The notes under the pieces are model-generated. The model did no database searches. It was not told the DNA's origin and saw only the letters and a list, made by a program, of their open reading frames with translations. 64,000 nt of DNA from Selaginella moellendorffii. Its lineage: Eukaryota > Plantae > Lycopodiophyta. The stretch's first letter is position 1, and each line of letters opens with the position of its first letter. This document shows positions 1-64,000 of this stretch, piece by piece. Made by a program: the position numbers and the translations under genes. Location of the stretch: NCBI RefSeq assembly GCF_000143415.4, contig NW_003314360.1:298435-362434 (forward strand), written 5' to 3'.

Positions 1-1200
1 AATGATATTTGATTTGATAGGCCTTTTCCATGATTGATTGTTAACAATGAGTATAATATTATTACCTCCAACTACTTGATTTATTGAGTGGAAGTTAGTG
101 CTTTAACTAATGTGTTTACAATTGTTATTAGATACTTCTTCCTATATTGAATAGTGTTTTAACATTTATGTCTAGAGTAAATTCTCTTAGATAATGATCC
201 TATATTTATGGCTAAGGCATTTTACATTTTAATGTCCTAATTGAGGATATATCACACTTTTATAAGTCTTTATTATCCACAGATGGATGGTTTGATAAAA
301 GAACTCATTTAGACTTTCAAAGGGATGATTATAAAGTATTTGAACTTTCAATATTCAGATTAAGATGGCTTTTTGTTGTCTCTTTGGTATGCATATATCA
401 TACAAATACAAAGTTCTATTGATGTTTCACTATTTAAACTTTTATGTAATCATGATCCAATATTGTTAATAGAGTTGAATTTACCTTTGTGATTGTTATA
501 AGTTGTCAATTTTAGGTCCTAAGATTAGTATTTGACAAACATTCTTCCTTTAGTTCAAGTAGAGTTTGTTGAATGAACACTTAGGCTATGTATAAATAGA
601 ACAACAACAACACTACAACTCTTATCATCATCCACTTATAAAGTACAAAATAAATGATTTAATACTAGTTTATTTTCCTAATTTTACGGTATATGGTTTA
701 TATAAAAGGCTTTTTGCTTAGTGGAAGAGACCATATTAAGTGTTATAACAAGTTGAACTGAAAATTTATGAAATTTAACATGACATTCAATAGGTTAATC
801 CTCCAAAAATTATGTATATACAATGGTTAAAGCACTTTATACAAAAGGATCAAGAATAAATAACACTATCTATAAATCGACTAGTATCATTTCTTAATGT
901 TCTTGTAGATCCTAGCCTATTAATTAAAGAATCCTATCAACCTTTCATCTTTTTGAAAAAAAGGGAATGATGTAAGGTCTAGTGAGTATAACTAAAATGT
1001 TATATATGATTATTAGCATAATGAAATTTGTATAGCTATTAGACTGGTTTCAATATAGACCACTTTATATAGAAGCTAGGGTTTTGGCTTTAATATGTAC
1101 ATTTTTTGTATTTATTTATTTTTATTTAATTTTCAATTTTATTTTAAATATTTATAAATTATTGGAACAAAGACATAATATATTCTTTGAAAAAAACAAC
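1..1200 (+). mobile_element. Highly decayed Ty3/Gypsy 3' end: integrase remnant, PPT and start of 3' LTR
   Basis: Degenerate integrase motifs (DLIGLFP ~11-30; S.YYPQMDGL ~265-295; GPY-like ~725-740). Purine tract aaaaaaagggaatga is followed by tgtaagg at 971. Segment 1068-1112 resembles 38043-38090, the LTR of element A. Strong CpG depletion. Right boundary approximate. Confidence 0.7.
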
Positions 1201-1484
1201 AGATTAGTAAAACTAGCTGATGCAGTTTTGTACTATGAATATATTAACTTACGATAACTAATAATAAAAATGAACTACAAATACTATAGATAGTACCACC
1301 ACAAAATTCACTACAACAGACCATAGAAGGACCAAATTAACATATAAAAGAATAATGATTATAAAAAAACCTAAGAATAAAATTAAATTTATATTCATAT
1401 CAATCATAAAACATTTTAGCTCATATAAATATAAAGAAAAGTAATCATACAAAAAAGGGTAAGGTTTAACTTTCATAAATTTAA

Positions 1485-2540
1485 TATAAGCAACTAACTT
1501 TTCCATTTTACTTTAGTCATTTATCCCACCAAAGACCACTTAGAAAAGTTTCACTCACAACTTCTTAGTCACCTAAAGATACTATTAACATACCAAGCTT
1601 TTATACTAAAACCCCATTCTCACTATCTTATTAGTAATTGAAGATCATTCATACTATGGTCATGTCTTTTAAAGATTAAACTATCCGTTCATAAGTGCTC
1701 ATTGTATAACCACTCTTTAACATTTAATACCCCAAGAGATAGGGAAATATTCATTATCCTCTAATATCCTTTATTTGATCTCACAAAGTTCCTCTTCATC
1801 CATGGTAGTGTTCATTAACATTGCTATTAGATCAAGGCCTAAAAACCCATCTAGTATATCCCATTAATCTTTCAGACTTTCTTACCACATAATTATACTT
1901 TTAGTTATTAAGTAAGAAGACCATTCTTTTTTCTTTCCACAATCAAGGATTTTAGGATGACATTTCAAAACACTACAGTCTAATATGAGCCTTATGAGTA
2001 CTGTCCTCATTTTTTGCCACTAGAGTGCCCTAACCATATAAGTAGAGTGAGATTTTAATGAACCACGTAAGGTATCTAAGTAGGTAGTGTGACCCATATT
2101 TAAATTGAGAGCATTGACCATTTAATCTCCCAAATAAACTTTTGAACGCTTCATTAAATCACTTTATTTATCCATATGTATTTACTTTAGCATTGGATTC
2201 CTCAATATTTATATTATGCCCTCCCCCTATTATCCTATAAAGATATATGAAACCTCTTAGGGTTTGGGAGACAAACAAGCTTTTACCCTTCGAATCTAAA
2301 ACCTATTCTCAAACCTAATCTTAGACTCAATCTTGGACTTAATCTCTCATACTCAATCTCAAACCTATCTTGGATTGATTTTCTAAAGATTCTAAAGATT
2401 TTAAAGATTCACTTATCCATCATTTTGTGATTGTTCCTCAAGCATTTCTTTAAAAATTCCACTTTCACTCTTGACTTTTCAAATTGAAGCTTTTGATCCA
2501 AATATATTCACTTATTGAATTTTTGTTATGGCCACTTTTA
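1485..2540. mobile_element. Old, deaminated copy of the solo-LTR family seen at 44773-46395
   Basis: tataagcaactaacttttccattttactttagtc (1485) matches tgtaagcgactaaattttccattctactttagtc (44773). 2461-2536 matches 46264-46341. Differences are mostly C>T/G>A. Confidence 0.8.
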
Positions 2541-4305
2541 GCTGACTTAGGAAGCATTCTTAAGGGATATTTTAATTTTTCTTTTATAAATGGATAAGTT
2601 TTCCATCATTTACATAAAGTGAACTCCTTAGGATTTAAACAACAAAAAATGATCACAGTCATTGACTAGTTTCTCAACTAGCTCAAGTGGGAACTAATAA
2701 TGAGTCCAACAATATCAACCTTCTTGACAAAATAAAAAGGAATTTTATTTAGATAATATATTTTTGTTTCTAGTATTGAGATTCATTGACTTAGCTATTT
2801 TTTATTTCTCCTTTTATTCATTTTATAATTATATATACTTTAGCTAGCTCATTGACTCTGTAAAAGGAAAATAAGATCATAAAAGAATATTCAACTTACT
2901 GGCAAGGTTTTTGAAAATTTTGAAAGGAAACACAAAAGTTTAACATTGAGATACTCAAATTTTTACCTAGCTTAATTCCTAAAGCTGCTTAACCTGTTAG
3001 ATTCCCATGGAGTCCAAGAGGAGTAAGAGACCTCTTGTTGCAGGATTGGGACAACTCTCCACTTGCTTCGAAATATAAAATGAATAATATGACAAGTGGA
3101 AACAGAAGAAAAAACAAACCATCCAAATCTGATTATACCTATCTTCAAGATGTCTACAAAAAGTTAAAGCATCACTAGAAAAACATACCTAATACTCACC
3201 TCAAACAAGGATTCAATGTTCAGCCTGATCCAAAGACAGTACCTTATTGCTTCTAGGTGCCAAACGACGAAATGAATGGAACATTTCCAGAGGCAGTAGC
3301 AGCAAGGCACACACTCAGAGAATTTCGCTGCTTGCTGCCTTGTCCACTCATTGTCACGCCTGTCCAATAGCTCGCTTGGAGATAGAGATCAAACCTTGGA
3401 GGTTTTCTCTTTCCATCATAATCTCTATAGAAGAACGTTGCTCAGACGAGATACTTGTTGCACAGCACCACTACCCACACCTGGCCTCGAGAATCTGTGA
3501 AACCTTTAGAAGATCTTGAGAAAAAATGAATGGAAAGTGAGGCGAGAGCTTACTCGCATCATGCACTAGGATAAGACCGCCAATGAGGAGGAGCGCCAAC
3601 GCCATTCTCTAGCATGTTATGTGGCACATCACTTGCCACATAAGCCAAGATTGCCAGTCTGTGAAAACATTTCTTATAATTATATCATTGAAGTTTTATT
3701 AATATTGAATGAGAAATCGAGGATTTCTCTAGTGTCAGATCATCACCACCATAGCAGCAGTAGCAATCACCTAGATGACACCAACAAGCTGACCTTCACA
3801 GCTCCAAAGAGCCTGCTAGGAGAGCTGTGGTGGATTTACTCAGGAGGAAGCTGGAAGAGGAGAAGGAGCAACTTTCCAAGGCAGTGTATGATACCAAAGC
3901 TATGACACTGAACAGCCTTCACACGGGTCTCCCCAGCGTGTTCCAGTTGTTGTCGGGCTTCAAAAGCATTTGCTCCCAGGCCTCCCAGTTGCTCTACCAC
4001 AACACTCGTGACATTCAACAAGGAGGAAGCTAGTGCCATGATCTAGAGAAGGAAGCTTGTAATGATCCAGAGGAAGGTTGCAGCTATTCACCATGGTCTA
4101 GAGAAGAAAGCTCGCAGCTATTCACCGTATTCTCGAGGAGGAAGTTCGCATCTATTCGCCATGATCTAGAGCTCAAGGAGGAGGAGTTTTTGCCACAATC
4201 TGTTTCACTAGCTAAGTAAATGTTATGAGTATATACTCACGAATAAGCAAATCTTCCCGCTTTATTTTATCTAGGGTTCTTGGGATAGGGTTTTGGGGAG
4301 CTCCG

Positions 4306-6131
4306 CTATGCTCTGCGGCACACCCTAGCATCCGTGAAGACTAAACCAGGTTTGCACAGGAATCCTCTCTCCGGCGCGCAATGTCTGTCCTCCTTGCACA
4401 GGCACAGGCCCTCGAGCGCGCAGTAATCGCGGTAGACCGAGGCGTTTTGCTTGATCCCGAGCACGGCGTCGGACCACTCGCTGGAGAAGTATCCGTCGGG
4501 ATCGTAACGCTGGCGGACCTCGAGGAATTTGGCCAGGTTTGTGACTCGAGAGCCCATGTCCTCGAACATCGCGTTTTTGTTCTTCCCCCAGTGTGGCCTG
4601 CCTTTGTATTTCTTGAGCAGCATTTGCTCGATCTCATCCGTCGCGTCCTGGTCCAGCCGGGGCATGTTTTGCCGGCGGTCTCTGAAGTAGAGCAGCTCGA
4701 ATGCAACTGAGTCCTCGGGCTCCGCGAGGTAGGCCGTGGATCCTTTGATGAATCTGAGCTGTGCTCCGCCATAGATATTTGCACCGCAGAGCTTGGTTGG
4801 GTCCATTCCATCGCGGATCTTCTTTATGTCTTGGATGGCTTCGTTGATCCTGGAGAGTGGGATTGCTAGGGATGTCTGGAAGTAGAATTGTCCAGGAACG
4901 TCGGGGTCCCAGTAGCATGTTAGCCTCTCCCCGGATGCTGATCGTGTGTTGTTTAGTGCAGTGTTTTGGCAGCCTCCAGCGGTTTGGAGCTGGTGATTAA
5001 ATCCCACGACTGGATATCCGCGAAAGGTATTGCTCCTGTCATTCACCAGGCCATCTCCGCTCGAGACTCGGTTCTCAACCCCGTTTAGTGATTGTTGGCA
5101 GACGAAGGAAGCGTTCATCTGGGACATGAAGTTCTCCTCTACGTACAAGAATCACAATTTCAACGTAAGGTGAGAACTCTGATTTTTATGAGGTGTTGGA
5201 GCTTACCTCGGACTCTAGACTGTCTTACGTTTGTCTCTGGAGCAGGATCATTGCCAGCGTTCCTTCCCTCGCCAGGGGTACTTGCCGAGACCTTGTTGTC
5301 TACCCTCAGCAGGATCTTCTTCTGAGAGATGTACCAGTTGATATCCCCAAACGCATACCTGCTTGCGAATCCAGCAACGTCATTCTCGAGGGTGCTGTCG
5401 TCGCGGGCCTGCTTGGTGATGGAGCGCTTGAACATCGGCTCCACGTCGAGCGTGACCGTGGATATGGCTCCAAGGACGCCAATAGACAGCTTGGCTGCAT
5501 TCAGGTCCGGGCTTGATTTCCCAAGTTTGATGACTTTGGCATAGCCTTGCTCCCTTGATGCAGGAACGACGATAGTGATTCCGGAGACATAGTCATGCAC
5601 TGCTCCACCTTTCCCAAGCAGACTGCTGCCGTGCGAGCCCGTGCTTATTACTCCGGCGATTGATAGACCGTTGAAGTAAGGCGTACAGGGCAGTGCCAGA
5701 TTCTGCGCAGCTAGCCTCGCCAGGAGATCTTGAAGCTGGACTCCTGCGTCGGCGGTGACGGTCATAGCGTTGCTGTCGATGACAATTCTCGAGTCATACC
5801 TGCTGGTGCTAATCAGGAGTCCGGAGCTTCCTCCTGGACATGCGGCGCGAACGAGGCTGTGAGAGAGCTTGCTCACAACCTTGATCTTCTGCCTCTGCTG
5901 CACACCGCTTGCAACCGCGGCAACGAGCTCAGCTTCGGTGGTTGGGTAAGCCACATTTGCTACACCGCACAAAGCTCTCTCATACCAGATCCCTTGATAG
6001 TTTTGCAGGGTGCAGGCACTGCTCCCGCTCCCGCAGCTGATTGGGAGAATTGCTACCGCGGAGCTGCAGCAGAGAAGCAGGATCATCACCCACACACCTG
6101 GAAGAACACTCCATGCTCTGGTCAGCCTCAT
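4306..6131 (-). CDS. GULLO: L-gulonolactone oxidase-like FAD-linked oxidase (GULLO / D-arabinono-1,4-lactone oxidase family), secreted, ~585 aa
   Basis: Two exons, 6131-5207 and 5138-4306, with a 68-nt GT-AG intron that joins in frame. N-terminal signal peptide. FAD-binding motifs YPTTEAELV and GVISTGSHGSSL. C-terminal RPHWGKN and Cys-rich CALEGLCLC...C tail typical of plant GULLOs. Confidence 0.92.
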
Positions 6132-7545
6132 TGCGGTGCTGGTCGCTGCTGTGGAAGCATACAAACAAGTAAGTGATTTTCTCTTTTCTATATGTTTGTA
6201 GCCGAGCTGAGCTTTCGTTTTATGTAGCTGGCTGGCAGCCTGACTGGACCGGCTGGCTCGACGTCGCTTATCCATTCTGAGGCGTATAAAAAGCTGACTT
6301 TTACAGGCAAAAGCGTGTGGGGGCCAAAGAACTCTACGGAGATAAGAACACTTAAATGACAGGAAGAACTCTAGAGCGTCAAGGAACTCATGCTCTTCAT
6401 AAGGATTTCCATCCAGAAGCGGAGGATATACAGTCGCTGTTGAGTGGTGGATTGTGACAATCACCGATCAAACAAAAGGGATTCGGATTCTTGCTTTCAG
6501 TTGGCGTAAGCAACTGGAAATTCTGCAAGCGGTCAGGAAGTGGACGATGGCTGTGGCTGGCCGCCGGGTTGCTCGCTTGCAGAAACAGCGACACAATCTT
6601 TGAGAACACGCGAGATTCGAAGTCATGGCTCTCGCGTATCGAATGTCGTGCACGGCCGTAAAGACTCGCTCGTTTTCTATGTGGAGCTTCCTTCCAGGAA
6701 ACTTGGAAAGTGCCGCTTACATTAATTACTGAGCTTTGTATTTTGCAATTCAAAGAATAATCAAAATGATTTTCATTAGAATGGGAAATTTAAAGGCGAA
6801 AGTGCGTTTAAATCAATTTCTAAGCTAATTTCTAGAGGATGGCATTAGAATATCACACCCAGAAGTAAATTTAATTTTGGAGTGATAAAATTATCATGCA
6901 GAACAAATTGAGATGATACTTTATAAAGGTGTGGTTCCATCCCAGAGTAACATGATCTCTTGGATTTTTACAAGTAGTGCTATTTGTTTGTCTACAGCCA
7001 CAAAGTGCTAAACTTTTGCAGTGATATTCATTTCCAGATATACCAAAGGCACTGTTGATAGCGATGCATCACATAATCAGTTACTGCATACCAATTAAAA
7101 TTATATAAAATAGGTTGATAATGAATATTAATATCAACTACATCCTGTTAAAAGTTTTAAATACATTTGCAACCTCAACAACACATCCAAGATTATCATG
7201 ATGTATACCAATAGCATTAGTAAATTATGATATATAGCTTGGAGCACAATATGAACGAAAAAAGTTCATCACTAAAAACTTTCTTGCTCCAAATTTATAT
7301 AAACTCAGAATATTAGATTTAATTCCCAATATCACTGATGGAATAGTAGTATTAACAAAATATGTAAAATTTGGCATCATATAATTAATATCATTACCCC
7401 CATTTCACTAAAATTAGCTTCATCCAAATGATCTTTTACTTGTTTGTGCAGGTAATATGTGAGTGTGTAGCAAAAGAATGAGGATATAAAGAAGGTGGAC
7501 AAACTGTAGCTCCAGTATGACCAAAATTCAAATTTGTGAAATAAA

Positions 7546-7800
7546 TTAACTATTATATGTTAAACTAGAACATGTAAAATCACTAAGTTTCAGACCACGA
7601 GTCAAAAAATCAATAAACAAATATCCATCACTAAGTCTCCCAGTAGGCTTTCCAATTGTCATTCCATATGGAAGATGTCCAGAAAGGCTTAAACCACCGG
7701 CTTCTGAATTCAGATTGCGAGTGTTTGATAGTGAATCAGTAAAACTAGAGATCACAATTGGATATATATTAAATTGAAAGCTACGTGTGTGTGCTTTCAT
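7546..7800 (-). pseudogene. GDSL esterase/lipase remnant
   Basis: Motifs SSFTDSLSNT (degenerate FGDSLxDT) and PYGMTIGKPTGRLSDGYLFIDFL. Downstream sequence is AT-rich and decayed. Confidence 0.75.
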
Positions 7801-8149
7801 TTTTATTTCATTGTTGATGTTTTTACATTAAAGGTTTTTAAATTATGCACTCAATAATTTAGAATTAAATCTACCTTATAATTCGAGTAAGAGGTAATAA
7901 TGGCTTTCTGATCGTATGCAAGCTTGTAGAGTCCTGTCTTTGATACTTTTCAGGGCCGAAATCTTTTCCGTATTTGTACACTGAACTCGTTTGACAGCGG
8001 ACAAATTGTGTCGAGGCTGAGAAGCAGGCATATGTCAGGAACTGCAATTAAGCAAGTGGTTCAGGTTAACGTTACCACTTAAGAACGAAGGCCTCCAGAT
8101 CTCTCATCCCCAAATTCACAGCCAAAGCATTTCATCATTGAAATTCTGC

Positions 8150-8839
8150 TTTTTGCTATGCTTAAGCTTCAAGAATCTTGCAGCCTTACCAAAAGACGAG
8201 CTTTTCCAATTCGACCGACACCTTTACTTCCAACACTTCCATGTCTTTGACCTTGTTATCATCGTCAAACTCCACCCAGGGAACTCCAATGTCACTCGCG
8301 AAGTGCTGCGGTGCATACACTAATGCAGCTCCATGAACCCAGCGGTCTCACAGCTTCTGCTTGGAAAGCTTGACAACCTTTTCCAATGGAATGAAGTGAT
8401 TGAAATAGAGTAAAGCCCGAGTCGTGTTAAGTGGAATGCAGTCCTCAGGATTCCATTTGCCTCCAAGCAAGTGCTGCAAGTAGTCAAAGTACGAGTCGCA
8501 GGAATGCCGCTGTTCGTGCACACTCGTGCATTGCCACGAGAAGAATGATCCTAGCGACCAGCTCGCCCCTCTCCCGTTCTACAACGCAAACTTCTCTATA
8601 GCGGGACGCAGATATCTGTGATTGTGCATAAGCCGTGCCGCTGCCCCAACACGGCTCCACTGACACTTAATGTGATCATTCGTCATCGCACGTCGCCACG
8701 AAGCCTGCCACGAAACATGAGTCGGAGAACAGCTGCGGTCCGATAGAGGCCATGAACAAGGCAGCAGCCTGTTCCTGCGACAGCGCTTGCTGGGGAACGA
8801 TTTTCTTACGACAGCGATCAGCCAGCTTATACTTTGCGA
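8150..8839 (-). pseudogene. C-terminal half of a Crinkler-related NTPase + PD-(D/E)xK nuclease-like gene (gene X)
   Basis: Fragments across frames, in order: FAKYKL, SVEP, ERGELVARIILLVA, LYFNHFIPL, GAALVC, DIGVPW...LEVK. This is the motif series I recognise from fungal/lycophyte CR-NTPase-REase proteins. Frameshifts and stops are present. Confidence 0.6.
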
Positions 8840-9150
8840 ATCCCACGCTCTGCCCACAGAGAAAAGAATCCATACTTCTCGGATTACCACGGGAGTGAAC
8901 TTAACACAGGTTCCAGCTCCAACGTCGTCAAGACAAACAAAGCCCACATGGTGATTTTCATAGTTCCCAAGCTCTTGGATTTGTGCTTTATGAGAGAAGA
9001 GTTTCTGGTTTCAGTCGAGAAGCTGGAAATCAGGTACGCGAGAAAGGCCTGCTGGCTGCTCGAGTGTAAATGGAAGGAACTGCCACCATTAGGATGAGTC
9101 GCCGTTCATGCTTAGGATTGCTGTGAAGCATGATAGACTTTGAACATTGC
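8840..9150 (-). pseudogene. N-terminal part of a paralogue of the orphan membrane protein at 15996-17537 (gene Y), inside an inversion
   Basis: Near-identical nucleotide and peptide match (FTAILSMNGDSS; GFVCLDDVGAGTCVKFTPVVIR; KYGFFSLW) to 17070-17445, with deletions. Confidence 0.9.
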
Positions 9151-9399
9151 CCTCGTGAACTGGGATCAATGTACCTGTTATCACAACGAGAAGGGATTCC
9201 CCTTTGTCCTGATATCTGCCCAACTAATTTGGATTTTGCTTCTAAGTATTCAGAAGATGAAACTCGGTCAGCTTCGCCATGCACGATGGATCGAAAATGA
9301 TGGATTGGTGGGGTACTGAAGATTTGCCTCACGGAAACTTTGATGTCAAGTTATTGTGCAATTCGCAGTTCGATCAATCCTTTTCATAGCTCAAAGTAT

Positions 9400-10150
9400 C
9401 AGGTACGAAGGCTGCCCGCTGAGACGGCTGCATTGTGCCAGATCCCATGAGGGCCTATCGTGTTGTGCCACGGCTCGATCAGCCAGTGATCTCGGAGAAA
9501 ATCGATGGTGTGTGGATTGGAAGCAAGCGTTTCTCGGCCATGACAAGTTATCTGCTCTCTAAACTTGATGCTTACACCGCAGCTTGGGGCAGAACGGTTC
9601 AAGTTTCAAGGACCCTTTGCCCGGAGCAGTGGCTGGGGGAAATCGTTCATGGTGTGCAGCCTGCGCAACTCTGGCGTGTTTGTGATTTACTGTTCCTTCA
9701 TGCGTGAAGGTTCCACCGGGTATCCACCGAGGTCCGCTCTAGCTCCGTGTATTGAGGGCGTGGTGACGGCATTGCGCATCTGATCGCTCGCGAGCTGGCT
9801 GCGTCCAGGTTGACAGCCGTTGAATGGTGCGAGCAGCAACTCTTGTTCTCGGAAATCCACAAGTCCATACTGGAAGGTTTCATAGGAAGGATGATCTTGG
9901 TAGTTTCCAGTGTTTCGAAGGGCACCGGGTCTTATGCCAACCGGCGCTTAAAAGCTCAAGCAACTCGGCCTCGAGAGTTATCAGCCACTGACCACCTCGA
10001 GAGCTAGATACGCGCGGTGGCACCTAGAGATGTCTTCAGCAAGGTTTCACCATGGTCTTAAGGTAAACTCGACGTTACTGAGCACGAGAACCTGTTCAAG
10101 CATAGGAAGCTGTTGACATCCAAGCTTACTGGAGACATGAAAGTGGAGAT
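9400..10150 (+). pseudogene. N-terminal P-loop NTPase half of gene X, inside the inversion
   Basis: GPFARSSGWGKSFMVCSL...VFVIYCSF...STGYPPRS (Walker A plus the GYPPR motif) at ~9610-9740. Frameshifted. Walker B region apparently deleted. Confidence 0.65.
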
Positions 10151-11110
10151 ACTGAGCAACACTGTTGGATCCACAGTGTTGACCCTTCCCAACTGGAACA
10201 TGCACATCCAGAAGTCAAGTGGGATGACTTTGAGAAGCATCGATCTCAATCACGCTAATGCGATCAGCAAAGGCATGGAGCTGGGGAAGGTTTGGACCCA
10301 TCGACGACTTTCATAGTCAAGACAGCTCCGGAAGCAGCAGGATTCGACATGTCCGAGTGCGAGTCGACCACGGAGAAAGCTTTGCCTGCTTGGAGCTCCT
10401 CAAGCAACAATTCGATTTCCTCATCTGTTGACTTGAGGACCACCGCTACTTTCGTCGACGTTCTGGGATCGTTCATGTCTCACGTCAAGAACTCTTACAT
10501 TCAAGCGCGGAACTCAGCCCTGGATCTCCATCATCCGGCCTCAGATTTCTGGGTGGCAGCAGTGGCTCTTCCCAGTGCTGTGGTGGGAACAGCCGTGCCT
10601 TTCATCAATCTCCAGATCAAGCTCTTCAAGAACTTGACAAGTTTTCAGCAATGGAAGACGATGATGCTGTGTGTGAGCAATTATATTCTCTCGGTAGCAT
10701 CTTACTCTGCTGTGCTTGCTATGATCCCCGCCGAGATTCAGAAGGCAGAGAGGAAGTTTGCGACCTGGGGACTGCTCGCTGACCAAGTTCCAATCACAAG
10801 GCAAGGGCTCAAGTTCTTGTTGTTGTCAAGGCTGAGTCGGTCTATAAATCCGGCAGCCTCATATTGGCATGGTCCTCCACTGTGATCCATGTTCCACTAG
10901 TCGCGTGCATAACATTCTATAGATGCAAGCAAGTATTCTCCAGGAGGTGGCTTCTTAAGGTAACGAGCACGCTGGAAGACGAACAGCTCCTTGATCTTTA
11001 AGCCAGCTCGGTGGAGCAGCAGCGGCTGGAGAGGAAGCTCGAGGCAGTCAAAAGTTCAGAAAGAAGGGACAACCAGCTACAGAAGATGAGAACTTACAAA
11101 TCACTCTCGT
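10151..11110 (+). pseudogene. C-terminal part of the gene Y paralogue
   Basis: LSNTVGSTVLTLPNWNMHI...HPASDFWVAAVALPSA...EQQRLERKLEAV...KSLS is collinear with the C-terminal two thirds of the 513-aa ORF. Several frameshifts. Confidence 0.9.
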
Positions 11111-11322
11111 TGACCGGGTTGGACTCTATTTGCTGCTTTGAGTCTTGGTCCTTCCCTTCATTTATCTCCAGAAAGCTCGTGCATTTCTTTCTTCAATTTT
11201 CTCTCCAGAAAAGAGTACGGCGCGCGAACAGTGGAACACATCCCTCCCATATATGCCCGTGCATATTAGTCGATATCACTCCGGAGATTGATAGGCTGCT
11301 TGTTAGCCTTGGGGGTGGCCAT

Positions 11323-11690
11323 TGCTGTGAAGCATACAAACAAGTATTTTCTATACGATTGTATAGCCGAGCTGACTGGCTGGACGTTACTTATCGTGTA
11401 TAAAAAACTATGTGAAGGCCAAAAACTCTACGAAGATAAGAACACACGTAAGTGCTAGATCGCCAAGAAGAAATGTCAAGCCCCGAACGGATTTCCATCC
11501 AGAAGTGGACAATATTACAGTCGCTGCCCAGTGGTGGACCGTGAGCGAGGACGACAATCACCGATCAAACAAAGGGGATAATTTTTCAGTTTAAGAAACT
11601 GGAAACTGGAAATGCTGCGAGCTGTCGGCTCATGGCTGCCTCGCTCTCTCCCTCGCGGAAACAGTGACACCATCTCTAGCCACGACTGTT
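11323..11690. repeat. Duplicated copy of the GULLO 5' UTR/promoter region (6146-~6600)
   Basis: Shared collinear blocks in the same orientation: gaagcatacaaacaagta, tagccgagctga, actctacg.agataagaacac, ggatttccatccagaag, caatcaccgatcaaacaaa.ggg. Confidence 0.8.
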
Positions 11691-11901
11691 ACTAAACCAT
11701 GTAATTTTTTTTATCCCAGAAGATATACCAGCCCAAATATTCTTCTGTTGGCATATTTGCTAGGATAGATGCTTATATTCTAGTGATGATGCGTTAAAGC
11801 TAGTGGTGCCAGCACATTGCAGAGCTATCGAAATTCTGGACAACATTCTTCACAAGTGTCGTCTCTTTGAGATCTTACTTTCCTTCTTCTTCCTTCTCGA
11901 C

Positions 11902-12939
11902 ATGTCTAAGTTGTACCAAGCATTGGCGTCGGCCACCACCGTGAGTTTTAGATCTTGTAGCAGCGGGAGCCAGCACGATGAGACAGCGTCCTCTCTGTTT
12001 CTCAACAGGATTGTGGACGAGTTCTTGGAAGAGGAGGCCGATGGCGGCAGCATCGATCATCAAGACCACACTGTTGCCGCTGGAGAGAATCACCATGAGG
12101 ATCACTCAAATGCGGATCCGGAGGAGTTGAAACTGCCGGAGCTAGAAAATTTACTCGTCAAACAGGTGCGTGCATGCTTCTTTCTTCCAACTTTACCTTT
12201 ACAAGAAGTCTGGTTTGTGTCCAGAATGATGGTGAGATCGAGCTGCTGGCTGCGGATGCTCGACGATCGAGAGATCAAGCCGCAAAATTGAATCTCCAGG
12301 GAGCAGCTTTGCAAAGAAGCGTGATGAGCAAACTCCGGGGCATGGGATACAATGCCGCTGTTTGCAAGTCGAGATGGAAGGCAACAAGAACCATTCCTGA
12401 AGGTCACAAACCTCTGCGAACTTGTAGAGATTATTGTGTTTATATATGCATATGATCTTCCAGGGCACTACAGTTTCATCGATGTTCTTCTCCATCCCAG
12501 AAAACGAGTGTTCATCGATACGGAGTTTAGCATGCAGTTCGTGATTGCTCGGCCAAGCCAAAGCTACGCCGCCACATTGAGCAAAGTCCCTCGACTTTTT
12601 ATTGGCACCTCGGAAACACTCCATCGCTTGATCCTTCTCACATCCAGAGCGATGAAGCAGTCGCTCAAGAGCCAAGGCCTGGCAATACCTCCATGGAGGC
12701 AAGAAGATTATCTCAAAGCGAAGTGGTTCTCCACTTACCGGCGAACTACAAATCCTAAGTTTGCTGCCCAAGAACATATGCATGAGTTTCCTGATTTTGA
12801 GCAGTTCATGGCAGTGTCGACTAAGATCAGGAAACCATCAGGGTCTCCTCGGAGATCTGGACTATCAGCTCTAGCCGCTGCTGGTTTGATCCATCACGAG
12901 GATGAAAAGTCTCGCCACCACCTTGTTGCAGTTGTATAA
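11902..12939 (+). CDS. Plant DUF506 (PDDEXK-like) protein
   Basis: Exons 11902-12165, 12225-12402 and 12464-12939 with GT-AG introns. Motifs LRGMGYNAAVCKSRW, GHYSFIDV, FVIARPS..Y and IPPWRQEDYLKAKW. Confidence 0.88.
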
Positions 12940-13712
12940 AAAACTTCTACTTTGACTTTAGCTGACGACTCGTTGACATTATCGATCAGTGTGACTTGTG
13001 GTATCACGGTATTGTCCACGTCTCTAAAGCAAGCATTTGAAATGCCGAACTTCTTTGGTGTCACTCGACAGACCTGTTTGCTTGTAGTTCCAGGGGTCAT
13101 TGCTCTCGGTGTGACCAAAAGCCCAGCAAGGGCATTGGCGAGACGCCACTCGAACGCTTCACCGATGCATTCCAGGAGCTCCAAGAGACGACCGAGAATC
13201 TGTCGCAGAAAGCTATACTAGGTAACGTTACACACGTGATTGAGAAAGCTCTGTAGAAAACTGGATGATCAAGAGACGCAGTCCATGATAAAGTAAGTTT
13301 TCCTCGAATGTAAAGCTTGTTGGTAGTGTAGAAAATTTCAACTCGAGATTGCAAACATATACTTAGGAGATTTTGAGTTTTCAATGAAGAGATTCACCAT
13401 ATTCAAAGGTATGAATCCATGAGACGATCGTATGAAAGAGCTTGCGGCTGACCCGTGCCATTCTATGATGGAGCTGCGCTTAGCGATTTCGAGGACGACG
13501 ATCGGAGCGCGTCGTCGAGATAGCAGGCCTCGAGGTGTGCACTCCTCAAGAAGGAGCTGGATCGGCATCTGGAGGGCGAGAATGAGCTGGCGGATTCCTC
13601 CAAGAGGCAGCGGGATGATGCGCAGGGGCAGCTGGAGAATATTTCGAGGCAGAGGGAGGATTTCCAAGATCGTCCACCTCGCCATGGTTTTTGCAAGAGG
13701 ACCGAGGAGCTC

Positions 13713-15902
13713 ATGGAGAAGAAACCAGCTACAGACGAGGCAGCTGTTGGCGTAGCAATTCTGGAGGAAGTCGACAATTGCAATGGTAAGTTCTCGTCAT
13801 TCTTTTTCTTTTGTTACGTTTTTAAGGACGAATGAAAAGAACGCCCTCCAGTTCTCTTATGCTTCTCCCAGGATGGCTATGCTGTCGTGTCGTCGGATGA
13901 TTCTGGCGATTATCCAGTGGTGGCGCCTGGACGCGGAGGACATCACCATAAAATCTGGGACTGTTGCGTACGTCACTACTGGAGGTGACTTCCTCACGTT
14001 TCACAGTTTCTCTTATGCGGAAAACGTCCTGTGCCTCGCGGTGCTGACACTGTTGTCCTGGAGAATACGTGCATTTTTTCGTTCGATGGACATAAGAAAT
14101 TCGCGTCCTGTCCGGTGCTAGCCAAGGCCAAGATATACGCCTGTGGTATGGACTTTGTACTTGAAAGATCCTTTCACTCTTTAGGATTTCTTTTCACTCT
14201 AGAATCTGGTAGCTGGGAACTTTGTTTCAATCCAGGGTTTGATATTGCTAAAAGAGACAAAGTTCTATCAGCAGTAGCGGAAATAGCAAGCGTTGGGACT
14301 ACAAAGGTTAAGGTAGAAAGCTGGAGTGTTTCTGTTTTTCCGTTGTACTTCACAGTCTTGAGTTTTCAGGTGTTTCCACGCCCCACAGTTATACTGTCCA
14401 CCGGAGATGAATTAATAGATTATTCTGGAAATAGTTTACAGAGAGGCCAGGTGACAATATACGTCCACTTCTGTTGTTTCAAATCTGGCCTTTCGTTTTG
14501 CATAGATTCGGGATTCAAACAGACCTATGCTTGTTACAGCTGTTCGAAGTCATCAATGTACTTGTATCGATCTTGGAATCGCTAGAGATATTGAAACAGG
14601 GATAGAAGCAAAACTTGACATTCCTCAGGGTGTCGATGTTCTCATATCGATGGGGACAGGGATTTCGTGAAGCCAAAACTTGCTGAAAGGGGAACTATCT
14701 ATTTCAACAAGGTTAGCTTTGTACAAGTCTTTCCTTTTGTTTTGTGCTCTGAAACCAGGGAAGCCACTGACGTTTGCAACACTTGCAGCCCCAGGAAGCA
14801 ACAAGAAAATGCTTGTTTTCGGCTTGCCTAGGAACCCTGTCAGTGGCATGGTGACTTTTGATCTTATTACACTTTCCCTTGCAAGTAAACTTCTGCCAAG
14901 TTCCAGAATACATTCGAATGACAACTTGTTTTATGCAGAGTTCAAGCTAGAACACGTGAGCCAATCAAGCTTGATCCAACGAGGCCAGAATATCATCGCG
15001 CTGTTTTACAATGGGAGGACATTGAGATTTAGTCGGGGTACGTTTCAGCAGTTTCATTTAATGATTGCAACATGACGTTGCAGAGAGCACAGGACGACAG
15101 GCTAGTGGTTGCCTCTTGGTATGTGCAAACACGTTGCTCGAGCTTCCGAAAGGGCCTGGAGTCCTAACCGCTGGCTCTCTTGTTTCTAACAGGGATATCA
15201 CGAGCAAATCAAAACCAGTGAAAACTCCGGACCCGACCAAGCCAGGCATAAAAAAAAGCATCCTAATCGTGAGTGACACGGAAGGTAAAAGCTGGACGCT
15301 CTTTTTCTGGACCATTGTTTTGTTTCTATCCAGCGGACAGAGAATAGATCAAAGCGGTAACAGGAGGATAGAATCTACCTTGGGGCTTTCAAGCAGCATT
15401 ACGGTGGCTAGACCTTTTGCCTGGTGGCCTCCGGGTGTACAGCCAGTTCCTCCTGTTAGAGTATTCGTTTTGTTTAGAACTCGAAGCATATATTATGACG
15501 CACTCACCGGTGGTTAGTATCAGATCAATGTGTTGATTGTCACTCCAATCTCCAAGCACTTCCTGTATTTTTGGTATGCTATCTGGTATGATCGCTGTTA
15601 CTACCACTTTCGCTCCTCCCAGGGTCTTCGAGAGACCTGCACGGCCCTTCAACACCGGTGCTCTCGAGGAGCGTGGCTGGGTATATTTTCATATCATTTG
15701 GACAGAAGAAGTTATCTCTTCGCTCGATTGTCACAGATAATAAACATGCCTGGAAATCCCAATGCAGTGCAAGTACCAGCGCTGCCGCATCGGTGACAAG
15801 AGAAAGAAGCACCCTCGCCATTCTCCCCATCACGACGCGGCTTTACATCCCAACGATGTCGAGCAGCTTCATCGCTGCACAAGGCGCTCGTGTTCCCATT
15901 GA
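13713..15902 (+). pseudogene. CNX1: Molybdopterin biosynthesis CNX1 (MoeA E-domain + MogA G-domain) pseudogene with internal inversion ~15355-15657
   Basis: Plus-strand motifs DGYAVV, VAYVTTGG, PRGADTVV, STGDELI, IRDSNRPML, KPGKPLTF, GLPRNPVS, RPEYHRA, ILIVSDT, MLSRSVAG and IINMPGNPNAV. G-domain segment LGGAKVV...IDLILTTGGTG...VMLLES lies on the minus strand. Many small deletions and frameshifts. Confidence 0.88.
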
Positions 15903-15995
15903 GTTTGAGCTTTGGTTTGATCAAAATAAAACCAGGACAAAATAAAAATTTATAAAACAGAAAAAGATGGTAAGAAAAAAAAGAGGCAAGATGTG

Positions 15996-17537
15996 CTAGG
16001 AGAGTGATTTGGCTCTGTTGTAAATTCTAATGCTCTGGAGCTGGTTGACTCTTCTCTCTAAACTTCTAATTGCCTCGAGCTTCCTCTCCAGCCGCTGCTG
16101 CTCCACGGCGCTCATTTCTATGGCTTGAAGATCAAGGATTCGTTCGTCTTCCGGCGTGCCCGAGGCCTTGAGAAGCCGTCTCCTGGAGAAAACTTGCTTG
16201 CATCTATAGAATGTCATCCATGCGACCAGGGGAACGAGGAAAGCAGTGGAGCACCACGCAAGTATGAGGCTGCCGGATTTGTAGACCGACTCGGCCTTGA
16301 CAACAACGAGAACTTGAAGCCCTCGCCTTGTAATTGGAACTTGGTCCGCTAGCAGCCCCCAGGTCGCAAATTTCCTCTGCCTCTGGATCTCAGCAGGGGT
16401 GACGGCAATCACAGCAGAGTAAGATGCAACCGAGAGAATGGAATTGCTCACGCACAGCATCATCGTCTTCCATCGCTGGAATCTCGTCAAGTTCCTAAAG
16501 AGCTTGAGCTGGAGATTGATAAAAGGCACGGCTGCTGCCACCACGGCTATGAAGGCACTGGGAAGAGCCACCGCTGCCACCCAAAAATCCGAGGCTGGAT
16601 GATTGAGGTCCAGGGCCGAGTTCTGCGCCTGAATGTAAGAGGTCTTGACGTGAGACATGAACGAGCCCAGAATGTCGACGAGAGTTGTGGTGGTCCTCAA
16701 GTCGACAGATGAGGAAATAGAATTGCTGCTCGAGGAGTTGTCAACTCCAAGCAGGCAAAGGTTCCTGCTTGGTCGCCTCGCAAAGACGACTTGCTTGGAC
16801 ATGTCGAATCCTGCTACTTCCGGAGCTGTCTTCACCCTGAAATTCGTAGATGGATCCAAATCTCTAGTTCCCCTGAGCACTATGATGTTTCGGTTGAAAG
16901 TTTGTGGATCTAGCTCCATGCCCTTGCAAAAACCGAGGCCGGTTGCATTGGCATGATTGAGATCGATGCTTCTCAAAGTCATCCCACTTAACCTTTCGAT
17001 GTGCGTGTTCCAGTTGGGAAGAGTCAAAACCTTGGATTCAACAGTGTTGCTCAACATACCGTTTTGCTCTTCCCATAGAGAAAAAAATCCATACTTTGTG
17101 GTACCAGGAATGGCCCGGATCACCACGGGCGTGAACTTAACACAGGTTCCAGCTCCAACGTCGTCAAGACAAACAAAACCCAATGCCCACATAGTGATCT
17201 TTATAGTTCCCAAGCTCTTGATTGTTTCCTCGGACTCGTGCTCTACGAGAGAAGAGTTTCTAGTTGAGAAAAGCCCACCTTTCTCCGCAACCTCGGCCGT
17301 GAGGTTTCGACCCGAGAAGCTAGAAACCAAGTACCCCAGAAAGGCCTGCTCGCTGCTCGATTGTAAATATGGAAGGAATTGCCACCAGTTGGATTTGTGG
17401 GACGAGTCGCCATTCATGCTCAGGATTGCTGTGAAGCATGTTAGACGTCGAAGATCGCCCTCTTGAACAGAGATCGATGACACTGCTGCTCGCACCAGTG
17501 CTGTAATTATCACAAAAAGAATGAATCTCCTTGTCAT
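15996..17537 (-). CDS. Intronless orphan membrane protein (gene Y): signal peptide, ~300-aa luminal domain, 3 TM helices, C-terminal coiled coil
   Basis: Open 513-codon ORF. Hydrophobic N-terminus MTRRFILFVIITALVRAAVS, NxS/T sites and Cys residues in the ectodomain. TM segments FWVAAVALPSAFIAVVAAAVPFI, MMLCVSNSILSVASYSAVIAV and LILAWCSTAFLVPLVAWMTF. Heptad-like EQQRLERKLEAIRSLERRVNQL. A paralogue lies nearby. Confidence 0.8.
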   Translation of the reverse strand: MTRRFILFVIITALVRAAVSSISVQEGDLRRLTCFTAILSMNGDSSHKSNWWQFLPYLQSSSEQAFLGYLVSSFSGRNLTAEVAEKGGLFSTRNSSLVEHESEETIKSLGTIKITMWALGFVCLDDVGAGTCVKFTPVVIRAIPGTTKYGFFSLWEEQNGMLSNTVESKVLTLPNWNTHIERLSGMTLRSIDLNHANATGLGFCKGMELDPQTFNRNIIVLRGTRDLDPSTNFRVKTAPEVAGFDMSKQVVFARRPSRNLCLLGVDNSSSSNSISSSVDLRTTTTLVDILGSFMSHVKTSYIQAQNSALDLNHPASDFWVAAVALPSAFIAVVAAAVPFINLQLKLFRNLTRFQRWKTMMLCVSNSILSVASYSAVIAVTPAEIQRQRKFATWGLLADQVPITRRGLQVLVVVKAESVYKSGSLILAWCSTAFLVPLVAWMTFYRCKQVFSRRRLLKASGTPEDERILDLQAIEMSAVEQQRLERKLEAIRSLERRVNQLQSIRIYNRAKSLS

Positions 17538-17920
17538 GATTCTTTGGATTTTGCTTCTCTTTCGATTGTATATTTCGTAGGGTCAGAGGATGATACTCGG
17601 TCCAACTTTAACAACTTCCTTCCTAGACAACGTGACCAATCCATCATTTTCGATTGGTCATGCATACATGGCTTCATAAAACACGCTACTCGCTTGCGCG
17701 TCGAGTTTGATCATTAATGTCAAAGGAGCCAAAGTAGAAAACTACAACAAGGTTTCGGGGCTTTTCATTCTCGTGTAGAGCTGCTAGTCCAGATTTCCTG
17801 GTGGTTTCCTGATCTTGGTCGACACTGCCAAGATCAGGAGATCACGTGCAATATGGTAGCAGCAAACTTAGGATTTGTAGTTTTGCTACCACTTTGCTTT
17901 GAGGTAATCTTCGTGCCTCT

Positions 17921-18335
17921 ATGAAGGTAGCCCGGCCTTGTCTCCTGAGCATCGCTCTGGATATGAGAAGGATCTGTTTCCGAGGTTCGAACAACTTCAT
18001 GGCCGAGGACTCATTTTGTATCGCAATGCTGCATTTGTGTCGATCGTTACAGGCTCTGCCGCGCGATTTTGCTCGAGACCGACATCGAAGTACGAAGGAC
18101 AAGAACTTCTCAAGATCGGCGACATACAACACATTTGGAATCTACAATTACAAGGTTCGTCGCAATGATTTCTCTTTTAGAAAAAATTCACGAAGTTCTT
18201 CCTTCCATTCTTTTCGTTTTTGACGATGAAACGAATCCAGGCAGTGCTCGTAGGACAAGTCCGTTCGAAAAATCCTCGGTGATGGAAGAGCTCTCAGATC
18301 CAGTGGCACAAGGTTGCTGTCTACCCGAGAAATGA
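17921..18335 (+). pseudogene. Possible decayed NTPase-family fragment divergent from gene Y
   Basis: Short motifs RICFR and ILFVFDDE (Walker B-like) in broken frames. Weak support, and the region runs into an assembly gap. Confidence 0.3.
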
Positions 18336-18414
18336 GTAAAGGATAAGGGAAAATCAATTCTCATGAAACGATTCCTGATATTCGCTGAAAATCCTCACCC
18401 CTCCACGCGAGCCA

Positions 18415-18514
18415 NNNNNNNNNNNNNNNNNNNNNNNNNNNNNNNNNNNNNNNNNNNNNNNNNNNNNNNNNNNNNNNNNNNNNNNNNNNNNNNNNNNNNN
18501 NNNNNNNNNNNNNN
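18415..18514. other. Assembly gap (100 N)
   Basis: Run of N. Confidence 0.99.
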
Positions 18515-18898
18515 CGAGGTAAACTCTACGCCTGTGCAAAACGTTAGCAGCATAGAAGTCGCCAGCGGATTTTGCTCGAAGACAAGTGTTTCCTAGCATT
18601 GAACTTTGATATTACAGAAGTTAAATGACATGATGGACACAATGGAAGCGCCACGAAGGGGAGCTACGTCATGAGTACGAGGCCAGTCGGGAAGAAGTGC
18701 GGGTTATTTATTCCATGTCTTTGCTATTGAGCTGTTTCATTTGATTTTACAGAACAAAATAAAAATTTCAAGCACACTAAAGTTAAAGATTCCCTTGTCG
18801 AGTAGAGAGACCAAGACAAGAGCAAGATTAATTGAACAAAGAATGAGAAAGGTCATGTATATACATGACAACATATCTTCCTGGCTTGGAACCAACAG

Positions 18899-19700
18899 GT
18901 GGCCGAGTCGGAGTGGGATGGAATCCCTCTGGGGTCGTCATCATCAACGGCAGCGGCAGCAGCGGCAGCGTTTGCGACACCGGGGCTGCTTGTGGCAGGC
19001 ATCGTCCTTTTCCTGCTTGCTATGGTGGCCATCGTCACCGGCATCTGGATAACAAGGCTCTTCGAGCAGAAGGACTACGTAACGGACACTATTATCGAGA
19101 AGAAGCTGTTGAGCGGAATTGCGAACAAAAGTACGAATGTTTGCCCGAAAGACAAGAACTAATCTCCGATTGCGCTGCTGCAGGAGATACCAAAAACGAG
19201 CGAAGACATAAGCATAGAGCTGACTTCGCTGCTCAAACCTTCGGAGTGGATCATGAGATTTGAAGACGTGAACTGCTCACAAAGGAATTCCACAGATCTT
19301 TGGGCCCGAGCACGACAAAATCTTTCCGTTTGATCCGTTACTGGTTCCGCCAGAATTGGATGGTGAGCGGATTTGGACTCGTTCTCACATCTGGTGGCAT
19401 ACAGAAACGGACGCCATTCAGCCTGATAGCAGCATCGTCGAGGCAAACAAAGAAGTATAGCGTCGCTATTGCAGACAAACCACGGGTTTTGAAGTTCCAC
19501 GATACCGGGTGGCTGTATATGCAACTGCGGTCTAAGTCTAGGAGTGGAACTACCTTTCTCGGTTTCAAAAGCGACACAACAAGGTATCTGTGATGCAAAT
19601 TCTTTTTATCGGTTTTCTCTTGCTTCTTGTCAAAGGTTCTCCAGGATAAAATGACGGAAAAGAAACGCGTCTGGGGAGGCTCCAAACTGCACTACAGCAG
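18899..19700 (+). pseudogene. Disrupted gene for an N-terminally membrane-anchored protein of unknown family
   Basis: One strong TM segment (LLVAGIVLFLLAMVAIVTGIWI). Coding-like continuation is broken by a stop at 19160 and a frameshift. GT-AG intron-like segment at ~19584-19636. Confidence 0.35.
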
Positions 19701-20038
19701 TACTTGAATGGTATCACTGTCAATGAGAATGCTATCAGGTCTTCGTTTTCAATATTATCAGGTATCTAAAACAATTTCTCTCATCTTCCGCTCAAGAGAC
19801 CATGGTAGAGAGGTTTTCTTGCTGTCTAGAGGCTGCAAGCTCCTAGCAAAGGAGAGGAGCCTCATGAAGACTAAAGAGACACTCGGCTATCTTCTAAGGG
19901 AATGTGAAGCATCATAGGCTGGCAAAGAGGCGCTTGCTTTGCTGTTAGCAACAAACGCCCAGGTAAGGTACTTGCTGTAGATTGTACGAGAAAGCTATGC
20001 TTGTGAGAAGCACTCTTAAATTAAAATAAAAGGAATGT

Positions 20039-22159
20039 TTATTGTGGATTGGGAGGCCTGCTGTTAGCAGAGGAGACTCGACTTCCCCACTCGAGGAGCT
20101 CCTTGCTCGTATCATCTTTGTGAACAATGCACTCTAGAAAACAAAGGCTGTCCTTCTTCTCGCCCTGAGCTTTGGCTATAGCTTCGATAAGATCCTTCTC
20201 ATTTCTCACCTGAGGAAACAAATAAAAAGACTTATTTTAGAGTCTAGAAAAGGATAGAACTACAGGCCTACCTTTGCAGTCCAGCATTTGCCTTCATTGT
20301 TGTGAAACGCATCCACAACTCCGGTGTAGTTCCAGTTCTTGATGATGTTGTAGGGGCCATCGTGGATCTCAACTTCAATGGTGTAGCCTCCGTTGTTTAT
20401 CAGAAAGATGATGTTCTTCTGGCCATATCGGATCATGGTAGACACATCCTGAGCAGTCACCTGGATTCGCGATCTCTCGTGCGTAAAAACCTTGAGACTA
20501 CTAAAGAGTTGTGATGATACCTGAAAACTTCCGTCTCCAATGCATGAGATGACACGCTTGTCTTTGGCCGCTTGAGCGTAGCCCAAGGTAGCTCCAACTG
20601 ACCATCCAATTGATCCATATTGCATCTGGAACTCAAAGCTTTTTTCGACAAGATGGAATGAGTTTCGATCGAGGAGATAAGTTCATCGTGTCTTACCCGC
20701 ATCCATCAGGGAGCTTAAACTTCTGGCAATTGAACCAAGAATCACCAGTCTCAGCAATCACTGCACTGTCCTTGGACAACATCTCCTGAACCAAAACAAC
20801 AAGCTTCCAACGTGAGAAAGGCAAGAGTTCGTGTACAAATCAAACACCTGGAACAAGAAGAGCCACTTTACCTGGATGTGCTTGAAGAGGACATTGACAC
20901 GAAGAGCATCCGTGCTGCCGTGTGTCACAACGTGTCCCTCAGGAACATACATCCTCTGGAAGTTTTGGTAAGCAGTGTCGTTCTTGCGGAGCCTCTTGGC
21001 CAGAGCCTTGAGGAAATCTCTCATGAGAATGCAACCAAACGAGAGGCGACCTCCGATGGTCACCCTCTCGCTTTGCACCATGATAGCCTTCTCCTTGTTG
21101 ATGAGCAGCGAGTAGCCAACCGAGCTGTAATCGTTGAAAACCGGTCCGGCAAAGAGATAGGCGTCGGCCGACTCGACGATCTCCAAGCAATAAGGAGTGC
21201 TCACGGCTCCCCAGTACGTTCCAATGAATCGAGGATAGGACTCTGGGAAGTAGCCCTTGGCGGATGGCATCACGGCAACTGGGTAGCTGCAAGCATCGGC
21301 GAGCTCCACAAACTCGTCCACCGCTCGGCAAGCTTTGAGCTTGTTGCCAGCCACGAGCACCGGCTTGACTGCCGCGTTTAGGAACTCCGCGGCGGCAGTG
21401 ACTGCCGCTTCCAAGCTCTGGTAGTTGCTCATCCTGGCGAGAAGAGCAAGGAAAACGAGTGTGTCAACTTTACGTTTGGATCGATCGATCACCTGGGAGA
21501 GATCGCGTAAGGAACCGGTTCTTTGCTGAAAGTTGGATGCTCGAGGGCGGCGAGGTTGCAGCAAACGCTGATGTAGACGGGCTTGCTCTCGCGAAGAGCA
21601 GTAGAAATCGCTCCATCGATGAGCTCGTGCGCGTCTTCCAGGTGCTGGATCACGGCCTGTGGAAAAACTTTAGCATAGGCCTAGAGAGAAGATAGAACAA
21701 CTAAAGATCTTGGCTATGGCTTCTCTAGATTACCTGTGCGCACGTCACAGCTTGGAAGCAGCGAAGCTCCTGGCTGAAATCCGGGATGCCAATGGTGTGG
21801 TGGAGGATCCGGTTGGTCCCATAGTCATTGGAATTGGGGCCTCCCACTATACAAATCACTGGCAAGTTCTCGCTGTAAGCTCCAGCGATGGCGTTGAGGA
21901 CGCTCAATCCCCCGACCGTGAAGGTGACGGCGCACGCCCCAACCCCGCGGGATCGAGCGTAGCCATCGGCGGCGTAGCCAGCGTTGAGCTCGTTGCAGCA
22001 GCCCACCAGCGAGAGGCCTGGATGGTAGATGAGCTGATCCAGGAGAACCAGATTGAAATCCCCTGGCACCGCGAAGAGATCGCTCACGCCGATCTCCACC
22101 AGGCGCCGCGCGATGTGGCTGCCCAGCGTTGGCGAGCACGATGCATCCGGCCGTGGCAT
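20039..22159 (-). CDS. PDC: Pyruvate decarboxylase
   Basis: Motifs [66 protein letters not shown] motif GDGSFQ...[17 protein letters not shown], and C-terminal [16 protein letters not shown]. Short GT-AG introns. Confidence 0.97.
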
Positions 22160-22494
22160 CTTGCGATTGATCGATCGATCGACCGATCGAGGAAGAATGC
22201 GATTGACCCCTGTTCTCCCCTGCTAAATAGTGATCGCCAATCGAGAGAGAGAAGAGGGAATCGCGGGATAGAAAATCTTTTTTGTTGCGGCCAGCCTCTT
22301 CACGGATGCTCGCCACCAAAGCAGGCCAAATGGCTGCTAGCTCGGCTATGGCGGCAGCAAATCCTAGCCGTCCATCTTCTTAACTCAAAAAAATCAAGGA
22401 TTTCTTAATGTTTGAGAGATACACCTGAGCAGCAGTAGTTTTTTAACGGGAGAAAACAAAATTGGTGTTTCTCTAGCGATCATCGCCTGTAGCT

Positions 22495-25400
22495 CTATTG
22501 TTGCGGCCACTTTGGATAGACGCGCTTGTATAGATTCACGCATACCGCGTCTCTCTGCTGGACGACGCCATCGAACACGCATTTCATAGCTCCTGGAAGC
22601 ACGGAAGTATAAGAAGCGAGCGAGGTTTTCTCAATCTCCGAAACACTGACCTCTAGTTCCTACTGGTTCCATGATCCGGCCCCTTCTTCCATACTTTGTC
22701 CACAGCTCAAGAGGCTGCAAAAGCATTTTCATGTTAGAGGGAACTCGTAAGCAACACTCCATCACCTTAAACCATTTGACGTCTTCGGGATTGTGAAACA
22801 TGTAGCGAACGATTGCTTTTCTTTTCGAGACTCTAAGAGGGTATCTGTGGATTGATCAAGTCATGGAAAGGCCGTTAGAGAAATGCAGAACTGTGTCTGA
22901 GCTTACCCCGAAAGTATGATCTTCTTTAGAATGATCCTGTCCGGGTCTGCATTCTTCAGCAAACCTGATGCTACGTAGTGTAGATTTTGAGCGTCACGCT
23001 TGAAGACTACGAGCGGGCCGGGTGGGAACTGCACGGGCATAATGACCGACGCCACAGAGAATCGTCCTGCATGAAGAAAACGTTCGTACTTATGCTTGTT
23101 CATGTTGATATCGTCAGTGGAAAATATGGGCCTACATCAAATTCACATTCAAAAAAGTAACAATGTGAGTGTCTCTAGAAACTTTGAGAGAAGATTGGCT
23201 CACCTGGTGAAATAAGATCGAAAGCCTATGTGGAAAAGCAAATTCTCTTTCGATTTGATTGGTTCCGTGAAGCTATCGTTCTTCTTGATGCTGCCAGAGA
23301 CGTCAACAGGACGTGTCATGCATACGTAGAAAAAGAAAACAAACTCTTAACGTCTCACCTGAAATGCACGACGGTCATCTTGGATTCATGCTGGAATAAC
23401 CCACAGGCCACCAGAGGACACGTCCTATAGGATTCCAAAAGGCTCGCAGCGACGGAACTCGAGAAGTTCCTTATATGAAGTCTCACAAACGAGCCCGTAC
23501 ACGCTGAGAACGCCTCGTCGACGCAGCTAGCCTTCTTGGTAACATGCTTCATTGTTCTGTTAAAGTTGTCAAACGCAAATATTCTTGCGTAGTCCGCTGG
23601 CAGAGATTCCTGAGCAAACGCATTACTTTGAGAAATGACAAGGAAGGAGACGAAACCTTTGGATCCCAAGCTGAAGTTCGCATGGATTTTAATCCTCTAT
23701 ATCTGGCAAAACGCTCTCTAGCTGGTACATCCATGGGTGTATCCACCTCATCCGGAAATTCTGAAAATGCGCGGGCGCTAGAAAACGTAAAATAAAAATA
23801 AAAGAATCGTTCAGACCTTCATCGCTTCTAACAGCCTCTTTCAGACGCTGAATCTCTTCTTTACGCTGACTGATGCTCAAAGGTTCATCATCCTGCAAGC
23901 ACAACACAGCAATGTTTAAAAGACACCACAGATGCCGCTTCTTTTACCATCATTTCGCTTGTGTCTGCTTCAGTCCCCTCGTCCTCAAATGCGCCGCGTG
24001 ATGCATCATCTTGATACTCATCGTCACACTGCATCTCTTGTGTGTTTTCGGCATTTTCAATGTCACTTCCCTCTTCTTCATCAGACTCATCCATAATCCA
24101 GGATGCCTATATGAACAGAAAATCATTGCTGAATAAAATTCAACACCTCAAACCTGATAATCAGAAGTCCCCTTGGGCAGCTTTCTGCGTTTCCGGCCTT
24201 GGTCTCGGACATCAGATTTAGCCAGTTCTTCTTCGGTTGGCCATGTCTACACGCACGACATGTAAATTCATTCCCTCTTCTATAATATGGGGTTACCTGC
24301 TCGCCAGCAAGAGGATCAGGGATGTTCTCTATAACAAGAGCTTCCTGCTTGTTTGGATCTGGAAGTATTTCCTGCGGCCAAAAAATAAAATGTCAAAGTT
24401 CCCACCCGTGTTACGACGCGTTACCTTGTGTGCGTCTACTGCCATGCCGTCAAACTTTTTATTAGACAGAGGGCAAGGATCGTCAAGAATCTCCATCTTT
24501 TCCAACTGAAAATCCCCTATTCCTGATATGTGAATCTGCGACAATTTAATGAGAAAGCTCGGTCTACATCTTAAGCACCATCTATTTTAATTACCAGCTT
24601 ATTGACTGAAAGGCTTTGCTCCCGAACATAGCCTGAAAGACGCAGCGTTCCCACGCTAGGAGAGTGGGAATCAGCTTCAAAGGCAAGCTTCATGCAACAA
24701 GGCTATAAGCACAGCAACGACATTTCCGACGAGTGCTAACCTGCTCTGCCATTACGTATGGCCGCTGCGAACGCCATTGAAGGTGAGAAGGACGCTGCTC
24801 GGAAATATGCCTAAGCATCTGCACTCATTGTGCGTTAAGAGGAAACGAAAGAAGTATGTATAAACCTGTTGAGCTTCGTCGTTGCTACTGCCATCGAAGG
24901 TTTTTACGTGAGGAGGAAATTCAGCCTCGAGTCTATCGTGATAGAGCTTCCTAACATCTGAGCGTTTCTTAGAAGCCACATCTCCCAACCCCTGCCACAT
25001 TGTTTATCAATCGTAAGGAAAAGCTCCGAGCTATCGTACCAATGGAATGCCAATAGTATGTGGGAGACCTTGTGCCTTCAACATGGAAAGAACAGGCTTG
25101 CCACTCTTTTCAAAAACGTTTTCGTCATTCTCCGCTACGGAGAACACGAAAGCAACAATGTCTGCCACCTGCAAGCACAGGATCTTTGTTACAAACTGCG
25201 ATCATCGACCTACACAGAAGAAAAAATCACCTTGACAGCTTCTAGGCAGGTTTGGAGGTCCCCGTAAGGTGCCTCAAGCACCTACACGAAAAGTTTTGCA
25301 AGATACGATTGGAAAAAGTTTCAACAGCCTTACTTACAGTTAATCTGAATTTGAGTCTTGGTATACTGATGGAACCGAGACTTCCCTCACTTCGATTTTC

Positions 25401-25899
25401 AGTTTCCATGGCGTCAACAGCACCGGACTCATCGCCCAGGCATGCTGCAACAATTCTCTTCTTGAGTTCTCCAGTTTGTGCCCGAGAATCCAAAGGAACC
25501 AGAACCTGGGGCAGAATAGCAAGTCCTACGCAAGCACAAATATTAAAAGAACTCACGAGTACACGAGGAGCACTTTTATCTCCTTTAATTCCACGCCTCT
25601 CGGAGAGCAAAATCGCTCGTTTGCTGTCACGAATCTAAAACACAAGCTCCGTTAAATTCATTCCACGGGATTCAATCCTCTTACATTTTTGTTCCTCTGC
25701 AACCTGAGCTCCTTGGCACTCTGCTGGACTGCGGATTTCTTTGAATTCTTCTCCTCTGCAAGAGGAGTCACAAACTATATCACTCTAATCCGCGCGACTT
25801 ACTTGTAGTCCCTGCCAATTTGTGATCTCGACGAGAAGATTTGGAGGAGAAGCGCGTCTTGTGAGCCTTGTTCTTCTGCGCTCTCCCCGATCCAGCCAT
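22495..25899 (-). CDS. TSR1: Pre-rRNA processing protein TSR1 (BMS1/TSR1 family), multi-exon
   Basis: Start [17 protein letters not shown]. Motifs [85 protein letters not shown] and C-terminal [12 protein letters not shown]. Confidence 0.95.
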
Positions 25900-26041
25900 T
25901 GCCGTTATAACCCCAAAACCCTAGCTAGGGTAATGGACATTGGCCGTTTTTCCCATTTAAAAATTTTAGGGCTCTTGCTATAGCTATGGCGGACCGCAGG
26001 TATTTCTCTGGATTCCTAGCGTAGACCGGCGCGATCGGGCG
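25900..26041. promoter_or_regulatory. Very short bidirectional promoter between TSR1 and MTA containing a telo-box
   Basis: Only 142 bp separate the divergent start codons. AAACCCTA at 25916-25923 sits within the palindrome accctagctagggt. Confidence 0.7.
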
Positions 26042-28268
26042 ATGAACAGCGAGGCTAGCTTCATTCGCGAGGAGCGGCGTCTCCTCACCGAGCAGATCGA
26101 TAGGCAGCGACAGTCGAGGAAGGAACTCCTCAACAATCTCCGCAATGCCGATCCAGAAATCTCGGCCTCGCTGGATCTCGCAGCCGCCATGTCTGACTGC
26201 TCGCCTCGGTTTCTTCCACGGCCGCGCAGGGATCGCAAGCCAGAGCGAGCTCTGGATTCCCAGGCCGGGCAGCCAGACTCGGGTAGCGCATTGGAGCTTG
26301 TCAAGGGATTGATCGCCGGCTGTTTGGTTTCTCCAGGCACTGCCATTCCCATCGACTCGATTGGACTGGCGAGGAGAATGCCCACAGATTTTAGCGCGGC
26401 CGAGAGAGAGGCAGTGGATTTGATTGGGGGGCCTGGTGGTGTGATTGGCGCTGTTGAGGCAGGCTTGAGAGCTCTTGCTGATGGGATTGGAGCTCCAATG
26501 GAGGTCGAAGAGTGCGTTCTTGGTGGTAAGAAAAGGATCATGGTTCTCAGCGTGGACAAGGCTAGATTGGCAGGAGAAGCTCGTGGTCATTCGCAGCAGC
26601 CTTCTGGCGACAGTGGATCGCTCCACTCGGCATCCGCTCGGTCGACCACAAATGCCGAGAGCGGGCATTTGCACACGGTTTTTCCTCACGCGATGGGACT
26701 TCCCCCGAGGATGATGGCTGGAATGGGATTTGGAGGTATGCTTCCTTTCCAGCAAAGGCCTGGACAATTGCCCACGAAATCTGGCAGTGAGGATGTTATG
26801 AAGGATCTGGAGACTTTGCTCGCCAAGAAATCGTATCTCGAGTCACAAAAATCAAAGACTGGAGAAGAGCTCTTGGATCTTCTTCATCGGCCGACTGCGA
26901 AGGAGACTGCTGTGGCAGCAAAGGTTTGTTTCTCAACTCTTTTTTTTCCTTTTCTGTTTACTCTTATATGGTTGTCTGTTATCGCAGTTTAAAACAAAAG
27001 GTGGCTCGGCCTTGAAAGAGTACTGCCCATCACTGACGAAAGAAGATTGCCGTGGTCATCGAGGTTCTTATTTGCCATGCGAAAAGGTCGTTCGTTTCAT
27101 TGCTGCTACAAGCGAGTTTTAACCCCAAGCTCTCTGTATGTTCGCAGATGCATTTTCGCAGGATCATTTCTCTACACACGGATGTGAACTTGGGCGATTG
27201 CTCGTTCCTGGACACATGCAGACACATGAAGGTATGGATCTTCTTCCCGCAAGAGCTTTGAAAGAAAGTCAAATTCTCGCAGACATGCAAATACGTCCAC
27301 TACGAGCTTGATGCTACGCTAGATGTTCCTGGTGTCTCACGCTCGCTTTCGAAACCCAGAGCCGACTACTGCTCTGAGGTTGAGCTTGGCGAACCGCAGT
27401 GGGTCAACTGCGATATCCGTTCCTTCAAAATGGAAATACTCGGCCAGTTTGGAGTCATCATGGCTGATCCTCCTTGGGACATTCACATGGAGCTTCCATA
27501 CGGAACGATGTCTGATGATGAGATGCGGAACTTGAATGTTCCGGTCTTACAAACGGACGGGCTTCTTTTCCTCTGGGTAACAGGACGAGCAATGGAGCTT
27601 GGACGGGAATGGTAACAAATCTTTCCTCTTCGATTATAGTTTTTTTCTTGCTAAGAGCAGTTTCTTTTCTCATACAGCTTGGAACTATGGGGCTACAAAC
27701 GAGTCGAGGAACTTATCTGGGTGAAGACAAACCAATTGCAACGGATAATCCGGACCGGACGGACAGGCCACTGGCTCAACCATTCCAAAGAGCATTGCTT
27801 GGTTGGGATCAAGGGCAACCCGGAGGTAAACAGGAACATTGACACTGATGTCATCGTAGCCGAAGTCAGGGAGACAAGCCGAAAGCCGGACGAGGTTTCT
27901 TACATACTTTATACGTCTTTCTCGTCTTTTCTTCTCACCAGCATTCTTTTATCTTGTGTGTAGATGTATCCAATGCTGGAACGAATAAGTCCTCGAACGC
28001 GAAAGCTGGAGTTGTTTGCCAGAATGCACAACACACATGCAGGGTACAGTTCCCTCTCGTGTTTCTCTGTTTTTCTAGTCGAGCTATCTGTTGGATGTTT
28101 GATTCTTTCAGGTGGATATCTCTAGGCAACCAGCTGAACGGTGTTCGCCTGGTTGACGATAACCTGCGAAGGCGTTTCAAAGCAGCATATCCAGATGTTG
28201 AAGTCCACCCTCCTAATCTGTCTTTCGGCACTGAAACATCTTCGTCTCAAGCTCCTCTTTTGGTGTGA
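26042..28268 (+). CDS. MTA: mRNA N6-adenosine methyltransferase MT-A70 (METTL3 orthologue)
   Basis: Motifs [25 protein letters not shown] region ([33 protein letters not shown]), catalytic [42 protein letters not shown] and KLELFAR. GT-AG introns. An alternative upstream ATG lies at 25986. Confidence 0.96.
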
Positions 28269-28635
28269 CACACGTAAGTAATTCTCTGTTTATTTCAATC
28301 TCTCTGATGACTCCTGCATTTTTTTCCTCAGAATTGTATGCTATGGTGTCAAGCTTTCTTCGAGTGCTGGAGATATCACGCCGAAAGAAGGTGTGAGGCC
28401 GGTAAGCTAGTGTCAAGTTTGATTCTTGGACGTAAACTGGCCCTTGGCTATGCAGTTTATTGCGTGTTGCTGCAACACGAAAAGCTTTCTTGTGGAATAG
28501 TTCACCCAAGAGTTTTTCTATCTCTAATCAAAGATCGAGCAAATCCAGCATTCCAAATTCTTCCCTTGCGAGATTAGATGATCATTTGTACAATAACGTC
28601 CAATAACAAAACACTAACAATAACGAAATATCATT

Positions 28636-29058
28636 CTAAATGGACCATTCAAGCTGCAAAACTGAGGGTTCATCCTGTTCTTTGCCAACATGTCTACAAT
28701 CCACACCAAATTCCATAGCCAGCCCATCAACAAAGAAATAGATCTCCTCCCTGGGTACCTCCTTGAGCATAACCTTACTGCAAAAGTCATGGTTTCCGGT
28801 GAGAAAAACGAAGTCTTTTCTTTCTCTATCCCAGCACCCGCTGATCCACTGCTGGAATGACTCTTTCGCTTCCTGGCCTAAGGTATCAAACCAGAGCCGC
28901 ATGCTCCTCCACTCCAGAAAAACGTCCCAGATAAAAGGAGTACAAAGCTCGGGATCCTCCTCGTACCAGCACCAACTTTCATCATCGTCACTTCGCATAC
29001 TGTTTGGAGCAAAGAATTGCGCGCCGCCAACTATCATCCGCTGCTTCCAAGCTCCCAA
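28636..29058 (-). pseudogene. Trp-rich coding-like fragment of unknown family, no clear start
   Basis: 140-codon open frame with protein-like composition. Upstream frame is disrupted. Confidence 0.3.
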
Positions 29059-29329
29059 CCTTGGTTCGCTTTCTAAGGTTTGAGCGGCAAGCCTGTCGCA
29101 GATGTAGGTCCTGGGAGAGGAAGTGACTCATCAATTCAAAACATATCTGTGTATGTACCTTATTTCAGAGCTTGGACGATTGATCATACTCATCCAGTGA
29201 TCTTTGTGCCATTGCAAAAGCTCCAAGCTCAACATCGTACAAGAACGAAAGCCCTAAAACCAAAGCTCTATTTATGGAGCCCTAAAACGTAGGGCTCTGA
29301 GGTTTAAGCTGAGTTGCTTGATCTGGCAT

Positions 29330-30520
29330 CTCACTCGAGAAAGAAGAGAGAGGCGAGCTTCCTCGATGGTTTCCATCCATGGAGGAAGCTGCAACTCCAG
29401 CAGCCAAAGGACTTCAAGCGACGAGCGATTGCTCTAGGGGATTTGCTGCTGCTCCAAGGCAACTTTGACGAGGCTGAGGCGAGCTTCCAGAGGGCGATAT
29501 CTTCCGCGGCTACTGCTGGCGATCGAGACGAGGAGAATCGCGTCACAGCTCAGGTGAAGCTTGGGATGCTGCTCGAGAACTTGGGTCGGCTGGACGAGGC
29601 GGAGTTCCAGCTTAAGCAAGCGTCCTGCACTGGCTCCACTACTCACTATGGGGTTTTCAAGTTCCTCCAGCTCTTCCTCTTCGACCATGGCACTGCCACA
29701 GATCTCTCTGCAAGCGTCGACGGTTGCTGTGGTGGAGCGCCGCCTTACACTGTACGAGTCTCGGACGATTTAAGCTGTGCACGGTTTGGACGGCTCAGGC
29801 TGGGCCTTGTCAAGTCAGCCTGAGCCGGCTCAGGCAATTGCAGAGCTCAAGCTCAAGCTGGCCAACCGCCCACACATCACACACGACGCATCTTTGCATC
29901 TCCGACGAGTTGGGGAAGTCCGGGAAAGTTGGTGTCGCTGTTGAGTCTTTGGAGAAACTTGGACAGAAGAAGGCGATTGACGGCTCGTGGATTTGGCTAG
30001 AAAATCCAAAGAGTATCCTGTTAGCAGCGCCTTGTGTACAAGACACCACTTTGGGATCTCTAGCTTGGAGGGGGCATAGATTTGCGAGAACCAGACAGCA
30101 AAGTGAAGTATAAACACGGACAAGGTACAGGCTTCACTTTTACAGGCTGAAAGTTCTTGTCCTGCTTACAGCTTCCAAGTTTATACTCGCCAAGCGGTCA
30201 TACCTTGAGCCTCAAACTTGCATCTTCTTCGTCAGCGGTTTGGTTTCTAGAATGTTTCTGTCATTTCCCTCGTCACATTGCCTGTTGTAATTTTAAATTG
30301 GTCACACACAGGAAGAGTTCTTTAATCAGATGCAGGATCATTGCTCACACGGAAGGTATGGATCTTCTTCTCGAAAGGGCTCTAAAAGATTTTTATTCTT
30401 GCAGAAATGTGCTCCACAATAGATGGGTGTTATACGTGGAGCCGAAGCGCACTAGAGACAAGGCCTAAGCTCGCCTCAAGTTTTCGTAACCGACTGGAAA
30501 AGAATTTCAATTGCAAGGTA
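29330..30520 (+). pseudogene. TPR-containing gene family, copy 1 (deleted/frameshifted)
   Basis: ALGDLLLLQGNFDEAEASFQRAI and LGMLLENLGRLDEAEFQLKQA TPR units. Near-identical to 31600-32400 with deletions. Confidence 0.8.
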
Positions 30521-31218
30521 TGATTCAGTTTCATTTATACAGTGTCTCATTTTAATACGATATCATCCTGAAGTGTTACCTAGTCTCTTGGTGCTGTATT
30601 GGGGTCGCGACTGTATTCGGACCGGAGAAAATCCAGCGTTGCTCCGAGTGTTGACGATGTTGAGCTCTGCAATGGCACAAAAACGCTGGGTGGGAATGAT
30701 CAATTGTCCAAGCTAGAGTACATTTTATATTGGATGGACACTAAAGATCCCCTTATACTTTACAAAATCGATTAGTTAATTTCGCTCCAAACTCATAGTC
30801 TAGAAAACGCTGGTGACGAGTAGTATAGTCCAGAACACGTTGGGACGAGTGGAAAAACGCTGGGACGAGAGGTATAGAGGATCGGTGTCGCTCCACCATA
30901 CATGACGGCCTGTGCGTGCTCATCGACGAATTGGCAGATTCATTCTTTATGTCGAGCAAGAACTGAAAGCTGTGTCGTATTTGCCCCGCTGAAGATTCTC
31001 GACGAGATTGCGCAGTACCTATTGCTCCAAGAAACACTCTTTAGCCTCGATCAAACCTATGAGAGCAGACCTCCGCTTGATAGAACCTCGCAAGTCGTGA
31101 AACTTGCGGGCAGTGGATTCCGACACATCGCCGCCAAGAGCCTCGTAAATCGCTCTGACCCACATGCTCGCGACCAAGCAGCGAGGGCGTCGAGGTAGGG
31201 AAGCTCTTGCGCCGCGAC

Positions 31219-32700
31219 ATGGAAATCGATCCAAGAGAGGAAACCCGGAAGCTTTCGAGGAGGCGAAACGAGGACGAAGAAGAGTATAAAAAGCTTGCCA
31301 ATAAAGTTAGGGTTCAAGCTAGGGCTCTGAAATGGCGAGCGCTCTGGACCGTGGCACTCGTCCGTGGCTGCCCGTTCTGCATCAAGCTCAAGGTGTCACC
31401 GATTCGCGTAAGTTCCTTCTCCCATACAAGAGGATCAGGCAGCAGCAGCGAAGTATCTCACTCGAGAAAGAAGAACTGAAAGAAGAGAGAGGCGAGCTTT
31501 TGGCTCTGGCGCTGGCGCGCTCCCCTCGGTGGTTTCCAGTCTTCGACGAGATGGTTCCGTCCATGGAGGAGCTTACGCATGCCCAGGAGAGGCTGCAACT
31601 CCAGCAGCCAAAGGACTTCTCGCGACGAGCGATTGCTCTAGGGGATTTGCTGCTGCTCCAAGGCAGCTTTGACGAGGCTGAGGCGAGCTTCCAGAGGGCG
31701 ATATCTTCCGCGGCTACTGCTGGCGATCGAGACGAGGAGAATCGCGTCACAGCTCAGGTGAAGCTTGGGATGCTGCTCGAGAACTTGGGTCGGCTGGACG
31801 AGGCGGAGTTCCAGCTTAAGCAAGCGTCTTCTACTGGCGCCACTATCACTGGTGTTACTCACTATGGGGCTCTCAAGTTCCTCCAGCTCTTTCTCTTCGA
31901 CCATGGCACTGCCTCAGCGTACCGTGATCTCTCTGCAAGCATCGATGGTTGCTGGGAGTTTCGAAAGTGGTGGAGCGCTGCGTCGACTGGCCATCCACTC
32001 TACGAGTCTCCCTATGGATTTGTCGACGACTTGAGCTTTGCATGGTTTGGACGGCTCAGGCTAGGCCTCGTGCACAAGCTCGTCACCAAGAAGCTCAAGC
32101 TGGCCAACCAGAACTTGTTCGTAGCTCACACATCACACAGGACGCATTCGCTGCTGGCTGTGCATCTCCGACGAGTTGGGGAAGTCCGGGATCATTGGTT
32201 TAAGTTGGTGTCGCTGGATGGAGTTCCTGTGGAGTCTCCGGAGAAGCACAGCAAGTATTGGACTGAAGAAGACGATAGACGGCTCTTAGAACGCGTCGCT
32301 TTCCAAGATCCAAAGAGTGTCCTGTCGCACCGCCTTGTGTGCAAAACACCACTTTGGGAGCTCTAGCTTGGACGGAGCAAGACCCAGACAGCAAAGTGAA
32401 GCCTTGCTGACAAGGTACGCAAATACGGAAGGAACTGCTCGGGGATAAAAGAACACTGCAGCACAGGAAGAGGTTTCTTATATCAGACGCAGGCCTTGAT
32501 ACATGCAGAAACGTATGGACATTCTTCCCGCAAGAGCTCTAAAAGGAGCCATGATCAATCAAAGCCTGAAGGTGGTTCCAGGTTTCTGATCCATCCATGG
32601 AGGAGCTTCAGTACGCCCACCTCCAGTGAAAGAAACAGCCTGCTCCAAAGATCTGGGAGGACACAACAGCACAATGAAGCCTCAATCTATTGACAAGGTA
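31219..32700 (+). pseudogene. TPR-containing gene family, copy 2 (longest; 344-aa ORF at 31332-32366)
   Basis: Coiled-coil N-terminus and two TPR motifs. The upstream ATG at 31219 is out of frame with the 31332 ORF, and homology to the other copies continues past the stop, suggesting frameshifts. Confidence 0.65.
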
Positions 32701-34574
32701 TGCGAGTGTACATGCGGCTTTGCTTGAAAAGGCTTTCAACATTCAACTACTGAATTTCCCAGCTGGAACTTCTCAGATCTTGTTATGGTGTCATTCAAGC
32801 AGCTCTTCTACAGCCTGAATAGCTTCGTCCAGGGAAGGGCTATGATGCATTTGGATAAGTGGAAGTCAAAGGCTCAAGCATTTGCATTTTGTGCCAAATA
32901 GTTTAATAGTTTAGTTGAATAGTTAAATAAAGCTCATCAACCAAATATTTTAACAGTCTTCTAACTTTACATTTAAATTTTAATTGTATTTGAATTAATT
33001 TTCTTACAACTAATTGTCAAAGAATATACCTAAATATCCAAAAATATTTAAGTATATTCTAGCATCCTTTTCAATTGTAAATCAAGAGTTTTGGACAGTT
33101 ACAAGTGGTTAGAATTGAGTCATCCTAAATTGATGAAGAAAATTGGTGACAATTGAGTGATATCTTAAGATGACAATAAAATACAATCTATCTTCCTTTA
33201 CATTTGTTTTACACTCAAATTTGTGTTTTCAAGAATATTAAGAATAAAACCAGAGTTAGAATTAATCTTTATTTAGGGTTTACAGATTATACATTAAAGT
33301 ACAAAATTAAAAGTATATAATTCTCAATTTTACCCTTTGATGGCCAATTACAATAGCTTCAACCATAATTATAGCTTGATTTCAGGGAATGCTGAGGTGG
33401 TTAAAGAAAAATATTAATTGACATGGACTTGTATTTAGATAAATCATAAACCTTGTATTTACAAGGAAAAAATATAACAAACCGAGTGTTTCTTTTCTTA
33501 CTTCAATTTTATGAATCTTATATTAAATTTAATTATATTTATATTCTTACCTTACTACTATAATAATTATGATTATATTTAGAAAACACATCCTCATGAT
33601 TTAATTTTATATGAGTAAAACATTCAAAATTTTCATGTTATATAAAAAGGATTAGGAATTAAATCTACAAAATTATCTTAACAAAACTTTAATTAAACAA
33701 TTTGAACAAAATAAAATATTTACATCTAACTATAAACCCTATCTCAAGGATATTTTTTACCTCATTAGTCTCCATGAGTGCAATAGTTCATGAACAAGAA
33801 GAAATGCTATATTACTATAAAGCACCCTTGGCAATTCTTCAAGTTAGAAACAAGGAAAATTACAAATTTATTGTTGTCCCTCTAAAAGACTGCTAGAATT
33901 TCAAACCGGTGTCGAAAGAAATACATACATACATTCTTCAAGTCTCAACTCTTGCAAATTACATCACCAAAATGGAAGTTTGTGCACAAATAAACATCGT
34001 TGCAAGCTCTCTATCACACGGGAAACAAATCAGGAAAAGCTTTTAGCAAACAAGATGCAAAGTACTAACACAACAATTCATTTTTAATCGCATATAAACA
34101 TGAAATATATCTAAATAGATAGATAAACTTGGTAATCTTCCTTATTTCTAACTCGGAGAATAGCCTTGTCATTGCATTCAAACTCCTCTAACAATAGCCT
34201 TACTTTCCTTCTGTATTTAAAAGGACTATATTATATTTTGTCGGCGAGCTCCCCAACGGTCTAGCGTGAGCTCCCCAATAATTAATAGCTCATGACTTCC
34301 ATATGGTCTTTCACAACCAATCCTCGACCTCGATAGTAATTATTATGCTTGCAAACTCTCAATCTTTGTCCCCACACAGCTAGGAAAGGGAGGGGCCAGA
34401 GTTTTCACCTTGATCCAGAACGCTCCTGTCAAACTGGTGTTTAGGAAACGGAAGAAAGAACAAGAAGCTCACCATGTGTGTTGTCCTGCTTCGTGGATCA
34501 AGTAAGATATTACTCAAATGCTTACTTATTTCCACATGTCTTGCGAGAGTGGCAAGAGGAGGGAAGTTTATAAA

Positions 34575-35500
34575 CGGTTTTGGACGGCTTAGGCTGGGTC
34601 TTGTCCACAAGCTCGTCACCAAGAAGATCAAGCTGGCCAACCAGAACTTGTTCGTAGCTCACACATCAGACACGACGCATTCGCTCCTGGCTTTGCATCT
34701 CCAACGAGTTGGGGAAGTCCGGGATCATTTATTTAAGTTGCTGTTGGTGGATGGAGTTCGTGGAGAAGCACAGCAAGTCTTGGACTGAAGAAGACGATAG
34801 ACGGCTCTTAGAACGCTTTGCTCCAAAGAGTATCATGTTGTGTGCGTTGGAAGCTCTATACATTTGCGAGAAGCAGCAAAGTGAAGCCTGGTATGACACC
34901 GACAAGGTAAAGGCTGCTTTGTTAAAAGAATTTATGCTGGATCCCTCCCAATCTTCCTCAGAAACTTAAAAATGGTGAAGAGCTCTGGACCAGCCGATAG
35001 GGGAAGGAGATATCAGCAAAGGTTTGGTTTCTACAAAGTTTCCTTGTTTCTGTTTTGATTTTGCTTCTCGTTGTTTTGTAGTTTAAAACTGCTCGGGGTT
35101 AAAGAACACTGCCCGTCTCTCACAGGAAGAGGCACGATTTTCTCTTATATCCAGGATCACTGGTCGACTGCTCATATACTGCTCATATGTAGACACACGG
35201 AAGGTACGGATCTTCTTCCCGCAAGAGCTCTAGAAGGAGTTTTATTCTCGTAGACATGTCTCCGCCACGCCGCAGGTGTTGAGCTCGACTAAGCGCAGTA
35301 GAGACAGGTTTCTTTCATTCTTTAGATCTTTCCTTATCCCCAATTTTCTTCTATTTTGTGTATCCAATGCTTATTCGCACAGAAGACAAGGTACAAACTC
35401 CTCAAATGAGTCTGATTGATGTCAGATCGCCACATCGTTATGCATCGGATCAAACAGCCGAGGCACCGATAAGCTCGCCTCAAGTTTTGGTACTGGCCAG
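34575..35500 (+). pseudogene. TPR gene family, copy 3 (3' part only)
   Basis: FGRLRLGLVHKLVTKKIKLANQNLFVAHTS...WTEEDDRRLLER matches 32045-32300. 35195-35300 and 35470-35490 match 30345-30490. Confidence 0.8.
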
Positions 35501-35958
35501 TTTAATGTTAGCAGATCAATCAAAGCTCACTACGCCCAGGAGAAGCTCTATCTCCATCCAAATAAAGGACTTGCTGCTCCAAGAAGACGACAGCCTTGTA
35601 ACAACAGCCTTGTATGAGCCCTAGAAGAGACTCCCAGATCTTTCGGGAACTTGGAACCGATCTTTTGCTTGATCATCGTCGACCGGTTGAAACAGAGAAA
35701 TGCTCTTGCTGGGTCACTTCTCAGAAATCAATTCTCGTTCTTCTCCTTCCTCTTCCAACTGCAGGAGCTCCGAAACTTGTGCTGGATTTGGACGTCCGCT
35801 ACAGCGAAAGTGGTGAATAAAGCTCGACTCTAGAGAGATTCTAATTTTTAAAAGCACGCACGAATTTTTCCATTAGAGCCCTAAGTCTGCATTTTCTCAG
35901 CTAGCGAGATGTGGAGGTTGCTCGGTCTTGGAGCTGCGCTTTTCCTGCTAGGGAATCC

Positions 35959-37668
35959 ATGGATGTGGCTGCCGTTTTCTTCCCGCGCACCAGGATCACC
36001 GCCACCACCGAGCGACGTCGACGTTTTCTCCCACGGTGCGTATCTCCACAAGAGGATAGTGGAGTCCCCTCTCTATTGGCGGGCTTTGCTTCGTGTTTGG
36101 TCTCCCTCTTTGCAGCGGCTGCATTCTTACGGTTTTGTATCGTTGATCTCGGGGACGGATCCGGCACAGCGACAGTGAAAGGGTTTAGTCCCGTGCTTGT
36201 ACTCATCTTTATGTGGATGGTCAGCACGGCTTCACTCGTGGAGAAATGGATCCTTGACGACAACGCTAGAGGCAGGTTGGCGGCATACACATGCGCTTTC
36301 TCTGGGATTTTCCTGCTGGCGTCCGCCATGCTCGTCGTGCCATACTTACAGGAGCGTGATAGGAGAGTGTGGACAGCCATTTACTCAGTGACTACAGTTA
36401 TGGCGTGGCCGTCATTTGCGCTTCTCCGGAAGTCCCCAGAATTCTACCGGGTCACTGCCACAGCTGTCACATACGGGATGGCTCAGGTGGCACCGCTTGC
36501 TGTTCGTGGGTATTACAAGCTTCCATTCCCATGGAAGACGTCTTTTGCTTCTTATTCTCTTCTCTCCTTAGTTTCTTCGATTCTATGGGCGATCTACTCT
36601 GGAGTTGTGGAGAGATACATGGTACATATGGTTGGAGCTGCCCTGAGCATTGCTGTGAATGTTCTCTACCTCGCCTTCTACGTCAAGAAGCTGGTTGACT
36701 TTTTTGATTTGTTCCACGGTCTTTTGTTTTCTGCTCAAGTAGTTATATTTCGTATTTGGTAGTGAACTTTGTCCTTTAAATACATATATTAATAGAGTAT
36801 ATAGTTTTAGGTAAGTTCAGGTGATGGAGATCACAACGATGAGGCCGTTGTGGTGGTACTATTGTGTTGTTTCGTGCTTGGTGACTTTTGCATGCCATTT
36901 GTATTTCTACACGACCTATTTCACACTTGCTTCTCCAAAATTAATTTCTGCTCGTTGCCCTCGCCCAAGCTGTCATTCTATTGATTGTTACCGCTGGAAC
37001 TTCCACTATCTGAACAATTTTGAAGTTGGCGTCCAGTATTCTGCTATTAGATACTGGCATCTTGCATGCTTCACTCACACTTTATATGTTTTGCTGGCTC
37101 TTGGCTCTTTAACAGGAGGTAAAGCCCTTGAATTTTTTAATTTTATTTTCTTTCTTTAACTTTTCTTCATTCAGTTGTCATTGGAGTTCTTGCTTATTTC
37201 CATCATAAGTGGTGCATGCTGATCAGCTTTATTGTCGGAGCTATTAGTGCCACATTGATTCCTCTTGCACCACATTCCTCATTGTTCGTTGTATTGCAAG
37301 TTTTGTCAGCAATGGCACACTTTTGTGCGGGAATGACATCAATTTGCAGACTTGTTGAAGAGACTCCAGCACCTGGCTTCATTTATTTGAAAAGTCAGTA
37401 CGTACCAGGTTATAAGCCCAACGGGAATTTTGATCTAGATGGGGATGAAGCTTGCACAATAATGTCAGTATTAGGTATCATACCACTTACGGCATCCTGT
37501 TTCATCTCTTTGGTATACTTCCTCGTCCCAGCATATCGTTTTTATCCAGATTGGAAGTGGGGAAACAGGGCAGTAGCCTTGGTTGATGTTGTCTTGATAC
37601 TAGTGCTTGTAGCAGAAATGATAGCACTAGTTGATAAGTACATAATTAGAAGAGTTAATCATTCTTAG
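35959..37668 (+). CDS. Multi-pass membrane protein: divergent SWEET/MtN3-like N-terminal part joined to an OCT/MFS-like half transporter
   Basis: Predicted exons 35959-36693, 36821-37118 and 37175-37668 join in frame (~509 aa). Exon 1 has ~7 TM with SWEET-like spacing (KGFSPV; APL...LPFP...SILWAIYS...G.AL...LYLAFY). Exons 2-3 have C..W.F...S.I..W.L.C then LGSLTG.V.G.LA and LIPLAP....F..LQ, resembling plant organic cation transporter TM1-6. The first donor (GTTGAC) is weak. Confidence 0.6.
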
Positions 37669-39408
37669 TGCTTCTTTTTCAAAAATTACATTTTCTAGGC
37701 CTAATTATATGAAGAAAAAGTGTGTTTTTCAAGGAGATACATTAACAATTCTAAAGATTGCTCAATATTTTATCATGATACAATTATATTTTTCAAATTT
37801 ATATTTTTATAATAAATTTTATTCAACCACAACTCAAAATTATGGTCATTAAAAGAAAATATTCAGTGATGTTCAAGTTTTTCATGTAGCAATTGATTAA
37901 ATTTACTCAATTAATATTGCAACTAAAACAGCTATTTAGTGGACTTCCATATTTCTTTATATTATATTCTCTATACTAATATTAGCATAGTGGAATTTTG
38001 GTAGCCATCAGATTAGTTTCAATTCAGACAATTTGCTTTTGTATATAAACTAGGGTTTTTGGGCTAATTGATATGTACATTTTTTATATTCCCTTTCCAT
38101 ATTCTATGCACTCACATTAGTGGAGATAAGAGGCACTTTTAATTGTCCCTAAGAAGTGCTTAAATTTGGGAATTTAGTTTAAATTTAGCTTTTTCCATTT
38201 CCTTTATTTTGTTATTTCCTTTCGGGATTTTGGTTTAGATCTAACTTTTGCAGTGTCTAGATCTCTCTTCTAGCTTGTTTTTTTTAAATTTCTTTTCTTT
38301 TCCTCTTTCTTTTTTATTCATTTTCATGGTAGAATAATAGTCTCCTCCTCTTTTGACTCTAGAGCAGTAGTTAGTGTAATTGCTCAATGCTATGCAATTG
38401 CAGTTAAACAACCAAACTTAGTTGATGGCAGCATTTATAACATGTGGTATAACTCCTTCTGCTCTTGGTGCCAATTTTCACATTTAGCCAGAGTTATTTT
38501 ATGGGAATCTTAGGGATCATATGTATTATTGGTTCAATCATTTCATGGTGATTGCCACATATCATTCTTGGGATGATGTTTGATATGTGTATGTGTTTCT
38601 CACGTGTCTCCAAGGGACGGCATTGCAATAGTACAATGGTTCGAGTGTAGCCACTTATAAGGATTGGAGTATTTTCCCGGACATCTTCAAACGCATATTT
38701 GGATATGCTGATGATTGTGATGATGCCTTCCAACAATTGCATTGTCTTTGTTAAGGGCCATCTGAATCAGTGATGCAATTTGGTATTTGTTTTCGATGCC
38801 TCTTGCTTTGTGTGGAGCCAAATATGTCAGAGTAGATCAAGCTGGGAATGTTGTGGCCAACACTTTGTCAAGATTTTGTAAAACTTGAGCATGCACTTGT
38901 TTCAGGCACCCTTAACGATGCCTTTCATTGACACAATGTTATGAAACATTGCTTCTTCCACTTTTCATTGCACGTCCTTCAGCTCCACTTTTTGTGGAAG
39001 ATGGTTTTATTTCAATGGAAGTTGATGCTGCTGCTGCTCAAGTTCAAGGACGAGGGCGAGGACGTGGTTATGGCTGTGATGTTCACTACTAAGTGTGTGA
39101 TGAAGTTGGTCACATTTATCAGCGCTATCAGTTTTCTGGATTGGTGGCCTCCATTTCTTGAATGGAGACCTTAGTGTCAATATCATCCTGTTGTTGCTAT
39201 TGTAGTGGAAGGTTTGAATAGTGAGATGCATCTAGAAAATGAGGAATCGCATGAGTAACGAAGGGATCTTGCACAAATAAGTCAGTTACTCCTCCATCTT
39301 TTTTTTGGGAGTATCATCAAGAGGGTCACTCAACATCAGTTCATTCAGTATTTACTTTCCAAGCTTATTTTTATAATAAGAGGTCTCTTATTATTTTTTC
39401 CGCATTGG

Positions 39409-40001
39409 TGTAAGCAACCAAAGGGAACGACTTGAAAGACGATCCATAGGGTTCAAATATAGAGGGAAAGGGCCCATGAACAAGAGTGCACCCCCTTTTC
39501 CAATCGGTTAAGGGTCTTGGGATAGTTGGGGTTAAGCGTCCTTGGGTTTGAATAGTACTGGGCTGGGTGACCTCTCGGGAAGTCCAAACTCAGGAGCTTA
39601 CATTTGGTATCAGAGGGGTCTCGGGTCCGACTCTGTTGGTTGGCTAGGGGAATCACACCACATGTTGATTGACATCTGGCTGGTCCAGTTTGCTCCCGCT
39701 GGGCTCGACCCGAGGGGTAGGGTGTCAAGAGAGCGAGGCTCTCGGGAGAGCTGCGGCTCTCAGCTTCCGTTCACGAGGGCGTGAACTTGTAGGGAAGCGT
39801 GGTGGATTGTAAGCAACCAAAGGGAACGACTTGAAAGACGATCCATAGGGTTCAAATATAGAGGGAAAGGGCCCATGAACAAGAGTGCACCCCCTTTTCC
39901 AATCGGTTAAGGGTCTTGGGATAGTTGGGGTTAAGCGTCCTTGGGTTTGAATAGTACTGGGCTGGGTGACCTCTCGGGAAGTCCAAACTCAGGAGCTTAC
40001 A
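39409..40001 (+). mobile_element. Cassandra-type TRIM with 5S rRNA-derived LTRs, 593 bp, very recent
   Basis: Two 194-bp LTRs (39409-39602, 39808-40001) that read as identical, with TGTAAGC...GCTTACA termini. Met-tRNA PBS tggtatcagag at 39605, PPT agggaagcgtggtgga, perfect 5-bp TSD ATTGG, non-coding interior. Confidence 0.95.
39531..39585 (+). promoter_or_regulatory. 5S rRNA-derived Pol III internal promoter (A-box/IE/C-box) in the TRIM LTR; second copy at 39930-39984
   Basis: gttaagcgtccttgggtttgaatagtactgggctgggtgacctctcgggaagtcc aligns ungapped to the plant 5S core as I recall it (about 46/55 identities). The 5' part of 5S is absent. Confidence 0.85.
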
Positions 40002-43000
40002 ATTGGTTGATACAGGTTCGAGTTTATCTTTTATTGCTTGACCTATTGTTACACATTGCCATCTACATTTGCATTATGTAGTAGAGTTAGTTTTCATTAT
40101 GGCAACATCCGTACATATACATATGCATGGGATAAAGTGGACCTAGTTGTGTGTGTAGGCGATTTCGAGCTTGAATTGTAGTCATTGTGGGTGGTGTTAA
40201 GTCAAGCTTTTGACCTCATTCTCGGAATCAATTGATTGTAACACAATTATGTCAAGTGTAATTTTGAGGCTTTTCCCCTTTGTCTCATACTTCTTTATAG
40301 TTCATTATAAGGAACCAACTCCCTGAGGTGTCAAAGGCTAAAGGATCCCTGAAAGCACGACCAAAATGATAAAGAGTTCGTCGGATGAGATCGAGTCCGA
40401 GATTGAGTCCGAGACCGACTCTAAGACTAAGTTCGAAACTGAGTTCAAGACCGAGTCCGAGATCGAGTCCGAAACCAACTTTGAGATTGAGTTTGAGATC
40501 GATTCCGAGACGAAGTTTGAGACCGAGTCCAAGATCCGATATTGGGTCCGAGACCAAGTCCAAATTCGAGTCCGAGATCGAGTCTAGTTTGAATACTAAT
40601 ATAGGATATGCGGGCGTCCCAAAGCAAGTATTGCACCCAAGGCTTGGGATTTAGAGGGTCCTATGATCAAGTCTTATTATACCAAAGGATGTTAGGAACC
40701 TGGAGGCTTGGTGTGCTTGGCTACTTGTGCCTGCAGGGAGTGTAGCTGAACCTTAAGTCCAGTCTAACCCGGGGAGGGGGATTGGGAGAGACTTGGGAAT
40801 TCATGGATGCGTGGTTAATGCTCCGTTGCTCGTGTAGTGAGTATCTGAAACCAAGTAGGATCAAGTAGGAGCTGGTACAATAGGTGGGAATCTTGGCGAG
40901 AGAACTTAGCTAAAGCCAAGGCAGTGTTGGTCGGATAGACAAAGCAAGCTGGCAAATGGGAAAAGAAATTTTGTGGCTTACAATTTGGTATTGAAGCTTT
41001 TTCCTCAGTTTTAGCAAAGGATAGAGGCGGATTGCTGGGAAATGGCAAAGGCAGGGCATAAACAAACCAAGGCATAGATGGAACCTCCTCCAGAGCTAGA
41101 GCCTTTGGTTGAAAAAAAGGGTAGGAATCCTTATACGAGGAGGACTCTAGTGAGGAAACTTCCAAATAAGAGTCCAGTGGGAGGTTCGGTCATCCAAGGC
41201 TTGATTAGACATTCTAGAAGGGCAAATGGCATAGACCAATGCCCTGTTAGAGACTCTTGTACGCAAGTTAAAGTGTGACGAGAAGCAAAAGAAAAAGCGA
41301 AAGACTGCGAATGTTGGTAGCACAGAAAGTGCGGACCTTTTGGCAAAGACTAAGGCGGAACCAAACAAAGTCAAACAGACCGAAGTGGAATCAGTCCTTC
41401 AAACAATTCCCAAGTACCAAAACCCCCACTAGTCTTCAAAGGAGTGAATGACTATAAGGTGGTGGAAGATTGGTTTTACGATATAGAAGACTACTTTTAA
41501 ACATTGCGGTTACCAAGCTCGGACAAGGTCCCATGTGCAAAACCATATTTGGCAAATAATACCAAGTCTTGATGGAGAATGACAGAGGCCAATAAAGGAC
41601 TGGTGGCCACTTGGGAAATGATGAAAGCGAGGATTCGCGCGACTTACGTTCCTCCGAATGCTACTCTGCACCTAAAGGATGAGTTGAGTAGGTTGAAACA
41701 GACCGAAACCATTCAAGAGTATGTGAATGGGTTTATGGCAAAGAGGATACTTGTCACAGATATGGGCGATATAGATGCATTCCATGCTTTTATATTAGGC
41801 TTGCAAACTTGGACTTGAGGCGAGGTGATGTGTTGAAACTCAACCAACTACAAGGAAGCATTGGATGCGGCCATCAAGGTGCATTTCAATGATAACCTGT
41901 GAATGGGGAACACGATGGGGTCAGGGTCCACGTTTAGCAAAGGGGCCAAACCAAGGGGGACATATGGCAAGGGGAAATTTAAGAAGAGTTTATCTAAAAA
42001 TGAGTCCTTGGGGTTTCGAAAATACAGATTCAGTGGTCAGCAAATAAGTACATGGGTGAGTCAAGCAAAAAAAATAAACCCACAGATAAGAAGATCAAGT
42101 TTGTTAATAGTGTGGGAAACAATGTATGCTACAATTGTGGTGAAGTGGGACACTTTTCAAAGAAATGTCTATACCCGAAGAAGGCTAGAGCCAATATGGC
42201 CATTAAGTCGGGTGAAACCCAAATTGAAGTACGTGATTCAGTCCCTAACTCAAAGTTACTCATTAGATGACCAACTTTGGTAGAGAGTCATTCGTGACAT
42301 CTACTAGCCCTCCGAGGGAAACTCGAGGGTAGCTTTGTTAAGATCTTTATTGACACAGGTGCTTCAGATAATTTTACGGTTGTAGACATAGTCCGGCAAG
42401 CCAAACTAATGGTGCAGTGGTTGGGCGAACCAAGGACTATAGAGTTTATTCAAGGTAGCCAAAACACCGATGATGTACTTCGACAAGCAAGAGTTGAAGT
42501 AGGGATATGGAAAGTATATATGGATTTCACCGTGTTGGACATGGCGAGATTTGATGTAATCTTTGGGATAGATTGGTTCAATCGGTTCATGGTAGCTTTG
42601 CATGGACAAGGTATGAACCTTGTGGTATTGGTAAATGCCCGAAGAGAATGATCTAGGGTGAAGGCCCAAGATCTAAAGGTAGGGCAATGTAAGGCTAAAG
42701 ACTTCGACTTGAACCTGGTGTCCATGAAAGGACAACTCACTAAAGGAACCAAAGCAGCATTTCTATGCTTACTCTTGATGAGGAGTGACAAAAAGATGGG
42801 ATCAAAAGAAGCGCGTTTAGTGACCCAGGTAGTGTTGGACTAATTTCAAGATACCATGCCGGAGGAGTTACTGGCACGGTTACCCCCTGAACAACCAATA
42901 AAACATAAAATTGAGCTAGTCGAGGGTGTTAAGGTGGTGGTTCGTCCCCCTTATCAGTTGAACAAAATGAAACTCGAGGAGCTCAAACACCAACTTGAGG

Positions 43001-44772
43001 AATTGGTGGAAAAAGGGTATGTTAGGTTGAGCAAGTCACCATATGGTGTACTAGTGTTATTTGTGAAAAAGAAAGATGAATCTATGCGCATATGTATAGA
43101 CTACCGGTTGTTTAACAAGTATACAAAGAAGAACAAGTACCCTTTACCAAGGATTAGGGACTTGTTTGATAGGTTAGGAAAGGTGAAATACTTCTTGAGG
43201 ATCGACATAAGGTCAGAATATTACCAAATTAGGGTAATAGAGGAAGATGTTAAGAAGACAACCTGTTAGACAAGGTATGGAAACTTCGAGTTTTAGTGAT
43301 GCCCTTTGGGCTATGCAATGCACAAGCAATGTTCTTAGTGTTGATGAACCATATTTTTGTACCCTATCTAGATTATTTCGTGGTCATCTACAATAACGAC
43401 ATTTTGATCTATAGCAAAACGCTAGAGGAGCATGCCAAACACTTGACGAAGGTGTTTGAGAAACTAAGGGAACACTAACTGTATGCTAAAAAGAGCAAAT
43501 GTGACTTTGCTTAACAAAAGGTAAAATTTCTTGGGCATGTAGTGGGCAAGGACAGGCTTAAGGTGGACCTTGAAAAGGTCCAAGCGATCTAGGAATGGGA
43601 ACGACCATCAAATGTACACGAGTTAAGAACATTCTTGGGGTTATGCAACTACTACTGAAAATTTATCAAACACTATTTGAAAGTAACCCTACCTTTAATA
43701 GACTAAACGGGAAAAGGGAAGATGGTATGGATAGTGGAATGTAAAGTGGCATTTATCCACCTCAAAGGGAAGTTGAGGAAGGCTCCCGTATTAGTGTTAC
43801 CAGATTTTGGTAAGGACTTTGAAGTAAAAACGGATGCTTCAGACTTTGCATTGGGTGCAATGTTGAAACAAGACAACCATTTAGTAGCATTTTTCTCAAA
43901 GAAGTTGGACAAGGCTCAGTAAAAGTAACTTACCCATGAGAAGGAATTATTTGTGGCTCAGTAGAGTGCTTTGTGGTCAAGGAGCTCAAGGAGTGGCAAC
44001 ACCACCTTGGGAAACACTTCAAGGTTTACATGAACAATATGGCAATGAAACACTTATTGTCATAGCCTAACCTGAAAGGGAAATAGAGTCGGTGGGCCAA
44101 TGCTTTGGCTGAGTTTGGTTGTGAGATTTTCTATAAGTTTGGGAAGAGTAACATCGTGGCAGATGCACTAAGTCGAAAAGCAAGCTTGAAGTTGGCAATA
44201 TCCAGTGCAACAACAACCTTTTGGGATGATGTGCGGACAACATATGAGAATGATGGTCTAGCACAAGAAGTGTTGCTGAGGAACCTAGAGGTGCAAGAAG
44301 TTCACTAAAGAGGTGAGTTGCTAATAGAAGAAAAAATATGTTATGCAGAACGCAATGGACTCATTTATTATAAACAAACAAGGGTGTATATTCTAGAAGG
44401 GGAACTAAGGAAGGTAGCCTTAAAAGAGTGTCATGACGGACCTCTTGCGGGACACGGCAGAGTGCCCAAAACAATAGGCTTACTCAAGAGGAAGTATTAC
44501 TAGCCAGATATGGATAAGGACATCCAAGACTATGTAAAGACATGTCCAACATGTAAGCAGGTCAAAGCCATGACTAAGGCTAGTGGGGGCTTATTACAAA
44601 GCATCCTAATTCCAAATCATCCATAGAAATGTCTTATGATGGATTTCATCACGGGACTCCCCCCAAGTGAGGGGTTCGATACGATATTCATGGTGGTGGA
44701 CCAATTTTTAAAGATGGCACATTTCATACCCACCACAACAGAAGTGGATGCGGAAGGTGTGGCAAAGCTATT

Positions 44773-46395
44773 TGTAAGCGACTAAATTTTCCATTCTACT
44801 TTAGTCACTTAACCACACCTCTGACCACTTAGAGGAGTCTCACTCACAACCTCCATAAGTCCTATTTTAGACTTAGGGACTTGCTAGCCCCAAGAATGGC
44901 ATCCATGCCACTTAACCATTGCACTTGGTCCAAGTGCTCCACGTGTCCAATCCAATGACCAGCACCCTAAGGTACCACCGACATATCAGCCCGTTACGCT
45001 AAGGCCATGCCCATTCACCTTGGTTACACCGGTGGTCTGACACCACCTCCATCTCAGTCCCATCTCTCAAAGACTGGGCTATCCGTCCATGAGCAATCAT
45101 CCTAGATTCACTCCTTAGCATCCTTAGGATGCCTACAGACATGGGGAATAGCCTTCCCCAATATCGCTTTTCCGGTCCCCACCAAGTCCCTTTCTGCTCA
45201 TGGCCGTGTTTGCCAACACTGCCACTGGATCGAGGTGCACTGGCCCGACCACTAAGTCCCACGGTCCTCTGTATCCTTGGTCACTACACCAAAGGACTAC
45301 TCCTCTTCCTTTCCACAATCTAGGCCTTTGGGACAACATTTCGGAACACCATAGCCTTACGTGAGCCTCATAGGTACTCTCCCCACCTTCTTCCTTTGGG
45401 TGCTCTAGCCATAGGCTTAGAGCGAGGTTCCGTTGAGCCACACTAGGTATCCAAGTAGGTAGTGCCACCCACACTTGGACTGGGAGCATCGGCCAGTCGC
45501 TCTTCCGGGGGAACTAGAGCCAGCTCTTGAACACTTCACCAAGCTACCCCGCTTGTCGGTTTGTGTTCACTCTAGTCTTGGACTTCCCAGTGGGCAGCTC
45601 CTCACCCAACACTGGGTATAGCCTTCTTGGGCCAAATTGGCCTTTTCTGGCCAAACTGGCTTCACTGCAATCCTCCCCCTTACTATACTTTTGGAGCTCA
45701 CCAAACCCCCTAGGGTCTGGGAGACAAACGCTTTGGGCTTTCACCCTCTCAGACTTGAACTCGGACTTGGACTCGGACTCGGGTTCGGACTCGGACTCGG
45801 CCTCGGTCTCGGCCTCGGTCTCGGCCTCGGTCTCGGTCCCGATCTTGGTCGCGGTCTCGGTTGCGGTCTTGGTCCCGGTCTCGGTCTTGACCTCAGACTC
45901 CATCTCGGGTCTTTCTCGAACTCCATCTCGGATTCCATCTCGGGTCCATCTTGGACTCCATCGCAGGCTCCGTCTCGGTCCATCTCGGACTCCATCTCGG
46001 GTCCATCTCGGACTCCGTCTCAGTCCATCTTGGACTCCATCTCGGACTCCATCTTGGGTCCATCTCAGACTCCATCTTGAACTCTAACTTGGGTCCATCT
46101 TGGACTCCATCTCAGACTCCATCTCGGACTCCACCTTGGACTCCACCTCGGACTCCAACTTGGGTCCATCTCGGATTCCATCTCGAACACTTCCACGTGT
46201 CATGTGTTGGTCCTTTTGGGTCCCTTTTTGGAGCCTTGCTTATTGTTCGCTTCATGCTCGTTCCACTCCCGCTCTCGACCTTTCAAGTCGAAGCTTTTAG
46301 TCCAAACGTGTTATACTCGTTTGGCTTTCGCTTCGGCCACTACCATGTGGTGCCCTTTCAGCTTCACTTTGGGCCTTAGGGATTTGTGTCTCACA
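44773..46395. mobile_element. Element C: 1.6-kb solo LTR inserted in the integrase of element B
   Basis: TG...CA termini and perfect TSD CTATT (44768-44772, 46396-46400). Removal restores AKLFFEQVV. No internal coding domains. Confidence 0.9.
45750..46190. repeat. Tandem 6-mer (ctcggN) and 12-mer (ggactccatctc) minisatellite inside solo LTR C; a related array lies on the opposite strand in element B LTRs (40385-40585, 48600-48700)
   Basis: Direct reading of repeat units. Confidence 0.9.
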
Positions 46396-47025
46396 CTATT
46401 CTTCGAACAAGTGGTTTGAGTGCGGGGAAGGCTAGAGGAGATCATCTCAAATTGAGATAAAATCTTCACCAGTAGGTTCTAGAGAACTTTCCTGGAACAG
46501 TATCGCACCAAGTTGAAATTCAGCATAGCTTATCACCCACAGACAGATATTAGGTATTAAGTCAAGTTGGATGGCACTAACACTTCTTGACAGATGGACA
46601 AACGGAAAGGGTGAATAGGCAGCTGGAGGATTATTTGCGATGCTATGATTCCGGAGACTAGACTGATTAGGTAAGTCATTTAGAACTTGCGGAAATATGC
46701 TATAACAACTCACCACACTTGAGTATTGAGGTAGGTCCATGGGAAGTCATCAATGGGCGAGCTATTGAAGGTCCTATGGAACTCGGCATGTCTAAGTATC
46801 ATGGAGAGTTACCTGTAATGGAGGCATTTATGGCGGAAAGACTCAACATTTGAAATCTAGTGAGGGATTCCTTGGAACGGGCTCAACAAATGCAAACCAA
46901 GTATGCAAACCAGAAGTGCCGGGATGTAAAGTTCCAACCTAGGGAGAAGGTGTGGCTGAACACCAAGAATCTAAGGCTACCAATTGGGATCAGCTGGAAG
47001 TTGATCCAAAGGTAAATGCATGTAT

Positions 47026-47699
47026 TGTAGCGTATGTGATCATTGGGTGAGATTTGGATATATTGTCACTGTGGATCCTTGGAACATTGGGGGATAAAAT
47101 GGGGATAAAATAGCCACTAAGGGCTCTTTCACCAAACAATTGCCCCTTTTCCAGTTGACTTTAGGGGAGAGAGATAAGGTGTGCTACAGTTGGTATCGGA
47201 GCAAATGGCATGGGTTCAATTCCTATTGATTAGTGGCTACTTAAAATATAATATACCCTTAAGCAAGGTATATTCCTACCCCTAAATTTGAAATCATACT
47301 TATTGGGCATCCATACGTACATCCTTCCTCTTGTGTGGAGTATCCATGGACGAAGGTATCCACCGTGGGACTGCGGTACGGGTGGATGACTAGTTGCCTC
47401 ACATGGAATAGCTAGTCTACATAATGAAAGGATTGGTAGACTGAGTGCGGAAATGGAGGTGTTGGTTCCCCTTGGCTCAGTAGGGGTTGTTAGTTAATAG
47501 TCAATGAGGACATTGATATCTCTAAAGGGGGGGTGAGTATAGCGCATGTGATCATGGGATGAGATTTGGATATACTGTCACCATAGATCCTTGGAACTTT
47601 GGGGGATAAATGGGGATAAAATAATCATTAAGGGCTCTCTCACCAAGCAATTGCCCTTTTTCCAGTTGGCTTTAGGGGAGAGAGATAAGGTGCGTTACA
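47026..47699 (+). mobile_element. Element D: TRIM (674 bp), older, inserted in an intron-like sequence of element B
   Basis: LTRs 47026-47188 and 47538-47699, visibly diverged mostly by transitions. PBS tggtatcggagc at 47191, PPT aaagggggggtgag, TSD TGTAT. Confidence 0.92.
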
Positions 47700-48855
47700 T
47701 GTATTCATAGAAATGAACTAATCCTGAGTTCCTTGAGCAGGTTCGTGGGGCCTTACGAGATTGAGGCACGAATTGGGAAGGTGGCTTACCACCTCCGACT
47801 TCCTCGAGAAATGGGGAGGATGCACCCTATGTTCCACGTGAACTTACTTAACCCGTACTTTGAGGATCTGCTTCGCAAGGACCAAATAAGATCTTTACTT
47901 GAGGTTATCCGATGGGAAGAGGAATACGAAGTCGAGGCCATCCTCAATGTGTGCAATAACAAGCGACAAAGACGCGAGGTGAGGGAGTTTCATGTGAAGT
48001 GGAAAGGATTTCTACACTATGAAGCAACATAGGAACCGGAGGAGAATCTAGCGAACGCGTGGGATCTAGTGGAGGATTTTTGCAAGGTAGAACTTTATGT
48101 ATTTATGCAAAATTCAATTAAAGAATCTATTTTGAGAAATTGAGTAATGTCAATTGTTGGGACCCGAAGGCAAACTGGAGGTAAGTTAATTACCATGGGT
48201 TAGCTAGATCAACTAGGCGTAGGAAATTATGCCCGACTCCCCGCGGGAATGTCGAATCCATAAATGTATTTTATGGAGGCTGGGTTCGAGTCCTAACCCC
48301 CTAGTAAAGCAAGGTTGTTCAAGTCCTAACCCCATACTAGGGCATGGTGAGGGGAGGGGTGTAGGGACACCTATACTCTGTTGTCATAGGCTCTTGGCTG
48401 AGGAGGCTAATTTAGGCACACTGCTAAGTGGGGGGATGCCCCCGGGAGATATGGTCAACAAATCGTAGGATTAAAAAGAGGCATTTGGTGTGGGCATTGA
48501 ACTTTTCTATGGGTGGTAGAGTTGTAAGGAAACTCCTCGAGGTGTCGAAGGCTAAAGGATCCCCGAAAGCACAACCAAAATGATAAATAGTTCATCGGAT
48601 AAGACCAAGTCCGAGATCGAGTCCGAGGCCGACTCTAAGACAAAGATCAAGTCCGAGACCGACTCCGAGACCAAATTCGAGACCGAGTCCAAGACCAAGT
48701 TCACCCACTCTAGGAAGATAAACCGACTGTGGTGCTCCCAGCTCATGTGGAGTGGTGCCCCACTTGAGTACCTTGTTTGTCATCAGTCACCCAAAAAGAT
48801 TAAGATTTTATGTGTAAACATTAAGGAGATGTTAGAAAAGGGTGTTATCAAAAGT

Positions 48856-49277
48856 NNNNNNNNNNNNNNNNNNNNNNNNNNNNNNNNNNNNNNNNNNNNN
48901 NNNNNNNNNNNNNNNNNNNNNNNNNNNNNNNNNNNNNNNNNNNNNNNNNNNNNNNNNNNNNNNNNNNNNNNNNNNNNNNNNNNNNNNNNNNNNNNNNNNN
49001 NNNNNNNNNNNNNNNNNNNNNNNNNNNNNNNNNNNNNNNNNNNNNNNNNNNNNNNNNNNNNNNNNNNNNNNNNNNNNNNNNNNNNNNNNNNNNNNNNNNN
49101 NNNNNNNNNNNNNNNNNNNNNNNNNNNNNNNNNNNNNNNNNNNNNNNNNNNNNNNNNNNNNNNNNNNNNNNNNNNNNNNNNNNNNNNNNNNNNNNNNNNN
49201 NNNNNNNNNNNNNNNNNNNNNNNNNNNNNNNNNNNNNNNNNNNNNNNNNNNNNNNNNNNNNNNNNNNNNNNNNNNNN
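48856..49277. other. Assembly gap (422 N)
   Basis: Run of N within the RT of element A. Confidence 0.99.
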
Positions 49278-50674
49278 ATGTGAACCTTATCTTATGATGA
49301 AACTTGATAGGAGTCTTCATTTTTGCATTAATTTCATCCATAAAATGAAGTGACAATCCTGAATGTGCACCCATCTTCCTCACACACATAATAAAGATTT
49401 TTGGATTATCTGGGGAGAAGTCATTAGTTCACCAAATTAGATTTTGCTTGGGTATTAACAAGTATTGATGACTGAAGAAGATATTCATAAGACTATTTTT
49501 TATACATTGTTTGGTTTATATAAGTTCTTGGTGATGCTGTTTGGTTTGAATAATGTTATAGTAACTTTCCAGCAAATGATGAACGAGGTTCTTTGTAATA
49601 TGCTAAAGGTGACTATTGACTTTATTGATGATGTCTTGATCCACTTGAAGGGGACATGGGAGGAATATGTCCATAATGTTTGTAAAGTGTTAGATTGACT
49701 ACAGAAAGTTGGTTTAAAGCTGAAATGGTCAAAGTGCGTGTTTAGGTCCAAAGACATGACTTATCTTGGGTACCATATTTCCAATTGACCTTTCATTTTG
49801 CGCGTGGATGTTTTTGATACTATAGATTGTAAACTGTGAGTGGGTGTTTACGGATCTTAAAGAGTTGTTGATGACTTCTCCAGTTTTAGTGTATCCTAAC
49901 TACACTCAACCTTTCATTTTACTCGTGGATGCTTTTAATATTGGTCTTGGAAGTATGTTGATGCAAGAGAGCTCGAATGTGCATGGTTAACACCATCCTA
50001 TTGCATATATAAACTATACATTATAATCAGTGGAGGCGAACTACATCACAATAAAGAAGGAGTGTTTAGTAGTAGTTTGGGGTTTCAAGAAACTTTATGC
50101 ATATTTACATGGTTCTTCGACATTATTGGAAGGTGATCATGTTGCCGTTACTTCATTATTAAAGCAAAAGAATCTAGTTGGTCGTATTGCTCGGTGGGTT
50201 TTGAAGCTTCAGATATATGATTTTGATATTGTTCATCGCCTAAGGAGTTCTATAGCTGATGTTGATGCCCTTTCTTGAGCTCCTCTTTTTTCTTCACTCT
50301 CTTCTCATGTTTTTTACGAACCTGTTATTTCTACATTTGTGGAGTTTTTAGATGAGGATTCTATGTTGTCGGTGGTTGTTGTACTTGATGTTTAGTATCC
50401 ATAAGGTGTAGAGCAAGATTTACCTTCTCTTAATGAGATTTGTGAGACTCAAAAGATTGAGCTATGGATTTGAAGGCTTTAAGATGGGTTTGAGAATCTT
50501 GCATTACTTGTTGATGACTTGCCATTTCGGCATTTAAATTCTCAATATTGCCTTGAAGACAACCTTCTTTATTTTGTAGGGATAAATTCTAATGATCATT
50601 TATGGCTGGTGGTGCTTTCAATCTTTACTCCATGGTTTCTCCATACTTACCATAATTGTCCTATTTTAAGCAGC

Positions 50675-53600
50675 TGTCAGGAATCCCCCAATTCTTGCCA
50701 CATTCCTAACTCTCACCGGATTCCTGACCTACAGACCACATTCCTGACTCTCGAGACACTTCCCTATTCCTAACTCTCGAGACACTTCCCTATTCCCGAC
50801 TCTCTGATTCCTGAGTCTCGAGCCACATTCCTGATGATGATGTGGCACCTCCTCGACCTCAGCTATATTTAGTCCGTCCTCGATCCAAGAGTGATGGAGC
50901 TTCATCAACCTATAGTATATATAAGTTAGCCTTGTTCCATTTCTCCACAATCTGAATCAACGCCAGTCTAAGGCTTCTTCTTTGTTTTCACTTGCTTTTC
51001 TCTTTGTCTTTTGCATTTTCCAGTCTTGATCTTGTTGGGGGTCTTGACAGTTTGATTTAGATTGTGCTTTTTGCTTTTGCTTTAGCTCGTTTCGATTGTT
51101 TGATTGCCTTTGTCTTTTTCCTCCTTTTTTTCTTTCTTCTTGTTGATAGAGTCTCCAAGCCATCCTGATTTCTTTGCTGAAGTCCTTGCAAAAATCCAAT
51201 CTGAGAATACCAAGCTGAAGGCAACCCTTCTTCGCATGCAGCAGGAGCTTGCTTCACTTTCGGTTCAAGGATCCAGCAAAGTTCTTGAACCGAAGGTGAG
51301 TTTCCCGGCGAAATTTTCAGGCAAGCGTTCGGAGCTTCACGGATTTTTGAACTAAATGGAGCTGATCTTTGCACTTCAACATTGGCGGTACCCCACTTCC
51401 GAGTCTCAAATCAGCGCGATTGGGACGTTGCTCGAAGGTGCAACTTTGTCATGGTTTTTTCCTCTATTGGAGAAGAGCATGAAAGGGGTCGTGGTTTCGG
51501 AGGTGATGGATCTTCAATTGTTCAAAGAGAAGCTCGAAGCATGTTTTGGCGAGACGGATCGGGTTTGGGCTGCTACCACAAAGATGGGACGTCTCTCTCA
51601 GTGGTCTCATCCTGCCTCGATCTACGCTGCAGAATTCCAACTCCTTGCTTTGGACACTCAGTGGGATGAGTGGGCCCTGATTGACCAATTTCATTTTGGC
51701 CTCAACAATGGTGTCAAGGATTTATTGCTCACCATGGAGGATCCCAAGGACCTGTCGGACGCCATCAACAAAGCTATTCGATGTGACAATCGTCTCTTTG
51801 AATGTCGTCAGGAAAGTCGCCGCGCCTCTATTTTTCCGTTCCAAACTCAGGAATCCCAGCTTGAGTCTTTGGGGCATACTCCTGAACCTACTGCTCTAGT
51901 CCCAATGGATATTTCTGGTACTCCCCGACTCATTAGAGGGAAGTTGAGTCCTGCTGAGAAGCAACATCGAATATCTCATAATCTTTGCCTCTACTGTGTT
52001 GATCCTAATCACAAAGCAGCTGTGTGTCCCAAGAAGCCTCCCCGACTGCTCGAGTTCACTCTGCCTCAAAGTCCACCTCTGTTGCAGTCGGGAAACAACA
52101 CTGTCCAAATAAAGTAGGAGTTGTCTATTTGGACTCCCTGAATAAAAATCACTTTTTTTCTTTATTAAGCTCCTCACCACCTTTCATCAAAGCCACCACC
52201 AATTCCCGCAACTTCCGTGTCCCATGTCTCCTTTCTTTCATCGGACAATTAGGACTCAAGGCTCTGGCGCTACTGGACTCAAGTGCAACTTCCTGCTTCA
52301 TGGACACGGACTTTGCTGCCCGACATCACATTCCTCTTTCTCCTACCATATGGGATCTAAGGGTTGAAGGCATCAGCGGGCATTTTGTGTCTCCATCTTC
52401 TGGACTTAGGGAAACATTGCCCATTCGAGTACACATCAGGTCCACCATCACCGATATCGCCTTCAACATCATCAACAGCAAGTCCTCCTCTGTGGTGCTC
52501 GGTCTTCTTTGGTTCCAACTACATCAGCCTCAGATCTGTTGGAAGGAATTACAGCTCATCTCTCCCACATCACCATCTCCCACGGCTTCCCTTGCTATTC
52601 ATCGAGTCCGAATCAGGAAAAGTTCTCTAAACTCAAATCGGGGTTCTGTTCCTGACTCTACGAAGTTTTCACCCTCTTTTTTTTCCTCTCTTCCATCTTA
52701 CACTGGACAATATCCTCGTTTCATCATTCCATTTAGTCGTACACCTCCTCTTATCTCCACAATCATTATGAAAGAACTCCTTCATGAAGAATCTATTTTC
52801 CTTTTTGCTTTACATGTTTTTCCTGTCAGTCTTCCTGAGAAGTATCATGATTTTGGGGATGTGTTTGAGAAGTAAAAAGCTAGTGTATGCTTTATTTCGT
52901 TAAAGTGGAACTTATTCAGTAAAGTGGGACATTAATTAGCATGTGTCCACATGCCATTTCCTAATACTTAATTAATATTTATTAATATTTCTATCAGTTT
53001 TTTAATTTATTTTTTATATTTCACAATATTATAACACAAAATCATATGAAAAGTTTTTAATTTATAAATTATAAAGCTAAAACTTCAATTTTTTATTGTT
53101 GTTATAAAAATGGCATGTGGCCACACACCATAAGTGGGATAATGAAAAGTTCCACTTTAACGAAATAAAGCATGTATACTACCTGTTCATTGGCCTTATG
53201 ACTATCCCATTGATTTACAGGAAGGAGCGTCACCTCTGTGGGGGCCTATCTACGGGTTATCCCCGTCCGAGCTTAAGGCCCTCAAAGAGCACGTAGATGA
53301 GAACCTTGTCTCGGGGTACATTTAACATTCGCAATCCCCGGTTGGAGCACCTGTCTTCTTTGTCAAGAAGAAGGATGGGAGTTTGTGGCTAGTCATTGAT
53401 TACCAAGGTTTGAACAAGGTGACTGTTCGGAACCGTTATCCGCTGCCCTTGATCTCGGACTTGTTGGAACGCCTTGGTGGTGCCCGCTTCTTCACCAAGA
53501 TCAACCTCCGTGGAGCATACAACCTGATCTGGATCCGGCCTGGTGATGAATGGAAAACTGCGTTCCGAACCCACTATGGCCACTTCGAGTACACTGTTAT

Positions 53601-56060
53601 GCCATTTGGCTTAACAAATGCTCCAGCAGTTTTCCAACACATGGCAAACAACGTCTTTCGGGAGTTTCTTGATCAAATGGTGATTGTCTACCTCGATGAC
53701 ATCCTCATTTACTCAAAAACTCAAGAAGAGCACGACGAACATGTACGAAAGGTACTGGTGAAGCTGCAAGAACACAACATATATGCGAAGCTTGAGAAAT
53801 GTTCCTTCGATCAGCAGTCTGTGGAGTTCCTTGGGTACATTGTCACTCTTGAGGGTATCATGATGGATTCTGCCAAAGTCAAGACTATTTTCGAGTGGGA
53901 GCCTCCACAATCAATGTCGGACGTTCAGGTTTTCCTTGACTTCGCCAACTTCTACCGCAAATTCATTGATCACTACTCTAACATTGTCCTTCCTCTCATG
54001 CATTTCACTTGCAAGAATGTTCCCTTCTCTTGGTCTGCTGTTGCCCAGCAGGCCTTTGACACACTCAAGGCGGCCTTCAGTTCAGCTCCCGTTTTGATCC
54101 ATGCTGATTCCTCACAACCTTTCTTCATCGAGGCTGACGCCTCTGACTTTGCCATCGGTGCTTTGCTGTCTCAACTCGAAGCGGATCAAGAACTTCATCT
54201 GGTCGCTTTCCATTCTTGGAAATTCCAGCCTACGGAGATCAATTACGAAATCCACGACAAGGAGCTCCTTGCCATCATGGATTCCTTTGGAGAGTGGCGC
54301 CGTTTCTTGGAGGGGGCGGGCCATCAAACAACAATCTAGACGGTTCACAAAAATCTCGAGTACTTTGCCACTTCCCGAGTTTTAAGCTGTCATCAAGCAA
54401 GGTGGGCACAATTCCTGAGTTAGTTTGACTTTGTTATCAAGTACAAACCTGGAAAGCTTCAAGGCCTTCCTGATGCTCTTTCAAGGCGCTCCTATCTCAG
54501 TCTCAAGCCTGGTAATCCTACCTTTGATCAACAGGATCAAGTTATCCTCGGTCCTGATTGGCTTCAAGTTATGGCAATTTCTCTGGCCCATCAGGACTCC
54601 TCCTTGATGGATGCGATTAGAAACGATCTTCAATCCGATGATCTCACCAGCGACATTTTCCCCATTTTTAGGCTTTTCACCCAGTGACTCCCGACTGCTG
54701 GCGATTTGACGAGTTTGAGTTCTTAGATGGCTTATTGTACCGTGGGGAGTAGCTTTACGTTCCTAAAGGTGATGCTCGAAGGTTGGTCCTGATGGCGTGC
54801 CACGATAGCCCGATTATTGGTCACTTCGGCATTGCGAAAACCTATGAGCTAGTTGCACGGGACTTTTGGTGGCCTCACATGGACGACTACATCAAAGCTT
54901 TTGTTACCTCCTGTGACACTTGCACCCGGAATAAAGTACCTCCCCACCTTCCTTCAGGTTTGCTCCGTTCCCTTTTGGTCCCTTTAGGTCCTTGGGAATC
55001 CATCTCCATGGATTTCTTGAGTGATTTTCCGAGTTCTGGAGGCTTCAACAGCATTTTAGTCATGGTGGATCGCTTCACAAAGATGGCGCACTTCTTGCCA
55101 TGTACCAAGGAGTTTTCGGGTGAGGACATGGCAAAAGTGGTATTCAGGGAAATTTTTCGACTTCATGGGATTCCTACAGATGTGGTTTTGGATCGGGGGC
55201 CTCAGTTCATCTCTCATTTCTAGCAACGGTTTTTGCAGCTGCTTGGAGTGAAGGTCAACCTCTCTTCGGCGTATCATCCTCAAACTGATGGACAGTCCGA
55301 GCGAACGATTCAGATGTTGGAACAATTCTTGAGGTGCTTCATCAACTATCATCAAGATAACTGGTTCGATATCCTTCCCCTTGCTGAGTTCTCCTATAAC
55401 AACTCTGTTCACTCCTCTCTTCAAATTTCCCCCTTCTTTGCAAACTCTGGCCGAAATCCCCGATTCAATCTCTCACTTCCTTCTCCATCCAAATCCTCTC
55501 GTTCAAATCCCCGCTCTGTGGCATTTGTCTCCAACCTCTAGGAAATCCACAACTCCATCTCCTTCCACCTCCATCGTGCTCAGGAATCTCACAAAACATT
55601 TGCCAATGTCCATCATCAGGATTGTCCCCCTTACAATATTGGGGATAAAATCTGGCTCCTTAGGCGAAATATCTCCACCACCAAGCCCTGTCCAAAACTT
55701 GATTTCAAACGCCTCGGTCCTTTCCCTATCACTGCCATCATTAACCCTGTCACTTATCGCCTTGCACTTCCCTCCTCATATCAAATTCACCCCATTTTTC
55801 ACTCCTCTCTCCTTGAGCCTTATATTCTCAGTCCTATTCCCAATTGGGTCATTCCTCCGCCTCCACCAGTGCAGCTTGAGGATGGGTCTGAGTACGAGGT
55901 TTAGGACATCCTTGATTCCAAGATTTCATGGTCTAAACTCTACTATCTAGTCGACTGGAAGGGTTATAGACTTGAGGAACGCACTTGGGAACCTGCGGAC
56001 AACCTGATTCATTCTCCTGACCTTGTTCAGGACTTCCACTGCTGCTATCCTTCTCGTCCG
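50675..56060 (+). mobile_element. Element E: Tcn1/Tf1-like chromovirus, 3' LTR missing
   Basis: 5' LTR 50675-51049 (TGTCAGGA...TCTTGACA). gag EPKVSFPAKFSG...CLYC..NH...C, GGGAAAC frameshift site 52090-52096, protease ALLDSSA, RT VYLDDILIYS, RNase H EADASDFAIG, integrase SAYHPQTDGQSER, GPF, and chromodomain YLVDWKGY...TWEP. Scattered stops. Confidence 0.92.
52887..53173. mobile_element. MITE (~290 bp) related to the Sola-like transposon at 57848+
   Basis: 27-bp perfect TIR atgctttatttcgttaaagtggaactt / aagttccactttaacgaaataaagcat, AT-rich interior and subterminal ggcatgtg.ccaca motifs. It interrupts pol of element E at a TA-containing site. TSD length is ambiguous. Confidence 0.9.
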
Positions 56061-56721
56061 AGCATGGACCATACTTGAGCTCACGAGCTGAAGAGTTGAG
56101 CTCACGAGTTGAGCTCAATTTTCAATTGTAATTTAGGACAAACATTATAAACTTTAAAATTTTAAGTTATGGCGAACTTAATAATTTCATAACTCTCTAT
56201 ATATTATATAGATAAAAATGTTCTAAAGGACACTTCTTGTTCTAATAATTTAAATATTTACTACATGCAATAATAGAGACGTTTGTTAGAATATAAAATA
56301 AAATGTTTGCAAAAAGAGTATTCTTGTCACTTCTTTAAATTTGTACTCTGTGCTTTCTAGCTAGTAAATGTCAGGTTCATCAAAAATTTTAAATTATTAA
56401 ATTTGAATTAAGATTCTATAAGGCCATATAACCATTTGGAAGGAAAAAAAAACAACTGTGATGGTACATATACTCTCACAATACATTGTAACATCATACG
56501 CCCGAAAGACTATCACGAAATATTTTTTGAGAAGGTAAAGACAAAAATGGAGACTCACAAATACTATGGGTAGTATTGCGAAAAGAACCTCACAAGTATA
56601 TGAAATGAAAAGTGAAATAATAAAATATTTTTATTAATTATATAAGGTATAATTAGTTTATATTATTGATAGAGAATAAACATCGATAGTGCTGGAAAAT
56701 CTAATTAGCTCCAAAAGTTTT

Positions 56722-57845
56722 CTACAACTCGGCAATAGTAAGGCTTGCTTGGTGTATATGAATATCCACTTTAGGATCCTGGTGCAAGATGTTGATGAAG
56801 ATGTAGTACATATGCTTGCAAAGAGCATATGCCTTCCCATGTTCCTCGCGCTTCGTAAAGTCTGGACATGTGCAAGAAGGAAAGTCTTGAATGGCAATTG
56901 TGTACTCTCCACCTTCTGATTTGACTGTGTACTCCTTTGCGAGCGCAGTGATGTACTTCGTGGAGAGAATCTCACACTCAAGTGTTTGAGCCAAGTTTAT
57001 TTTACCTTGCTTCTGCTTGGAGACGGTACCAATAAATTTAACTGCCTTACCTTTTCGTGTTGGCCTCCTGTGCATCTCTGTAGGAATAGTCTTGGTTCTG
57101 TCATTCATATCTCCAACTCTCCTCTCAAGATTGAAACTAGGTTTCTCAAGGTTTTCAATCTCATCCGATGTGAGCGCAACCCCATTAACAACTGGCCATT
57201 CTTTAGGTACTGCATTACGTTTAGTCACTATAGTGTCTTCAAGCCGCTTTGTATGGTTGACATCAGAGTTGCAGCAATATAACCAACACCATCTTGAAAA
57301 TCCTGCTTGCTTTCGTTCCCCATAGAAACATGGGGCTGGAACAGAAGCAGACTTATCACCACGGATCCAAGCCCAACACTTGCCCCTTGGAAGCATCCCC
57401 ACACACCTTACATTTGATTTCGCTAGCACTCGACAGATTGCCCATTGCTTCGGCTCCACACTACGATAAGCAATTTCAACTTGCTATGATACACTTTCTT
57501 CATTAGCCACTTGAGGTGGTTCGGTTCTGGGGCGATGTCTTAGAGTAGAATGATACTCAACATTAGGCATGTGAGAGCTTTTTGCTCCAAGATTCGTGCC
57601 AACATCTTCACCAGCAAAGGAAAATCGACGCTTTGAGCGGACAGTCTTCATATCACCAATAGAAGCCCGAGGAGTGTACTCCATAGATGTGCTGCGGACC
57701 ACTTCCTCCACTGCAGTTGCCATTGTTCGTGCTGGTGGAGTCACTTTCTTCTTCATCCGATCGTGTAACATGTCAACCGAAGGTCCTGTTCCCATGTATC
57801 TTCCTTCCTCAAATGCCAAGGCTTTTGAAGACTGCTCTACAGTGC
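56722..57845 (-). pseudogene. SWIM zinc-finger protein remnant, probably transposon-associated, 5'-truncated by the Sola-like insertion
   Basis: YTIAIQDFPSCTCPDF...LCKHMYYIF SWIM motif. ORFs 57484-57819 and 56722-57459 are in the same frame, separated by one stop. Confidence 0.7.
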
Positions 57846-59055
57846 ATATAAGCTCTATTTCGTTAAAGTGGGATTTATTCAGTAAAATGGGACTAGGTAC
57901 AAATTTTCAAGTATTTGAAAATGACGTGAAATTATATGTTTTTTGTCCAGGGGCTAGACATATCTGGGGCATGGTGACTAGCGCGGTGACCTTATGTCCA
58001 GACTGAGTCCATCTAGTTGTATAATAAATCTCATTGTCAAGGTGAACAAGCCGAATCTGAAGTTAAAGAAGAGCGATGGCATGCGCGCACACACTATTTG
58101 TTTGTTCATTGAGCGTGTGGTGAGCTTTCCAAGATGAACATCATTCCTATTAGCCAGACATATAACTTAATGGTGAGAACATTTAGATATTATTCAATGT
58201 TATCTTTTTCTAACGAATCTAATTGTGAAGGTGTAGCAAGAGGCATTGCTAGTCTGGAGAAGTCATTTAACTCATTTGACCCTTAGTGTATTTTAATGAA
58301 ACTAAATAACATTCATATTATTAAGGAATTTCTCTAGTACCTTTTTTTTACGACATAGAGGCTTGCATTTCTTTCAAAGGTGATTTAGTAAAAGGCCTGA
58401 GGGCACATGCCATTCTATTTCTCAGACCGGTATTAAGATATACTAGTGCAAAGGGAAAAAGGTATTTGGTGATCAAGTAAATGGCATGAGGGCACACGCC
58501 ATTATAAGCCTAAGCGCTAGTGGACACCTCCTTTTTGGTACTCTCAGCGGTACTATCATCCTTCTCCGGGTCAGTTGTTTTGCTTTGGATTGTTGTCTCT
58601 GACGTTACTGGGGCGTTCTCGATAGTTGTTAATGTTGCCGTTTGTTCAGAAAAATGATCATTTGGAGTATAGTACGGGGAGTTTGGAAGACTTATATATT
58701 CTACATCTTCACCTATCTCCTTCTCCGTCTCCTTTTCTGCCTCACTTACAGATTTTGTGCTTGCCATGAGAACGCTCTTCACCCTAAAATATGGAGTTCG
58801 TTGTGTTATAAAAGGAAACCAACACACACGCTGCAAGGGAATGATGGTACATAAAGCACGTAAGCCCACAATATGGGTTTATGTGCCATTAATATGGGCC
58901 ACACGCCATATTATTAGATTTATGCACGTGTGATTGGTAAATGCATATGTCACATCATCTTTGTTTTACCTCACACACTATATCAAGCCTCCTCTGATTC
59001 AGATTCGGATTGTTCACCTTGAAATAAAATACATTAGAAACTTTGTAAAGGAATA

Positions 59056-62000
59056 TTAATGAATCTCACCTTGAACCCGAGTTATGAATGCTCTTGCTGC
59101 ATCTCTTGCATGGTCTGGCAAGGTGATGGTGGCACTCTGCTTCCGCATCCAACCATGCACAACATTATCCACCGATATGCTCATGCTGGGATCCCTTGGA
59201 TTCAGCACCCATCTCTTTTCTAGGCAATCCTTCGTATATCCGGAACTTGGCTTGAACCACTCCACAGTTACATTGAAGGAGTTAGTTTCTGCGTCCTCCT
59301 CTGCATCAGTGATGCAGCGCCCCACCCATATCATTTGTTTTTTATTACTGGGTCTGACAAGCACGACCATTCCTTTGCAGACCTGTACTGGATTGAATGC
59401 TGAATCCGGCTTCTTGTTCCTTGGCCCACAATAGTGATCCTCAACATCGTTATCTGTCACTGCATTTCCAGAGGACATTGTTCCGCTACTATCTGGTGCT
59501 CTGGGTTCTGGCCAAAAGGACTCTTCCAATTCTTCATATACAACCGGCCCATTTTGGATAGCAGATATAATCTTCTCCCAGTATTCGAGAAAAGGCTTGC
59601 ACCTCTGAAAATAGGATTCTCCACCAAACACCAACCCCCTCTTCCAGAAGGCAATATGCTGTCTAATCCCGGCCACTATACTTTCCTGGTCTTTGAGTCC
59701 ATCCGGGTGCATCGGCCGTGGGGAACCCTGAGGAATCATAGGTTCCCCAGTTATGGGATCTCTCTTGAAGAGTTCAATGCCGTCCACTGGCAGCCACACT
59801 GTGTCCCATTCTCTCATCTTGTACCTCATCACTGGAGCACCGTCACACATGCTGAAATGAAACTGAAGAGGCTTGGAGTGGCCAATCAGCGTTTCGGATC
59901 CATCCCTGATGTAGCCTCTTACAAACCCCTTAAAGTCTGGAACCTCTGTCAGAAGTGCAGCTTCAACAGTGCCTTTGATGCAATTTTGGAATTCATCGTA
60001 GAGTTGTGGGAGGGTGAGGACATTGGATCGCCGGAGGGACTCTGCCAGGTGACTGAACATGGCATCGACGTCTTCATGAGTGTGCCCAACCATGAGAAAG
60101 CCAAGTGTAACCGTTTCAAATATGCCTTTGGCAACAAGCATCGCCAAGTACGCGAAGACGTACATGTTTTTGTTCTCACTGCCAGCATTGTCTGTTTGGA
60201 GCAGAAGATGGGGTGGAAGGCCACATCGGCCGCAAGAACTTCCTTGAGATTCTGCTTCGTTTGGATGAGGCTGTGCATTCACCGGGCGACCAGCCTCGTC
60301 GGAATGGCATGAGGCCTCACGTGATAACCCTACAATCTGACGGCCAACATATTCACTGGGATGGCATGGGGCCCCACGCGATACTGCAAGCCTTTGCTCC
60401 TCCTCCAGCTGAACCCTGTATGGGGTTCGATCGACAAGGGCCTTATGCAAGGGTTGGCCGTTCAGCTCAGTCTGCGCACTTTGCAGAGACCTTAAGTGTT
60501 TTGCTAGGGACGCAATCATCATGTTTGCACCCCCGCCACCCCATAGAGGTACAAAGAAGTTCCCATAGTTCTGGGCACCATGCCCATGAGCGATTATGCC
60601 AAACAGAGACACAGGCAGCTGCATGGATGAAGAGATTGCCTTGGGGGCAGGATTGAGTCGAGGTAAGCACGTCTTTTTCTGGTCCATTTTGTCGTGGATG
60701 ATGCAGAGGTAAGAGTCAGGTCTCTCCATGGAGAGAATCCTGTTATGATAATATGCAGTCCTACAGCTTCTCTGCTCGATGTTGTGGTCGAGCCGCCTTC
60801 TAACCAACGTCTCTCGCTCTTGAGCGCTGCAAGAATTCTTCGACAAAGCCATTTTGATAGCAGTGCACTCGTCACACTTTGAAAAGCTGGAGTACTTTCC
60901 TATACTCACATCCCTGAACCTGTTGCTCCACAATCTACTAAATCTAGATTGGCTCAGCTTCCTGTAGCCATTACTCTGGAGTTCCCGATTCACATCTTCC
61001 AATATGGCCCCCTTGGTATACATGGAAGGGAGAACTCGTTGGGTGTCTCGTGTTCCATCTTCCAAGAGGCGGGTTTTATGTGGTTGCTGCTCGCTACATG
61101 TCTCGACAAACCTCTTGAAGATTGCCTCTCCATATACAACATGACCCCTGGTTTTGTGCGTACCGTCGTTCCCATGGACTGCCTGTTGAACCCTTTGTTC
61201 CTCGAACTCAGTTTTGATTCTGTAGAATGTGCTTCGAGGGACTCCATAAATGATTCTCCATGCCTTCATGCAGACCAAACCCCTCTGGAAGACCATGCCC
61301 CCCACCTGATGTTCTGAAGCATCAACAGATGACCGTAATGCCTCATACACAAAATTGCGAGCTGCCTTCCAGGACAATGTCTTGTATCTTGCTCTCTCCT
61401 CTTCAATAGCATCCCAATCAGCATGTTGACAGCACCTCCTCTTGCAACAAGCAACTGTCGAGACCATTCGAACCTCCATCGCCATTTTCTGCCTTTTCGG
61501 TTCGTTGCTCAGATCCCTTTGGCTGCGCTTTAGGAAGGTGTACTTTCTTTTCCCATGAAGAGATGTTCTGTCATCAGTTGTAGTGGTGTTTGATTGTGAA
61601 TCCTTCATATTCTCAAACACTAAGTGCCTCAATTTCCACCGCACAATGCTTCCAATAGTCAGACTGTTTTCTTCTGTGTCAACAACCTCTAAAATCGCAA
61701 CTCCAATATCATCCCAGCCCAATTCTTGATTAGCAACCGCATCTCTTGGATCGACAACTGTGGCTAAGCCCTCAGCTACCACCTCCCCCTCGGGGTTGTT
61801 TAGAAACACTTTTGCCTGAATCCATGTAGCACGGTTCTTAAGATCCACGGAGGGAACATGCGTCGCACTTGCGCTGTCCCCAACATCTGCTTTCTTCTGA
61901 AGATTTTTCAAGGCAACAACAACATTTACCCCGACGACCATCTCTCCTCGTTCAATAGCGACCACATTCCCATCGAAGACAGTCTCTACTGATACAGCAG

Positions 62001-62124
62001 CATTGCCTTCCCCAAGCCTTTGACAGTGTATAACAAAGTTCCGATCCATAGACACAAGGGTCCCTTTTGCAACTCTCTTCCCACCATTCAAAATGTAAAC
62101 CTTTTCCCCAACCCTGAAGGCCAT
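59056..62124 (-). CDS. DDD transposase, Sola-like, 1022-aa open ORF
   Basis: Motifs CCKRRCC, VCMKAW..IYGV...TF, FSKCDEC, CIIHDKMDQ, LLLQTDNAGSENKN and FLMVGHTHEDVDAMFS (catalytic core). A small terminal exon (to stop 58983) after a GT-AG intron 59069-59019 is possible, as is an upstream exon. Confidence 0.8.
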   Translation of the reverse strand: MAFRVGEKVYILNGGKRVAKGTLVSMDRNFVIHCQRLGEGNAAVSVETVFDGNVVAIERGEMVVGVNVVVALKNLQKKADVGDSASATHVPSVDLKNRATWIQAKVFLNNPEGEVVAEGLATVVDPRDAVANQELGWDDIGVAILEVVDTEENSLTIGSIVRWKLRHLVFENMKDSQSNTTTTDDRTSLHGKRKYTFLKRSQRDLSNEPKRQKMAMEVRMVSTVACCKRRCCQHADWDAIEEERARYKTLSWKAARNFVYEALRSSVDASEHQVGGMVFQRGLVCMKAWRIIYGVPRSTFYRIKTEFEEQRVQQAVHGNDGTHKTRGHVVYGEAIFKRFVETCSEQQPHKTRLLEDGTRDTQRVLPSMYTKGAILEDVNRELQSNGYRKLSQSRFSRLWSNRFRDVSIGKYSSFSKCDECTAIKMALSKNSCSAQERETLVRRRLDHNIEQRSCRTAYYHNRILSMERPDSYLCIIHDKMDQKKTCLPRLNPAPKAISSSMQLPVSLFGIIAHGHGAQNYGNFFVPLWGGGGANMMIASLAKHLRSLQSAQTELNGQPLHKALVDRTPYRVQLEEEQRLAVSRGAPCHPSEYVGRQIVGLSREASCHSDEAGRPVNAQPHPNEAESQGSSCGRCGLPPHLLLQTDNAGSENKNMYVFAYLAMLVAKGIFETVTLGFLMVGHTHEDVDAMFSHLAESLRRSNVLTLPQLYDEFQNCIKGTVEAALLTEVPDFKGFVRGYIRDGSETLIGHSKPLQFHFSMCDGAPVMRYKMREWDTVWLPVDGIELFKRDPITGEPMIPQGSPRPMHPDGLKDQESIVAGIRQHIAFWKRGLVFGGESYFQRCKPFLEYWEKIISAIQNGPVVYEELEESFWPEPRAPDSSGTMSSGNAVTDNDVEDHYCGPRNKKPDSAFNPVQVCKGMVVLVRPSNKKQMIWVGRCITDAEEDAETNSFNVTVEWFKPSSGYTKDCLEKRWVLNPRDPSMSISVDNVVHGWMRKQSATITLPDHARDAARAFITRVQGEIH

Positions 62125-62487
62125 TCTGAAAGTGCAGAAAAGAAGTTAAGACCATACAAAAAATGATTGGAGAATGGCCTAAATCATAACATACCAAACA
62201 ACCTCAATAGCATGAGGCCACATGCCATTATTCAAACATGCTATTGACACCCACGTGAAATTTCGCATTCACAAAATTGGCATGAGGCCTCATGCCATCT
62301 TGATATACACACAGCTGCAGGCAAGTAAAAACATACATGACAATACGCTAGCCATGAAATTGCAAGGGCCCAAGATGGCATGTGGCCTCATGCCATTTCT
62401 AAATGTGGTTCTAAGCCATTCCATGGTGAACATACCAGGAAGCACAAGTGCCGAATATCAAGAGGAAGCGGTAGCCACACCAAAGAC

Positions 62488-62640
62488 AGTGCCGCTCGCA
62501 ACATCGCAACTACTCGTAGCGCCGCTCGCAACACCGCAACTGCTCGTAGTGCCGCTTGCATAAACTGCCACTCGCATAAACTGCCGCCCGCAATGGCGCT
62601 CACAATGCCACAACCGCTCGTAAACGCATAAACCACAGCC
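62488..62640. repeat. Degenerate ~30-bp tandem repeat (gccgctcgcaac...) upstream of the transposase; also a ~36-bp tandem duplication at 62995-63062
   Basis: Direct reading. Confidence 0.7.
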
Positions 62641-63455
62641 CACAACGCCGCTTACACAAGCAGCGCTCACTGCGCTCAGCGGAACCAAGAACACGGCACA
62701 CAAAAATGATAGACCTAGGAATGAGTTCGAGAATTCAAAAATAACACACGCTTGAATGTCACATCAAATCCTCTGACAAACCAGATCTTATGATTCCTCT
62801 GACAAATTTCAAACTGAGTAGCTTCTAGACTTTGCTGTCGGAGGTTGAACTTTGTCACATCATGTCCTTGCCTCGATCCAGCTGTGCCATGTCAGTGATT
62901 CAAACTTTGCCATGCCATGTCAGCGATCCGCGCCAAGATTATTCGCCGTGTAAAGGAATAATTACGCTGTGTGTGTACGTCCATTTATGGCAATATAAGG
63001 CCACACGCCATTCAAAGAATAATGCTCAACATAAGGCCACACGCCATTCAAAGAATAATGCTAGTCGAGCATTTTTTGGTGCATTTTTGGGTTCAAAATT
63101 GCATGAGCCCACACGCTATAAAGTTTACCTGTACCAAAAATAGAAACAGCTTTATTTACTTGGGAATTTAAGTGGTTGAGGCATTTTTAAACTTACAAAC
63201 ACATGCCCTACTTACATTCCTTTGGTTGCCTAAAATTCAAAAATATTATAAACCTTTCTTTTTGCATTTTCAATGTTTTCAATTATGGTTTTTGATTTTC
63301 GTAGGACCAGCCTAGTAATCTATTTGCATCCCGTCATGTTTATAGCTAGCTTTCGTTCGTCCCCTTCGCTAGCCTGAGATACATCTGCTCGGCATCTGCC
63401 TCTTACAGCATTTGCCCAGAAAGGGCATCTTTCTTCACGTAGCATTTGCCACATG

Positions 63456-63488
63456 TTTAGGGTTTAGGGTTTAGGGTTTAGGGTTTAG
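63456..63488 (+). repeat. Interstitial plant telomeric repeat (TTTAGGG)4 + TTTAG
   Basis: Perfect repeats read directly. Confidence 0.95.
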
Positions 63489-64000
63489 CAATTCAGTAGC
63501 TTGATAAACATGCAAATACAGAACTTGATGCAAAATCCTTTGATATGTCACAATGCCCCTAGGACCATAAACACATTTCAATAGAGAGGGTCCTTTCATT
63601 TCATAACTCCTTACGTAGATCTTGGTGAAACCAGAGTTAGTGAAGTTAGTTTCTTGTGATCCCGCATCTGATTGTGATGTCCCTTTGCAGTTTCGATGGA
63701 AAGGTCAATGCACACCAAACTGTAAAATCTTGGAGCAAAATAACGGTCGGATCTATGGCAAATGCCCCTGAAACATTGTAAGGCTCGTGTGGTCTCATGT
63801 GGTGTCCGATTGAGATGCTTCTTTGCAGGGTCATCAAGAAAGACATTGTATACCATTCTGTAAAATCTAGTTGCGATCTAACGGTTGGATCTCCAGAAAA
63901 CTCAAAAAAATCTCGCGCGTGTCAGAATATCCTAGGAATATACTCCTATGTGCCCCTGAAAATGGCATGCGGCCCCACGCCATCAAGAGATAATGCCAGA

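What the first reader, a model, noticed from the sequence alone, without database searches (positions are those of the whole stretch)
35959..37668. Putative chimeric transporter: SWEET-like 7-TM unit fused to half of an OCT/MFS carrier
Seen: three exons splice in frame into a stop-free ~509-aa protein with ~12-13 hydrophobic segments. Knowledge: exon 1 follows the MtN3/SWEET repeat pattern but lacks the conserved substrate-binding Asn residues. Exons 2-3 follow the N-terminal half of plant organic cation transporters (W.L.C loop) but lack the D..GRK motif A. Inference: a fusion of two unrelated transporter folds, both degenerate at functional motifs, perhaps a sensor or scaffold. I know of no described SWEET-MFS fusion.
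Basis: partly seen in the sequence, partly recalled or inferred. Interest (0 to 1): 0.7.

Follow-up and report, generated by a model that had tools for sequence, protein, structure and literature searches.

The report
Two neighbouring Selaginella membrane genes, not fusion
The supposed SWEET–MFS "chimeric transporter" of Selaginella moellendorffii is most likely two adjacent small membrane-protein genes, a 7-helix orphan and a 6-helix "half" of an organic-cation-type carrier; they have been duplicated together as a pair, and no evidence found here joins them into one protein.

Summary
The window is Selaginella moellendorffii. The open frames, the GT/AG sites and the 13 hydrophobic segments are real, and GenBank already holds fused ab initio models for both haplotypes (SELMODRAFT_428178 and 425052).

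The fusion is not supported:
- Exons 2-3 form a complete gene family (B, 6 TM, about 260 aa). A stand-alone paralogue annotated by RefSeq (LOC112342084, 253 aa) starts at an ATG homologous to window ATG 36824 and shares the phase-1 intron. dN/dS against it is 0.25.
- Exon 1 belongs to another Selaginella-only family (A, signal-like segment plus 7 TM) whose ORFs end in a stop just after TM7.
- A followed by B on the same strand recurs at two further old paralogous loci, with gaps of 59 to about 2270 nt. Each B has its own ATG and a TATA-like box.
- No read joins the exons. The only contigs cover A alone.

B resembles the N-terminal half of SLC22/OCT carriers on weak but concordant evidence. A resembles SWEET only in sub-threshold fold and language-model hits.

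Interest is modest: an unproven fusion, but a real co-duplicated pair of orphan membrane genes that includes a natural half-MFS.

The parts
35909..36079 (+). Ancestral N-terminal coding frame of gene A (MWRLLGLGAALFLL... signal/anchor-like segment, then the conserved 'D.DVF.H.A' and 'YW' before TM1). In this haplotype it is disconnected from the rest of A.
   Evidence: The other haplotype, L001, reads straight through from this ATG. The frame is conserved in paralogues L003, L004 and L005 (tblastn). The X1 contig starts at 35884 and carries the L001 state.
36080..36081 (+). 1-nt deletion relative to the other haplotype (T present in L001 and in the X1 contig). It frameshifts gene A in the window allele.
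35959..36693 (+). It is an open frame of 245 codons. Only 36082-36693 (TM1-TM7 of gene A) is the conserved frame. Codons 1 to about 40 are an out-of-frame reading of the ancestral N-terminus.
36694..36762 (+). Unconserved C-terminal tail of the gene A ORF up to stop TAG 36760-62.
   Evidence: The ORF 35911-36762 is listed. Paralogue ORFs also stop just after TM7 plus basic residues. Two of the three haplotype differences in 36694-36820 fall in this tail (36706, 36740).
36763..36823 (+).
36824..37118 (+). Gene B exon 1. ATG 36824 (MEITTMRPLWW...), TM1, a Cys-rich loop, the 'YSAIRYWHLACF' motif and the start of TM2. Donor GAG|GTAAAG.
   Evidence: It aligns from the first residues to stand-alone P0003 and to the L003 and L004 B copies. 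dN/dS is 0.12.
37119..37174 (+). A 56-nt phase-1 intron of gene B, conserved in position in all paralogues.
37175..37668 (+). Gene B exon 2. TM2 end to TM6, 'FHHKW' in place of MFS motif A, 'DWKWGN', and stop TAG 37666-68.

Best explanation
The stretch holds two adjacent, same-strand protein-coding genes of Selaginella moellendorffii rather than one chimeric gene.

Gene A (ATG 35909, 7-TM core 36082-36693, stop 36762) encodes an N-terminal signal/anchor-like segment plus seven helices. Its small family was found only in this species. Its fold may be a very divergent SWEET/PQ-loop type. In the window's haplotype it is frameshifted by a 1-nt deletion and is probably a null or N-terminally altered allele.

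Gene B (ATG 36824, one 56-nt intron, stop 37668) encodes about 262 aa with six helices. It is a stand-alone, motif-A-less copy of the N-terminal domain of an SLC22/OCT-type MFS carrier and is kept under purifying selection.

A and B were duplicated together as a cassette; A followed by B recurs at two other old paralogous loci. One B copy lives alone and is the only family member with a RefSeq model.

Inferred mechanism, not shown: B assembles as a parallel homodimer, or with another membrane partner that could be A, to rebuild a 12-helix MFS-like carrier or a non-transporting derivative. A and B are made as separate polypeptides.

For: Species and existing models:
- Exon 1 is 100% identical to SELMODRAFT_428178, a 416-aa fused ab initio model.
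- The other haplotype carries a differently spliced fused model of 430 aa. Both models skip the conserved first ~70 aa of B, so they are guesses.

B is a gene of its own:
- P0003/XP_024519092 (253 aa) and its allele P0008 cover exactly exons 2-3. Their Met aligns with ATG 36824 and they share the same intron.
- dN/dS between window B and P0003 is 0.25 at dS 0.9.
- Between haplotypes B shows 3 nonsynonymous and 5 synonymous changes plus an in-frame indel.
- Every B copy starts with ATG and has a TATA-like box 35-65 nt upstream. The L002 copy has patatin and U2 snRNA genes upstream and no A.

A is a gene of its own:
- An exhaustive phmmer search of 1.84 billion representatives found only Selaginella paralogues, P0004 and P0006/7. 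Their 7-TM region is not followed by B within the protein.
- A ORFs stop right after TM7: L004 '...FFRKK*', L003 and the window.

Cassette: intact B copies lie 880 and about 2270 nt downstream of A in L004 and L003.

Reads:
- No joints were found.
- The X1 contigs cover 35884-36119 and 36271-36655 only, nothing of B. Four runs of that study hold the same 25-28% of words.

B is MFS-like.

A frameshift.
Against: - The junction was never covered by RNA reads. Three RNA runs, each about 12% sampled, gave 0 reads on the gene. X1 is only guessed to be RNA, and its contigs stop at 36655, before the junction.
- Only 59 nt lie between the stop of A and the ATG of B. That leaves almost no room for a 3' end and a promoter, and an in-frame GT...AG pair exists in both haplotypes.
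- Topology would allow a fusion: a 7-TM unit ending in the cytosol, followed by an MFS N-terminus that starts in the cytosol.
- A followed by B on one strand is kept at three old paralogous loci.
- Cassette B copies have much lower GC3 (0.31-0.45) than A (0.57-0.59) or the solo B (0.55-0.60). This could fit B lying in the 3' part of an A-initiated transcription unit.
- RefSeq has no separate model for A or B at this locus, so independent expression of B here is not shown.
- TATA-like boxes are easily found in AT-rich DNA.
Confidence: 0.65

Rival explanations
1. A and B are spliced in frame (36693 to 36821) into one protein of about 510-525 aa with 13-14 TM helices: a 7-TM unit fused to a 6-TM MFS half. 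The A-B cassettes at the other loci are the same gene with longer introns, and the solo B is a partial duplicate that gained its own promoter.
For: - An in-frame GT/AG pair is present in both haplotypes.
- The gap is only 59 nt.
- A followed by B on one strand recurs at three loci.
- GC3 drops from A to B in all cassettes, while the solo B is GC3-rich.
- JGI's predictor also fused them.
- The membrane topology is compatible.
Against: - There is no junction read, and the contigs cover A only.
- The donor GTTGAC is weak, and the acceptor lies only 3 nt before the conserved ATG, with an in-frame TAA two codons further upstream.
- In L004, A ends in a stop directly after '...FFRKK' with no donor in place. 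In L003 the good donor after TM7 leads to another exon in the GenBank model, not to B.
- An ATG is conserved at the N-terminus of all B copies, and similarity is lost upstream of it.
- B works alone at L002/L006.
- No fused protein from any other source exists in 5.8 billion clusters.
Confidence: 0.17
2. At this locus the pair is decaying. A is a frameshifted pseudogene allele and B is an unexpressed relic. The open frames persist only because the damage is recent. No functional product, fused or separate, is made from the window haplotype.
For: - There is a 1-nt deletion in A.
- The haplotype differences in A are 4 nonsynonymous and 0 synonymous.
- There were zero reads on the gene in three RNA runs.
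- RefSeq has no model here.
- B here has low GC3.
Against: - B shows 3 nonsynonymous and 5 synonymous haplotype differences and an in-frame (6-nt) indel. Its omega against P0003 is 0.25, and it has intact splice sites and an intact ORF in both haplotypes.
- A is intact in the other haplotype, and contigs of a probable RNA study hold it.
- The contrast of 4:0 against 3:5 is not significant (Fisher p = 0.08).
- The deletion could be an assembly error.
Confidence: 0.13

Closest known systems
GenBank models SELMODRAFT_428178 (EFJ, 416 aa) and SELMODRAFT_425052 (430 aa), 'hypothetical protein', S. moellendorffii
   Same: They are the same locus in its two haplotypes, and they also fuse the 7-TM part to the MFS-like part.
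   Different: They use other junctions, and the two haplotype models differ from each other. Both skip the conserved first ~70 residues of B. Model 428178 bridges the frameshift with an invented intron. Neither carries a domain annotation.
LOC112342084 / LOC112344448 (XP_024519092, XP_024525003; 253 aa), S. moellendorffii
   Same: They are paralogues of exons 2-3, about 51-57% identical. They have the same start, the same phase-1 intron, six TM helices and the same motifs: YSAIRYW.LACF, FH[HY][KR]WCML, QVLSAM.H.CA and DWK.GN.
   Different: They stand alone between patatin/U2 snRNA and PPR genes, with no A-type gene upstream. They have higher GC3 and a shorter TM4-TM5 loop.
SLC22 / plant organic cation transporters (OCT) and the Sugar_tr/MFS_1 families (PF00083, PF07690)
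   Same: - The order of elements matches: TM1, a Cys-containing outer loop, a '(E/R)(W/Y)W.L.C' box, then TM2-TM6.
- The best and only meaningful PDB profile hit is OCT2 residues 154-210 (E 0.006), with a second collinear stretch at the 'HWRW' box.
- Pfam MFS_1 matches weakly in 4 of 10 pieces.
- Language-model neighbours are 91/100 Sugar_tr/MFS.
   Different: - It has only six helices, with no C-domain.
- Motif A (G...D[RK].GR[RK]) is replaced throughout the family by 'FH[HY][KR]'.
- The outer loop is short, about 45 aa.
- Scores are far below the Pfam cut-offs.
- The family was found only in Selaginella.
SWEET / MtN3_slv (PF03083) and the PQ-loop clan (semiSWEET, cystinosin, MPDU1)
   Same: - It has seven helices in about 210 aa with short loops.
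- By eye, TM6-TM7 resemble the second SWEET bundle: 'LSL..S..W.IYS..VE' and 'VGA......(N/Q).(L/I)Y..(F/Y)..K'.
- The nearest language-model clusters are all SWEET/PQ-loop, score 0.85.
- The top Foldseek PDB hit is AtSWEET13, followed by OsSWEET2b.
- The best TM-score in the atlas shape search is a SWEET cluster, at 0.46.
   Different: - There is no Pfam hit at E <= 10 in any of the five members.
- There is no PDB profile hit.
- No repeat is detectable between TM1-3 and TM5-7.
- The binding-site Asn and the Pro of the 'PN' motif are absent.
- There is an extra N-terminal hydrophobic segment.
- All fold matches are below significance and rest on a low-confidence model. GPCRs and designed helical bundles score alike.
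Known SWEET fusions (extraSWEET and superSWEET, several SWEET units in one chain). This is from my own knowledge and was not checked here.
   Same: They show that 7-TM SWEET units can be concatenated into longer chains.
   Different: Those join SWEET units to SWEET units. A SWEET-MFS chimera is not among them, and this locus does not establish one.

Membership tests
SWEET (MtN3_slv, PF03083) | Two MtN3/saliva triple-helix-bundle repeats recognised by the family profile | tested here: not met
   hmmscan at E <= 10 gave no MtN3_slv or PQ-loop hit for exon 1, P0001, P0002 or any of the 5 family members. The family profile found no SWEET chain in the PDB.
SWEET (MtN3_slv, PF03083) | Internal 3+1+3 repeat (TM1-3 homologous to TM5-7) | tested here: not met
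   hhalign of the two halves of alignment A1 gave probability 0.1-0.2% and P 0.3-0.5. The alignment is shallow, so this is a weak negative.
SWEET (MtN3_slv, PF03083) | Seven TM helices with the SWEET fold | tested here: inconclusive
   There are 7 hydrophobic segments and 7 long helices in the model. AtSWEET13 is the top Foldseek hit, but at E 0.08 and TM 0.41 on a model with pLDDT 58 and pTM 0.51. VIA Z is 7.1 at rank 26 among generic helical bundles. An atlas SWEET cluster reaches TM 0.46.
SWEET (MtN3_slv, PF03083) | Conserved substrate-site Asn residues and the Pro/PN motifs | tested here: not met
   Read directly from alignment A1: 'H(M/I/L)(V/T)G' stands where SWEETs have 'PN.(L)G'. The position was assigned by eye, not through a significant alignment.
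Major facilitator superfamily (MFS_1 PF07690 / Sugar_tr PF00083), SLC22/OCT branch | Profile match at or above the curated cut-off | tested here: not met
   The best MFS_1 score is 18.4 bits, E about 1e-3, against a cut-off of 33.4. It matches 4 of 10 family pieces. There was no Sugar_tr hit.
Major facilitator superfamily (MFS_1 PF07690 / Sugar_tr PF00083), SLC22/OCT branch | Twelve helices in two homologous six-helix domains | tested here: not met
   There are only six hydrophobic segments, and the protein ends after TM6 in all five B copies.
Major facilitator superfamily (MFS_1 PF07690 / Sugar_tr PF00083), SLC22/OCT branch | Motif A between TM2 and TM3 (G-x-x-x-D-[RK]-x-G-R-[RK]) | tested here: not met
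   All B copies have '(A/T)(Y/L/R)F(H/Q)(H/Y)(K/R)' at that place. In the OCT2 alignment it lies opposite 'DRFGRK'.
Major facilitator superfamily (MFS_1 PF07690 / Sugar_tr PF00083), SLC22/OCT branch | Sequence homology to the N-domain (TM2-TM4 core, the SLC22 'EW.LVC' box, the 'WR' box before TM6) | tested here: met
   The family profile against the PDB has OCT2 as its best hit, E 0.0058, residues 154-210, plus a collinear weak stretch at 249-271. Exon 3 alone hits OCT1/OCT2 at E 0.5-3. Language-model neighbours score 0.93 and 91/100 are Sugar_tr/MFS. The significance is modest, so treat this as probable.
Single chimeric gene (domain fusion) | Transcript evidence joining the two parts in frame | tested here: inconclusive
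   No joints were found. There were 0 reads on the gene in 3 RNA runs, and the contigs of one run cover A only. The junction itself was never covered.
Single chimeric gene (domain fusion) | The fusion is conserved in paralogues or orthologues | tested here: not met
   B stands alone at L002/L006. At L003 and L004 the A ORFs end in stops and B lies 880-2270 nt away with its own ATG. The database holds no fused protein other than the two ab initio models.

The most novel reading that the evidence does not exclude
A and B are functionally coupled in one of two ways. Either they are spliced into one 13-14-helix chimera, or they are made from a conserved two-gene cassette and assemble into a hetero-oligomer of a SWEET/PQ-loop-like 7-TM unit with a natural six-helix half-MFS. 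Either would be a lycophyte-specific transporter architecture built from two unrelated folds. It would also be a living example of the six-helix MFS precursor working without its second half.
Probability: 0.2. Interest if true: 0.7.

Novelty: new variant of a known kind. Interest (0 to 1): 0.33.

Why it matters
If the fusion were real, it would be the first chimera of a SWEET-like unit with an MFS unit. The evidence instead points to an annotation artefact, and the two GenBank fused models should be split and their exons corrected.

What remains of interest:
- B is a stand-alone six-helix half of an SLC22-type MFS carrier that has lost motif A yet is kept under purifying selection in several copies. 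MFS carriers are thought to have arisen by duplication of a six-helix unit, so a natural half-size member could be used to test whether such halves dimerise and transport.
- Two membrane-protein families found only in Selaginella moellendorffii are inherited as a cassette through old duplications. This hints at a functional partnership.
- One haplotype carries a frameshifted allele of A.

Tried and rejected
Tried without a useful result:
- Pfam on each exon and on all family members gave nothing for A.
- phmmer and a family profile of A against the PDB gave only a chance TEN1 hit.
- A single-sequence AlphaFold model of exon 1 had pLDDT 50.6 and was unusable.
- A model from a five-row alignment had pLDDT 58. 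Foldseek, VIA and atlas searches with it gave only sub-threshold SWEET leads among GPCRs and designed bundles.
- The internal-repeat test of A was negative.
- RNA reads: three raw RNA runs gave 0 reads on the gene and there were no joints. No more reads could be laid, so the paralogous cassettes could not be tested.
- A word search with the A C-terminus plus tail, meant to catch transcript-derived fragments across the junction, found nothing.
- A literature search for the locus tags found nothing.
- The bacterial-type promoter and terminator scan is irrelevant for a plant.

Rejected readings:
- The open frames are chance. Paralogues exist and omega is 0.25.
- Exons 2-3 are a dead fragment of a full-length OCT gene. 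All five copies end at the same place after TM6 and are conserved.

Not done:
- All searches were exon by exon or used public proteins P0001-P0008.
- Complex prediction was not used. I do not claim binding, and the alignments are too shallow for a meaningful test.
Full report
**What is there**

The window is Selaginella moellendorffii.

I re-read the three exons.
- Exon 1 (35959-36693) is 245 open codons followed by GT.
- Exon 2 begins at 36821 after AG and ends at 37118 before GTAAAG.
- Exon 3 begins at 37175 after AG, in phase 1, and stops at 37666-68.

Hydropathy gives 7 + 2 + 4 = 13 hydrophobic segments. The described object is therefore in the sequence. GenBank already holds fused models for this locus, P0001 and its allele P0002 (430 aa). 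They use different junctions in the two haplotypes, and both skip the best-conserved first ~70 residues of the second part. That marks them as ab initio guesses.

**Exons 2-3 are a gene of their own (B)**

A region search with P0001 found P0003, which is XP_024519092 or LOC112342084 (253 aa). Its allele is P0008.
- P0003 covers exactly exons 2-3. 'MGGRVTTMRPLWW...' aligns with window 'MEITTMRPLWW...' starting at ATG 36824, and both end in '...VNH(C/S)'.
- It has the same phase-1 intron after '...SLTG-G'.
- At its locus (L002, allele L006) the upstream neighbours are patatin genes and a U2 snRNA gene. There is no A-like sequence.
- Counted exon by exon, dN/dS between window B and P0003 is 0.25 (dS 0.90, dN 0.23; exon 2 gives 0.12 and exon 3 gives 0.38).
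- Between the two haplotypes B has 3 nonsynonymous and 5 synonymous changes and an in-frame 6-nt indel.

B is therefore a real, constrained, six-helix protein of about 262 aa.

**Exon 1 belongs to a separate family (A)**

An exhaustive phmmer search of P0001 against 1.84 billion representatives gave five hits at E <= 0.001: P0001 itself, P0003, P0004 (SELMODRAFT_447409), P0006 (SELMODRAFT_425345) and P0005, a fibronectin-repeat protein that is spurious. P0007 (SELMODRAFT_425350) came from P0006's cluster. All real hits are from S. moellendorffii. P0004 and P0006 match only the 7-TM part. Both A and B therefore have no detectable relative outside this species in that library.

**A and B travel together**

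tblastn on the paralogous loci found an intact, unannotated B copy downstream of A on the same strand in two places.
- L003: A at 5757-6521, B at 8793-9089 plus 9134-9568.
- L004: A at 9000-9704, B at 10584-10898 plus 10949-11440.
- L003 also holds further A and B fragments in the same order.
- L005, a recent inverted duplicate near L004, is rearranged.

Protein identity between the window copies and these loci is about 26-35% for A and about 31-46% for B, so the pairing is old.

The details argue for two genes.
- The A ORFs stop immediately after TM7 plus basic residues. L004 reads '...FFRKK*', and the window runs 23 codons further to TAG 36760-62.
- The distance from the A stop to the B ATG is 59 nt in the window, about 880 nt in L004 and about 2270 nt in L003.
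- Every B copy begins with an ATG at the homologous N-terminus, and similarity is lost upstream of it.
- Every B copy has a TATA-like element 35-65 nt upstream: CTATAAATAG in L003, TATTTATAG in L004, CTATAAAC in L002 and TTTAAATA/TATATA in the window.
- In the window an in-frame TAA (36812-14) lies four codons before the ATG, so a fusion depends on the single AG at 36819-20 or one at 36814-15. The donor CTG|GTTGAC is weak.

**Reads**

Three raw RNA-seq runs of the species, each about 12% sampled, put no read on the gene and showed no joints. A few reads fell on the upstream gene.

The Logan contigs of run X1 cover 35884-36119 and 36271-36655 only. That is A from just upstream of ATG 35909, and nothing of B. 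Four runs of that study hold the same 25-28% of the stretch's words. If these are RNA, as their size suggests but the record does not say, A is transcribed without B. The junction itself was never covered, so this is only weak evidence.

A word search for transcript-derived fragments of the end of A found none.

**A frameshift in this haplotype**

The other haplotype (L001, 98.7% identical) and the X1 contig have a T that the window lacks at 36080/81. With it, the ORF runs from ATG 35909 (MWRLLGLGAALFLLGNPW..., signal-like) straight into TM1.

That frame is the conserved one. '..P.P.D.DVF.H.A..' and '..S..(Y/F)WLGF.S' recur in L003, L004 and L005 (tblastn E 6e-5). The window allele of A is probably null or N-terminally altered, unless the deletion is an assembly error.

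The haplotype differences in A are 4 nonsynonymous and 0 synonymous, against 3:5 in B (Fisher p = 0.08).

**What the two proteins resemble**

B:
- Pfam MFS_1 matches weakly (18 bits, E about 1e-3, cut-off 33; 4 of 10 pieces).
- A profile of the family has OCT2 (8et9) as its best PDB hit, E 0.0058, over TM2-TM4, with a collinear second stretch at the 'HWRW' box.
- Language-model neighbours score 0.93, and 91 of 100 are Sugar_tr/MFS clusters.
- The 'YSAIRYW.L.CF' box mirrors the SLC22 'EW.LVC' box. This comparison rests on my own knowledge of that motif.
- Motif A is replaced in all copies by 'FH(H/Y)(K/R)'.

I therefore accept 'N-terminal half of an OCT-type MFS carrier without motif A' as probable.

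A:
- There is no MtN3_slv or PQ-loop Pfam hit in any member, no PDB profile hit and no internal repeat.
- The only pointers to SWEET are sub-threshold. The nearest language-model clusters score 0.85. AtSWEET13 is the top Foldseek hit at E 0.08 and TM 0.41, on a model with pLDDT 58. An atlas SWEET cluster reaches TM 0.46. VIA ranks SWEET13 26th, at Z 7.1, among designed bundles.
- By eye, TM6-TM7 recall the second SWEET bundle.

This is a lead, not a membership.

**Verdict**

The most likely reading (about 0.65) is two adjacent genes inherited as a cassette, joined wrongly because the gap is tiny.

The true fusion keeps about 0.17. In its favour are the small gap, the conserved order, the compatible topology and an unexplained drop in GC3 from A (0.57-0.59) to cassette B (0.31-0.45), while the solo B has 0.55-0.60.

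Local decay of the window allele keeps about 0.13.

How B works is inferred, not shown. The likeliest mechanism is a parallel homodimer, or a complex with a partner such as A, that rebuilds an MFS-like 12-helix bundle.

Noticed in passing
L002:5625-5800 (-): A complete U2 spliceosomal RNA gene (Rfam RF00004, 126 bits) lies about 200 nt upstream of the stand-alone B paralogue LOC112342084, on the opposite strand.
   Followed up: yes
window 36082-37665; L003 and L004 cassettes; L002: GC3 steps sharply from about 0.57-0.59 in A to 0.31-0.45 in the B copy next to it, at all three cassettes. The solo B copy has GC3 0.55-0.60. This is unexplained. It could be a 5'-to-3' gradient within one transcription unit, or weak expression of the cassette B copies.
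   Followed up: partly
L003:8793-9568 and L004:10584-11440: These are intact two-exon B-family genes with no gene model in the GenBank annotation. L003 also holds further B fragments (about 944-1141, 10395-10749) and an A fragment (9699-9803). L004 holds a partial second B (11744-12086).
   Followed up: partly
L005 (GL377638.1, about 27 kb from L004): This is a recent, rearranged duplicate of the L004 cassette. B lies on the minus strand (4848-5701, 99-100% identical), A on the plus strand (11094-12404, 95%), and another A on the minus strand (18122-18403, 77%).
   Followed up: partly
L003:3700-4610 vs L004:4230-5040 and L004:13270-13890 (inverted): A repeat of about 0.9 kb is shared at roughly 75-90% translated identity and is present in inverted copies. 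It overlaps the start of GenBank model P0004 and the first exons of P0006. It is probably a transposable element swallowed by those models.
   Followed up: no
window 34751-35624 (+): This is an upstream gene; the other haplotype has a 186-aa GenBank model there. The only RNA-seq reads laid in the region fell here (35111-35554, run X7).
   Followed up: no
window 59056-62124 (-), 53383-54339 (+), 5160-6464 (-), 31332-32366 (+): Other long ORFs in the window: a 1022-aa ORF with DUF7869 (E 6e-42), a retrotransposon RT plus RNase H ORF, a FAD_binding_4 ORF, and a TPR-repeat ORF.
   Followed up: no
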